Origin: Macrostomum lignano
Lineage: Eukaryota
Direction of reading: 5' to 3'
NCBI GenBank assembly: GCA_002269645.1
Contig: NIVC01000184.1
Span: 124,001 to 188,000, forward strand
Length of the DNA: 64,000 bases
This document shows positions 1-64,000 of the stretch, piece after piece (the first letter of the stretch is position 1; each line of letters begins with the position of its first letter). The notes beneath the pieces were generated by a model. That model made no database searches. It was not told the DNA's origin and saw only the letters and a list, made by a program, of their open reading frames with translations. The translations under genes and the position numbers were made by a program.

Positions 1-1122
<1,122 letters not shown>

Positions 1123-1136
1123 GAGGCACTAAGAAA

Positions 1137-1512
<376 letters not shown>

Positions 1513-1924
1513 AGCACACACGCAGTCTCACGGCCCGTTGCACCGCAGACTGGTTACGAGAGCGCTGACTGCTGAAACTTCGGTCCATTCGGCATGAAAG
1601 TCGGCCCCAGTTGCATTGTAAACCTGTAACACGGCTGTCTGGCGGCCAGAAGCATTGCCGAGAAAGCCCCACGGGAAAATATGTTCTGATCAATTATTCA
1701 CTGCTGCGGCGCCCGGCTGCTGTCGCATCTGCTGGCCAGGCAGATTCGGCCGCGGCGGCCAGCAATGAAAACAGATATTATTTTAAAGTGAAAATTGGCC
1801 GGTAGAAGCTTCGCACTTTTTGTGCATCAGTTGCGGCTGGCTTTTGTTTTTTGACACTTCGGCTTGGGCAGAAAGCTTTTTATGGTCTATTTATCCATGT
1901 GGTGATACTGTCTGTCCACTGATT

Positions 1925-2192
<268 letters not shown>

Positions 2193-2844
2193 GATGTATC
2201 TGTCTATAAACACAATGCTCCGCAAGCAGAATAAAATTCACAGAAATGCCTATACATGCTATCAGATGAGGAGAGTTCACAGGGAAAGGTGTGTGCCTGA
2301 TGCTAATCTAGTCATGCGACTTTCGCACAGCACATGGCCACTCTCTGGGGACCGAATGCTACGATGCAGATCCAGCATGCCAATGAATCGGCCTGTTTGA
2401 GTCCTTCTTTGACTATCTTTCCCCTCGCATCTCTGTCCCCATCCTACGCCTCTGTTTATTAACAGTTCTAAGTAGGTGTTCGACCTGAAATTAAAAATTA
2501 CAGACAGAATTCCTGACCAGCAGTTCAGTGGTGAGTTCGGTAGGCGGACTTGCCAATAGAAACGCTGTAATGCCTGTCTATTCGATGAAATACCAAATCC
2601 CAAAGGAATTTTACGGTCAGGGTTAATCCTTTTTCTCTTTGCTTTCTTGCAGCATTGTAAAAAAATGTTTTATTGAACAGCTGATCGATTTTGATGACGC
2701 CATGATGAAGTGCATCGAAGATGTTGGTTTGATGGGTTTATACAATGTCATGCAGACAAAAATACCAACTACTCTCGTAGGGTGCGAGCTAATTGATAAA
2801 ACTCTCAAATGACTCAATGAGACACTGAACAAACAGATAGGTTG

Positions 2845-3085
2845 ACAGGCAGTATGACAGACAGTATGACAGGCAGTATGACAGGCAATTCGACAGGAAA
2901 TATGAAACAATATGACAGAAAATATGACAGACAATATGACAGGCAATATGACAGACTATATGACAGACGACAGGTAATATCACAGAAAATATCACAGGCC
3001 ATTTGACAGGCAATAAATATGACAGACATTATGACAGACATTATGATAGACAATATGACCGACAATATGACAAACAGTGTGACAG
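2845..3085. repeat. Degenerate ~12-bp tandem repeat (ATATGACAGACA-like)
   Basis: Repeated ATGACAG core, grading into the 14-bp array. Confidence 0.8.
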
Positions 3086-3094
3086 ACTTCCTTC

Positions 3095-4466
3095 CCTCAG
3101 ACAATGTCCCTCAGACAATATCACTCAGACAATGTCCCTCAGACAATGTCCCTCAGACAATGTCCCTCAGACAATGTTCCTCAGACAATATCCCTCAGAC
3201 TTCCTTCCCTCAGACAATGTCCCTCAGACAATGTCCCTCAGACAATGTCCCTCAGACCAGACAATGTCCCTCAGACAATGTCCCTCAGACAATATCACTC
3301 AGACAATGTTCCTCAGACAATGTCCCTCAGACAATATCCCTCAGACAATGTCCCTCAGACAATGTCCCTCAGACAATGTCCCTCAGACAATGTCCCTCAG
3401 ACAATGTCCCTCAGACAATATCCCTCAGACAATGTCCCTCAGACAATATCCCTCAGACAATATCCCTCAGACAATGTCCCTCAGACAATATCCATCAGAC
3501 AATATCCCTCAGACAATGTCCCTCAGACAATGTCCCTCAGACAATGTCCCTCAGACAATGTCCCTCAGACAATGTCCCTCAGACAATGTCCCTCAGACAA
3601 TGTCCATCAGACAATGTCCCTCAGACAATGTCCCTCAGACAATGTCCCTCAGACAATGTCCCTCAGACAATGTCCCTCAGACCAGACAATGTCCCTCAGA
3701 CAATGTCCCTCAGATAATATCTCTCAGACAATGTCCCTCCGACAATGTCCCTCAGACAATGTCCCTCAGACAATGTCCCTCAGACAATGTCCCTCAGACA
3801 ATGTCCCTCAGACAATATCACTCAGACAATGTTCCTCAGACAATGTCCCTCAGACAATATCCCTCAAACAATGTCCCTCAGACAATGTCCCTCAGACAAT
3901 GTCCCTCAGACAATGTCCCTCAGACAATGTCCCTCAGACAATATCCCTCAGACAATGTCCCTCAGACAATATCCCTCAGACAATATCCCTCAGACAATGT
4001 CCCTCAGACAATATCCATCAGACAATATCCCTCAGACAATGTCCCTCAGACAATGTCCCTCAGACAATGTCCCTCAGACAATGTCCCTCAGACAATGTCC
4101 CTCAGACAATATCCCTCAGACAATGTCCCTCAGACAATGTCCCTCAGACAATGTCCCTCAGACAATGTCCCTCAGACAATGTCCCTCAGACAATGTCCCT
4201 CAGACAATGTCCATCAGACAATGTCCCTCAGACAATGTCCCTCAGACAATGTCCCTCAGACAATGTCCCTCAGACAATGTCCCTCAGACAATGTCCCTCA
4301 GACAATGTCCATCAGACAATGTCCATCAGACAATGTCCCTCAGACAATGTCCCTCAGACAATGTCCCTCAGACAATGTCCCTCAGACAATGTCCCTCAGA
4401 CAATGTCCCTCAGACAATGTCCCTCAGACAATGTCCCTCAGATAATGTCCCTCAGACAATGTCCCC
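3095..4466. repeat. 14-bp minisatellite (CAGACAATGTCCCT)n, nearly 100 units
   Basis: Period 14; explains the QTMSLRQCPSDNVP ORFs in all three + frames; ends ~14 nt before a splice acceptor. Confidence 0.97.
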
Positions 4467-4480
4467 TCACCCCCCCGCAG

Positions 4481-4951
4481 CCGCAGCCAGGGCTTTATCG
4501 GACTGCCGCCACGAACCCTGCCAACACGGCGGTGTCTGCACCGCCGGCTCGCTGACGTGCGCCTGTCCGCAGGGCTTCGTCGGCGACCGCTGCGAGCTGC
4601 CCGATCCGTGCCAGCACAGCCCGTGCCATCCGGCCAGCGCATGCGTCGTGAACTCCACCAGCTGGGGCTTCCAGTGCCTCTGTCCGTCTGGTTTCGTAGG
4701 CGACACGTGCAGCATTGACGTCAACGAGTGCCTGTCGGCTCCGTGCGCCAACGGAGGCAGTTGCGTCAACACTGAGGGCGGGTACAGCTGTCGGTGCCCT
4801 GCCGGCTTCGAGGGTCGGCACTGCGAGCTGCCTTTGTCGCCGTCTCGACCTTCAACAGCGATCGACTGTCGGCTGAACGGCGGCTGCTACAACGGTGGCG
4901 TCTGCAGCGGCGATTTCGACGGCAAATGTCGCTGCGTTGACGGATTTTCAG
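4481..4951 (+). CDS. Notch-like exon: EGF repeats 1-4
   Basis: Acceptor ccccccgcag|, donor g|gtgaaa. EGF3 ECLSAPCANGGSCVNTEGGYSC carries the O-glucose (C-X-S-X-P-C) and O-fucose (C-X4-S-C) consensus. Confidence 0.92.
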
Positions 4952-6556
4952 GTGAAAGGAGAGGCGGACAACGGGGGATGGAGATGGAGATGAAAATAGA
5001 GTAGGAGGTAAAGACAGAATGGTAGACAGACAGATGGAATGACAGGCAGGCAGACAGATCCCAAATGAAAACCTGATCCCAAATGGAATTACAAAATTAC
5101 AAAAAATTAAAAGTGTAGAAAAGGCTAAGCGTTTTTATGTAAATCTATATTTCCATATAACAAAGGAATTTTCTATTGATATTTGTTTCTCCAACTTCCA
5201 TAATGTTCGTCTGAATTCTTTAACGAAGTCGCGTACACATTGATTTTATAGTTTCGTCCCATTTCTTTCTAACAATGTCACTCTGATTGGGGTCTGCCTC
5301 GAACCAGCGTGATTGAATTATTGAAGTTAACTGCTTGTTATTACTGGTTTCGGTGAATACTTTTGTAAAAATCGAACTCGAACTCCAACATATTCTTGCA
5401 GCGGTACTCTAAACTTCTCAACTCGAAGCTTCACAAACTCGAAGCTTCACAAACTCGAAGCTTCACAAACTCGAAGCTTCACTAACTCTAAACTTCACAA
5501 ACTCTAAACTTCTCAACTCGAAGCTTCACAAACTCGAAGCTTCACAAACTCGAAGCTTCACAAACTCGAAGCTTCACAAACTCGAAGCTTCACTAACTCT
5601 AAACTTCACAAACTCTAAACTTCACAAACTCTAAACTTCACAAACTCTAAACTTCACAAACTCGAAGCTTCACAAACTCTAAACTGCACAAACTCTAAAC
5701 TTCACACACTCTAAACTTCACAAACTCTAAATTGCACAAACTCGAAGCTTCACAAACTCTAAACTTCACACACTCTAAACTTCACAAACTCTAAACTGCA
5801 CAAACTCGAAGCTTCACAAACTCTAAACTTCACACACTCTAAACTTCACAAACTCTAAACTGCACAAACTCGAAGCTTCACAAACTCTAAACTTCACACA
5901 CTCTAAACTTCACAAACTCGAAGCTTCACAAACTCTAAACTTCACACACTCTAAACTTCACAAACTCTAAACTTCACACACTCTAAACTTCACAAACTCT
6001 AAACTTCACAAACTCTAAGCTTCACAAACTCTAAACTTCACAAACTCTAAACTTCACAAACTCTAAACTTCACAAACTCTAAACTTCACAAACTCGAAGC
6101 TTTACAAACTCGAAGCTTCACAAACTCGAAGCTTCACAAACTCTAAACTGCACAAACTCTAAACTGCACAAACTCGAAGCTTCCCAAACTCTAAACTTCA
6201 CACACTCTAAACTTCACAAACTCTAAACTTCACAAACACTTAACTTCACAAATTCGAAATTTCACAAATTCAAAATTTCACAAACTCTAAACTTCACACA
6301 CTGAAAATTTCATAAGCTCGAAGCTTCACGAACTTAAAACTTAGCATCACATTACTGAAATTTCGAACGCACAAAACACCCCCATTATATTTAAGCCGAA
6401 TCGAAATTTTACTGCTGACAAATTCAAGAATCACTGTCTGCCTGTCTGCCTTTTAACCAACAATCGCAGCTGATGCCAAGATTGACAACCCAATCTGCTG
6501 CGCTCTCGAGCTCTTCATCGATCCGCTCTTTGCCTCTCTGTCCCAGTCTGTGCCTC

Positions 6557-6587
<31 letters not shown>

Positions 6588-9500
6588 CCTTTTAGCTCGA
6601 TAACTAGGCTGATGTGCCTTTCTCCTCGATATGTGGTGTTAAATAATTAAGTGGCAACTGAGGGTTGGAGGCGGCAGGCAGTTCTGCAAATTTGTGTCTC
6701 TCCAGTCACGATTTCTGTTAAAAATGATGCCACAGAAATATGACACACAATATACATCCTGACATGCAGTCTCTTTCGAGTCCTATTCGAAGCCCAAATA
6801 TTTGGTCCGAGTGGCTAAAACTTTGAGGCAATATCTGAAATCCTTAGTCTAACGGCGCGTGTCTACGTTTTTCATGAAGTAATTATTTTAATTTGAAGAA
6901 AATAGCCTCCCGGACATTCGGGTTGGCTCAGGGACTTCCGAAACAAGCTGGCTTATTTCCCCTGCAGAAGACCTGGACCCCCGCCTCCAACTCTCCTCAG
7001 GCTGCAAGATTAAGCAAACTCGTACAAAGGCGCCAATACTGCACGCAGGCCCGCACTCATACACATGCTCACACAGCTAGGGTGTCAAAATGTCAAACAC
7101 GCGTTAACCCCCTGAGATGCTCTGCTCCTTAAGAAGAACCTGAAATAGTCCCATGAAGTTTGAGAAAGTCAGAGAGTTTCAGAGATTTAGAGTCAGAAGA
7201 GTTAGAGGCTCTGGGAGAGTCAGAGAGTGGTGGCAGAGAGTCAGGGTGTCAGATAGTCAGGGTGTCAGATAGTCAGGGTGTCAGAGAGTCAGGGCGTCAG
7301 AGAGTCAGGGCGTCAGAGAGTCAGGGCGTCAGAGAGTCAGGGCGTCAGAGAGTCAGGGCGTCAGAGAGTCAGGGCGTCAGAGAGTCAGGGTGTCAGAGAG
7401 TCAGGATGTCAGAGAGTCAGGGTGTCAGAGAGTCAGGGTATCAGAGAGTCAGGGTGTCAGAGAGTCAGGGTGTCAGAGAGTCAGGGTGTCAGAGAGTCAG
7501 AGTGTCAGAGAGTCAGGGTGTCAGAGAGTCAGACACAGAGACAGCCAGCACTTTGCAGTGACCCGAGCTCCAATCTGGCAACCATTTATCCGGTTTCCCC
7601 TCGCCTCGGAGGGGATAATTGACAGAGCGGGGACCAGCGCATCCGGAGGGGAAGGGCAGAAGGCCAGGGGCCGAACTGAGGAAGCTGCAAGCTGATGTTG
7701 GCCTTGTTCGGGAAAACATGCAAGAATTGATCCGACAAAAAAATATCAAAATCAAGCCATTTCAGCCCAGACCCCTAACCGGAATCCTCTCTGATCCCAA
7801 CAGATTTTTATCCCCTAAGAACAGGAAGAAAAAAGCGTTGCTGCTAATGGGGCTGATGGCTGGAATTAATAGAAACAGCATGCAAAAAAGTGACAACAAT
7901 ATGAAAAAGAAACTGTTTTTCTGCTGAACAGTTCCCCATTAGAGTTAAGCAGGAATGGGGAAAAAACTATAACTAGGGTACTATTTTGGGAAGAACCGAA
8001 TGCTCCCATCTCAGCGAAAAAGAGAGGATTTGAAACTCGATCCTACTCAAGCTCTGTCACTTTGCAAAGCTTTCGAGCCAAGCCTTCAACTGCAAATACC
8101 AATTCCTTTGGGAAATCTTTAATATGCAGTTGCCGATGTGGACCTCAAATTTAATGGCAATTCAGTGCCCAGACAGCGAAACACTCTCTTCTAGAACGTG
8201 CTGAAATTGAAAAAAGAACTGCTACAAGCTGACTAGAGAAAGCAAAAAAACATTTTAAGTCACAGCTGTTAGAGGACTGAGGACTCCCTCAAGCACTCTA
8301 GGGGACGTTAGTGAAATTAACTAATTTACAGCCAACCCCCTCACCACCACCCCACAGCCAACCTCCACACCCACCAACCCACAGCCAACCCCTTCACCCA
8401 TCACCCCACAGCCGACCCCCTCCACCCACCACCCCACAGCCAACCCCTCAGCCACCACCCCACAGCCAACCCCGTCACCCACCACCTACAGCCAACCCCG
8501 TCACCCACCACCTACAGCCAACCCCATCACCCACCACCCCACAGCCAACACCCTCACCCACCACCCCACAGCCAACCGCCTCACCCACAACCCCACAGCT
8601 GACCCCCTCACCCGCCACCCCACAGCCGACCCCGTCACCCACCACCCCACAGCCAACACCCTCACCCACCACCCCACAGCCAACCCCCTCACCCACAACC
8701 CCACAGCCGACCCCCTCACCCGCCACCCCACAGCCGACCCTCACCCACCACCCACCGCAAAACCATCACAAAATACTCACCCTCGCCAAATTCCTCTGCA
8801 GGCACCCGCTGCGAAGTCCCACCGCAGTCAGAATCGGTGTCAGATCCCTGCGCCTCGAACCAGCCGTGCCTTCACGGTGGCCTGTGCAGAAGCTTCGCCG
8901 CCACCGGCACATTCGTATGCGACTGCGCGTCCGGCTGGTTGGGCCTTCGCTGCGAGCAGCTGCTGAACCCGTGCACCGAATCATCGTGTCTTGGCCGAGG
9001 CCGCTGCTTGCCGACAGCAGCTGGCGGATTCAACTGCCGTTGTCATGCGGGATTTCGAGGCCGATACTGCGAGCATTTATCGCAGCCGACCGGCTTGCCG
9101 ACAGTCCAGCCGGAACCCTGCAATTCCAGCCGGTGGCAGTCCTGGTGTCTGAACGGCGGCCGCTGTTTCCAGTTGGTTGGCGTCGAACTTCCGGTGTGCC
9201 AGTGTCGACGCGGTTTCACCGGCAGTCGCTGCCAGATCGACGTGAACGAATGCGAGCAGTTCGGCGGCGCCTGTCTGAATGGAGGCGAGTGCGTTGACGA
9301 GCCTGGAGGGTTCAGGTGCACCTGCAAACCCGGCTTTCAGGTGAGTGGCTGAGTGAGGATTGGAGACAGGTGCATTACAGCACATGGAGACTTGAATTTC
9401 AGGAAAGATCTGCAACAATTAAAATTTATTTTCAGATACTACACGTCCTCCATGTATATTTTATACACACCATTTTTATTTGGCTAATTAATCTGTTTAA

Positions 9501-12500
9501 CTGGTAGAGCCTGAAAAATCCTCCTTAGGATTGATCTTCTAATAGCTCAAGAGTCCTCTTGCCCCTCTTTCTTACAAAATGGTCATTTTTCACTATCAGC
9601 CCCATCCCATCCTCCGCTACCCACCCCATCCTCCGCTACCCACCCCATCCTCCGCTACCCACCCCATCCTCCGCTACCCACCCCATCCTCCGCTACTCAC
9701 TCCATCCTCCGCTACCCACCCCACATCCTCCGCCAGCCACCGCATCCTCCGCTACCCACCCCATCCTCCGCTACCCACCCATCCTCCGCTACCCACCCAT
9801 CCTCTGTTACCCACTCCATCCTCCGCTACCCACCCCATCCTCCGCTACCCACCCCATCCTCCGCTACCCACCCCATCCTCCGCTACTCACTCCATCCTCC
9901 GCTACCCACCCCACATCCTCCGCCAGCCACCGCATCCTCCGCTACCCACCCCATCCTCCGCTACCCACCCCATCCTCCGCTACTCACTCCATCCTCCGCT
10001 ACCCACCCCACATCCTCCGCCAGCCACCGCATCCTCCGCTACCCACCCCATCCTCCGCTACCCACCCCATCCTCCGCTACCCACCCATCCTCTGTTACCC
10101 ACTCCATCCTCCGCTACCCACCTTATCTTCCGCTACCCACCCCATTCTCAGCTACCCACCCCGTCCTACCAAATACTACAAGCGTACCTGACATTCCAAT
10201 GCACTATTAGTCAGCTAATTCTTATTAGGTACAACTGCATCTATAGAAAGTCCATCCGTTTCCGGGAAATACGCTTCCCCAAGGATCTGAGAGCCAGAGC
10301 AAGCACAGTAAAGACGCACGGGCACAGGCCCATATCTTTTCTTTCTATAAAATGATTTAATAACTTTCCCATCCCCGAAGTTGAGTTGATGCTAATTCAA
10401 ACAAAAAATGTTCTGCTACGGAAAAACAGCACGAAGTCCATGGATAATGAGCAGGAGGTTTTTGTAGCATTATTGCGTGATATTTTTGCCAGAGTCTGCC
10501 TGACTTTCGGCTCTATCAAGTGTACTTTACTATTTTCACTGTTTTACTACTGATCAAATTTTATTATTCACCGCTGCTATTCACATTTTTCAAGTTCACT
10601 CTACCTCTTACACTCTTCACACTGCACTCGTAACTCTTCACTTCTCACCCGTCACTCTTCACTCCTCACCCGTCAAACTCTTCACTCCTCATCCGTCATT
10701 CTTCACTCCTCACCCGTCACTCTTCACTCCTCATCCGTCACTCTTCACTTCTCACCCGTCACTCTTCACTCCTCATCCGTCACTCTTCACTCCTCACCCG
10801 TCACTCTTCACTCCTCATCCGTCACTCTTCACTTCTCACCCGTCACTCTTCACTCCTCATCCGTCACTCTTCACTCCTCACCCGTCACTCTTCACTCCTC
10901 ATCCGTCACTCTTCACTCCTCACCCGTCACTCTTCACTCCTCATCCGTCACTCTTCACTTCTCACCCGTCACTCTTCACTCCTCATCCGTCACTCTTCAC
11001 TTCTCACCCGTCACTCTTCACTCCTCACCCGTCACTCTTCACTCCTCACCCGTCACTCTTCACTCCTCATCCGTCACTCTTCACTCCTCACCCGTCACTC
11101 TTCACTCCTCATCCGTCACTCTTCACTTCTTATCCGTCACTCTTTACTCCTCATCCGTCACTCTTCACTCCTCACCCGTCACTCTTCACTTCTCACCCGT
11201 CACTCTTCACTCCTCATCCGTCACTCTTCACTTCTCACCCGTCACTCTTCACTCCTCATCCGTCACTCTTCACTCCTCACCCGTCACTCTTCACTCCTCA
11301 TCCGTCACTCTTCACTTCTCACCCGTCACTCTTCACTCCTCACCCGTCACTCTTCACTCCTCATCCGTCACTCTTCACTCCTCATCCGTCACTCTTCACT
11401 CCTCACCCGTCACTCTTCACTCCTCATCCGTCACTCTTCACTTCTTATCCGTCACTCTTTACTCCTCATCCGTCACTCTTCACTCCTCACCCGTCACTCT
11501 TCACTTCTCACCCGTCACTCTTCACTCCTCATCCGTCACTCTTCACTTCTCACCCGTCACTCTTCACTCCTCACCCGTCACTCTTCACTCCTCACCCGTC
11601 ACTCTTCACTCCTCATCCGTCACTCTTCACTTCTCACCCGTCACTCTTCACTCCTCACCCGTCACTCTTCACTCCTCATCCGTCACTCTTCACTCCTCAT
11701 CCGTCACTCTTCACTCCTCACCCGTCACTCTTCACTCCTCATCCGTCACTCTTCACTTCTTATCCGTCACTCTTTACTCCTCATCCGTCACTCTTCACTC
11801 CTCACCCGTCACTCTTCACTTCTCACCCGTCACTCTTCACTCCTCATCCGTCACTCTTCACTTCTCACCCGTCACTCTTCACTCCTCATCCGTCACTCTT
11901 CACTTCTCACCCGTCACTCTTCACTCCTCATCCGTCACTCTTCACTCCTCACCCGTCACTCTTCACTCCTCATCCGTCACTCTTCACTTCTCATCCGTCA
12001 CTCTTCACTCCTCATCCGTCACTCTTCACTCCTCACCCGTCACTCTTCACTCCTCATCCGTCACTCTTCACTCCTCACCCGTCACTCTTCACTTCTCACC
12101 CGTCACTCTTCACTCCTCATCCGTCACTCTTCACTGCTACCCAGTCAACTGTCACACCTTTAATTTGCAGTCTTCACTCCTCACCGGACGTTGCTCTGTT
12201 TTCACTGTTTTCTGCTCATTCTATTCTCAAGGTTTGACACTTGTCACCCACCCTACATCAGATGTTCCCTAAGCCCTAATCCGATCTTTTTGCCGCCTCA
12301 TCATCCGCTTTAATCAGCCACCTTAGCAACCTATTTGACCTAAGCTACCTGCCTTTGTGAGATCAAAGTTCCAATTATTTTTAGGTTTTTAATAAAAGCA
12401 GATGTTTACTTAGATTGGAAGAAACAAGGTGACTAGACTAAATGAAGAGCAGACTCACTTTTGACCCTCTGGATACCCAGGTATCTTGTATCAATCCGAT

Positions 12501-15500
12501 TCTATTTCCGGATCGCAAAAGTTTTCTGCACCAATTCCAATAGCTAATTTATTTATTTTTAGTCAATGGGTTAATCATCTCCTTTGTTTCTCTTCATTTC
12601 TATCCTCTGTTCCCAGCTCACAATCGCAATCAATACGCCTTAACTCTGTCATTTATGCTTGCTCTTCCCTTCTATACTGTAGCTCGTACCAAAATTCTCT
12701 CTAATTGCCCAACACAGCAGTATACCCATCCCATCCTCCGCTACCCACCCCATCCTCCGCTACCCACCCCATCCTCCGCTACCCACCCCATCCTCCGCTA
12801 CCCACCTTATCCTCCGCTACCCACCCCATCCTCCGCTACCCACCCCATCCTCCGCTACCCACCCCATCCTCCGCTACCCACCCCATCCTCCGCTACCCAC
12901 CCCATCCTCCGCTACCCACCCCATCCTCCACTACCCACCCCATCCTCCGGAACAAACCCCATCCTTTGCTACCCATCCCATCCTCCGCTACCCACCCCAT
13001 CTTCCGCTACCCACCCCATCTTCCGCTACCCACCCCATCCTCCGCTACCCACCCCATCCTCCGGAACAAACCCCACCCTTTGCTACCCACCCCATCCTCC
13101 GCTACCCACCCCATCCTCCGCTACCCACCACATCTTCCGCTACCCACCCCATCCTCCGCTACCCACCCCATCCTCCGCTACCCACCCCATCTTCCGCTAC
13201 CCACCCCATCCTTTGCTACCCACCCCATCCTCCGCTACCCACCCCATCCTCCGCTACCCACCCCATCTTCCGCTACCCACCCCACATCCTCCGCTACCCA
13301 CCCCATCCTCCGCTACCCACCCCATCCTCCGCTACCCACCCCATCCTCCGCTACCCACCCCATCTACGGTTACCCACTTCAGCTTACCTAAACATGATCA
13401 AAACTCCTAAATTCAACACCTAAAAACTACGAGGGGCGTACTGAAAGTTTTGAGATACACCGAAACCACAAATGTTTGAAGCAAAATTTCTGTCACAATT
13501 TTTCGAAGTAGCTCGTATCTTTGTTTTCTAGTATTGAATATCATAAACGACCTTTCCTTGCAGGGCCCGTACTGTCAAGGTGACACGGGTGAATGCGCGA
13601 ACAGCCTCGGTCCGTGCAGCCCAGCGGGCACCCTTCGCTGCCTCCGCAGAGGTCCGTCCGACCGCCTGAGGAGCTTCACCTGCACCTGCAAGCCGGGCTT
13701 CTCCGGTCCGCTCTGCCATCGACGCGTCGACCCGTGCGACAGCGTCGTGTGTCTCGGCGGCGGTCGCTGCGTCTTCGACAGCTCGGCTGGTCCCGCCTGC
13801 CTCTGCCCGCCCGGTCGCGCCGGTCAGCACTGCCAGTTCATCGGCTCCACCTGCGACGAATCGCCGTGCCGCGGCGCCGCCTCAACCTGCCGGCAGGTTC
13901 GCCTTGGCGGCGGCTTTCGTTGCCACTGCCAGCCGGGTCTGTGCGGCCCCACCTGCGCGGAACGGTGCCCGACGTTCGCGGAGGCGCGCAACCGCTGTCG
14001 CGAGGCCGGCTGCGACGTCCTCGCAGGCGACGGTCGCTGTGACAGGCGCTGCAGCGGGCCGGCCTGCGACTGGGACGGGGGCGACTGCGGCGGCCTGGGC
14101 GCTCGGCCGTGGGTGAACTGCACCGCTATGAGGCTCGGCTTGGCCGCCTGCGACTCGGTGTACGCAGACGGCGAGTGCAACACAGTCTGCAACACCGAGG
14201 CCTGCCTGTTCGACGGCGGCGACTGTCGAGACGACCGGCTGTCGGCGAGAGCGAAGCCCGACTCTGACCCGTGTCCCTATCGCTACTGCGCCGATCACTT
14301 CGCCGACGGCAGCTGCGACCGAGGCTGCGACAGTCCCGCCTGTCTGTTGGACGGCGGTGACTGCGCTGAGCCGGCGGCCGCTCCGCCGTCCCAGTCGCCG
14401 GCGGCAGCAGCAGCGCCGCAGTCGTCTTCAAAGACATCCGCCGACGCGACTGCTTCGATGTGGCGCGAATCCCAACTCGACAAAACTGCTGCTAGCGAGC
14501 TGCTGGAACTGGAGGTGGCGGCGTCTCCAGCCGAAGCGTCCGAGGCCATCCGTTCGCTGACGCGAAGTCTGTCCCGCAACCTGGGCACGCTGCTGCGACT
14601 TGTCCAGCCTCCGGTGGCCGCCACCGTCCCCGGCTCGGCTGACGCATCGCTGGTCAGATTCCAGCTGGACGCTTGCTTGGACGCCAAGACTTTTTCCAGC
14701 TCGTCAGCCGCTGACGCCAACCAAGACGCGTCGCTGACCGATTTCTGCTATCGAAGCGCAAACTTCGCAGCCCAGGCGGTGGCGGCCGGGGTCATGTCCA
14801 GCCGCCTGCTGCTGCCCCTGCGGCTGCGTCGGGTTACTTCGGTTGGCAGCGGTGACAGCCAGTTGTCTGCGGCGGGTAGCGGTGGAGGCCGCAACAGGAG
14901 CGGCGGCGGGGGCGGCGGCGGCGGGGGCGGCGGCGTGATCGGAGTGAGTCGCTCTGGCGGAGTCGGCAGCTTCCTGCTGCCAGCTGCAGTGGCAGCCGCC
15001 TGCCTCCTGGTGCTGGGCCTGCTGCTCGGTTTCCTTCTCAGCGCCATGCGCCGAGGCGGCGTCGTGGCCGAGACGGACGGCAACAATGAAGTAGGAAGAT
15101 TCCGTGGGTGTCGTCGGCAGGCGCGAGTCACGGCGCCGCTAAGCCTGACCGCCTCGCCTGTGGCGGGGACTGGCACGGTGGATTCAGCCTCGATGGCTCC
15201 ACCGCCAGCTGCCAGCCTGAGCGGCTCTCCGCTGCCGCTGCACCGGCTGCAGCCGCCGCATCATTACCAGTCACCGGCGCAGCTTCCAGTTCCTAGGATG
15301 GCCTACCGAGCTCAGAGACTCGCTTTGGGTCAGGTGAGTGACTTCCGATTTTGGATTCTGAAATGCATTATGATTAGCTATTAGTATATGGATTTATGTA
15401 AAGTATATTAACATTTATTATATATAACTAACTCAATAATACTTTTTCCTACAATTAATTATACTTATAACCAACGCTGACTCTTACAAGCGACTACCGA

Positions 15501-17606
15501 CAGAAGGTTTCATCTGCCTAGTTTAGGTTCGATCCAACACCATCAGACCCTATTCAACACTATCAGACCTTATCCAACACCATCAGAGCCTATCCAACAC
15601 CATCAGACCCTATCCAACACCATCAGACCTTATCCAACACCATAAGACCCTATTCAACACCATCAGACCCTATCCAACACCAACAGACCCTATCCAACAC
15701 CATCAGACCCTATCCAACACCATCAGACCCTATCCAACACCATTAGACCCTATCCAACACCAACAGACCCTATCCAACACCATCAGATCCTATCCAACAC
15801 CATCAGACCCTATCCAGCACCATCAGACCCTATCCAGCACCATCAGACCCTATCCAGCACCATCAGACCCTATCCAACACCATTAGACCCTATCCAACAC
15901 CATCAGACCTATTTAACACCATCAGACCCTATCCAACACCATCAGACCCTATCCAACACCATCAGACCTATTTAACACCATCAGACCCTATCCAACTATC
16001 CAACTATCCTATCCAAAATCATTAGATCAGTCTAAAAACCTCCGAACTACTCGTAATGAGAAAAAAAGAGAATTTTTGCTTTCCGATCTGCTTTCGCAAT
16101 AACCAGCCTAGCCTTTTACTAGCTCGTACCCAACAAGACTCGGTGCAAAGAGACGCTCTGCAGAGTATCCATTGCTCACGCTAATCTAGTTAGCAACTAA
16201 AAGAAGCAAAACATGCACAAGATAGCAAGCAGTCTGGTGTAGACACAAGATTGAGTCTGACAGGCCCAAAAGCAGCTTTGGCGGCACCGATGACAACAGC
16301 CGTATTAGATGCCAGGATGCCCCATCACTTTTAACGCCTGTCCCATTATCTCGCCAACTCATCTACATCGCTGATTTCGATCAGCTCCAAGCATCGCCAA
16401 GCATCAAACAGTTTTTCTTCTTTCTACAAAAACCATCAAATTTGTCCAGACGGCCTCGTCGCCAGGCAGCTTGAGTCTGCATCCGGCAACTGACTCGGAC
16501 TTCTCTGAGTTGCCAATGTCTGCAGCAACAACAACAACTGCTGCTACTGCTGCTGCTACGTGTTCAGCAGCTTCGGGACCGGCAACTGCAGGACCGTCAG
16601 AACCGTCCCCCAGCGGGCTGGCAGCAGAGCGGAGCCGTGACGACTGTTGGTGGAAGCCAAGAAAGAGAAGTACGCTTCTGACACTTGTACGCTTGTACAA
16701 TGACGCTCGACCATCGTGTAAATTTTGCTGCAAATGCATTGGCAAGACATATATGATGTTTTCAGCTTTTTAGCGCTGGATTTTAGCACCTCCTAGCCTT
16801 CCAAATAATATATATCAATACATATTTGCAACCGGGTTGTTAGCACTACATCTTCCCACAATCAGTACTGACGGCAATTATGCCCATTCCGGTGACCCCT
16901 GAGTACATACATAATCGCTCCCATACTGTACGCAGGCTTGCACTCGTACACACGATCACACAGGGTGTACAGCGTGTACACACGCTCACCCTTTGACTTT
17001 TTAATCACCAATTATTGAACAGTTTTGTTTTACTAAGCTAGCGGTCACGAGAAAATTCCATCTGGAAAGAAGCCTCCTAATAGAAAGGAACAAAGAACTG
17101 AATGAGCTGGGAACTGGGAACTTTCTATCTCGAAATGAATTCTTCAGTGAAAATTGTCCAGCAACAAAACTTGCTCGTCTTCTGCTTTAGTTGATAAGAG
17201 CAACAGGTAGGTATGCGTGTTGCGTAAGTGTCAGGAGCATGGTTGATATTTTTAACGATAGCCCTAATTACTGATTCTTTTAGTTATTGACGCTACTGAA
17301 AATAATAATTACGTTTTCTTCAGCAGTTTCTTTTAAAAATAAAATACACATGCCGTCTTACTACTAGTTTAAATAGTAGAATAATAAACATTTATCTGTA
17401 GAATTTTGATTTTTATAAACGACTACACAAAAATTATCTTTCTAGATCGTCAGCGATGGTTCAACAGTCTTGAGCATCGGCGTTCGATCAGCCTCATCCA
17501 GCAGCATCTCCAGCAGCAGCAGCAGCAGCAATTGCATCTTCAACAACAGCAGCAGTTTTGGCAATGGAAGCAGAATCTGGGCTCGCTGACTGGAAGTGCA
17601 GTGTGA
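4481..17606 (+). CDS. Notch-like transmembrane receptor, 5'-partial: 11 EGF repeats, 3 LNR repeats, HD-like region, TM, low-complexity cytoplasmic tail without visible ankyrin repeats
   Basis: Predicted join 4481-4951, 8802-9340, 13564-15333, 16450-16669, 17446-17606. All introns GT-AG with consistent phases (1,0,0,1). Split EGFs rejoin correctly (DGFSG|TRCE; KPGFQ|GPYCQ). Calcium-binding EGFs (IDVNEC...), three LNR motifs ending DGGDC, TM FLLPAAVAAACLLVLGLLLGFLLSAM followed by RR. First three exons high confidence, last two moderate. Confidence 0.85.
5407..6335. repeat. 16-bp minisatellite (AAACTCTAAACTTCAC / AAACTCGAAGCTTCAC)n in Notch-like intron
   Basis: Period 16 with two interspersed variants. 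Confidence 0.95.
7210..7532. repeat. 16-bp minisatellite (TCAGAGAGTCAGGGYG)n
   Basis: Period 16. Confidence 0.95.
8329..8757. repeat. 27-bp C-rich minisatellite (CACAGCCAACCCCCTCACCCACCACCC)n
   Basis: Period 27; source of the PTPSPTTPQ pseudo-ORF; ends ~45 nt before an acceptor. Confidence 0.93.
8802..9340 (+). CDS. Notch-like exon: EGF repeats 5-8
   Basis: Acceptor ttcctctgcag|, donor cag|gtgagt; EGF cysteine spacing. Confidence 0.93.
9598..10165. repeat. 19-bp minisatellite (ACCCACCCCATCCTCCGCT)n, array 1
   Basis: Period 19. Confidence 0.95.
10625..12135. repeat. 21-bp minisatellite (CACTCCTCACCCGTCACTCTT)n with a 315-bp higher-order period
   Basis: Period 21; a rare variant recurs at 11130, 11445 and 11760. 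Confidence 0.96.
12723..13362. repeat. 19-bp minisatellite, array 2 (same unit as 9598-10165)
   Basis: Same consensus unit. Confidence 0.95.
13564..15333 (+). CDS. Notch-like exon: EGF 9-11, LNR x3, HD-like region, TM, juxtamembrane tail
   Basis: Acceptor tttccttgcag|, donor cag|gtgagt; LNRs at ~13990-14365; TM 14971-15048. Confidence 0.95.
15533..15993. repeat. 20-bp minisatellite (ACCATCAGACCCTATCCAAC)n
   Basis: Period 20. Confidence 0.95.
16450..16669 (+). CDS. Probable Notch-like cytoplasmic exon (Ser/Thr/Ala-rich, ends DDCWWKPRKR)
   Basis: Acceptor tttgtccag|, phase 0 matches the previous donor; candidate donor a|gtacgc. Confidence 0.6.
17446..17606 (+). CDS. Probable terminal Notch-like exon with poly-Gln tract
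   Basis: Acceptor atctttctag|; phase 1 matches the 16669 donor; GC-rich coding-like island in AT-rich DNA. The phase-0 alternative is also short (poly-Ser, ends IWAR*). Confidence 0.5.
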
Positions 17607-18267
17607 CGATAGCTGCTAGGCAACTTTAATGTGCTATAAATCAAAACGCGTCATAAGATCTCTATTTTAAACTATTTGCTAATCGCAAAGCGAACTATTT
17701 CATATCAATCTACTTGAGTTTGAAAACAATTTACTTACAAATTTAATGTTCTTTTTTAACATGTCAGAAATGTATGATTTATATTGTAATAATTTTTCTA
17801 AGAATCCATTATATTTAACACTGCATTTTCTAGGCAAAGTAACCATCTATCTGGAAACGCAATTTCTAGTATTTCTAGCCATATTGCATCTAGCAGGCCT
17901 AAGGCGTATTGAAGCGAGGTTTAAATAAACGCTCGACAGTCCTGTCGGCTGAGAATGTCTATGGCCAAAATCCATTTGATCCAGTGTGAAACGGCCGCGG
18001 TCTGGCTGTCTGTGGTCAATCCTCACTTGGCGCTATGCTGATAATATTGATTGACTGCTTGGGCAAAAACGACCATAATGTATCGATGAGCTCTTTTAAG
18101 CTCTCGTAACTAGTCAAAATTGTTCTCAAATAAAAACGTCTTGTAGAAAAATTTTGTTAAAACCAGTGCTTTGTCTAATGAAGCCAGCTATGCAAACAGT
18201 GTTTAAACAAGTGTTTTTAATGGCTCTGGCACCCCTTGATGCTAAAGCCCCTTTGATGCTAAAGCAT

Positions 18268-20627
18268 CAAACCCAGTTTCCACTGACCGAGAAGGAACTG
18301 CTAGACAAACCCAGTTTCCACTGACCGAGCAGGAACTACTAGACAAACCCAGTTTCCACTGACCGAGCAGGAACTGCTAGACAAACCCAGTTTCCACTGA
18401 CCGAGCAGGAACTGCTAGACAAACCCAGTTTCCACTGACCGAGCAGGAACTATTAGACAAACCCAGTTTCCACTGACCGAGAAGGAACTGTTAGACAAAC
18501 CCAGTTTCCACTGACCGAGCAGGAACTGTTAGACAAACCCAGTTTCCACTGACCGAGCAGGAACTGCTAGACAAACCCAGTTTCCACTGACCGAGCAGGA
18601 ACTGTTAGACAAACCCAGTTTCCACTGACCGAGCAGGAACTATTAGACAAACCCAGTTTCCACTGACCGAGCAGGAACTGTTAGACAAACCCAGTTTCCA
18701 CTGACCGAGCAGGAACTGTTAGACAAACCCAGTTTCCACTGACCGAGCAGGAACTGTTAGACAAACCCAGTTTCCACTGACCGAGCAGGAACTGTTAGAC
18801 AAACCCAGTTTCCACTGACCGAGAAGGAACTGCTAGACAAACCCAGTTTCCACTGACCGAGCAGGAACTGTTAGACAAACCCAGTTTCCACTGACCGAGA
18901 AGGAACTGTTAGACAAACCCAGTTTCCACTGACCGAGCAGGAACTGTTAGACAAACCCAGTTTCCACTGACCGAGCAGGAACTGTTAGACAAACCCAGTT
19001 TCCACTGACCGAGCAGGAACTGCTAGACAAACCCAGTTTCCACTGACCGAGCAGGAACTGTTAGACAAACCCAGTTTCCACTGACCGAGCAGGAACTGCT
19101 AGACAAACCCAGTTTCCACTGACGAGCAGGAACTGCTAGACAAACCCAGTTTCCACTGACCGAGCAGGAACTGCTAGACAAACCCAGTTTCCACTGACCG
19201 AGCAGGAACTATTAGACAAACCCAGTTTCCACTGACCGAGCAGGAACTATTAGACAAACCCAGTTTCCACTGACCGAGAAGGAACTGCTAGACAAACCCA
19301 GTTTCCACTGACCGAGCAGGAACTGTTAGACAAACCCAGTTTCCACTGACCGAGAAGGAACTGCTAGACAAACCCAGTTTCCACTGACCGAGCAGGAACT
19401 GTTAGACAAACCCAGTTTCCACTGACCGAGCAGGAACTATTAGACAAACCCAGTTTCCACTGACCGAGCAGGAACTGTTAGACAAACCCAGTTTCCACTG
19501 ACCGAGCAGGAACTGCTAGACAAACCCAGTTTCCACTGACCGAGCAGGAACTGTTAGACAAACCCAGTTTCCACTGACCGAGCAGGAACTGTTAGACAAA
19601 CCCAGTTTCCACTGACCGAGAAGGAACTGCTAGACAAACCCAGTTTCCACTGACCGAGCAGGAACTGTTAGACAAACCCAGTTTTCACTGACCGAGAAGG
19701 AACTGTTAGACAAACCCAGTTTCCACTGACCGAGCAGGAACTGTTAGACAAACCCAGTTTCCACTGACCGAGCAGGAACTGTTAGACAAACCCAGTTTCC
19801 ACTGACCGAGCAGGAACTGCTAGACAAACCCAGTTTCCACTGACCGAGCAGGAACTGCTAGACAAACCCAGTTTCCACTGACCGAGCAGGAACTGTTAGA
19901 CAAACCCAGTTTCCACTGACCGAGCAGGAACTGTTAGACAAACCCAGTTTCCACTGACCGAGCAGGAACTGTTAGACAAACCCAGTTTCCACTGACCGAG
20001 CAGGAACTGTTAGACAAACCCAGTTTCCACTGACCGAGAAGGAACTGCTAGACAAACCCAGTTTCCACTGACCGAGCAGGAACTGTTAGACAAACCCAGT
20101 TTCCACTGACCGAGCAGGAACTATTAGACAAACCCAGTTTCCACTGACCGAGCAGGAACTGCTAGACAAACCCAGTTTCCACTGACCGAGCAGGAACTGT
20201 TAGACAAACCCAGTTTCCACTGACCGAGCAGGAACTGTTAGACAAACCCAGTTTCCACTGACCGAGCAGGAACTGCTAGACAAACCCAGTTTCCACTGAC
20301 CGAGCAGGAACTGTTAGACAAACCCAGTTTCCACTGACCGAGCAGGAACTGTTAGACAAACCCAGTTTCCACTGACCGAGCAGGAACTGTTAGACAAACC
20401 CAGTTTCCACTGACCGAGCAGGAACTGCTAGACAAACCCAGTTTCCACTGACCGAGCAGGAACTGTTAGACAAACCCAGTTTCCACTGACCGAGCAGGAA
20501 CTGTTAGACAAACCCAGTTTCCACTGACCGAGCAGGAACTGTTAGACAAACCCAGTTTCCACTGACCGAGCAGGAACTGCTAGACAAACCCAGTTTCCAC
20601 TGACCGAGCAGGAACTATTAGACAAAG
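18268..20627. repeat. 38-bp satellite (AAACCCAGTTTCCACTGACCGAGCAGGAACTGTTAGAC)n, ~62 units
   Basis: Head-to-tail units with no spacers; variation largely confined to a few positions. Confidence 0.97.
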
Positions 20628-22034
20628 CCAGCCATTTTTTCTCATTCAATAATAATCTATTACGTTTTCCGCACGAATCGGGTGGTGGAGATGCGAGTTG
20701 AGAGGCGCAAACCGGACGTATATAGGCAGCTAACTGCCGACTCTCCCACCATGCAGCGTCAAGCCCTGCTCAAAAGCATTGTTTCATACACAGCTAGGCT
20801 GCCTAATGCAGTCCCGCACTGCCGGTGAAAAACCATTATCGCATGAATACGAGCTACATCAGCAAATTTAGCTTGAAAAAGTTGATAGCGATTCACTGAA
20901 GCTTTTTGAATTTAAAACGGAATCTCTGTTTTTGCATGGTGACGCTTCCTGTCGAGGCTTAAAAAATTATACTATAAATTTCTGAACTGACTTACTCTTT
21001 GTATCGGCCAAAAAATCTGCTTTTTTTCTTATTCTGTAAGCACAATAAAGTAATGCATAAGTGTAATATTCTCGTAGTGCACTTGTTTTATCCACTAGTT
21101 TCAGAACGGAAATAAATTTTGGATCTATTGTCTGGGTTTTCTACCAATGACAATAGATTCAGTAATTATCCACAGAAAAGCTATGTAATATCACGTGCCT
21201 ATAATCTAAATCCGATGCACTTTCTACAATAATTCCTGAGTAAAGTAGTTTAACTGTCTGTTTTACAGAAAGTCCTTATTCGATATGCTTTTCATGTCAC
21301 ATGTTGCCTCTATTCGAAATTGTGGTGGCGTGTGAAATGTGTCTGGGTTGTTGGTGCTGGGTTGATTTGTGTGTTTCATAGGGGTTGCGCTGCTCTGGCG
21401 TTATTTTGTCTTCTCTCTGTACTGCTCTGGCGTTTTAGTCCCTTTCTACGAGTACAATAAATAGTTGTCGAATATATAAGTCGAGTATACCAGCCCAACT
21501 CTGCATCGCGTGGCGCAATAGCGTCACTCAAAAGTCAATACTGGGCCTAGAATTTACTCCGCACTCTCAAAGCTGGTGACTTTTTAATTTTGCTGAGTAT
21601 ATTTAAAATCTGAAAAGTAGGATACTGAGAATCTTGCGCATGCCTTATCCATGCTTTTCTGTCAGGCAAAATTCAAGAAGAAGACTCTCCCTGGAATCTA
21701 CTTGGTTCATTCACTATTCGGAAGTCCGAAAGTTTGGACTTCCGTTACCGTCAAAAATTAAAATTACGATCTTTTTTCTGCAAAAAACCGGCCGCATATT
21801 TCGAAATCTATAAGCTTGAGTAGCATCTTTTGATTTTGCTAATTACAGGATTGTACTTCACGAGAAAAAACTTTATTCAGTGCAAAACAATGAATGAAAA
21901 ATAGGCACGCCTAAGTTCTTCATATTGTTCTATTGAATATCCAAACTCTGTTGAAAATTCATTCTTTGCAACAGGATATTGAGGAGGCCATCAACACATA
22001 GGGGATGCTTATTTTTCATTTTCACTGTCTCTTT

Positions 22035-24230
22035 TTACCACAGACGGCACTCATCGGAGGCGACCTCGGGCTGGGAAGTCGGACAGCCGAACGCTCTGAA
22101 GAAGTCGTCATCGCCGGAGATGAGGCTCCGTATGCGCAGTCTGCCTGGCGTGTGGCTCCACGTCTCGCTGCCAGTCTCCATGAAGTGATGCAGGAACTCT
22201 TGGCTACTCTTCGAGCAAAAAGTCCGCAGGCTGGCAATGTAGAGCAGCTGCTGCGGTGAGTAGCGCTCCATGAATCCTGGCAGTTGTTGGTCGATGCCCG
22301 ACTCAGCTAGAAGTTCGATAGTCACCGACAGACCGATCCTGTCTGCGAAGTCCTCCTTAACGTTGGTCTTGTTGAAGCCCAGTCGGAGAAGCAGACTTTG
22401 TCTAAGGCAAGCGTGCTTCTCCTGGAGTCGGGCACCAAATGAGGCGTTTAATATCCCATCGTCATGTTGATTGAATGAACCAAATACAGCGTGCGTGAGC
22501 TCGTGAGCGAGCACCAGCGCTTGAGTACCGACACTGACTGCCGCTGGCTGGTCTGACAGATAATGCGGATATTCTAAGAAAGCTGGCGTCAGAATCACTG
22601 CCTTCTGATATGCGTTATAATGCGGCGATTCCTGGTCAAAAGTTTCCTCCATCGTTCGAAAGATCAGGTAATTTTGAAGAGCCAACGCTCGGACTAGAAA
22701 GCAAGCCGGGCTAACTAATATTGTGCATCCTCTGGGTGGCATCGAGTCAAACGCTTCGCCAAAATGCTGCACCAGAGCAGTCTCGCTGACTTGCTCTGTG
22801 AAAAAATTCAACTTAGTTTGCTGCAGTCGTCGCTTCAACACGGCCTTGTCGGGCTCAGGAATCCAAGTCTGCAACTCCAATGCCGACGCGTAGACCGTCT
22901 TGATTCGGTGGAAAATATCAAAGATTTCAGCTTCAACTGCGAGACGCTCCTCTTTTAACATCCTGGCGTAGCGACCGTGCAGCAGGGGGCGAAATGCTCC
23001 TTCAAAGTTGACAGTCGAACTCGATGACTCGCTTCTTACTTTTCCGAATAGAACGTCCAAACATTTGGCATTTTTTGGAGTTGAAAAGATTGCAGCGCCC
23101 AGCACGCAGATTTGGTTGAGTATGATCAGTTTAGGCAGCTCTGTGAATCGCCTACCGCATTTTTCTAGAACGCAAACGGTACGCAGAAAAGATTTCGTAT
23201 CTGGCAGCACCAGCGGTGTCAAATCATCAGCAGGCGGATGTCCCGACAACTGAAGGTTCAGCCGCAGAAACTCGTCGAACCCGAAGGTTAAGTTGGCTCG
23301 CCGAAGCAGCCGCTTAGCATCGCCCACCGTCTGTACAGGTAATTCGTCTGCAACAACCCTTTCTGCGGTTCGGTTGCAGGGATCATTCCACAGAAGCAGG
23401 TCGGATTGAGCACGTCGTATAAGGCCAAACAGACTGCCGCCGCGTGATCTAAGCTGCAGCAATCGCATCATTCTGTAGGCCTGAAACGGCAGATTTCTCA
23501 ACAACGGCCCGACAACCTTGAGACCATGAAAATTATCGTTAGACGTCAGCAAAATTGCCGGTCTGCCAGCTGCGTTCGCAACGCCTGGTATAACAATCAT
23601 CGGGCTGATGAAGCTCTTTGCTGACTGTGTCGGCATCAGCTGTTCGAGTCTCAGCTGTTGCCGCATATTCAATCCTTTAATCGCGCGATCTGCAATTTCG
23701 TCCAGAATCTCGGCTCCGTTAGCCATCAGCATTCCATGGAAGCTCCAGTCTTCAAGGGTTGTTTCCAGCAAGGCGCACTCTCGGAAAGCTTTCACAGCCA
23801 GCTGCTCATAGGCTTGAAGCCTTGTCGAGTTTGGCTGCCCGGCCTGACCGGACCCTGTGCAGTTGGCGTCCCAGCAACCCGTCACTAGCTGCTCGGTCAC
23901 CCGCTCGCTGTACGCGGATCCGGTCCGCTGAATGTAGTCTAGATTGACGAATATCCTCTGCACCAGGCTCTGGCCCGTGAACTGCTGTTTAGAGCGGAAT
24001 CCGCCGCACAGGAATTCTTCAAAGTCCTGACACGGATCAGACGAAGTGTTCAACGTGCTTTGCAGTTCCATCGACATTTTCCAACAGTTTAGCGTTCGAC
24101 AAACTCTTGTTCCATTCGTAGCAGTTTCGTTGGCAGCTCCAAATGGTGGGAGCAAAGACATCAATGAAGCGGTCAAGAACACAATGTTGCCTACCAGTGG
24201 CTTCAATGATGTCAGTCGAAGCTCTGCCAT
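22035..24230 (-). CDS. M13-family zinc metallopeptidase (neprilysin/ECE-like), intronless, 731 aa
   Basis: N-terminal hydrophobic segment; CLNCW and DPCQDFEEFLCGG matching the NEP N-terminal Cys motif; HELTH (HExxH); EDFADRIG (cf. ENIADNGG); HTPGRLR (cf. HSP..R); terminal C...W. TATA-like sequence at ~24306-24317 and AATAAA at 21872-21877 on the - strand. Confidence 0.92.
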   Translation of the reverse strand: MAELRLTSLKPLVGNIVFLTASLMSLLPPFGAANETATNGTRVCRTLNCWKMSMELQSTLNTSSDPCQDFEEFLCGGFRSKQQFTGQSLVQRIFVNLDYIQRTGSAYSERVTEQLVTGCWDANCTGSGQAGQPNSTRLQAYEQLAVKAFRECALLETTLEDWSFHGMLMANGAEILDEIADRAIKGLNMRQQLRLEQLMPTQSAKSFISPMIVIPGVANAAGRPAILLTSNDNFHGLKVVGPLLRNLPFQAYRMMRLLQLRSRGGSLFGLIRRAQSDLLLWNDPCNRTAERVVADELPVQTVGDAKRLLRRANLTFGFDEFLRLNLQLSGHPPADDLTPLVLPDTKSFLRTVCVLEKCGRRFTELPKLIILNQICVLGAAIFSTPKNAKCLDVLFGKVRSESSSSTVNFEGAFRPLLHGRYARMLKEERLAVEAEIFDIFHRIKTVYASALELQTWIPEPDKAVLKRRLQQTKLNFFTEQVSETALVQHFGEAFDSMPPRGCTILVSPACFLVRALALQNYLIFRTMEETFDQESPHYNAYQKAVILTPAFLEYPHYLSDQPAAVSVGTQALVLAHELTHAVFGSFNQHDDGILNASFGARLQEKHACLRQSLLLRLGFNKTNVKEDFADRIGLSVTIELLAESGIDQQLPGFMERYSPQQLLYIASLRTFCSKSSQEFLHHFMETGSETWSHTPGRLRIRSLISGDDDFFRAFGCPTSQPEVASDECRLW

Positions 24231-25331
24231 CTTAAAAATTTAAGTCGATTGCTAAGCATAAATAAAGTGCCTGCTGTTTGAACAGAGAAAACAGCTGCTA
24301 CGGCCTTATAATTTATATTCGTTTATTTCGTAGTTCAGAAGCGTTTGAAATATTGTTTATGTTAAATTACTATCTGATATAAAAATCAAAGAGGTCTGAA
24401 GGGTGAGAAGAGGTGCCCCAAGCGATGATGGTGATACGATCCAGCACATGTGGTCTTGAAATTTTTCACGCAGGATTGATGCGGCTAGTCAGATAAAGGT
24501 CTAATTAAGCACCGAACGCAGATAATTTTGGCTTTCTTTCACAGTTCAGCCGCTTGCCCGGCTATTCAGTTGAACCAACGCAAAAGTGCGCATGGTCAGG
24601 GCTAGTTATTTTTCAATGCTTCTTTTTTTCACAAATCGGACCATATTTTCAAAACTCTACTGACTCATCACTTCTATAGGAAAATTTCAACGTAGATTTT
24701 CGTTAAAATCTTGCATAAACTGATTATTTTTGTAATCAAACTAGCGCGCAGATGCAGTGCAAGTGCACTAGTAGCTGGCCCCACGTATTTTTATGTAGAG
24801 GCACCCTGGCGCACTTTAAGCGACACTGTCACACAGCCGGCGAGAGGCATTACTGCCCATTCCGCCGACTCCCCTAAGCTGGTACGCAGTCATACGCACA
24901 GGCACACACTCACACAGGAGTGCACAGCGGCCTTAACTTTATTTATCGTTAGGTATGTGTGCGCGTTAGACTCTGTGTTTGAGCGTTTTATTTTTTGCTA
25001 TTATTATATTCAATCAAATATAAAGTCAACTAGTTTCAAATTTGCTTTCGAAATTCGAAATTCGAAAGTTCCATATGGTCTAAGCATTAAGATTTTGTGT
25101 TTAATCGCAAGGTTTTGTGTTAATATGCCTCCGTAACTTTTACTGGCCTTTGCAATGCTTAGTTTGTTTATTTCGTTCCGCATACGATTTTGAAATTTCT
25201 CATAATTCTTATTCGTTATTTTCAAATTACACTGTGAACTTATTAGCCTGGCAAAATTAACCACTTTGCCGTCAGAGTCAAGGTGAAGTCGTCAAGTAAC
25301 TTCCTCAAAGATTTGTCCCTAAACGGTTGGT

Positions 25332-25729
25332 TTAATCGAACGGAGACAGGCACTCGCAGAGGGCGCCTCGCAGGTCCGGATCGTTCTCCCAGAAGTCAGA
25401 TATCTTGCTGGTTTTATACTTGCCGAGAGTATTCTCCCTATCCAAATAGTTGCTTGGCTCCTTCTCTGCCCAGTAACTGGCGTTGAACGTAATGTTGCAA
25501 GCGACCCAGTACCAGCCATCGGCAGCATGCGCACTTCCAGGTGCTTGAAAGCCTCCAACAAAGAAGTAGCCAATGCTGTAATTGTTGTAGATGAAGTCCA
25601 AATGCTGCAGCTCAGTAGTGCTCGTCATGTCAGCCATGATCGTCAGGCTCCCATCGGAGTCGCACTTGTCTTTGCCCTGCTGCCATGACATTGATGCTGT
25701 ACTCGAAACGTAGTTTAGTTTGTACTTCA
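25332..25729 (-). CDS. C-type lectin domain exon (lectin 1); upstream coding portion not identified
   Basis: CTLD motifs FFVGG, GWYWV, WAEKEPSN, LCEC; preceded by a 67-nt GT-AG intron (25796-25730); no signal/PAN exon found. Confidence 0.75.
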
Positions 25730-28700
25730 CTGTGTCGAAATATTCGAATTAAGTTCTGAATTAAATAGCCGAAAATCAATCAATGAATTCAATGACCTGT
25801 CAGTTTTGGCGATTCACTGCCCCACCGGCATCAATTTGAGAATGAGTTTTGAAACTTTATTTGATGGGTCTTGCTCCTACTAAGTGTTAAAGACCATTAG
25901 CAAATGAACTGACTCAGACCGCAGTACGAGATAACTTAAGTACTTCGCGCTGCTATTACTTCTATGAAATGGCACTCTTTTTAGAATTCGCTTATCTCTA
26001 TCGCTTACTCAGCTGGCCCAATATCGGTAGTTTCCTTTAAAATAGCATCGTTAAAAGCTTTTTGCCATATAACCAATCCATGTTTCTATGGTAACAGCAG
26101 CCTCCCTCCAACGGAGATCGCAGCTGTATTGCTAATGGTATTGCTAATGGTGTGCGCATTACCGAATCTGCGAGAATGGGTCGTCAACGAACCTGATATG
26201 ATGGTGATAATTTGATGTAAATTTTCATGCCTAGTTAAAAGACCAATTTTGCGGTCGTATTCATGAAACGCTTTATAACGACGTAGACTAAACGCAACTT
26301 ATTTTTATTTGGTCGTCGATTATGCCTTTTGGTTTTTTAAACTTACGAAATACGACTATTAAGACGTTTTGTTTATGCGATCATTTGATGTAATGAAATG
26401 AACTTTAAAATGAAATGGCGAATTGAAATGCATGCAGATATGGATATAAAATTGAAAAGCTTCACAAGAAGCAAAATTGATTAAATATAGCGTAATAAAT
26501 TATCTACCATGAACTCATAAGTTCCTGCTTTTTAGATCGGCACTTTTCTTGCCATTTGCAATGCCTCACTAACTATATACAGCGCATAGCCCCTGATCTA
26601 CTTAATGACATCGGAATGCAGAACCTATCAACCCAAAAAAGGGCATGCTATTGTGGTAGTGCGAAGTAAAACGCGAGTGATAGTGGCAAGAGTTATAGTG
26701 AAAAAAGTAAAACTAGCCGCAGTTTTAACTAAAATGTTACAGATTTGATTTGTGATCTCGCAATCTGTCCTTCTCAACTTTTAAGGACCCCCAGCTATAG
26801 CTGGGCAGGCTGGTTGCTCTTTCTGCGTGTGTCGTTCCGATTTCCATCTCGCAGACAATCGTCGGGCCGGGCGAAAACGAAGCCAAAATAGCATTGAGAT
26901 TGTGTATCAAGGCGCTGACCGACAAGCTAAGGAACTTTCACGATGTCAGTCGTTCATCTAGTCTGGTGCCCGACGTCCGCGAGGATCTGCAGTGTCGCCG
27001 CGTGCTTGTCTGGACTGTCTTTAATTCTGTGAGGGTGATTCGTGATTCTGCAGTCCAAGAGAGGCAACGGCGACAGACAAGTTCGAACAGCAGGAAGTTG
27101 ACTCTTCAAGATCAGCGACGAGCGAGATACCAACACGGCACTGTATTGTGGCGGGGCCTAGCTGGTCCGTCCAAGCGACCTGTTGCGCCCTCGGTGACGT
27201 CAGCTGGCAGGCCGAGTCGTACTGCCCTCAGCCGGTGCAGGAGGTGCTGCTGCTGACTCTGCAGTCACCCAGCTACCGGCACGTACATTTACTCCGCCTT
27301 TCGTCGACTGGGTTCCAGCTGAGGCCGGTTTGCCAGATCAAAGTTCGGTAGCGAAAATCGCGATAAAAATAATCAAAAGCACGTGACTTTGCAAGACTGT
27401 TGTCTAGCGTTAAAAATTGGCTCAAAGTAGGGAAAAGGGGCAAAAAACGCAAACAACCTCCTGCTAGTAGTCCACACGGTAAGAGCTCAATATGATACAG
27501 TATATTAAAATTTTTAAAAGAATGAGTCCTCATCATAAAACAGTAAAATACTTTTTTGAGTGGCCCTTGTAAGCATCTGTAATGAACTGGTCACCTTTCA
27601 ACAAGCGAGCTTCTTATAACTGTCAAAACTGAATGCAAAACTATTGAGTTGAAAATTGACGCGAATAAAAAGATGGCTTTCTCAAGCAGCTTGTCTATCA
27701 ATTCTATATTGTTTACCTGCGAAATTTAGAGTGGCCTCACGTCAGTAAAGCAACCCTGGCAGGTTCCTCAGGCATGAGGACTACATGCTTCTTTCCAGGT
27801 CACTCAGGGTTACAAAAGAAATTGTCAGAATTAGTTGCAGCCATCATTCAACATCAAATGCGAAGAGCTCTTGCTACTCACCTGCCCACAGATACTCGAG
27901 GCAGATGCATCTAGGAGAACAGAATTATAAGGAGAAATGCAAAGCCCTGTGGAAAGTATGCAAACCTCTTTTGTGCTATAGTTGTCGCTGAAAAGTAGAA
28001 AACAGAGAACAAAGTTCTCCACTTTGTTCTCTGTTCTCTGTGAAGTTCTCCACATTCAGGGACGAAATTCACGAATACCTCAAGGTGATGCGGATGTGAA
28101 TACCGTGAGCGGAGGTTGATTTCTCCACCGGAGATTACCCGTGTCAAATGGGTCACTCGAATGACGATTTACTCTTATGCTCCTATGTCATGTATGTCCT
28201 CTAGTTTTAAAAAAGGCAAAACCTTTATCTCAGTCGAGCACAATGTTGAATTAATGAACGATAAGTCAAAATAGTAAAAGACATTTTGGAATTGCTAAAT
28301 AGAAAGAAAAAGTAAACCAGCTGTCACTAGAAGTGAAGAAGCAGACTTCATTTCAATTTATTACGAAAAATATTTTGATTTCATTTGATTCATTTTGATT
28401 TTAGCTCGTAATGGTACTTTAGGTAAATAACAAGGCGCTGCTGAAAGCGCTCAAATCCCTTAGTGCTAAAGAAACTCATTACTTTATATTACGATAATTA
28501 ACTAAAAATTTCTCTAAAAGAAAGTCGAGAGAGATTAAAATTAATAATAGAAATGAGCCGACCTAGACGAGGTCACCTGGCACAGGGTATCCTGACTATG
28601 CTGACCTAAAGTGACAGGGTCGATCTGCGATATGTACGCTTGTATTGTCACGAATAAGTCGGTTGTCTGCAAACTGCGCAACAAAGTTAAATGGAAAGGT

Positions 28701-29289
28701 AAAAATTAGTCTTCTTAAATATTGTCAATTTAGCTGGGGATGTCAGTCGAAGGGAGACCAGCATTCGCACAGGACGGCTCGTGGGGTAGCAGAGACCTCT
28801 CTGAAGTCGGACAGCTTGTCGTGACCAAACCACCTTCCGATAGCATTCTCCGGATCCTGGGGCTCTCCGCTGCCCCACAGGCTGGCGTCAACGGAGATGT
28901 TGCAGCCGACCCAGTACCAGCCGCCTGCTGGCTCCGGGCTGCCAGCCGGCTGGAGGCCGCCCAGCCAGAACGAGGTGCCGCCCGCCCGGCTGTCGTAGAT
29001 CGAGTCCACGTGGCTCATCTCGGAGGCGTCCACAACGTCGGCCATGATCACCAGACCGCTCTCCGACTCGCACAGGTGTCTGCTCGGCCACCAGAAATCG
29101 GCGTTAAAGTGCAGCTTGTACTTCACTCCGCACAGGTCGTCTCCGTAGCCAGACGGACACAGCGCGCCCGCCTCGAGTCCCGGCTGCTGCTTCACAAACA
29201 CCCGGCCTCTCCTGGAGCAGCCGCAGTCCCTCACCGATTTGCTGCACTTGTCGAACACGAACAGCTGGCACGGACCGTCAGCCAGGCTG
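25730..29289. repeat. Segmental duplication, copy 1 (paralogous to 33310-36590)
   Basis: Colinear near-identity by eye; copy 1 has extra sequence at ~28403-28692 and a 24-nt insertion near 27770. Confidence 0.93.
26082..26095. promoter_or_regulatory. RFX X-box-like motif (GTTTCTATGGTAAC) next to a CCAAT box; second copy at 33645-33658
   Basis: Reverse complement GTTACCATAGAAAC fits the RTHNYY-WT-RRNRAC consensus; CCAAT lies ~6 nt away. Confidence 0.45.
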
Positions 29290-29498
29290 GGTTGCGCTGG
29301 GTGAGGAGGGATTGGGAAGAGCGGAGGGAAAAGATTAGATAGCCTGCACCTGCGCCAGCGTCTGTCGATACCGTGCAAAACCGAGCCAAAGCGACAGTCA
29401 GCCACGCCAGATCGGCTCGAAGCTGCGGACAGCAGCATAAGCGGCGCAGGTGCCCCGGCCTTTGGTAAGACGTGCAATAATTGTGCTCGCACGATCAT
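28743..29498 (-). CDS. Lectin 2: C-type lectin with truncated PAN domain; N-terminal ~70 codons derive from antisense Gypsy-like sequence (chimeric ORF or pseudogene)
   Basis: 28743-29289 is nearly identical to the gene at 36044-36590; identity stops at 29289. Confidence 0.7.
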   Translation of the reverse strand: MIVRAQLLHVLPKAGAPAPLMLLSAASSRSGVADCRFGSVLHGIDRRWRRCRLSNLFPPLFPIPPHPAQPSLADGPCQLFVFDKCSKSVRDCGCSRRGRVFVKQQPGLEAGALCPSGYGDDLCGVKYKLHFNADFWWPSRHLCESESGLVIMADVVDASEMSHVDSIYDSRAGGTSFWLGGLQPAGSPEPAGGWYWVGCNISVDASLWGSGEPQDPENAIGRWFGHDKLSDFREVSATPRAVLCECWSPFD

Positions 29499-29600
29499 TT
29501 TTCGTCCGTGTGCCGCTCAGCGAAGGTCAACGAGCTGGTGGAGGACTCCAAGGCTTACTGTGCTGGCGATACTCCGGCGCTGGAGAAGCCGAATGCTCGC
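29290..29600 (+). mobile_element. Gypsy (K02A2.6/Mag-like) gag remnant with zinc knuckle
   Basis: Frameshifted CGQQH..RRCPAFGKTCNNCAR-DHFSSVCRS at ~29424-29515 matches the gag CCHC knuckle of this clade. Confidence 0.75.
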
Positions 29601-30029
29601 CAGCCCAAGCTGCAGACTGATAGTCTCGGCGATGTGCAACCACTCCAAGGTTCTTTGGGACTGCTCCGAGTCTGAGATTTCAGCTCGGATTTTTCGTTTG
29701 TATTTATACACAATTTGTCGACCTTGAGCTCAAAACCGGTTTTTTTATGAGTTCACGAAAGGAATTTTATTATTTGACAGGTGGGGTTTTTTAATAGAAA
29801 AGGGTGGGACTCGGGTCGCATTCAGGTTAACTTTTACCATATTTGGAAGTTCTAAAAATAGATGTTGAAAACTGTTTTTTTAACAATATAATAGTCACTC
29901 GCTGTTTTCGTGATATTACTGGTATTACTAAAAATAGAGTATGACGCATTGACATTTTTAAATTTGTGTTCACATTTTCATCCTACTACTTCTAGTAGGC
30001 TACCATGTTTGGAGATCTCTACAGTAAGA

Positions 30030-30904
30030 ATGTCAGACTTCAGTTTGTTAGTCGTCGGCGAGAGCTCTACACTGATTATCGGCTGGAAATCAGCAATCAA
30101 GGAGCTTCAGTTGGTCAAGAAACTATTTTTTGTGCAGAGCCAGAGCAGCAGCATCAGTAAAGTGCAAAAGCAGTAGGTGTCAGAACTCACAGCCTCTTAG
30201 TTGAAAGCCGCATACCCTGAAGTATTCAACGGCGTTGGCTGCATGAAGCAACCGTACACCATCCGGCTTGCTGACAAAGCCGCTCCAAAGGTGAGCCACC
30301 TCGCAAGGTGCCGTTCGCTGCGTATCAACCACTTAAATGTGAGCTCGAGGGACTGGAGAAAGAAGGTACCATTGTGGGAGTTGATGAGCAGGCACAATGG
30401 GTCTCCAGTGTGGCCATCGTGTGGAAGAAGGACGGATCCATGTGGCTGTGCCTGGATCCGACATACCTGAATAGGTTCATCGTTTGTGAGTACCATCCAA
30501 TTCTGACGGCCAAGGAGGTGCGAACTGCGACTGCTGGAGCCATCCTGTACAGCTCATTCGACGCGAACGAGAGCTTTCATCAGCTGAAACTCGACGACGA
30601 AAGTTCTTTTTTGACAACATTCCACACTCCATTTGGCCGATATCGCTGGAAGCGCGTGCCGTACGGTCTCTCGTCAATCCCACAGGTCTTCCAGAAAAGA
30701 ATGGAAGAGAACTTCACCAACCTCGTGAAGAACACCAAGACCTTCTTTGACGACATCATCGTTTGGGGCAAGACTATCGAGGAGCATGATCAGGCAGTGC
30801 GAGAGCTCCTGGAGCAGTGCAAGCGAGCCAAGGTGACGCTGAACCCACAGAAGATGCGAGTTTGCATCCAAAAACTCAACTACCTGGGAGATATGCTGCT
30901 CTAA
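30030..30904 (+). mobile_element. Gypsy pol remnant: protease C-terminus and reverse transcriptase, frameshifted and truncated
   Basis: YPEVFNGVG, VPFA...ELEGLEKEGTI, WVSSVAIVWKKDGS.WLCLDP, TTFHTPFGRYRWKRVPYGL, FFDDIIVWG, NYLG; frameshift near 30305; stop at 30902. Confidence 0.93.
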
Positions 30905-30929
30905 GCTCCTGGGAGAACGTGACTACACG

Positions 30930-31370
30930 GTCTTTGTTCCGTTTGACGAGCCTGGGAGGACTCGGGTGATCCCACTGAGCAGCATCTCCTGTGATGTGGG
31001 TAGATTTATGCTCTGCCCAGTAAGGCGCCGGAGTCACGCGGCGTCGATAATTGTATCGAGGAGGTTTGGAAAATTTCTTCAAAGAACGCCTTCGCAATAT
31101 CCAACACCGTGCTGCCAGCTGTCTCCGGTATCTCCGCTCACTTTGACGACCATCCGTGCAACTCATGATACTGGCCCCTTGACGGGCTCGATGATGCCAA
31201 GCTGCTCCAGTGCATGCAGCTGCAGTTCCTTATCCACCGCGTCTGCCGGATTGATCGGCACCTTCGACGGCGCGTGGCAGACAGGATGGGCGCTGTCAGT
31301 CGGGCGGACCTTAGCCGGAGCCACGCTGAAGAAGCACTCAATGCCGTTAAATACGTACCATGGCATGCTT
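30930..31370 (-). mobile_element. Second, more degraded Gypsy RT N-terminal fragment in the opposite orientation
   Basis: VFNGIEC...AHPVCHAPSKVP...VDKEL..LEQLGIIEPVKGPVS and downstream NLPTSQEML; multiple stops and frameshifts. Confidence 0.7.
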
Positions 31371-32611
31371 GAGCATTCAGCACCCTGTTGATGTCCTCGA
31401 CAGCAGCTTGGGGACTCCGCTGACTCGTGTATCACTGAGAGGACTGTCGAAATTGTTGCTTACGTGCCAGCGAACGGCAGCTGCAGCACCTGCTGTCCGT
31501 CTGCAGGCAGTGCATGGTTCCGACCCGCGGGACGCCCAACTGAGTGAATGTCTGACCCTGTCAGCTCTCTTCAACAACCTAGAACGCGGCCACTGCCTGC
31601 TCTGCACCAATTATGCGGATGGACATCGTCGCAGCTTTCCCAGAAGCTGCATTGGCTGGTTTGTCACGTGGCAGCAGACGCGGACTCTGTCTCAGGCTCT
31701 CGACGCATCTCTGTTGATCCGAGTTCGAGCCGCCTCACTGTCATCAGCACTGAAACTCATAGCGTCGTTGACCTTGGCTACTGTGTAGGCCCGATTGTTC
31801 ACCCTGATCGACCTTGCACACCTTAAACGGCGCCGTCTAACGGCCGGTAGATGTTCTCGCCTTTTAACATCGCTACAGCATTCGCGCTGCTCTGTGAGGC
31901 GTCGTGTATGGGACTTGCAGACTGCCCCGCCTTCCCGAGCTTCTGCAGTTCTAGCCTTGTACCAATTGCTGCACCTGAGGGTGTCGAAACTTTTCGCATG
32001 GCAGAGATCGCAGGACGTCTCTGCTGTATTGCTACTGCATATGCATACCATCTTAGCTCGCAATGGTGGACTGTATTTTATAATAAAATGTACGCCTTAG
32101 TATCAGCTATATTGTAGCTGTTTAGTTAAATCAACACGTCCAACATCCAACCTAGTGATTATCCATTGTGAATCATGGCTTCAGGACATATTTATTTTGA
32201 ATTAACTTGATTCAAGAGGCTCCGCCATATTGGAGAACAAATGAAGTAAAACGAAAACCGTCCAAGAATTTTCAAGCATTGTAATATTGGTGGTAATTGG
32301 TTCGAATTTTAAGACTATTGAATGATAAGTGGTTAAAGATTAATTGATAAGGGCTTTTTGCCCATGCGAATGTACGAGTTTCTCACGTGTTAAATTTTCA
32401 ATGGCAAATATAACTAAGGAAAATTTTAGCATAAGTACGAAGTGAGTTCCTAACGATCGAAGACGCCAAATTCAGTGCAGGCATTAGTGCAGCAGAACTC
32501 GAAACCTGCAGAGCTGTCAATTGAGTCATCATCTACTCGAACGGTAAGACGCATTCCCACAGGACATTGCACTGAGCAACGGAGTTCAAGAAATCCGACA
32601 AGCCCCCAAGC

Positions 32612-33182
32612 TCATAGAACCGACCAATGACATTCTCGCCACTCGCTCCCTAATTGTCCAGCTCCACAGGCTGTCGTCGACAGTGATGTTGCAGCCGACC
32701 CAGTACCAGCCGCCTCGGTTCTCGGTGCTGCCAGCCAGCTTGTTGCCACATGGTGAATCCAGCGCTGTATTTGCTGTAGATCGTCTCCATGTGGCCCATC
32801 TCGGTCACCAAACCGCTCTCCGACTCGCATTTCTGTTTGCTCGGCCACCAGAAATCCGCTCCATTGAGCAGCTTGTACTTCACACCGCACAGGTCGACTC
32901 CGTAGCCAGACGGACACAGCGCGCCCGTCTCGAGTCCCGGCTATTGCTTCACGAACACCCGGCCTCTCCTGGAGCAGCCGCAGTCCCTCACCGACTTGCT
33001 GCACTTGTCGAACACGAACAGCTGGCACGGACCGTCAGCCATGCAGGCTTAACGCCTGACAGCGCCGGTTTCGGTTGCAAAAATCCATTGATTGGTTTGA
33101 AAGAAACCTCGTTCAACAGTCGTCCTGAGCAGTTCCACGGAGAACCAGTAGCTGCAGCAGTGCACAGAGCAATGCCTGCACT
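32612..33182 (-). pseudogene. Lectin 3 pseudogene (signal-like segment + PAN + CTLD)
   Basis: 4-nt insertion (33041-33044) and CAG>TAG (32941-32943) within the conserved core; further disruption in the CTLD; preceded by a 60-nt exon (33309-33250) with canonical splice sites. Confidence 0.85.
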
Positions 33183-33309
33183 CTAAAATGTGGAGAGTCA
33201 ATTAGTTTTTGTCCGCATGAAGTCGCACAAATTTGCAGGTTTGACTTACCGCAGCTTGAAGCCCAGAACCGTTTTTCTGTTTCTAACACCAACGTGTTTG
33301 AAGTAGGCA

Positions 33310-36300
33310 CTATGTCGAAATATTCGAATCAAGTTCTGAATTAAATAGCCGAAAAGGATATATATACCTGTCAGTTTTGGCGATTCACTGCCCCACCGGC
33401 ATCAATTTGAGAATGAGTTTTGAAACTTTATTTGATGGGTCTTGCTCCTACTAAGTGTTAAAGACCATTAGCAAATGAACTGACTCAGACCGCAGTACGA
33501 GATAACTTAAGTACTTCGCGCTGCTGTTACTTCTATAAAATGGCGCTCCTCCTAGAATTTGCTATCGTTTTGTCTTTCTTGGCCCAATATCGGTAGATTC
33601 ATGAATAGCATCGCTAAAAGCTTTTTGCCATATAACCAATCCATGTTTCTATGGTAACAGCAGCCTCCCTCCAACGGAGATCGCAGCTGTATTGCTAATG
33701 GTATTGCTTATGGTGTGCGCATTACCGAATCTGCGAGAATGGGTCGTCAACGAACCTGATATAATGGTGATAATTTGATGTAAATTTTCATGCCTAGTTA
33801 AAAGACCAATTTTGCGGTCATATTCATGAAACGCTTTATAACGACGTAGACTAAACGCAACTTATTTTTATTTGGTCGTCGATTATGCCTTTTGGTTTTT
33901 TAAACTTACGAAATACGACTATTAAGACGTTTTGTTTATGCGATCATTTGATGTAATGAAATGAACTTTAAAATGAAATGGCGAATTGAAATGCATGCAG
34001 ATATGGATATAAAATTGAAAAGCTTCACAAGAAGCAAAATTGATTAAATATAGCGTAATAAATTATCTACCATGAACTCATAAGTTCCTGCTTTTTAGAT
34101 CGGCACTTTTCTTGCTAGCCCCACTAACTATGTACAGCGCATAGCCCCTGATCTACTTAATGATATCGGAATGCAGAACCTATCAACCCATAAAAAGGGC
34201 ATGCTATTGCGGTAGTGCGAAGAAAAATTCGAGTGATAGTGAATTACTGAATTATTGAATTTCACGAGTTATAGTGAATAAAAGTATAAATAGCCGCAGT
34301 TTTTAACTAAAATGTTACAGATTCGATTTGGGATCTAGCAATCTGTCCTTCTCAAATTTTAAGGACCTCCAGCTATAGCTGGGCAGGCTGGTTGCTCTTT
34401 CTACGCGTGTCGTTCTGATTTCCATCTCGCAGACAATCTTCGGGCCGGGCGAAAACGAAGCCAAAATAGCATTGAGATTGTGTATCAAGGCGCTGACCGA
34501 CAAGCGAAGGAACTTTCACGATGTCAGTCGTTCATCTAGTCTGGTGCCCGACGTCCGCGAGGATCTGCAGTGTCGCCGCCGCGTGCTTGTCTGGACTGTC
34601 TTTAATTCTGTGAGGGTGATTCGTGATTCTGCAGTCCAAGAGAGGCAACGGCGACAGACAAGTTCGAACAGCAGGAAGTTGACTCTTCAAGATCAGCGAC
34701 GAGCGAGATACCAACACGGCACTGTATTGTGGCGGGGCCTAGCTGGTCCGTTTAAGCGACCTGTTGCGCCCTCGGTGACATCAGCTGGCAGGCCGAGTCG
34801 TACTGCCCTCAGCCGGTGCAGGAGGTGCTGCTGCTGACTCTGCAGTCACCCAGCTACCGGCACGTACATTTACTCCGCCTTTCGTCGACTGGGTTCCAGC
34901 TGAGGCCGGTTTGCCAGATCAAAGTTCGGTGGCGAAAATCGCGATAAAAATAATCAAAAGCACGTGACTTTGCAAGACTGTTGTCTGGCGTTAAAAATTG
35001 GCTCAAAGTAGGGAAAAGGGGCAAAAAACGCAAAGAGCCGCCTGCTAGTAGTCCACACGGCAAGAGCTCAATATGATAGTATATTAAAAGTTTTAAAAGA
35101 ATGAGTCCTCATCAGAAAACTGCAAAATACTTTTTGAGTGGCCCGTGTAAGCATCTGTAATGAATTGGTGTTTGTTGAAACATCTTGTTCACATTTCAAC
35201 AAGCAAGTTTCTCAGAGGGTGTCACAACTGAATGCAAAACTATTGAGTTGAAAATTGACGCGAATAAAAAGGTGGCTTTCTCTAAGCAGCCTGTCTATCA
35301 ATTCTATTGTTTACCTGCGAAATTTAGAGTGGCCTCACGTCAGTAAAGCAACCCTGGCAGGTTCCTTTCCAGGTCACTCAGGGTTACAAAAGAAATTGTC
35401 AGAATTAGTTGCAGCCATCATTCAACATCAAATGCGAAGAGCTCTTGCTACTCACCTGCCCACAGATACTCGAGGCAGATGCATCTAGGAGAACAGAATA
35501 AGGAGAAATGCAAAGCCCTGTGGAAAGTATGCAAACCTCTTTTGTGCTATAGTTGTCGCTGAAAAGTAGAAAACAGAGAACAAAGTTCTCCACTTTGTTC
35601 TCTGTTCTCTGTGAAGTTCTCCACATTCAGGGACGAAATTCACGAATACCTCAAGGTGATGCGGATGGGAATACCGTGAGCGGAGGTTGATTTCTCCACC
35701 GGAGATTACCCGTGTCAAATGGGTCACTCGAATGACGATTTACTCTTATGCTCTTATGTCATGTACGTCCTCTAGTTTTAAAAAAGGCAAAACCTTCATC
35801 TCAGTCGAGTTTCCATAACAGCCCCAGTGCACAATGTTGAATTAATGAACGATACGTCAAAATAGTAAAAGACATTTTGGAATTGCTAAATAGAAAGAAA
35901 AAGCAAACCAGCTGTCACTAGAAGTGAAGAAGCAGACTTCATTTCAATTTATTATGAAAAATATTTTGATTGTATTTGATTCATTTTGATTTTGGAAAGG
36001 TAAAAATTAGTCTGCTTAAATATTGTCAATTTAGCTGGGGATGTTAATCGAAGCGAGACCAGCATTCGCACAGGACGGCTCGTGGGGTAGCAGAGACCTC
36101 TCTGAAGTCGGACAGCTTGTCGTGACCGAACCACCTTCCGATAGCATTCTCCGGATCCTGGGGCTCTCCGCTGCCCCACAGGCTGGCGTCAACGGAGATG
36201 TTGCAGCCGACCCAGTACCAGCCGCCTGCTGGCTCCGGGCTGCCAGCCGGCTGGAGGCCGCCCAGCCAGAACGAGGTGCCGCCCGCCCGGCTGTCGTAGA

Positions 36301-36590
36301 TCGAGTCCACGTGGCTCATCTCGGAGGCGTCCACAACGTCGGCCATGATCACCAGACCGCTCTCCGACTCGCACAGGTGTCTGCTCGGCCACCAGAAATC
36401 GGCGTTAAAGTGCAGCTTGTACTTCACTCCGCACAGGTCGTCTCCGTAGCCAGACGGACACAGCGCGCCCGCCTCGAGTCCCGGCTGCTGCTTCACAAAC
36501 ACCCGGCCTCTCCTGGAGCAGCCGCAGTCCCTCACCGACTTGCTGCACTTGTCGAACATGAACAGCTGGCACGGACCGTCAGCCAGGCTG
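33310..36590. repeat. Segmental duplication, copy 2 (paralogous to 25730-29289)
   Basis: Colinear near-identity; same ORF fragments recur in the track (e.g. 26894 vs 34472, 28743 vs 36044). Confidence 0.93.
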
Positions 36591-36784
36591 AACGCCTGAC
36601 AGCGCGGATTGCGGCTGCACAGAGCGGCACAATGGATCTCAGAGTGCGAGCCAGCATGGGTCTCAATAAAGTCACTCCTGATGCACAGGTAGCCTTTGAT
36701 TTGTCTGTAGCTATGTAGCACTGCACCTGGAAGTCCTAACGCCAAAAGGATCATCACCAGCTTTGCTGACACTTGATTTGTCAT
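36044..36784 (-). CDS. Lectin 4: secreted PAN/apple-like + Cys-rich linker + C-type lectin protein, intronless, ~246 aa
   Basis: ATG at 36784 (the track start at 36823 is TTG); signal-like KLVMILLALGLPGAV; CAALCSRNPRCQAFS (PAN-like); CTLD FWLGG, GWYWV, WGSGEPQD, LCEC. Confidence 0.88.
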   Translation of the reverse strand: MTNQVSAKLVMILLALGLPGAVLHSYRQIKGYLCIRSDFIETHAGSHSEIHCAALCSRNPRCQAFSLADGPCQLFMFDKCSKSVRDCGCSRRGRVFVKQQPGLEAGALCPSGYGDDLCGVKYKLHFNADFWWPSRHLCESESGLVIMADVVDASEMSHVDSIYDSRAGGTSFWLGGLQPAGSPEPAGGWYWVGCNISVDASLWGSGEPQDPENAIGRWFGHDKLSDFREVSATPRAVLCECWSRFD

Positions 36785-39692
36785 AGCGCGAATATGATCG
36801 GTGAGTTGAAAGTTGGAACGCAAAAAAACAAGGTTGCCAAATATATAATTGTTTTGTATTTTCCACCGTCCACTGAATCTTTAAGCTACGAGAAAAAGTC
36901 TACCAGAAAACGTTTATTCTTGTTCATTTAAAGAAGACTTTCTTGTTGCGAGGTTCGGGGAGTGTGGCTTGCCATGGATACCAGCGCGAGCCCGATTGGT
37001 TGGGCCATGGAGTTCTAAGCAGAGCACCTAGAATTATACAGGGATGGGGAAAAGCAAGGGATTTTCTAATTCAAAGGTGATAGATTTGTTTGCACACCTG
37101 TCTACGAGTAGTAAAGTATGGTATATGAAGTACTTGCAACATCTGATATAGTTACAATATAATTGATGCTCTTAACGAACTACCTGAACCAGATATGAGC
37201 TTGTAGAAAGTTTATTCAACTTGAAGAGTAAGCCGTCAAAAAATTGAAGTCAAAGGTTTCGGTGATGCTCGACAAGTTTTTGTTTTCAATATTTTGCGAA
37301 AAGCAATTTAGCTGTCAGTGATGACGGAGCTGCATGCTGAGCTCTTGGACCGCTCGTGACCGCGGTGTTACACTTTAGACTATCCGGGGTTTTTTTTGTC
37401 TGGCCCGGATATCCGAACGCACTTACGATATCCGCCCGGATACTGCCAAGCAAAAAACCTGCTTTGTTTTCTCCTTCCCGGATATCTTGAGCTGCTTTGC
37501 ATTGTCCGGGCACTTTGAGATGTCTCTCCCGGACATCCTACGGCACTGACTCTGCTATCCGGGCCGGAGATCACAAGAAGGGGAAGTTGTCTTAGGAAAT
37601 CCGACGGCTAATTTAACGGTGTATATTTCAATAACAATTTCGCGTTTCACACACTCCAAAAAGAACAAAAATTAAAGCTATCATTGTCAACCGAAAAGCA
37701 GTTTGTTACTCCATTCACCAATCTAATTCGATAAATAAATAACTGGCGATCCGCTGAATGAAGCGCGACGAGTCACAGCCTTTTTCCGATGCTATGATTG
37801 AGAATTTGAGATGCTTTCCGTTTTCACATTTTGAAAAACCAGCCAGCTGATAAGTACGAGCTATTTTTGCCGAGACATTTGATGATTTGGTAGACCCGCT
37901 AACTCCACCTCTACTGCAGATTATCTCTCTCTTGTACTGGAATGTGCCCGGTAGCTCAACATGCTCGTCGCTAAAAACGTAAAAACACTTGACTTAGAGT
38001 TACTTTGGCCACCGAGTGAATTATTTTTCCAAAACGTAGGACTTGGACAAGAAATATATTCCATCTGAAAAGAATAGGTGTATTATAATTTGTGCAAACA
38101 TTCCTTTGTGGCTATTAGCTCGTACACTGATAATCATGGCATGTACGCTTGTACGGGAGTTTCAACGACAGTCTATTATCGATTTATCCTTAGACTGCAT
38201 CTTATCTGCCCCTCCCAAGCACTCTGAGTCAGTCCCATTCTCGCTTAATGATGTCCTTCTGACCCACGCATTCACATGCGCCTTATCTTGTAAATAATTT
38301 GACTAACTTGCCACCTCAATCGTTATTCACCCCGGACAATTCAAGACCTAGGATATTTCAAAGCCCGATTTTGTTGTGCCTTCGATTATCCAGGGTAGGT
38401 TATCACAAAGCGACAATAATTTTGCTTTGCGATGTCCCCCGGACAAATTAAGACCCCGGTGAACAGAAAGCCTAACACCGGGAACAGTAGATGACGTGCA
38501 TGGACGCGCTCACCGAAACGCACTTTTTTAAACAAGCTATAAAATTCCCAAGTCGCTTGAACTCCATTTGACGCTGCAATTCCCTAAGGCGGTGAAGTCT
38601 TGAGATATTTACAGAAGGCTCTGATACATGTAGTTCTACACCAGCGCTACCCGTCGACTTGACACATTTCAGGCCAAACGCGTGAAAATTCAAGTACGTC
38701 TATATGAAAACTCTCTGGGAATTAAATTCCACAGTGTTATACATGTTCGCTACACCTGTGTTAGCTTGGGGGTTGAGCATCTGCCAGAAGTGAGATGCCA
38801 AACTTAATACTATTAATTAAGTGATTGATTCTATGATCTGAGGCCTATGACAGTATCTACACGCTTGTAGACGATGTCGCTGAAGGCCCGCAGCCCGGCC
38901 TGCTGTGAATATTACTATCAAGGGCTTAAGAAGGCCGAACCCATCAAGTTCTCAATCGGAGATCGCAACTCAGTCTCCGGTCCGAAATGCATAAACATCC
39001 CAGAGACGAAGTGAATATTAGCTGCGAAGAGCAGGTCCAATTTATTACCTTTTAGCCTGCCCCTCGACTCGGTCTCTCACTTCTCTCTTTATCTCTCTCC
39101 TCTCGCTCTTACAATCAGCTTACGACCGTTTAAATCCGCCTGTTGCTAAATTTAGTTCTGTGTAAGTTCATTCCTAGTTAATTTTTGTCCCACTAGCAAG
39201 TAGCGAGAAGTGGATTATTTCCAGCCGAAACTTTTCCCACACGACCCCAAGATTTGCCAGCTGGATTAAAGCACAGGTTTAAAATCTTTGCCTCATTCAA
39301 TTGTGTCTGTATTAAAATCGGGAAATCGGAAATCGCTATTAAAATTCATAGATGAGTGACGACGTAAACTCCTGATCGACTCAACAAGAGAGACGTTCTC
39401 ATCCAGCCCAAAACAATCATAACCAACGGCATTCTTCGGTAATAATAAAAAAGAAGTTTTAAGCAGTCTTAACTTTCCTTTTAATCAATTTATCCACGGA
39501 TGCGTGAATTTATAGAAGCGCATATTGCGAGTATTTATTAAGTCTAATTGTCAAGAATTTAATTGTTTTCCGTGAGAATTACCAAGCACTGTTGCATTCG
39601 TTACTCACAAAATGCATTCAATTTAGTACGGGTACTTAAACAGCATAGCAACCGGAGAATATCGAGCTCTAACATAGAATGCCAACTGGCTT

Positions 39693-40018
39693 TTTGACCA
39701 TAGACAATGAGTTAGACCTTTGAGTTTTGACCATAGACAATGGGTTGGACTTCTGACCATAGACGATGGGTTAGTTAGGCTTTTGACCATAGACAATGAG
39801 TTAAGCATTTGACCATAGACGAGTTCGGCCTTTGACCATAGACAATGAATTAGACCTTTGACCATAGACAATGAGTTAAGCTTTTGACCATAGACAAGTT
39901 AGGCCTTTGACAATAGACAATGGGCTAGACCTTTGACCATAGTGGGTTAGACTTTTGACCATAGACAATGAGTTAAGCTTTTAAACATAGACAAGTTAGG
40001 CCTTTGACCATAGACAAA
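39693..40018. repeat. Degenerate 22-34 bp tandem repeat with TTTGACCATAGACAATG core
   Basis: About 12 cores just 3' of the importin-11 stop. Confidence 0.85.
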
Positions 40019-40252
40019 ACTGACTCATTAGTAGCTCATTGGTAAGGCATTATTCTCCCTGGGATGAAAGAATACATGACCATAGACACGTCCTAGATAA
40101 ATTAGCATTTCATTAGCTAAATTTTACCCGCGTATTCTTTCATCAAAACGAGCTTTAGCTGCCGTCAATGGGCTTCCTGAGTAAGTCAAGATTGGCATTC
40201 TACAAGCATATATGTTGACGCTCAATATTCTTGGATAGCAACAAGCAATATT

Positions 40253-43200
40253 TTAAGAACAAGCGCCAACAGTTCCAGACCCAACCAGCTCCATCAGTTG
40301 AGTCCGAGTAGCAGCGTCCAACGATTCGAATAGTCGCTTAGTCGCCTCGTTGCCTAGCGACGAATTCAAAGCTAGCAGCTCCCTGCGCAGATGCTCCTGC
40401 ACTGAAAGTCGCTGGACACAATCGGCCGCGTTAGCCAGCATCTTTCGAACCTCGTGACTAGATTTGTCTTCTTCTTGCTGTTGCTGTTGTTGCTGCTGTT
40501 GTTGCTGCTGCTGCTGTAGACCATCCGAAGCGTTATCAGCAGTGCCGGAGCAGTGAACCAACACGCCGACAACTGCTTCAATTATGTCGGCAAACACAGC
40601 GCCAGCTGAGTCAGTCTGATTATTATTAACAAGAGCTGCAAAGCCGAAAGCCAGCAGCCCTAATCCGAGCAGTTTCAAATCCCGCAGTTTAGCCGAACGT
40701 TTACAAGCTGCAATCCAAGCGGCCAGGAGAGCCGATGGCAACGCTTGGCTGGACTGCGACGGCAAAGCGGCCAGCAGCAGCAGCGGCTGACTGAGAGCCA
40801 CCCGGCTCACCAGCTTCCAGAAGGCCACCCGATTGGCAGCCAGGCAAGAAGAAGCGGAGGCTGTGTCCAGGCAAAAGCTGGATAATAGGCCCGGCAGTAG
40901 GGGGACCAGCAGCTGGGCAGATGGTTGAGGCGACACCTGCAGAGACAGATAGGCGATTCAATGGGACAGAGTAGCTCCCATCACGACCCCTGGTTCAATT
41001 CCGTGCATGCCTGAGATAATTTATCGCTCAGGTGTCTATTTATCTTTCTAGATAAGACTCACCTTTAGCAAATCGTTGCACAGCAGCAGAGGCTGCAGGC
41101 GGCGCTCCGAGCAGCAGCCCGGCACGGCTAGGCAAGCTTGGCAGGCTGCCAGCAGAGCGGCGCCGTGAGCGGCCAAGTAGCGATCGCAGTCAAGGTAGGC
41201 GCACACCTGCAGCAGTCTGCGCTCCGGAGCTTCCATGCAGGCGCGCTCGGCGATGCGAGAGTGCAGACAGGCCAGGCTCTGAGCGAAGCAGTCCTGGGTT
41301 GGCGGGGATGGCGATTATTGCTTAGAGGTGGACAGTAGTTTAAAAGAGGTGGTTGGTGCCGGTATGTATCGAAATCATTTAAGAGAAAGAAGAGAAGGTG
41401 GGACAATGAGGGCGAGGGGGAGAGGGTGAAAGGGTAGAGAGAGAAGAGTGTGAGAGGGGGAGGGGAGAGGGTAAGATGGGAGAGGGCAGATGGTGAGAGG
41501 AGAGATGATGATAGGAGGGAGGGCAAAGGGTGAGAGTGAAGAGAAGAAGAGGGTGAGAGGGGAGAGGGCAGATGGTGAGAGGGAAGAGAGGAGAGGGTGA
41601 GAGGGGAGAGGATGAGAAGGGAGAAGGTGAGAGGGAAGAGAGTGAGAGAGAAGAGGGTAAGAGGAGAGGGTAAGGGGATAGGTAATGGGGTGAGAGGGTC
41701 AGAGGGGAGAGGGTGAGAAGGGAGAGAGTGAGAGGGCAGAGAGCAGAGGATGAAAGAGAAGAGAGGAAGAGGGTGAGAGGGAAGAGGATGAGAGGGAAAA
41801 GGGTGAGAGGAGAGGGGATAGGGAATGGGGTGAGAGGGTGAGAGGGGAGAGGGTGAGAAAGGAGATAGTGAGAAGGGAGAGGGTGAGTGGAGAGGGTGAG
41901 GTGAGAGAAGATGAGAGGGTGACAAAGCCGCACCTGTTCAGGATAGGTGTGCAGATGGCAGAGCAGGTACAGCAGCAGGTGCAGGCCGCCCTCCCAGAAC
42001 AGGTCAGGCCCGGTGAGGCAGGCGTGGGCCAGAGGCAGGGCCAGATGGCCCAGGCTGAGATCGCCCAGCTTGGCAAGCTCGCACAGCACGGACAGCACGG
42101 CTAGGCGGGCCTGGTCCCCTCCAGCCGAGTCCCACATTCCCGGCAGGTGCGGCACAAGAGCTGGCAGGCAGGGCCGCAGGTCTGCTACTGAATATCTGGA
42201 AATGATTTTGCAAAACCATAAATTTGATAATTGTTCAACACAACAGATATCACATTCACATAGCATTTAATTGTTCGCATGGGGCTTTGGGGGAACTGGG
42301 CATATCACACAATGTACATTTCCCCATCTACCTCTGTCTCGCCGTCTACCTCTCCCAGTCTCACCTATCTACCTCTCCCAGTCTCACCTATCTACCTCTC
42401 CCAGTCTCACCCTATCTACCTCTCCCAGTCTCACCTATCTACTTCTCCCAGTCTCACCTATCTACCTCTCCCAGTCTCACCCTACCTCTTTTAGTATCAC
42501 CATATCTGCCTCTTCCAGTGTCACCTTATCTACCTCTTCCAGTCTCACCCTATCTATCTCTCCCAGTCTAACCCTATCTACCTCTCCCACTGTCACTCTA
42601 TCTACCTCTCCCAGTCTCACCCTATCTACCTCTCCCACTGTCACTCTATCTACCTCTCCCAGTCTCACCCTATCTACCTCTCCCAGTCTCACCCGATCTA
42701 CCTCTCCCAGTCTCACCATATCTACCTCTCCCAGTGTCACCCTATCTACCTCTCCCAGTGTCACCCTATCTACCTCTCCCAGTGTCACCCTATCTACCTC
42801 TCCCAGTGTCACCCTATCTACCTCTCCCAGTGTCACCCTATCTACCTCTCCCAGTGTCACCCTATCTACCTCTCCCAGCTTCACCTTATCTACCTCTCCC
42901 AGTCTGTTTCTATCTACCACTCTCATTCCCTCTACGAGTCGTACCTCTCTATCTCGCTCTCACCTGAGAAAGCTGGCCACCACAGTGAGCAGGTGCACCT
43001 GGGCCTGATCAGACCTGACCTGGGCCAGCAAACCAGCCAATCCGCTGAAGCAGTCGGCAGCGTGAGGCTGGAAAGCATTAGCATCCAAATTCAAGCTGGT
43101 CAACAGAGAGTGAGCCAGCCTGGCAGCTTGCAATCTCAACAGCGGATGCCTGCTAGGCGACATCAGACTGGCCGCTGACTGACAAGCAGCGCCAAACAAT

Positions 43201-46200
43201 TCCGTTGGCAAAGCGTCTGGCACATCGGCCCAAGCTGCTAGCAGCATCACAGCTCGGCGCTTCAATAATAGCGACCATTGATTGTTAGATTCGTCGTCTA
43301 CTTGCAGTAGCATAGGCAGTATATTGCATGCCTGGCATAGGTCAGGAAACCTGACGCATTTGGCCAGATCGTACGGACAGGAGGCTAACAGGGTCAGGGT
43401 GGCTTCCAGTTCGCGCGGAGACGCGGTTGAGTTGGCTGCCGAGTTCAGCTGCGCCTCAACGATGCGTTGCACCGCAGCTAGAGCTCGTTGCGGCAGCTCT
43501 TGTAGCAGCGACTGGAGCAGGGCCTCGCCGGCGTGCCGGCCGGACAACAGGTGGGCCTGGGGGTGAGGGAGGCATGGACGGCTTTTGAAGCTATATAGAC
43601 ACCTGGATAGGAAAGCATCTTGTTGTAGTGACAAGCCTGATGTAAAGAACTTGATAGTTTGCAAGAAATACTCATATTTAATCTCAACCCCTTAATTGAT
43701 TGTAGTCATCAATTATAGTCATTAATTGGTTGGTAATCAGATGGTAAGAGCGTACGAGTATGACAGCTTTGGTTGGCAACCTTAGTGATGGCGCCTCTGG
43801 TGATGGCACCTCTGGTGATGGCACCTCTGGTGATGGCACCTCTGGTGATGGCACCTCTGGTGATGGCACTTCAGGTAATGGTGCTTCTGGAGATGGCGCC
43901 TCTCGAGATGGCGCCTCTGGTGATGGCGCCTCTGGAGATGGCACCTCTCGTGATGGCGCCTCTGGTGATGGCACCTCTGGTGATGGCACCTCTGGTGATG
44001 GCACCTCTGGTGATGGCACCTCTGGTGATGGCACTTCAGGTAATGGTGCTTCTGGAGATGGCGCCTCTCGAGATGGCGCCTCTGGTGATGGCGCCTCTGG
44101 TGATGGCGCCTCTGGAGATGGCACCTCTCGTGATGGCGCCTCTGGTGATGGCACCTCTGGTGATGGCACCTCTGGTGATGGCACCTCTGGTGATGGCATC
44201 TCTGGTGATGGCACTTCAGGTAATGGTGCTTCTGGAGATGGCGCCTCTCGAGATGGCGCCTCTGGTGATGGCGCCTCTGGAGATGGCACCTCTCGTGATG
44301 GCGCCTCTGGTGATGGCGCCTATCGTGTTGGCGCCTCTGGTGATGGCGCCTCTGGTGATGGCGCCTCTGGTGATGGCACCTCTGATGATGGCACCTTTGG
44401 TGATGGCACCTCTGGTGATGGCACCTCTGGTGATGGCACCTCTGGTGATGGCACCTCTGGTGATGGCACCTCTGGTGATGGCACCTCTGGTGATGGCACC
44501 TCTGGTGATGGCGCCTCTGGTGATGGCGCCTCTGGTGATGGCGTCTCTGGTAATGGCGCCTCTGATAACGCCCTAGAAATCAACCCCCCCACCTCATTCC
44601 AATGAAAGCTGCTGGCTACACTGATGCCGCCAAGATTTGCTCACTTTTTCCGGAGTCTGAGCGAATACAGCCTCATCAGGTTGAGTCAGAGCTTCGTCTA
44701 ACTCATCGCTAGTTGAAGCGAGATGACGGCGGAGCAAGCCGAGCACGAGGGCGTCGAGTGCGGCATCCGTTAGCAGCTCGTTGAGAGTCTGACTTGCTTG
44801 ATGCAGTTGATCGCCAGCGTCTATTGGGGAGGAGGGGAGGAGCGAGAAGTGCCTTAGGATTCACAGAATTCTGAGCACAACACGCAGACATGCACCCTGA
44901 CTTTCTAATGGTCAGACATGTACACTCACTCAGCCTTGGGGAGTTGACCATCATCATCGAGCGACGTTAGAGTCGCGTTAAAAACTAGACAACTCACCTG
45001 GGGCAGGGGAACCATATGACTGCACGCACTGCGATATGAGATTGAGGCATTGTACATTGATACGCCTGTCCCTGTACTCGGCGCTACTATCATTGTTTGG
45101 CCAATTCGCATCGCTACCAAACGAAATGCCAACGGCCAGTTTCACTGCCGGTTCCATCAGCTGGGCGAAGGCTTGCGGCGCGTGAGTTTGACAGCGCAAC
45201 AATAGGCGGCCCAGAGAAGTCACTAATGGTTCCAAAGGAGCGTCAGGACTGTTCAAGGCCAGGGTTGGCAGGCATTCGATGACGCAGCCTAACAGACTGA
45301 CTGGCGAGTTGTCGCCAGACGGTGTACTTAGAGAGGCTAAGCCGTGGCTAATCAGGTTGGTGCAGCACTTGGTGTACAGTACGGTGCACCAGATGTCGCA
45401 GGATGGGGCCGCTCCGGTGCTGCAGCTGAGGATTTAGGTGACGGTTGGTACAGGTGAGGGGCGGTATAGGTGACGTTGGTACAGGTGAGGGGCGGTAGAG
45501 GTGACAGTTGGTACAGGTGACGGTTGGTACAGGTGACGGTTAGTACAGGTGAGGGGCGGTACAGGTGACGGTTGGAACAGATGAGGGGCGGTACAGGTGA
45601 CGGTTGGTACAGGTGAGTGGCGGTAGAGGTGACGGTTGGTACAGGTGAGTGGCGGTACAGGTGACGGTTGGTACAGGTGAGGGGCGGTACAGGTGACGGT
45701 TGGTACAGGTGAGTCGGGCGGTACAGGTGACGGTTGGTACAGGTGAGGGGCGGTACAGGTGACGGTTGGTACAGGTGAGGGGCGGTACAGGTGACGGTTG
45801 GTACAGGTGAGTGGCGGTACAGGTGACGGTTGGAAAAGTGAGGGGCGGTACAGGCGTTCATAGCTGGTATTTACCTAGCCGCTAGCGATTGCAATCTGGG
45901 CACCAATCGGCCAATCAGAAACGGAACCAGATCGCAACTAACCGAACGAAACTGCTGCCTATGCTTTGGCAAAGTTTTCGACATCAACGCTTTAACAATG
46001 TGATGAAGCAATAATAGGCTACGCGATTGCCATTGCTCATTGCCAGCTGTGCTAGGATCGGTCAAGCAGGCGCTCAAACTAGTCATTAGGTCGGGCCAAC
46101 GCTCCGGCCAATCAAATCTGGCCACCAAGCCGGCCGTCATGGCCAGCTGAGTGGCCGCCGGCAACTGCTGACTGTGCAGTCGCAGAGCAGCCTCGCGGAT

Positions 46201-46434
46201 GAGACTTTTATCCTCCGGCGTCACTTTGAATCGCCACCGGAGCCTCACTAGATTTTTAATACAAATCGACGCTAATAGGCGAACTTCGTTGCTAGGATGT
46301 TCGGCGATTATTGGCAATAGTTCGGCTACGAAGTTTGGCGATGACTGCATCGACTCGAGCTCCTCTAGGCGGGGCACGTGACCTTGGTTAACGACGCTGC
46401 TGCACCAGGCGGCAAGACTGCCGGAGTTCAGCAT
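40253..46434 (-). CDS. IPO11: Importin-11 (karyopherin-beta family), 7 exons, 972 aa
   Basis: complement(join 46434-45875, 45425-44998, 44820-44645, 43556-42964, 42195-41934, 41278-41063, 40936-40253) = 2919 nt; all GT-AG and phase-consistent. Motifs VRLLASICIKN..W, VARFDWPERWPDL and LLLLHHIVKALMSKTL...RQQF resemble IPO11 as recalled; C-terminal HEVRKMLA...LFESLD...QLMEL. Confidence 0.9.
41390..41920. repeat. Purine-rich (GAGAGGGTGA-like) low-complexity tract in IPO11 intron 5
   Basis: Direct reading. Confidence 0.85.
42325..42910. repeat. 24-bp minisatellite (TCTACCTCTCCCAGTSTCACCCTA)n in IPO11 intron 4
   Basis: Period 24. Confidence 0.92.
43785..44565. repeat. 15-bp minisatellite (CTCTGGTGATGGCRC)n in IPO11 intron 3
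   Basis: Period 15; a variant block recurs every 165-180 bp; source of the GDGTS/PSPEV pseudo-ORFs. Confidence 0.95.
45435..45852. repeat. 16-bp two-variant minisatellite (GTACAGGTGACGGTTG / GTACAGGTGAGGGGCG) filling IPO11 intron 1
   Basis: Occupies ~420 nt of a 449-nt intron. Confidence 0.92.
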
Positions 46435-46639
46435 GCCGGCTTCAGAGCTCTATTTATTATCTAGCAGTTGCCGTTTTTGTAATTTTAAGTTACGGTAACA
46501 ACATGAAATTTATTAGGTTTAATGTTATAACTATTTAATGCAGCTGAGAGACTGAGAGGCCCTATAGGGATCAGAAGGACTTAAGAACTGGGATATTCTA
46601 AAGAAAATAAGGACCTATGGGATTTATGGATAGACCATA

Positions 46640-48215
46640 GAATGGGGAATTAAGAAACTGGGATATTCCTCACAGTGGGGAATTAAGAAACTGGGATATC
46701 CCTCACACTGGGGAATTAAGAAACTGGGATATCCCTTACAGTGGGGAATTAAGAAACTGGGATATCCCTTACAGTGGGGAATCAAGAAACTTGGATATCC
46801 CTCACAGTGGGGAATGAAGAAACTGGGATATCCATCACAGTGGGGAATGAAGAAACTGGGATATCCCTTACAGTGGGGAATCAAGAAACTGGGATATCCC
46901 TCACAGTGGGGAATGAAGAAACTGGGATATCCATCACAGTGGGGAATGAAGAAACTGGGATATCCCTTACAGTGGGGAATCAAGAAACTTGGATATCCCT
47001 CACAGTGGGGAATGAAGAAACTGGGATATCCCTCACAGTGGGGAATGAAGAAACTGGGATATCCCTCACAGTGGGGAATAAAGAAACTGGGGTATCCCTC
47101 ACAGTGGGGAATGAAGAAACTGGGATATCCCTCACAGTGGGGAATGAAGAAACTGGGATATCCCTCACAGTGGGGAATGAAGAAACTGGGATATCCCTCA
47201 CAGTGGGGAATTAAGAAACTGGGATATCCCTCACACTGGGGAATTAAGAAACTGGGATATCCCTTACAGTGGGGAATTAAGAAACTGGGATATCCCTTAC
47301 AGTGGGGAATCAAGAAACTTGGATATCCCTCACAGTGGGGAATGAAGAAACTGGGATATCCATCACAGTGGGGAATGAAGAAACTGGGATATCCCTTACA
47401 GTGGGGAATCAAGAAACTGGGATATCCCTCACAGTGGGGAATGAAGAAACTGGGATATCCATCACAGTGGGGAATGAAGAAACTGGGATATCCCTTACAG
47501 TGGGGAATCAAGAAACTTGGATATCCCTCACAGTGGGGAATGAAGAAACTGGGATATCCCTCACAGTGGGGAATGAAGAAACTGGGATATCCCTCACAGT
47601 GGGGAATAAAGAAACTGGGGTATCCCTCACAGTGGGGAATGAAGAAACTGGGATATCCCTCACAGTGGGGAATGAAGAAACTGGGATATCCCTCACAGTG
47701 GGGAATAAAGAAACTGGGGTATCCCTCACAGTGGGGAATGAAGAAACTGGGATATCCCTCACAGTGGGGAATGAAGAAACTGGGATATCCCTCACAGTGG
47801 GGAATGAAGAAACTTGGATATCCCTCACAGTGGGGAATGAAGAAACTGGGATATCCATCACAGTGGGGAATGAAGAAACTGGGATATCCCTTACAGTGGG
47901 GAATCAAGAAACTGGGGTATCCCTCACAGTGGGGAATGAAGAAACTGGGATATCCCTCACAGTGGGGAATGAAGAAACTGGGATATCCCTCACAGTGGGG
48001 AATGAAGAAACTGGGATATCCCTCACAGTGGGGAATGAAGAAACTGGGATATCCCTCACAGTGGGGAATGAAGAAACTGGGATATCCCTCACAGTGGGGA
48101 ATGAAGAAACTGGGATATCCCTCACAGTGGGAATTAAGAAACTGGGTTACCCCTTACAGTGGGGAATCAAGAAACTTGGATATCCCTCAAAATGGGGGAA
48201 TTAAGAAAGTGGGAT
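46640..48215. repeat. 33-bp satellite (CAGTGGGGAATGAAGAAACTGGGATATCCCTCA)n, ~47 units, between IFT43 and IPO11
   Basis: Period 33; variant pattern repeats at 528 bp (16 units). Confidence 0.97.
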
Positions 48216-48526
48216 ATTTCATGGAAACATAAATTTTTGATAAAATGAATACAAAGGGAATGAAAGACAATAAAAAAGCAATACTTATAAGGATAATTTG
48301 CTCACAAACTAAAAATTGAAGCAGAGAAATAATTTCAAGGACAGTATTTATTTATATAGTTAAAGCAACTTATTTCCAAAAAAGAGAAATTGCAAGCACA
48401 GCCTTAATTTCAGTTTGTAAACAGTGTTAACATTTTTGGACGGAATTGAAGCTTATATCTGGTCGTTTAGTCATCAAGTCATTAAAGCGATGAAGCCACG
48501 TGTCTGCGCCCGACATCTTGAGGCTG

Positions 48527-51500
48527 CTACTTGACCGGAACAGCCGTTGCTGTTGCCTCATCGGAAGCCGAACCGGAAGCAGCAGTCGGTGGTGCAACCG
48601 GGCCAACATCTTGGTCGCCTGTGTCGACTAGAAGGTCACCGGTGACCTCTGCGAACAATCTGTCCCAGTCCCAGTATTCGTCCGGCTCCTGCAGGTCTTG
48701 GTCGGCGGCCAAACACCGGGTTAGAAGTTTCAAATCGATCTCATTGTCCTGCGGGGTGGATGGCTATTCCATTGATTGCTTGCAATATGCTGTTTGCAAT
48801 GCGATTAAGGGCGATTCTTAAATTGGTTTAGGGCGATTCTCAGAAACTTAGAGTGAAGACATTTTTTCAAAGGATCGAAGCTGATATTTTGTTAAGAAAA
48901 TAACCCGACTTATATTTGACACAGCTAAAAGTACAAACCAGAGTTGCAAATGAAGCGTGCCGATTAAGGTCGAAATCTAATTCGCGATAAGTGGCCACAC
49001 GATTGACGGCGATGCTAAAATGTGTGTATAAATTGTAATTAATAAAGCTATAAAAATATGCTCGTATTTAAATGTCTCAAAGTAAAGGCTTGACAAAATA
49101 CCTCGGCGCCTTTGCCATCTCGGGCGGTTCGTTTACTGATGACGCAACAGGCGCTTCCTCCTTCAACTCCGGTATAGCGGCAGCGCCTGAAAGTTCAGTT
49201 TGCACTTTTATATTTTATCATATATACAAACTAGCTCTGAGAATAACTGATACGAGCGCTAGAGACCAACGTTTCGCAACAGACTTCGTGTACATTTTGG
49301 GAGAGAAATACAGATAACCCTAGCTTGATTGAGGCCCCAAGCACCCCATTCTGTGTGTACATTGGGGGAAGGGAATACAGATAACCCTAGTATGATTGAG
49401 GCCCAAGCACCCCATTCTGTGTGTACATTGGGTGAATGGAAATACAGATAACCCTAGTGTGATTGAGGCCCCAAGCACCCCATTCTGTGTGTACATTGGG
49501 GGAAGGAAATACAGATAACCCTAGTGTGATTGAGGCCCCAAGCACCCCATTCTGTGTGTACATTGGGGGAAGGGAAATACAGATAACCCTATTATGATTG
49601 AGGCTCCATGCACCTCATTCTGTGTCTATATTAGGGGAAGGGAAATACAGACAGTCTTGGTACGATATAGTCGTATTGGAACTAAGATAATGTTTAAGTT
49701 TAGAAAGTGCACACACACGGCAAAATTTTCAATAATATTACGAATTTCAATCAAAGAGATGAACATTGTTAGGTGATTGTAAAATTTTAGGGAACTTTTG
49801 CGAATCTGTATCCAAGTGACGCGCTGGGTGGTTTTAAGTAAAAGTGAAAAAATATGTTAATAATATGTAGTTTAAAAGTCTGAAATAATTAAAAATGAAG
49901 AAATCGTTGACAATATTAGAGAAACTACTATTTTAAATGCAATACGAAACACACTGCAATCAAGTTGTAGTTTGTACTACCGGTGAGACGAATAATGAAT
50001 AAAAAAAGGTTAATGAAAAGACTCGAACCTCCATCGTCTGAAAAAGTAGTGAACATTTTTTTCATTTTAACCACATTAACTACATTAACGAAGTATATGA
50101 CTGCTTAACCCAATGTCAATAAATGATCAATACAAAACTAATCAAAATTAATTTAAAATCTTACCATCCGAGTCGGAGAATCGTTTCTCCCTGAATTTGT
50201 CGCTAAAATGAAAAAAGTAAATAGAAATGAATTAACTATATTGTTAATCTTAAAGGTTTTGCAAAAATGCCCACCCCACGGCAATTTAAACAACACTGTC
50301 TGTGTCTTGCGACAGACGATAAACGCATATTTTGAGTACTTTGTTGCTTGCTAATTTGCGTGCTTAATATTAATTAGGGATTAATAATAGTACGTGCTCA
50401 AAAATTCATCCCAAGCAGTGTTACTTGTTTCCGAAATGGCAAATACAAAATGATGAAGCCAAATACTGAATTATAATATAGCAACTATTCATCCCGCATA
50501 TAAACAGTAAAAAATGTAAATTTTCTGGGATTAAAAAGGCAAAAAAATAGGTTAGCGGCCGTGGCTAGCAAATTGGCCGACAAAAATCGATTCGAGTCAC
50601 AGCACCACACAGAGCAACAAAGTGGGCCACTAAGGACAGAAAAAAAGTACAAATTTAAGCTGGGTTAAGAACCGCTGAGAGGAGGGTGGGTGAAGAAAGC
50701 GCGACAAGAGGGCACAATAGACTTAGGCGGGGTGTACAAGCCCGGCCTGAAAAACGGGTCCCACTGCGTGCCCTAAAGCCGGTTTGCACCATCACAAGCT
50801 CCAGTGCAAACCGAAACAGGAGTGGCTGACTGGCCCATAAAATCGATAAATTCACACCATTCAAGCCACAGCCGCTCGCAGACAGACTCTCAGAGCAATT
50901 AACCGAGGCCAGTAAACTTAAGGGAGTGGCTGACTGTCTAAACCATAAAATCGATCAATTCACACCATTCAAGCCACAGCCGCTCGCAGACAGACTCTCA
51001 GAGCAATTAACCGAGGCCAGTAAACTTAAGGGAGTGACTGACTGTCTAAACCATAAAATCGATAAATTCACACCATTTAAGCCACAACCTTTCGCAGACA
51101 GACTCTCAGAGCAATTAACCGCGGCCAGTAAGGTTAAGGGAGTGGCTGACTGTCTAAACCATAAAATCGATCAATTCACACCATTCAAGCCACAGCCTCT
51201 CGCAGACAGATTCTCAGAGCAATTAACCGAGGCTTGTAAAGTTAAGGGAGTGGCTGACTGTCTAAACCATAAAATCGATAAATTCACACCATTCAAGCCA
51301 CAGCCTTTCGCAGACAGACTCTCAGAGCAATTAACCGCGGCCAGTAAGGTTAAGGGAGTGGCTGACTGTCTAAACCAAAAAATCGATCAATTCACACCAT
51401 TCAAGCCACAGCCTCTCGCAGACAGACTCTCAGAGCAATTAACCGAGGCCAGTAAGGTTAAGGGAGTGGCTGACTGTCTAAACCATAAAATCGATCAATT

Positions 51501-54500
51501 CACACCATTCAAGCCACAGCCTCTCGCAGACAGATTCTCAGAGCAATTGAGAGTTGGTACATGCAGACAAAAAATTATAATTTCTGTAAACAAGACATAT
51601 TGAATTTCTTCAGTAATTATTTGAATGCATATTTTTAAATATATACTCGTATCTAGAAACAAACAAATAAAAAAACAGCAAATTGTAGAGCAAAGCTAGT
51701 TGCACCTATCAATAAAAGATCATATCACATATCATTGTGCCCGGATATGTATTTCTATCTTCATCGAAAGCAAAGCGAGTGTACCCAAAATAGCATAATA
51801 AAATAATGCATAAATATCTATACAACGAACATAGTAAGCACCACGGCACAAAATGACATTAACTAAATACGAACTGGGGTTTCATTGAACGCTCCACAGA
51901 GTCAATTAGATGATCAAATCTCCTGCAAATTAGTTACATTTACGCCTATATTTCGATATGAAAAGAAATTTAGCATAAGTTGATTAACAAAATCAACGGA
52001 GTCTGTAAATCTAATTAGATTTTTATTCACCTAATTATTTGCTACATTTCAGACAATTAAGCCAGCAACAGCAACTCACTCTCCAAGTTCGTCGTCGGCA
52101 CGACGACCGCCGCTACCAGCCGTCCTGGGCGGCTCGTCTCCCCAACCGCCGCGTCGCTTTGGCTGTACAAGGTGAGGGGAGTGAGGCAGATTGCGTACCT
52201 GTGGTGTGACTGGCTGCGATTTTAAATGGGGACCGAGGAGAGATTCTTGGAAGGGTTGAGGGGCGATTCTCGTAGAGTTTGAGGCCTTGAGGGTGATTCA
52301 TGACGTCGCAGAGGGCCAATTCTCGGGAAAATTTGAAGGGCAAATCCTGGAGGCTATGGGGCGATATGCTTCGAAGAATAAGGAGATATTGGATCAAAAT
52401 CAAATAGGAAAAAATTAAATCAGACTTACAGCAGCTCCGCCATCGGCAGTGGTGCCGCCAGCTGAATCCTCTTCTTCATTGGCACGCCGGCCCATTCTGG
52501 CTTTCTATTAAATGGATTGAAAATGAAATAACTGTCAGTAATGTTAATGGCTAATCATCTCTACCTATAAAAATCAAAACTCTGTCTGTGTGTGTGTGTC
52601 TGTGTGTCTGTGTACAAATTTGATCGCTATGGACTCCATTTGTACCGCTCGACCGCCCGACCAACTGAAACCAAATTTTGCACCCGAACTAAAATTACTA
52701 CGGAGAATGTCTTAGGCTACCTTAAAATTTCCTAAACTCAAGTCTTCCTACCTAAAAGTGCAAAAAACTGCTCAAAATTCGCGATTTTTTTTACTAAATT
52801 CTCCATAGCGCCGCTCCACTTCTACCGATCCTCTTCAAATTTAACAAAATTGATCTTCAACTATTTTGACATAATCGTGTAAAATTTCGAGTCGGAAAGT
52901 TAATCCTGAAAGGCGCTGTGCACTTTTAAAGTTAGGCTGTTTTTTCAGCGAGGCAACCACCCCAACCTCCGCCCGCCTGCCTCTCTTTCCCGATCTGGGC
53001 AAAGGGTGTAAATAGGTTTAAAATGACTAAATTTCGGCTGCCATAAGTTTGCTCCACGTGAAGCGATTGACTTCAAATTTGACACAATTCTCTATTGACT
53101 CATTCTCATCTAAATGTAAAGTCTCAACTCTGTATCTCAATCAGGACGGAAACTGTAAGCATGTAAAGTTTGTCTGCTTTTTCTGTTGTTTGTGCCGCTA
53201 AATCACTCTCACTCATTCCTCCCGCCCAGACGAAGGATCAGGCGATAGAGCTCAATGTACGAGTACATAGCGAATGTACAGTGTTTTGGAATAACTTTTT
53301 AATAGCCTTCTCTGCACCCCGCGAGTGGAGAGGCGTGAGAGGAGAGACAGTTTCAGCGAGAGATTCAAACCACTGTCCTCTAAATAGACAAACTCTGCAT
53401 CAGTTAAACAAGGATGACAATTGGCAAATCAAGGCGATGTGGGATGGTTTGTAAAATAGAGAAAAATTAATGAATAACTGATTACAATGCAATCCTACTA
53501 AATTAGTTACACGGTTACACCATGAAAATTTTAACATTAAGATTCGCATAAGGTACTTTAAAATTTAAATGGCCTCCTAAGAAATGTGTATTTCCTTGGT
53601 TGTTAGACTGCTGCAGACTGTGGTGGAGCTGAAGATACACAAATTCTTTACTGGGCTTGCAAATTGGCAAGAAAGATGACATGATCAAAGCATGAGAACA
53701 GCCATGAGAGTACTATGTCCCACAAACTGGCTTTCCAAGCAGGAATGGGCAGACTTTTACCTTAAAGGCCAGAAAAGAATCAAGCTTATGGCTGAGGGGG
53801 CAGTTGAGAGTGGAGAGAAGGAATAGACTATTCGAAAAGAGAGGAGAGGTGAGAGAGGGAATAAGAGAAAAGATAAAAGATAATAGGACAGATGAGAGAG
53901 TGAGGACGATGAGAGGAGAGAGTAGAGAGGAGAGAGTAAAAGAGCGAGTAGAGAGGAGAGAGTAGAGGAGCGAGTAGAGAGGAGAGAGTAGAGGAGCGAG
54001 TAGAGAAGCGAGTAGAGAGGAGAGAGTAGAAGAGCGAGTAGAGAGGAGAGAGTAGAGAGTAGAGTAGCGAGTGGAGAGGAGAGAGTATAGAGTAGCGAGT
54101 GGAGAGGAGAGAGTAGAGGAGCGAGTAGAGAGGAGAGAGCAGAGAGCTGCAGATAAGAGCAGAGCAGAGAGAAGAGCAGAGAGGAGTTAGTAAAGAGGAG
54201 AAAGGAGAGATGAGAGAGTAAATAGAAGAGAGAAGAGATAAGGTTGTACAGATGAGAGAGGTGTAGGGAGAGATGAGAAATGAGAGATGAGAGATAAAGG
54301 AGGAGAGTGGAGAGAGAAGAGACGAGACAAGAGAGGGAGAGAGTATATAGAAGAGGGAAGAGAAGAGAAGAGAAGAAAGGAGAAAGGAAAGTGAGGAGAC
54401 AAAAGAGATGAAAGAAAAGAGTACAGAGGACAGAATGAGAGAACATATAAGACAGTAAAGATGACAGATGAAAGAGAGGGGATGAGCTGAGCTGAGAGCA

Positions 54501-57500
54501 GAGACGAAAATGAACAGACGAGAGATGGGAGAGTAGAGAGAACAGAGGAGAGATAAGAGATTACAGAGACTAGAGGAGAGACAAAGGGAGAGAGAGAAGT
54601 GAGTCAAGAAGAGAGAAAAGAGGAGAATGGAGGGGAGAGAGTAGAGAGGAGAAGAAAGATGGGAGAGGAGAGATAAGAGAGAGAGGGGAAGCAGAGAGAG
54701 GGGGGAAGCAGAGAGAGAGGGGAAGCAGAGAGAGAGAGGGGAGCAGAGAGAGAGGGGGGAATCAGAGAGAAATGAAAAGAGATAAAAGAGAAGAGAGAGA
54801 AGAGAAAGGAGAGATCAGAGAGCAAATACAGACGAGAGAGAAGAGAGGTGAAGGAAAAGACGGGAGAAGAGTGGGAGGAGAGGAAAGAGAAAAGAAGAGA
54901 AAAGAGATGAGATAAGAGAGATGAAAAAGAAGAGAAATGAGGGAAGATACGAGAGAAGAGGGGAGAGAGAGAGGAGAGAGGAAAGAAGAGATGAGAGGAG
55001 AGAGAGAGAGGAAAGAGTAGAGAGGAGAGATGAGAGAGTAGAGGAGAGAGTTAAGAGAAGAGAGAAAAGAATAGAGAGGAGAAGGAAGAGACGAGAGAAG
55101 AGGGGGGAGAGGGGAGAGGAGAGAAAACGAAAAAGTAGAGAGGAGAGAGGAGAGGAGAGAGAAAAGAAGAGACAAGAGATGAGATAAGAGAGATGAAAGA
55201 GAAGAGAGATGAGGGAAGATACGAGATAAGAGGGGAGAGAGGAGAGAGGAGAGAGGAGAGAGGAGAGAGGAGAGAAGAGGGACGAGAGAGAAGTCGAGAA
55301 GAGAGGAAACAAAGAGACGATAGAAATTTTAAAGGATCCAAGGGACGTAGGGAGAGTCAGGGAGAGGCCAGAGTTTGCCAATACATGTTTTAGAGTTAGA
55401 CAGACATTGCCTGACATTCTGCGCAAGCTAACACCCAGCTAACAGTATCAATGTTTGCCTCAAATCCAAATTTTACATGAATGTGTCCATTTTATGTCTA
55501 CCTCTATCCTACTAACTATTAACAAGTTTTTGTTTGTGTATGGCCTTAGATTTCAGAATACATGCAAAAGTAGTTCTGGGGATTGGAATTCCCTGGGTTC
55601 AAAATCTGCGGGTTTCAACAGCTTGTTATAATTATAAAATAATTAGTACACTTTCCATAAAACCTCAAAATATAATCAATTAAATATATATGCATCAGTT
55701 AATTATTCTAATGTAAGCATGCCATTATTCAACTGAACAATATCACTTATTTTGCACTATTTTCAGTGACAGTGACATAGCTAGGATTTTGAAAAGGGGG
55801 ATAGCTTTAAGGGCCAAAATTTTAGACTAATAAAATAGTTTTTTGTATTTTTTGCTAAAATAAGCATTTAAAATTGCCAATATCATGTTTATTAGGCTAA
55901 AAAAACTTTACTTTGTTAAAATCAGAATAAAGCCAGTAGATGTCTGTCCTGACTAGGACATTCTTGGACCTAGGAATTTGTAGAAATATTGTTTATAACA
56001 CTTTATTAGTAATTTATAAGTGAAATAGGCCAATTTTTTGCAATTTTGCTAAGTTTAAGTCACTTTATTTTGCTTTTTTCTTCAAAAAACCAAATTTTTG
56101 TTTCCTATAAATCTTCAAAATGAGGGGATATATCCCCATATCCCCCTAGTTATGCTACTGACTATTTTACACTTTTTGCTAGCTTATCTAAAGCTGAGTT
56201 AGATCTAAACATTTTATAGAAATTGATTTTTAGCTACTAAAATAGTAGCTACTATATGCAAGAATTTTTTATTGCTTGATATGTCATGTCATATGAATAA
56301 GGTCAGATCATGGATAGACCAAGTGGCTGAGAATTGCATATGTGGTGTAGTGATTAATGGTAACACTTATAATGATATATGACATACTAAGAAATCTTGA
56401 TAGGCTCCTCCTTATCACTCATAGTCCAGATCATGGCAAGCTTACGCTGGAATTAAAATTCTAGTTTCTTTAATTCTACACTGATTTTGTGTAGAATTAA
56501 AGTTGCTTTTAATTTTGCTTTGCCTCCCCTATAATAAAATTTATGGCAATGTCCTTGTCTAGTGTTGAAGAATTAGAGTTGCTAATATAACAATTAACAA
56601 GAAAAATGAACTCAATTTTATAGTTTACAATATATACAGAATTTAAGTTATAAATTTTTAAATAAAGCAAATTCTCAATTCAAATCAAAGATAATATTTT
56701 ATATGATTAAAAATGAAATGGGTAATATCAAGTAATTTTTTATCATAAAATAATATAGCCTAATAATAATAAAGGTACAAAGTAACTAAATAGGCTTATA
56801 TACTATAGTATAGACAAAAATCTAGCATTGATATAAAAATATAAATATGATGAGCTTGCATACATAGCAGCTTTCCTTTCCTATACATGCGCAACCTTGG
56901 GAATCACTCAGCCATTTCTATTGGCAACAAACACATATAAGTCGCTGAGTGCAGTCACGTGACTACTATTCTGCCCAATAGCGACTTACATATGTGTTTT
57001 ACCAATAGAAACAGCCGGGTGAATCCCTAGGTTGCACCCAAGCATGAGCTTTCCATGTCTACCTAGCGTTTTAATTGTGTACATGGTAGCCACATATGTA
57101 ATAAGTCATATACTATTCAAATTTATTCGCAAATTAACAAAAAAATAGCATTAGCAATGAATTGAGACTACATTGGGCATGCATGGTGTACATGGGATAA
57201 AACATGATAAAACAGTATATATTGTAACAATTTTAAATTAGGTTTAGTTAGTAGCAATGGCAATGCACAGATTTGAGGGAAAGGGTCCTATTCACTAGGC
57301 ATATACTGCAGCCAACTGCCAGCCGCTGTGCACACAATTAAAGTACTGAGTGGATAGCCACCATGCACGCAATTAAAACACTAGGTGGTTGGCTGCCATG
57401 CAGGCATGCACGCAAGCTCTCCAATATAAATAATATCAATCAATGCTGGCCCAATGGCCCTACCTAAATATTAAAAGAAAAAATGAGGACAGATGGTCAG

Positions 57501-57679
57501 ATGGATAGGGGCACAATACAGGTACTAGGTAACTAGTTTTAATAAATAGCTATCAGCATAGGTTCCAATATATTCATATCATAAGTAGGCCCTTGAATAA
57601 TGTCATGATTATTTCTATTGAACAAAATTGATTGTACCTTCTTTCCTTTAGTTGACTCGAGATTGAATTCCTCATCCAT
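48527..57679 (-). CDS. IFT43: Intraflagellar transport protein 43 (IFT-A), 7 coding exons, 206 aa
   Basis: complement(join 57679-57638, 52504-52430, 52162-52080, 50202-50165, 49186-49102, 49014-48939, 48748-48527) = 621 nt; GT-AG and phase-consistent. Reads MDEEFNL...KARMGRRA...RRGGWGD...AIPELKEE...IAVNRVATYRELDFDL...DNEIDLKLLTRCL...EYWDWDRLFAEV, matching IFT43 motifs as recalled. Confidence 0.92.
49300..49650. repeat. ~67-bp tandem repeat, ~5 units, IFT43 intron
   Basis: AGATAACCCT at 49312, 49379, 49446, 49513, 49581. Confidence 0.9.
50815..51550. repeat. 108-bp tandem repeat, ~7 units, IFT43 intron
   Basis: Units start every 108 nt from ~50836; open in one + frame as a 36-aa repeat. Confidence 0.92.
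52558..53160 (+). mobile_element. Possible non-autonomous Helitron-like element, 5' part
   Basis: A|TC start, TCTCTACCTATAAAAA followed by a (TG)/(TCTG) microsatellite, as in DINE/Lep1-type Helitrons; no CTRR 3' end found; right boundary uncertain. Confidence 0.4.
53810..55320. repeat. (AG)-rich low-complexity/microsatellite tract in an IFT43 intron
   Basis: Nearly pure purine on the + strand; source of the Leu/Ser and Glu/Arg pseudo-ORFs. Confidence 0.95.
55764..56160. mobile_element. MITE (non-autonomous DNA transposon) with an 8-bp target-site duplication, hAT-like
   Basis: ACTATTTT at 55756-55763 and 56161-56168; imperfect TIRs CAGTGACATAGCTAGG (55770-55785) and CCTAGTTATGCTACTG (56145-56160), 13/16 match. 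Confidence 0.75.
56886..57046. other. ~150-bp imperfect palindrome (foldback/MITE-like)
   Basis: Arms pair: TTCTATTGG/CCAATAGAA, AAACACATAT/ATATGTGTTT, AAGTCGCT/AGCGACTT, GCAACC/GGTTGC. Confidence 0.8.
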
Positions 57680-60041
57680 TTATCTGGAGTGTTTCAAGTT
57701 ATTGTAATAAACGTAAAGATCACCTAGGTCCTAGGCCTACTAATTAGAATCCGAGCAAGTGTAAAATGTACAAACAGCAGCAACAAAGCTAACTATTGCA
57801 TAAAAAATTTGCTTTTATTCACCGAAACTTAGCAACTAAATTTTGAGGGAATTCCTATATTTTTTTATTTACACATAGAAACAGCTTTATCCGATACAAA
57901 GTATTTTAAAATCATATTATCTTTGTAAATAAAATACTCTGTAAGAGAATAAAAAATCATTTTGCTATTTAGTATTTGTTTAATCTACCTAAAACAGCGT
58001 ACGGATTCTTTTGCCACAAGCACAGTTTTTTTTTATCATTCTGAGCTCTATACGAGAAGTCAAGAACTAAATAACTGAAGTAGTTTAAGTGCAGTTTTTC
58101 CCTAAAGGGTCCTGAACCTATTGAAAGTTATAGTCTGCATTTTTCTGTCCTGAGACACGAGCCTATAGAACTGGCAAGTTTTCAAACTGGCCGTGTGATT
58201 GTTGTTTCAAAGTTTCAAACTGGCAAGTTTCAAACTGGCACTGGCGCAAACATGCCGTGGGGTGGGGGCGATCGCCCACCTTAGCTGCGGAGACCTGAAA
58301 AAATCAAATTGGGGACGAAACGAATTTTCGCCAAAACACAGTGCATGCAATCAGTCCAGTCACACCCCCGCGGGCCAAGATCCGCCAGGCCAACATGTAC
58401 ATGTAAATTAAATTATGGGTCTAATTTACAGTATATACCCAAGGACCGCAGGAACACTTCGTTATATCTAGTCTAGTAATATACATTATAGTCTAGTAGT
58501 CCTTGTATATACATATAACATGTACCCTCTGAATCCGCTAGGCCTCAACAAATTTCTGGTTGCTCTATCGCGGCCGGATGCACCCAATCGATTATGATTG
58601 TCGGACCAATTTGTTAAAATCCAAAGCCAGATATTCTAATTAGTTAATCCCTTGCAGTTTTCTACCCATCATGCAAACCCGTTGAAGGCAAAATTAAATG
58701 CATCTTACATATGTACATCACAGACCACGTGGGAAACTGAATGTTCAAAAATGAAAGGACAGTTATAATTAAAATCACTCAATTTTGATACAAACTGATT
58801 TAGATTCCAAAATCACAATAAAAATATCAGAGAATTAAAAGATCGATCACAATTCAGAAAAGATCGAAAAAAGAACTCTTTAGGTCAAACAAGCTGGTTG
58901 TCAAAATATACATATGACAACGTATAATCATAATATACCTTAGATATCGTTAACGCTTCAAAAATACAAACGTGCGTTTTGATATGGTAAAAATGAGAAA
59001 CAAACAACGCCTGTCCCGTGATCGTAATTTTCCTAGACTATAACCCAGCGTCTGCAAAGAAGACCCACAGGCCCAGGCATGCCAGCTGGTGCATGTGGTG
59101 GCCGCGCCAATTGCTACTGAATTTGGTGATTTATAACCAGGAAATTAGCTACATGTATGCTGCACTGGTACATGTAATAGAAGCAATGGAATAAATTAAA
59201 TGCCACTGCTAAGAAATGCCATTGAATTGTTACTTTCAGTAGTAAAAAAGAACAGTACAATAAGAGCGAATGTCGAGGAGTTTATTTACCGATACATATC
59301 AAGACTATTATCCCGGATCCGTTCCCGTCTTGATCTGCATGAGTGCTGCAATTAAATTAAGTCACGTAAAATTGAGCTACATGTTTATACATGTAGCTAA
59401 ACTTTGCTCGATAGAGACACTATGCTAGAAGACATTGACTTGTTGATTCTTAAAACAGATCTTATCTATATCTTCTTGGGTTGCTAACGCTAACTAACGC
59501 AATATCTACGATATAATAATACTTAGGTAAACTTACCAGATCTGCTGGGCGACTTGCTACATCGTACAAGATCTTAATCATATAGCTTTTATACCTTTTT
59601 ATAGCTTCGAATCGCATATTTTCTTTTTTGTCCCATTTTGTCATAAAATAAAAAATAATAAAGCTAGAACACTTTAGCCAAATGAATAACAAAACAAATG
59701 TACGTCCTATCTTAGAGGATCTTGCAAGAACCGAGCAGATTGAGAAGATCTGCTAAGAATGGCACAGAGACAAGATCTGCTAAGTTTGAGAAACAGAATG
59801 TCCTCTAGGGATCAGTATACAATGGGGCCTTGCAGCTCCAACGCATACAAGAATTGTAGCGATCAACAATTGATTGCCACATGCATGCATGCGATATGTA
59901 AACAAAAAGCTTTTTGCATTTATAGCATGCACAGCAAGAAGGCAGATCCAGTCTGATCGAGTCCATTAACATGCATGCATTCAGCTACCTGCAGGCTTCG
60001 TATTTGTAAAGTCGTGTTCAGGGCAGCGGAATTCACACTTA

Positions 60042-60055
60042 GTTGCTAAGGCATT
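60042..60055. promoter_or_regulatory. Candidate RFX X-box for IFT43 (GTTGCTAAGGCATT)
   Basis: 12/14 match to a GTTGCT-N2-GGCAAC X-box; ~50 nt upstream (- strand) of a donor CAG|GTAGCT at 59989; IFT genes are established RFX targets. Confidence 0.35.
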
Positions 60056-60182
60056 ACAGGGTAAATATGCATTCATTCTATTCCTCGATCCAAAGATTTT
60101 TGTATTAGTATAGGTGCCTGACACTCGATTACGTTGGCCTGGTTGATCGTCATTGTTTCAGCTGCTCCTGGGCGTTGAGAGT

Positions 60183-60537
60183 GTGCATGTACATGCCTCA
60201 CGATGAGAAAGTGAGAGCTGCTGTACACCCTGTATACGAGCTACAGCAGGGTGTCAGCTCGGGTGCCGAGTACTTGCCCCCAATTGGGCCAGATGTGCGA
60301 CCGACAGCTCAGCCGCAGCTATTGCTGCGTACGGCTGTTCAGTCAAGGACTGGGGGGGGGGGGGTCGCCATGCACACACCCTCAATTACCCCAGCTAATG
60401 CTGGCACCCATTTTACAGCTGGGTGAACTGAAGCAGTGCAGAGTTAAGTGCCTTGCTCAAGGACACAAATTGTTCCGAGTGAGTCGGCAATCGAACCCCC
60501 AACCTTCAAGTTGTGAGTCCGATGCTCTAATCACCTG
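60183..60537 (-). mobile_element. tRNA-derived CORE-type SINE
   Basis: On the - strand: tRNA-like head with B-box GGTTCGATTGC (60497-60487), then TGTGTCCTTGAGCAAGGCACTTAAC...CAGTTCACCCAGCTGTAAAATGGG, resembling the MIR/CORE domain; 3' boundary approximate. Confidence 0.75.
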
Positions 60538-61194
60538 CAGGCTATTGTCTACAAAACCTACTGATTCAACTAAATCAATACATAAAGCCAAAGATTGTCA
60601 AGCCTTTAGGATTTGACCACTGTATGATTGAAGTTCTGAAGTTTTATTAGGGATAAATATTCAAGGTTGAGTTAAACTGCAATGAAAAAAAGCAGAAATC
60701 GAGTTGATCCTTAAATGTAAAAAGAGAATGGGGATCACAGGTGGGAAACGGTCGAGGTGTCAACCATAAGGGCCGACATCACAAAACACAGAGAGGCGCA
60801 GTAAACTGTTTGTGAATCTTACTTACCAGAGTGCATCAGGACCAGACACTATATTCTAAAACCATTCTAAAAGAAGCGATTAATATTAATTTGCGTTTTA
60901 GGCAATAAAACTGACAGAAATCTAATAATCAAATAGCGATTTGATAGCGACTCATACGGGTAAAAGCGGTTGACGCTGACACGAAATGACGAAATGTCCT
61001 TGCAGTTACATGCGCAGAACTTGCTTATGAAAGGAGTCGCTATTACATATACATTAATTTAAAAGACAAAAAAGAAAGGAACGGAGAGGAATTACCGCAG
61101 CAACAAATGCTGCTTAGTGATCAAGATTGCTTCTCTGTCATCTGTTTTACGCTAATCGTTGGTGCTTTTTTGACGTTTTACCCCAGCCACGGGC

Positions 61195-61974
61195 TCAGTT
61201 GAATGGCGACAAGCATTCGCAGAGAACTTTAGGGAGGGTAGTAGTCTCACCTATATCAACTAGCTTTTCACGGTCACTAAGATGCGCGATAGCCCTCTCG
61301 CTGCCTCCTCCATTGTTTGGCTCGCCAAAGCCCCACAGGCTGCCGTTCAGAGGAATATCACAAGCAATCCAGTGCCAGCCTACTTTTGGGCTTGAAGTGT
61401 CTACTTTCTGGTAGCCTCCAAGAAAAAATGATTTACTACGGTGAATCCCGTCCACGTGGTTCATTTCGGCGGCGTCCACCACATCGGCCATGATCACCAG
61501 ACCGCTCTCCGACTCGCACTTCTGTCTGCCAGTCTGCCAGTTGCCCGTTTCACTGAGCAGCTTGTACTTCACTCCGCACAGGTCGTCTCCGTAGCCAGAC
61601 GGACACAGCGCGCCCGCCTCGAGTCCCGGCTGCTGCTTCACAAACACCCAGCCTCTCCTGGAGCAGCCGCAGTCCCTCACCGACTTGCTGCACTTGTCGA
61701 ACACGAACAGCTGGCACGGACCGTCAGCCAGGCTGAACGCCTGACAGCGCCAGTCGCTGCTGCACCAGAAGGCGCAGCCGGCCATCGAGGCAACGTCAGG
61801 GAGGCTCCGAACGAACTGGCGGTTGATGCAGAGGCTGCCGTTGATGCTCGAGTACGAAGCCACGTCAGCTGCCTGCGCAACTTTGAGCAGGAAGAGAAAA
61901 ACACAGAACTGCTGGGAGTTGCTCAGCCTTGATGGCGACATTCTGAATAACTGAAAGTGGTAAATACGATGCAC
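61195..61974 (-). CDS. Lectin 5: secreted PAN/apple-like + C-type lectin protein with EPN motif, intronless (alternative ATG at 61941)
   Basis: Signal-like FCVFLFLLKVAQA; CAFWCSSDWRCQAFS; CTLD FFLGG, GWHWI, WGFGEPNN, LCEC. Confidence 0.9.
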   Translation of the reverse strand: MHRIYHFQLFRMSPSRLSNSQQFCVFLFLLKVAQAADVASYSSINGSLCINRQFVRSLPDVASMAGCAFWCSSDWRCQAFSLADGPCQLFVFDKCSKSVRDCGCSRRGWVFVKQQPGLEAGALCPSGYGDDLCGVKYKLLSETGNWQTGRQKCESESGLVIMADVVDAAEMNHVDGIHRSKSFFLGGYQKVDTSSPKVGWHWIACDIPLNGSLWGFGEPNNGGGSERAIAHLSDREKLVDIGETTTLPKVLCECLSPFN

Positions 61975-62647
61975 TGCATTTTAAGTCTTGCGCTAAAAGA
62001 TGAAATTCGATGGTAAGATACATGTACATCATGTACTTACGTTGATTTCGAACTGTTCAGTAGCAATCAATAAAATTTTTGGACAGAGAAACCAAGACTG
62101 ATAAAGCAGGCTTGTTACTGGGGAAAGTTGGTCGGTAGAAATGCTTTTTGATGCGCACAATCCTTCATGTTTTATACTTTATTTGCGAGCAGAAAACGTG
62201 TTTGCTGTGGAATAAGACACTTGCGCATCAGTTGAGGAGCAGATCGAAATGATTGGCTGATATTCCTAATGCAAGATTTCTCAGCATTCACCGATGCAGT
62301 CAGTATGTTTGCTCAGAATTTATCTCCCGAGTTTACAGGCGTTTAAAATGCAAGCTATTTACCAACTTGCTGGATTAACAGCCAACTCACCTCATCCGGT
62401 GTCTTCCATCGTTTTTTTGATTGACAAATGATCGAATTTTATAAGTGTGCGGCCTGGGCAGATTCTTTGCCAATGCTTAATGCATTTGCATTTATAAATG
62501 TATAACTTCTCTATTCCTACATGTATGTAGTCACTGGCATTTTTTTTTAAACTTCAATAATAATTATTAAAATAACACTGCTACCAGTAAAAAACTACAG
62601 AATATTACATTAAGCCCGTCGCAAGCACCTCGCCATTCCTTCACTAG

Positions 62648-63918
62648 GGGAATCTTGGGGAAGATAGGGAATCTTGGGGAAGATGGGGAATCTTAAGGAA
62701 GATGGGGAATCTTGGGGAAGATGGGGAATCTTAAGGAAGATAGGGAATCTTGGGGAAGATGGGGAATCTTAAGGAAGATGGGGAATCTTGGGGAAGATGG
62801 GGAATCTTAAGGAAGATGGGGAATCTTAAGGAAGATAGGGAATCTTGGGGAAGATGGGGAATCTTAAGGAAGATGGGGAATCTTGGGGAAGATGGGGAAT
62901 CTTAAGGAAGATGTGGAATCTTAAGGAAGATGGGGAATCTTGGGGAAGATGGGGAATCTTAAGGAAGATGGGGAATCTTGGGGAAGATGGGGAATCTTAA
63001 GGAAGATGGGGAATCTTAAGGAAGATAGGGAATCTTAAGGAAGATGGGGAATCTTGGGAAAGATGTGGAATCTTAAGGAAGATGGGGAATCTTGGGGAAG
63101 ATGGGGAATCTTAAGGAAGATGGGGAATCTTGGGGAAGATGGGGAATCTTAAGGAAGATGGGGAATCTTAAGGAAGATAGGGAATCTTGGGAAAGATGTG
63201 GAATCTTAAGGAAGATGGGGAATCTTGGGGAAGATGGGGAATCTTAAGGAAGATGGGGAATCTTGGGGAAGATGGGGAATCTTGGGGAAGATGGGGAATC
63301 TTAAGGAAGATGGGGAATCTTGGGGAAGATAGGGAATCTTGGGAAAGATGTGGAATCTTAAGGAAGATGGGGAATCTTAAGGAAGATGGGGAATCTTAAG
63401 GAAGATGGGGAATCTTGGGAAAGATGTGGAATCTTAAGGAAGATGGGGAATCTTGGGGAAGATGGGGAATCTTAAGGAAGATGGGGAATCTTGGGGAAGA
63501 TAGGGAATCTTGGGGAAGATGTGGAATCTTAAGGAAGATGGGGAATCTTGGGGAAGATGGGGAATCTTGGGGAAGATGGGGAATCTTAAGGAAGATGGGG
63601 AATCTTGGGGAAGATGGGGAATCTTGGGGAAGATGTGGAATCTTGGGGAAGATGGGGAATCTTGGGAAAGATGGGGAATCTTGGGGAAGATGGGGAATCT
63701 TGGGGAAGATGTGGAATCTTGGGGAAGATGGGGAATCTTGGGAAAGATAGCGAATCTTGGGGAAGATGGGGAATCTTAGGGAAGATGGGGAATCTTGGGG
63801 AAGATGTGGAATCTTGGGGAAGATGGGGAATCTTGGGAAAGATAGCGAATCTTGGGGAAGATGTGAAATCTTAAGGAAGATGGGGAATCTTGGGGAAGAT
63901 GGGGAATCTTGGGGAAGA
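62648..63918. repeat. 19-bp two-variant minisatellite (GGGGAATCTTGGGGAAGAT / GGGGAATCTTAAGGAAGAT)n
   Basis: Period 19. Confidence 0.96.
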
Positions 63919-64000
63919 TACGCTGTACACAGTGCTGTACGTATGCGGAATGCAGGTAGGCCGTTGCTTCGAAATTGTCACTGGCAGTCAATTAATTGTC

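What the first reader, a model, noticed from the sequence alone, without database searches (positions are those of the whole stretch)
13564..17606. Notch receptor with an intact EGF-LNR-HD-TM ectodomain but apparently no ankyrin domain
Seen: at least 11 EGFs, three LNRs, an HD-like region and a TM, then a ~220-aa low-complexity tail over two further phase-compatible exons ending in poly-Gln and a stop at 17606. I saw no ANK-like exon on the + strand anywhere downstream in the window. Established: canonical Notch needs RAM plus ankyrin repeats to form the CSL-Mastermind complex. Inference: this could be a ligand sink or dominant-negative receptor, or one that is still ADAM/gamma-secretase-activated but releases a non-canonical intracellular fragment.
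Basis: partly seen in the sequence, partly recalled or inferred. Interest (0 to 1): 0.75.

Follow-up and report, generated by a model that had tools for sequence, protein, structure and literature searches.

The report
Flatworm Notch copy without signalling tail
The flatworm Macrostomum lignano carries, beside a normal Notch gene, a diverged Notch copy that keeps the ligand-binding and regulatory outer part and the membrane anchor but has lost the two inner elements (RAM and ankyrin repeats) needed for classical Notch signalling, so it most likely soaks up ligand rather than signals.

Summary
The window is Macrostomum lignano contig NIVC01000184.1. Its + strand carries a Notch-family gene with 11 EGF repeats over three exons, three LNR modules, a diverged but recognisable HD domain and one TM helix.

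No ankyrin repeat occurs anywhere in the 64 kb on either strand. The same search finds the ANK exons of the species' canonical Notch 6-8 kb past its TM exon. At the RAM position the essential tryptophan is gone (VTAP instead of LWCP/WFPE).

An assembly break is excluded. Two further contigs show the same order in full (Notch-like exon, tail region, 38-bp minisatellite, convergent M13 peptidase gene), and a third shows it from the tail region onward.

Among the copies the ectodomain, NRR and TM are under purifying selection (pN/pS 0.15, p = 6e-6). The intracellular stretch is not detectably constrained (0.97, only 7 changes).

The HD-TM-tail has no relative outside M. lignano among 1.84 billion representative proteins.

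The 3' tail is unresolved. I could reach no transcript data.

Best reading: a lineage-specific Notch paralogue that cannot signal through CSL and acts as a membrane-tethered ligand sink or cis-modulator. Function and expression are untested.

The parts
4498..4951 (+). EGF exon: EGF1-3 and the first part of EGF4. The acceptor upstream of 4498 is not resolved. Donor CAG|GTGAAAG at 4951|4952, phase 1.
   Evidence: Pfam EGF 2.2e-17 and EGF_CA 5.1e-10. tblastn of P0002. Junction read. PDB phmmer best matches are Notch1 EGF8-12/11-13 and DLL1 EGFs.
8802..9340 (+). EGF exon: rest of EGF4, EGF5-7, first half of EGF8. Donor CAG|GTGAGT at 9340|9341, phase 0.
   Evidence: Pfam EGF 1.6e-23 and EGF_CA 7.6e-9. 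100% identical to P0001 residues 1-179. Junctions.
13564..13965 (+). Start of the large exon: second half of EGF8, then EGF9-11.
   Evidence: Acceptor TTTCCTTGCAG|GG. Cys pattern in the translation. Pfam EGF. The intron position GFQ|GP is shared with the canonical paralogue.
13966..14364 (+). Three LNR modules (LNR-A to LNR-C).
   Evidence: Pfam PF00066 1.1e-22, 3 stretches. PDB Notch3/1/2 NRR at E 1.8e-25 to 2e-17. All LNR cysteines and Asp ligands are invariant in alignment A1.
14497..14844 (+). Diverged heterodimerisation (HD) domain, preceded by an Ala/Ser/Pro-rich insert at 14365-14496.
   Evidence: Collinear alignment with canonical HDs, including the two conserved Cys and the CY-SA-FAAQ helix. 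NODP sub-threshold. AF2 strand-helix-strand-strand-helix-strand with pLDDT 83-90. Foldseek top 14 hits are all Notch NRR structures over 213-306 columns, E down to 3.6e-12.
14845..14970 (+). Gly/Ser-rich linker between HD and TM, with a (GGC)n run at 14902-14934. It varies in length between copies.
   Evidence: Translation. In-frame 3-nt indel in L005. Differs in P0001-3.
14971..15048 (+). Transmembrane helix FLLPAAVAAACLLVLGLLLGFLLSAM, followed by the stop-transfer residues RR.
   Evidence: Kyte-Doolittle maximum 2.75 over 19 residues. Aligns with canonical Notch TMs.
15049..15333 (+). Intracellular stretch encoded by the large exon (95 aa), with no recognisable domain. Position 15109-15138 (CRRQARVTAP) aligns with the RAM basic stretch plus WxP motif, but the Trp is replaced. 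Donor CAG|GTGAGT at 15333|15334, phase 0.
   Evidence: Alignment. Pfam finds nothing. pN/pS 0.97 among copies. Donor read.
16510..16681 (+). Candidate tail exon, a GC island open in all three + frames. P0002-type model: 16526-16681 (acceptor TCTGCAG|, ending in stop TGA at 16679-16681).
   Evidence: P0002 and P0003 map here in different frames. Codon scoring and copy comparison do not decide between the models.
17446..17606 (+). Unverified.
   Evidence: Acceptor TTTCTAG| at 17445 and phase compatibility. CAGCAG in-frame insertion in L005/L006 and one Q>E change. AATAAA at 17338, 17383 and 17924.
18268..20631 (.). 38-bp minisatellite, 62 copies, between the Notch-like gene and the next gene.
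   Evidence: TRF. Present in all four loci.
22035..24230 (-). Convergent single-exon M13 peptidase gene. It bounds the space available for further + strand exons.
   Evidence: ORF. Annotated in GCA_002269645.1 with Pfam Peptidase_M13. Four copies, Mlig013943g1-4.

Best explanation
Shown: this is a Macrostomum-lineage paralogue of Notch. It arose by duplication of a canonical Notch gene. It kept 11 EGF repeats, the three LNRs, the HD domain and the TM helix. It has no ankyrin domain and no RAM tryptophan.

Follows from established knowledge of the pathway: RAM and ANK are what bind CSL and recruit Mastermind, so any fragment released from this protein cannot assemble the canonical transcription complex.

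Inferred mechanism: the protein sits in the membrane and binds Delta/Serrate-type ligands through its Notch-type EGFs, in trans or in cis. It thereby titrates ligand away from the canonical receptor, acting as a natural equivalent of engineered intracellular-domain-deleted dominant-negative Notch. The intact NRR may still gate ectodomain shedding, which would limit the lifetime of the sink. The intracellular tail would act only as a spacer or sorting tail.
For: Identity and origin:
- The window is 100% identical to M. lignano NIVC01000184.1.
- The NRR is closest to the M. lignano canonical Notch, 42% identity against at most 34% to other animals.
- It shares the CQPGLCGPTC...CPT lead-in and the GFQ|GP intron position with that gene.

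Domains: Pfam and PDB hits; AF2 and Foldseek to Notch NRR structures.

Loss of the signalling part:
- No ANK in 64 kb by three searches, with a positive control.
- RAM position VTAP, against LWCP/WFPE in canonical proteins.
- No Pfam domain in either tail model.
- A convergent gene at 22035-24230.

Not an artefact: two further contigs with the full layout and a third from the tail region onward; ORF intact in the window and in L005.

The ectodomain is the selected part: pN/pS is 0.15 for EGF-NRR-TM (p = 6e-6) and 0.97 for the intracellular stretch.
Against: - No expression evidence. The NCBI annotation of three contigs calls no gene here, although that annotation is sparse. No transcript-derived protein was found, but none was found for the canonical Notch either.
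- The 5' end and signal peptide were not found in the window.
- Ligand binding is assumed from generic Notch-type EGFs, and no one-to-one match to EGF11-12 could be made.
- The intracellular pN/pS rests on 7 changes. The contrast with the ectodomain gives Fisher p = 0.078.
- Copy L004 has three single-base deletions, all in homopolymer runs and so possibly assembly errors.
Confidence: 0.5

Rival explanations
1. Non-canonical signalling receptor. Ligand pull opens the NRR, a metalloprotease and gamma-secretase cut as in Notch, and the released low-complexity, Gln-rich fragment acts in the nucleus or cytoplasm without CSL.
For: - The NRR fold and the TM are kept under purifying selection, which a pure sink would need less.
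- The tail GC islands and their splice sites are conserved in all copies.
Against: - The tail model is unverified, and an alternative model lacks the basic cluster.
- There is no Pfam domain and no homologue for the tail.
- The exon-4 intracellular stretch evolves at pN/pS 0.97.
- A linker of about 45 residues separates the HD from the TM, longer than in canonical Notch.
Confidence: 0.15
2. A silent or decaying duplicate: a Notch copy that lost its 3' half and is on its way to becoming a pseudogene, with no function.
For: - Not called as a gene in the NCBI annotation on three contigs.
- No transcript-derived protein in the databases.
- L004 carries three frameshifting deletions.
- No orthologue of the HD-TM-tail outside M. 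lignano.
Against: - The 590-codon exon is open in the window and in L005. Chance stop frequency at this composition would give ORFs of roughly 30 codons (my own estimate).
- All EGF and LNR cysteines are kept at 41-42% identity to the canonical paralogue.
- pN/pS is 0.15, p = 6e-6.
- The L004 deletions sit in homopolymer runs typical of long-read assembly errors.
- The annotation also misses other ORFs in the window and truncates the canonical Notch.
Confidence: 0.25
3. Annotation or assembly artefact: the ankyrin exons exist, but further away, beyond the window, or on a misjoined contig.
For: - Gene models of the canonical M. lignano Notch also stop before the ANK exons, which lie 6-8 kb downstream. 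Truncated models alone therefore prove nothing.
- The genome is repeat-rich.
Against: - 48.7 kb downstream and 13.5 kb upstream hold no ANK on either strand.
- The window lies 124 kb and 521 kb from the ends of a 709-kb contig.
- Further contigs show the same order up to the convergent M13 gene.
- Most other coding features found downstream are on the minus strand; the exception is a reverse-transcriptase fragment on + at 30275-30901.
- The RAM motif, which lies inside the sequenced exon, is already lost.
Confidence: 0.05

Closest known systems
Canonical Notch receptors (LIN-12/Notch family); nearest is the M. lignano gene at NIVC01002279.1 (BOX15_Mlig029643g1; UniRef models A0A1I8FU46 and A0A1I8HGX7)
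   Same: - EGF repeats including Ca-binding ones, three LNRs, an HD domain and a single TM in the same order.
- 41-42% identity.
- Shared intron position GFQ|GP and a shared lead-in to LNR-A.
- The predicted fold matches solved Notch1/2/3 NRR structures.
- An EGF number (11) in the range of C. elegans LIN-12/GLP-1 (my own knowledge).
   Different: - No RAM tryptophan and no ankyrin repeats. The canonical paralogue has LWCPPGF and two ANK exons.
- No NLS/PEST that can be assigned.
- The two NRR introns of the canonical gene are absent.
- A long Ala/Ser/Pro insert lies before the HD, and a Gly-rich linker before the TM.
Engineered dominant-negative Notch lacking the intracellular domain, and soluble 'Notch decoys' (my own knowledge: Drosophila and Xenopus deletion constructs of the early 1990s; later Notch1-EGF-Fc decoys)
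   Same: An ectodomain able to bind ligand without a CSL-binding intracellular part. This is the mechanism I propose.
   Different: Those are laboratory constructs. This is a genomic paralogue under purifying selection. It keeps the NRR and TM, whereas soluble decoys do not.
Human NOTCH2NL genes (my own knowledge)
   Same: A lineage-specific partial Notch paralogue that lacks the signalling intracellular domain and modulates the pathway.
   Different: - NOTCH2NL keeps only the first six EGFs, has no LNR, HD or TM, and is a recent segmental duplicate nearly identical to NOTCH2.
- Here the loss is at the 3' end only, the copy is old (41-42% identity), and it is membrane-anchored.
Steinernema carpocapsae L596_001325 (TMS33603.1, P0017), an uncharacterised predicted protein
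   Same: Signal peptide, EGFs, LNRs, HD-like region, TM and a short tail without ANK. ANK-less LNR-TM gene models therefore exist in other invertebrates.
   Different: - Only 25% identical over the aligned NRR.
- Two EGFs and a duplicated LNR/HD-like unit.
- A gene prediction only, with no evidence of relation beyond the shared domains.

Membership tests
Notch receptor (LIN-12/Notch) | Tandem EGF repeats, including Ca-binding EGFs, in the ectodomain | tested here: met
   Pfam EGF 1.6e-23 and 2.2e-17; EGF_CA 7.6e-9 and 5.1e-10. 11 six-Cys units read in the translation. PDB best hits are Notch1 EGF fragments.
Notch receptor (LIN-12/Notch) | EGF pair equivalent to the ligand-binding EGF11-12, with an O-fucose site | tested here: inconclusive
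   EGF3 (DVNECLSAPCANGGSC...) fits the Ca-binding, C-x-S-x-P-C and C2-x4-S-C3 consensus by eye. However, phmmer aligns it equally well to several Notch1 EGFs. Ligand binding was not tested.
Notch receptor (LIN-12/Notch) | Three LNR modules directly after the EGFs | tested here: met
   PF00066 80.5 bits against a 21.2-bit cut-off, 3 stretches. Notch3 NRR at E 1.8e-25. Cys and Asp columns invariant.
Notch receptor (LIN-12/Notch) | Heterodimerisation domain (NOD/NODP) forming the NRR with the LNRs | tested here: inconclusive
   - Pfam NODP 19.7 bits, below the 25-bit cut-off; no NOD hit.
- HMMER finds no HD match outside M. lignano.
- In its favour: collinear alignment with the conserved Cys pair and helix; AF2 HD segment at pLDDT 83-90; Foldseek top 14 are all Notch NRR, E 3.6e-12, 213-306 columns.
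- TM-score is only 0.33-0.51 and the whole model has pLDDT 65.
Notch receptor (LIN-12/Notch) | Single-pass TM helix following the NRR | tested here: met
   26 hydrophobic residues at 14971-15048, followed by RR.
Notch receptor (LIN-12/Notch) | RAM region with the hydrophobic-Trp-hydrophobic-Pro motif about 10-20 residues after the TM | tested here: not met
   The aligned position reads RRQARVTAPLSL. The M. lignano canonical Notch has RREAGRLWCPPGF, and other animals have RKRAxGITWFPEGF. There is no Trp anywhere in the exon-4 intracellular stretch.
Notch receptor (LIN-12/Notch) | Seven ankyrin repeats in the intracellular domain | tested here: not met
   No ANK in the 64 kb on either strand, and none in either tail model. 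Positive control in L002 at E 2e-22.
Notch receptor (LIN-12/Notch) | Ligand-dependent S2/S3 cleavage and CSL/Mastermind-dependent transcription | not testable with these tools
   Needs cell-based assays.
Processed or decaying pseudogene | Disrupted reading frame or neutral substitution pattern | tested here: not met
   ORF intact in the window and in L005. pN/pS 0.15 for EGF-NRR-TM, p = 6e-6. Only L004 has single-base deletions, all in homopolymers.

The most novel reading that the evidence does not exclude
A naturally evolved 're-wired' Notch. The force-gated NRR and gamma-secretase switch are retained, but the released fragment is a lineage-specific basic and poly-Gln tail that acts without CSL. 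It would be a natural counterpart of synthetic Notch receptors, in a regenerating flatworm where RNAi and transgenesis are available.
Probability: 0.12. Interest if true: 0.8.

Novelty: new variant of a known kind. Interest (0 to 1): 0.5.

Why it matters
Comparative work stresses that the LNR region and the intracellular domain are the most conserved parts of Notch across animals, while the EGF array varies (bioRxiv 10.1101/2025.09.30.679519). Here the opposite has happened in one paralogue. The ectodomain, NRR and TM are kept under selection, and RAM and ANK are gone.

If the gene is expressed, it would be an endogenous membrane-tethered Notch antagonist, or a receptor with a new output. [quoted passage not shown]

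It is also a practical warning. Public M. lignano Notch models, both canonical and this one, are truncated or frameshifted. One of them, for this ANK-less gene, is named 'Notch receptor 3'. Domain-based pathway inventories for this species will therefore be wrong unless the loci are re-annotated.

Tried and rejected
1. Transcript evidence. Homology searches with the large exon and with the NRR profile returned no RNA-derived protein for this gene. Exact look-up of P0002 found no contig. The absence is uninformative, because the canonical M. lignano Notch also has only genome-derived entries.

2. Orthologues. An exhaustive HMMER search of 1.84 billion representatives found only the M. lignano protein beyond the LNRs. 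No cross-species test of the tail was therefore possible.

3. Choosing between tail models. None of these discriminated:
- Codon-usage log-odds and GC3.
- Substitutions and indels among four copies.
- Poly(A) signals.

4. Degenerate ANK remnants, searched with M. lignano's own ANK exons and its TM-RAM exon: nothing better than E 0.6.

5. Signal peptide or 5' exon within 1-4500: nothing convincing. The 2660-2725 'exon' of model P0002 is doubtful.

6. Literature. Five full-text searches and several papers gave no description of an ANK-less Notch paralogue in flatworms. This is absence in the held library only.

7. Assigning window EGF3 to Notch EGF12: PDB alignments are ambiguous.

8. Pfam on all + strand frames downstream was not run as one job because of size. 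It was replaced by local phmmer/hmmsearch with a positive control.

Full report
**Source of the window**

The large exon translation has three near-identical UniRef proteins of Macrostomum lignano (88-94% identity). A neighbouring gene placed the window exactly. It is 100% identical over 22,196 bases to contig NIVC01000184.1 of assembly GCA_002269645.1. Window position 1 corresponds to contig position 124,001 of 709,172, so no contig end is near.

**What is in the sequence**

On the + strand there are three clear coding exons with strong splice sites:
- ~4498-4951, donor CAG|GTGAAAG.
- 8802-9340, acceptor CTCTGCAG|, donor CAG|GTGAGT.
- 13564-15333, acceptor TTTCCTTGCAG|, donor CAG|GTGAGT.

Together they encode 11 six-cysteine EGF units, several of them Ca-binding by Pfam.

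The large exon continues without an intron through the following elements:
- Three LNR modules (Pfam 1.1e-22; Notch3/1/2 NRR structures at E 1.8e-25 to 2e-17).
- An Ala/Ser/Pro-rich insert.
- A diverged HD domain.
- A Gly-rich linker.
- A 26-residue TM helix.
- 95 intracellular residues.

**Is the HD real?**

Pfam sees only a sub-threshold NODP match. HMMER against 1.84 billion representatives finds no HD match outside M. lignano.

A MAFFT alignment with canonical NRRs is nevertheless collinear. It aligns the first strand and helix (LLELEV...AIRSLTRSLSRNLGTLLRL), the Cys-containing strand (VRFQLDAC), the helix CYRSANFAAQAVAAG and the last strand (LLLPLRLRRV).

An AlphaFold2 model of 13942-14952 has only moderate overall confidence (pLDDT 65), but 83-90 over the HD elements. 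Its 14 best Foldseek matches in the PDB are all Notch1/2/3 NRR structures. They cover 213-306 columns with E down to 3.6e-12, although TM-scores are low.

I take the NRR as present but diverged.

**Absence of RAM and ANK**

- A canonical Notch ANK domain (from P0008) finds nothing in the six-frame translation of the window: best E 3.2.
- A profile of seven Notch ANK domains: best E 8.9.
- M. lignano's own ANK exons: best E 0.6.
- Neither tail model has any Pfam domain.

The control is decisive. At the locus of the species' canonical Notch (L002, NIVC01002279.1) the same query finds two ANK exons at E 2e-22 and 1e-13. They lie 6-8 kb downstream of a TM exon that carries the RAM motif LWCPPGF. 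All public gene models of that gene miss them.

In the window gene, the residues aligned to RAM read RRQARVTAPLSL. The basic stretch and the proline remain, but the tryptophan that contacts CSL is gone. This looks like a decayed RAM rather than a protein that never had one.

**Origin**

The NRR is 42% identical to the M. lignano canonical Notch and at most 34% identical to Notch from other animals. Both flatworm genes share the unusual CQPGLCGPTC..CPT lead-in to LNR-A, a short HD loop, and an intron at the same place and phase (GFQ|GP). The window gene lacks the two introns that split the canonical NRR.

This points to a duplication within the Macrostomum lineage, followed by loss of the intracellular signalling part.

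**Artefact?**

The convergent single-exon M13 peptidase gene at 22035-24230 has three further copies in the assembly. Fetching their flanks gave three more loci.

Two of them (L004, L005) contain the Notch-like large exon, the tail region, the 38-bp minisatellite and the M13 gene in the same order. The third (L006) reaches the contig end inside the tail region. None has ANK.

**Selection**

The large exon is intact in the window and in L005. L004 has three single-base deletions, each in a homopolymer run.

Counting unique substitutions among the copies:
- The EGF-NRR-TM part has 7 non-synonymous and 17 synonymous changes. pN/pS is 0.15, and the binomial p against neutrality is 6e-6.
- The intracellular 99 codons have 5 and 2, giving pN/pS 0.97.
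- The contrast between the two parts gives Fisher p = 0.078.

The numbers are small, and some differences could be assembly errors. The direction is clear, though: the outside of the protein is being maintained, and the inside is not detectably constrained.

**The tail**

After the donor at 15333 there are two GC islands.
They give a 204-aa intracellular region with a basic cluster KPRKRNRQR across the junction and a poly-Gln end.
- UniRef model P0002 instead uses the stronger-looking acceptor TCTGCAG| at 16525 and stops at 16679-16681.
- Model P0003 reads the third frame.

Codon bias, substitutions among copies and poly(A) signals do not decide. The stop at 17606 is therefore a hypothesis.

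**Expression**

Expression is unknown. The NCBI annotation calls no gene over this region on three contigs. That annotation is sparse and also truncates the canonical Notch. No transcript-derived protein for either Notch gene of this species is in the searched collections.

**Interpretation**

- Shown: a Notch paralogue with a constrained EGF-LNR-HD-TM part and without RAM Trp or ANK.
- From established pathway knowledge: without RAM and ANK it cannot form the CSL-Mastermind complex.
- Inferred: it binds the same ligands and acts as a membrane-tethered sink or cis-modulator. The selection pattern favours this over a signalling role for the tail.

Rivals are a re-wired receptor releasing a non-CSL fragment (0.15), a silent decaying copy (0.25) and hidden ANK exons (0.05).

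**Comparison with what is known**

It works like the engineered intracellular-deletion dominant-negative Notch constructs. In evolutionary logic it resembles human NOTCH2NL, but it keeps the NRR and TM and is an old paralogue (both comparisons are from my own knowledge).

It fails two defining features of the Notch receptor family, RAM and ANK. I therefore file it as a Notch-derived variant, not as a Notch receptor.

A predicted ANK-less EGF-LNR-HD-TM protein also exists in the nematode Steinernema carpocapsae. Such models are thus not unique to this species, but none is characterised. The papers I could search describe no such flatworm gene.

**Verdict**

This is a new variant of a known kind, of moderate interest. 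Its value depends on transcript evidence, which can be obtained quickly from existing M. lignano RNA data.

Noticed in passing
L002 (NIVC01002279.1) 21164-21738, 27390-27992, 29703-30419: The canonical M. lignano Notch is annotated truncated. This applies to BOX15_Mlig029643g1 and to UniRef models A0A1I8FU46, A0A1I8FEK3, A0A1I8HGX7 and A0A1I8HF91. Its TM/RAM exon (LWCPPGF) and two ANK exons lie downstream of every model's end.
   Followed up: partly
window 9340|13564 and L002 15045|18924: The intron position and phase (KPGFQ|GP.C) are shared by the two paralogues. The window gene has no introns inside the NRR, where the canonical gene has two. This is intron loss in one gene or gain in the other.
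   Followed up: partly
window 1-1122, 1139-1516, 1925-2207, 3093-4465, 5406-6342, 7229-7532, 8328-8753, 9601-10167, 10611-12147, 12723-13364, 15532-15996, 18268-20631: Every intron and flank of the gene is filled with micro- and minisatellite arrays (periods 4 to 38, up to 280 copies). Several give long spurious ORFs in all frames.
   Followed up: yes
window 22035-24230 (-): A single-exon M13 (neprilysin-type) peptidase gene, convergent with the Notch-like gene. It is present in four copies in the assembly (Mlig013943g1-4). This gives a handle on the ploidy and duplication structure of the region.
   Followed up: partly
window 25335-25748, 28746-29516, 32653-32940, 36047-36880, 61198-61980 (all -): A family of single-exon Cys-rich ORFs with a weak PAN-domain hit and a lectin-like C-terminal half. 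The block at about 26.8-29.5 kb is duplicated at about 34.4-36.9 kb (92.6% identity over 2.7 kb).
   Followed up: no
window 30275-30901 (+): A reverse-transcriptase (RVT_1, E 1.1e-19) fragment of a retroelement lies between the duplicated blocks.
   Followed up: no
window 40256-46449 (-): An importin-11-like gene (IBN_N and TPR_IPO11 hits) whose introns carry coding-looking minisatellites.
   Followed up: no
window about 14821-14832: The sequence RLRR, a furin-type R-x-R-R, sits at the start of the last HD strand, where the S2 site lies in canonical Notch. No furin-type site is seen in the HD loop where S1 normally lies.
   Followed up: no
P0017 (Steinernema carpocapsae L596_001325): A nematode gene model with a signal peptide, 2 EGFs, LNRs, two HD-like units, a TM and a short tail without ANK. 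It is another possible ANK-less Notch-like protein.
   Followed up: partly
L004 (NIVC01004037.1), window-equivalent 13587, 14235, 14923: One copy of the Notch-like exon has three single-base deletions in homopolymer runs. They are either long-read assembly errors or a real inactivation of one copy.
   Followed up: partly
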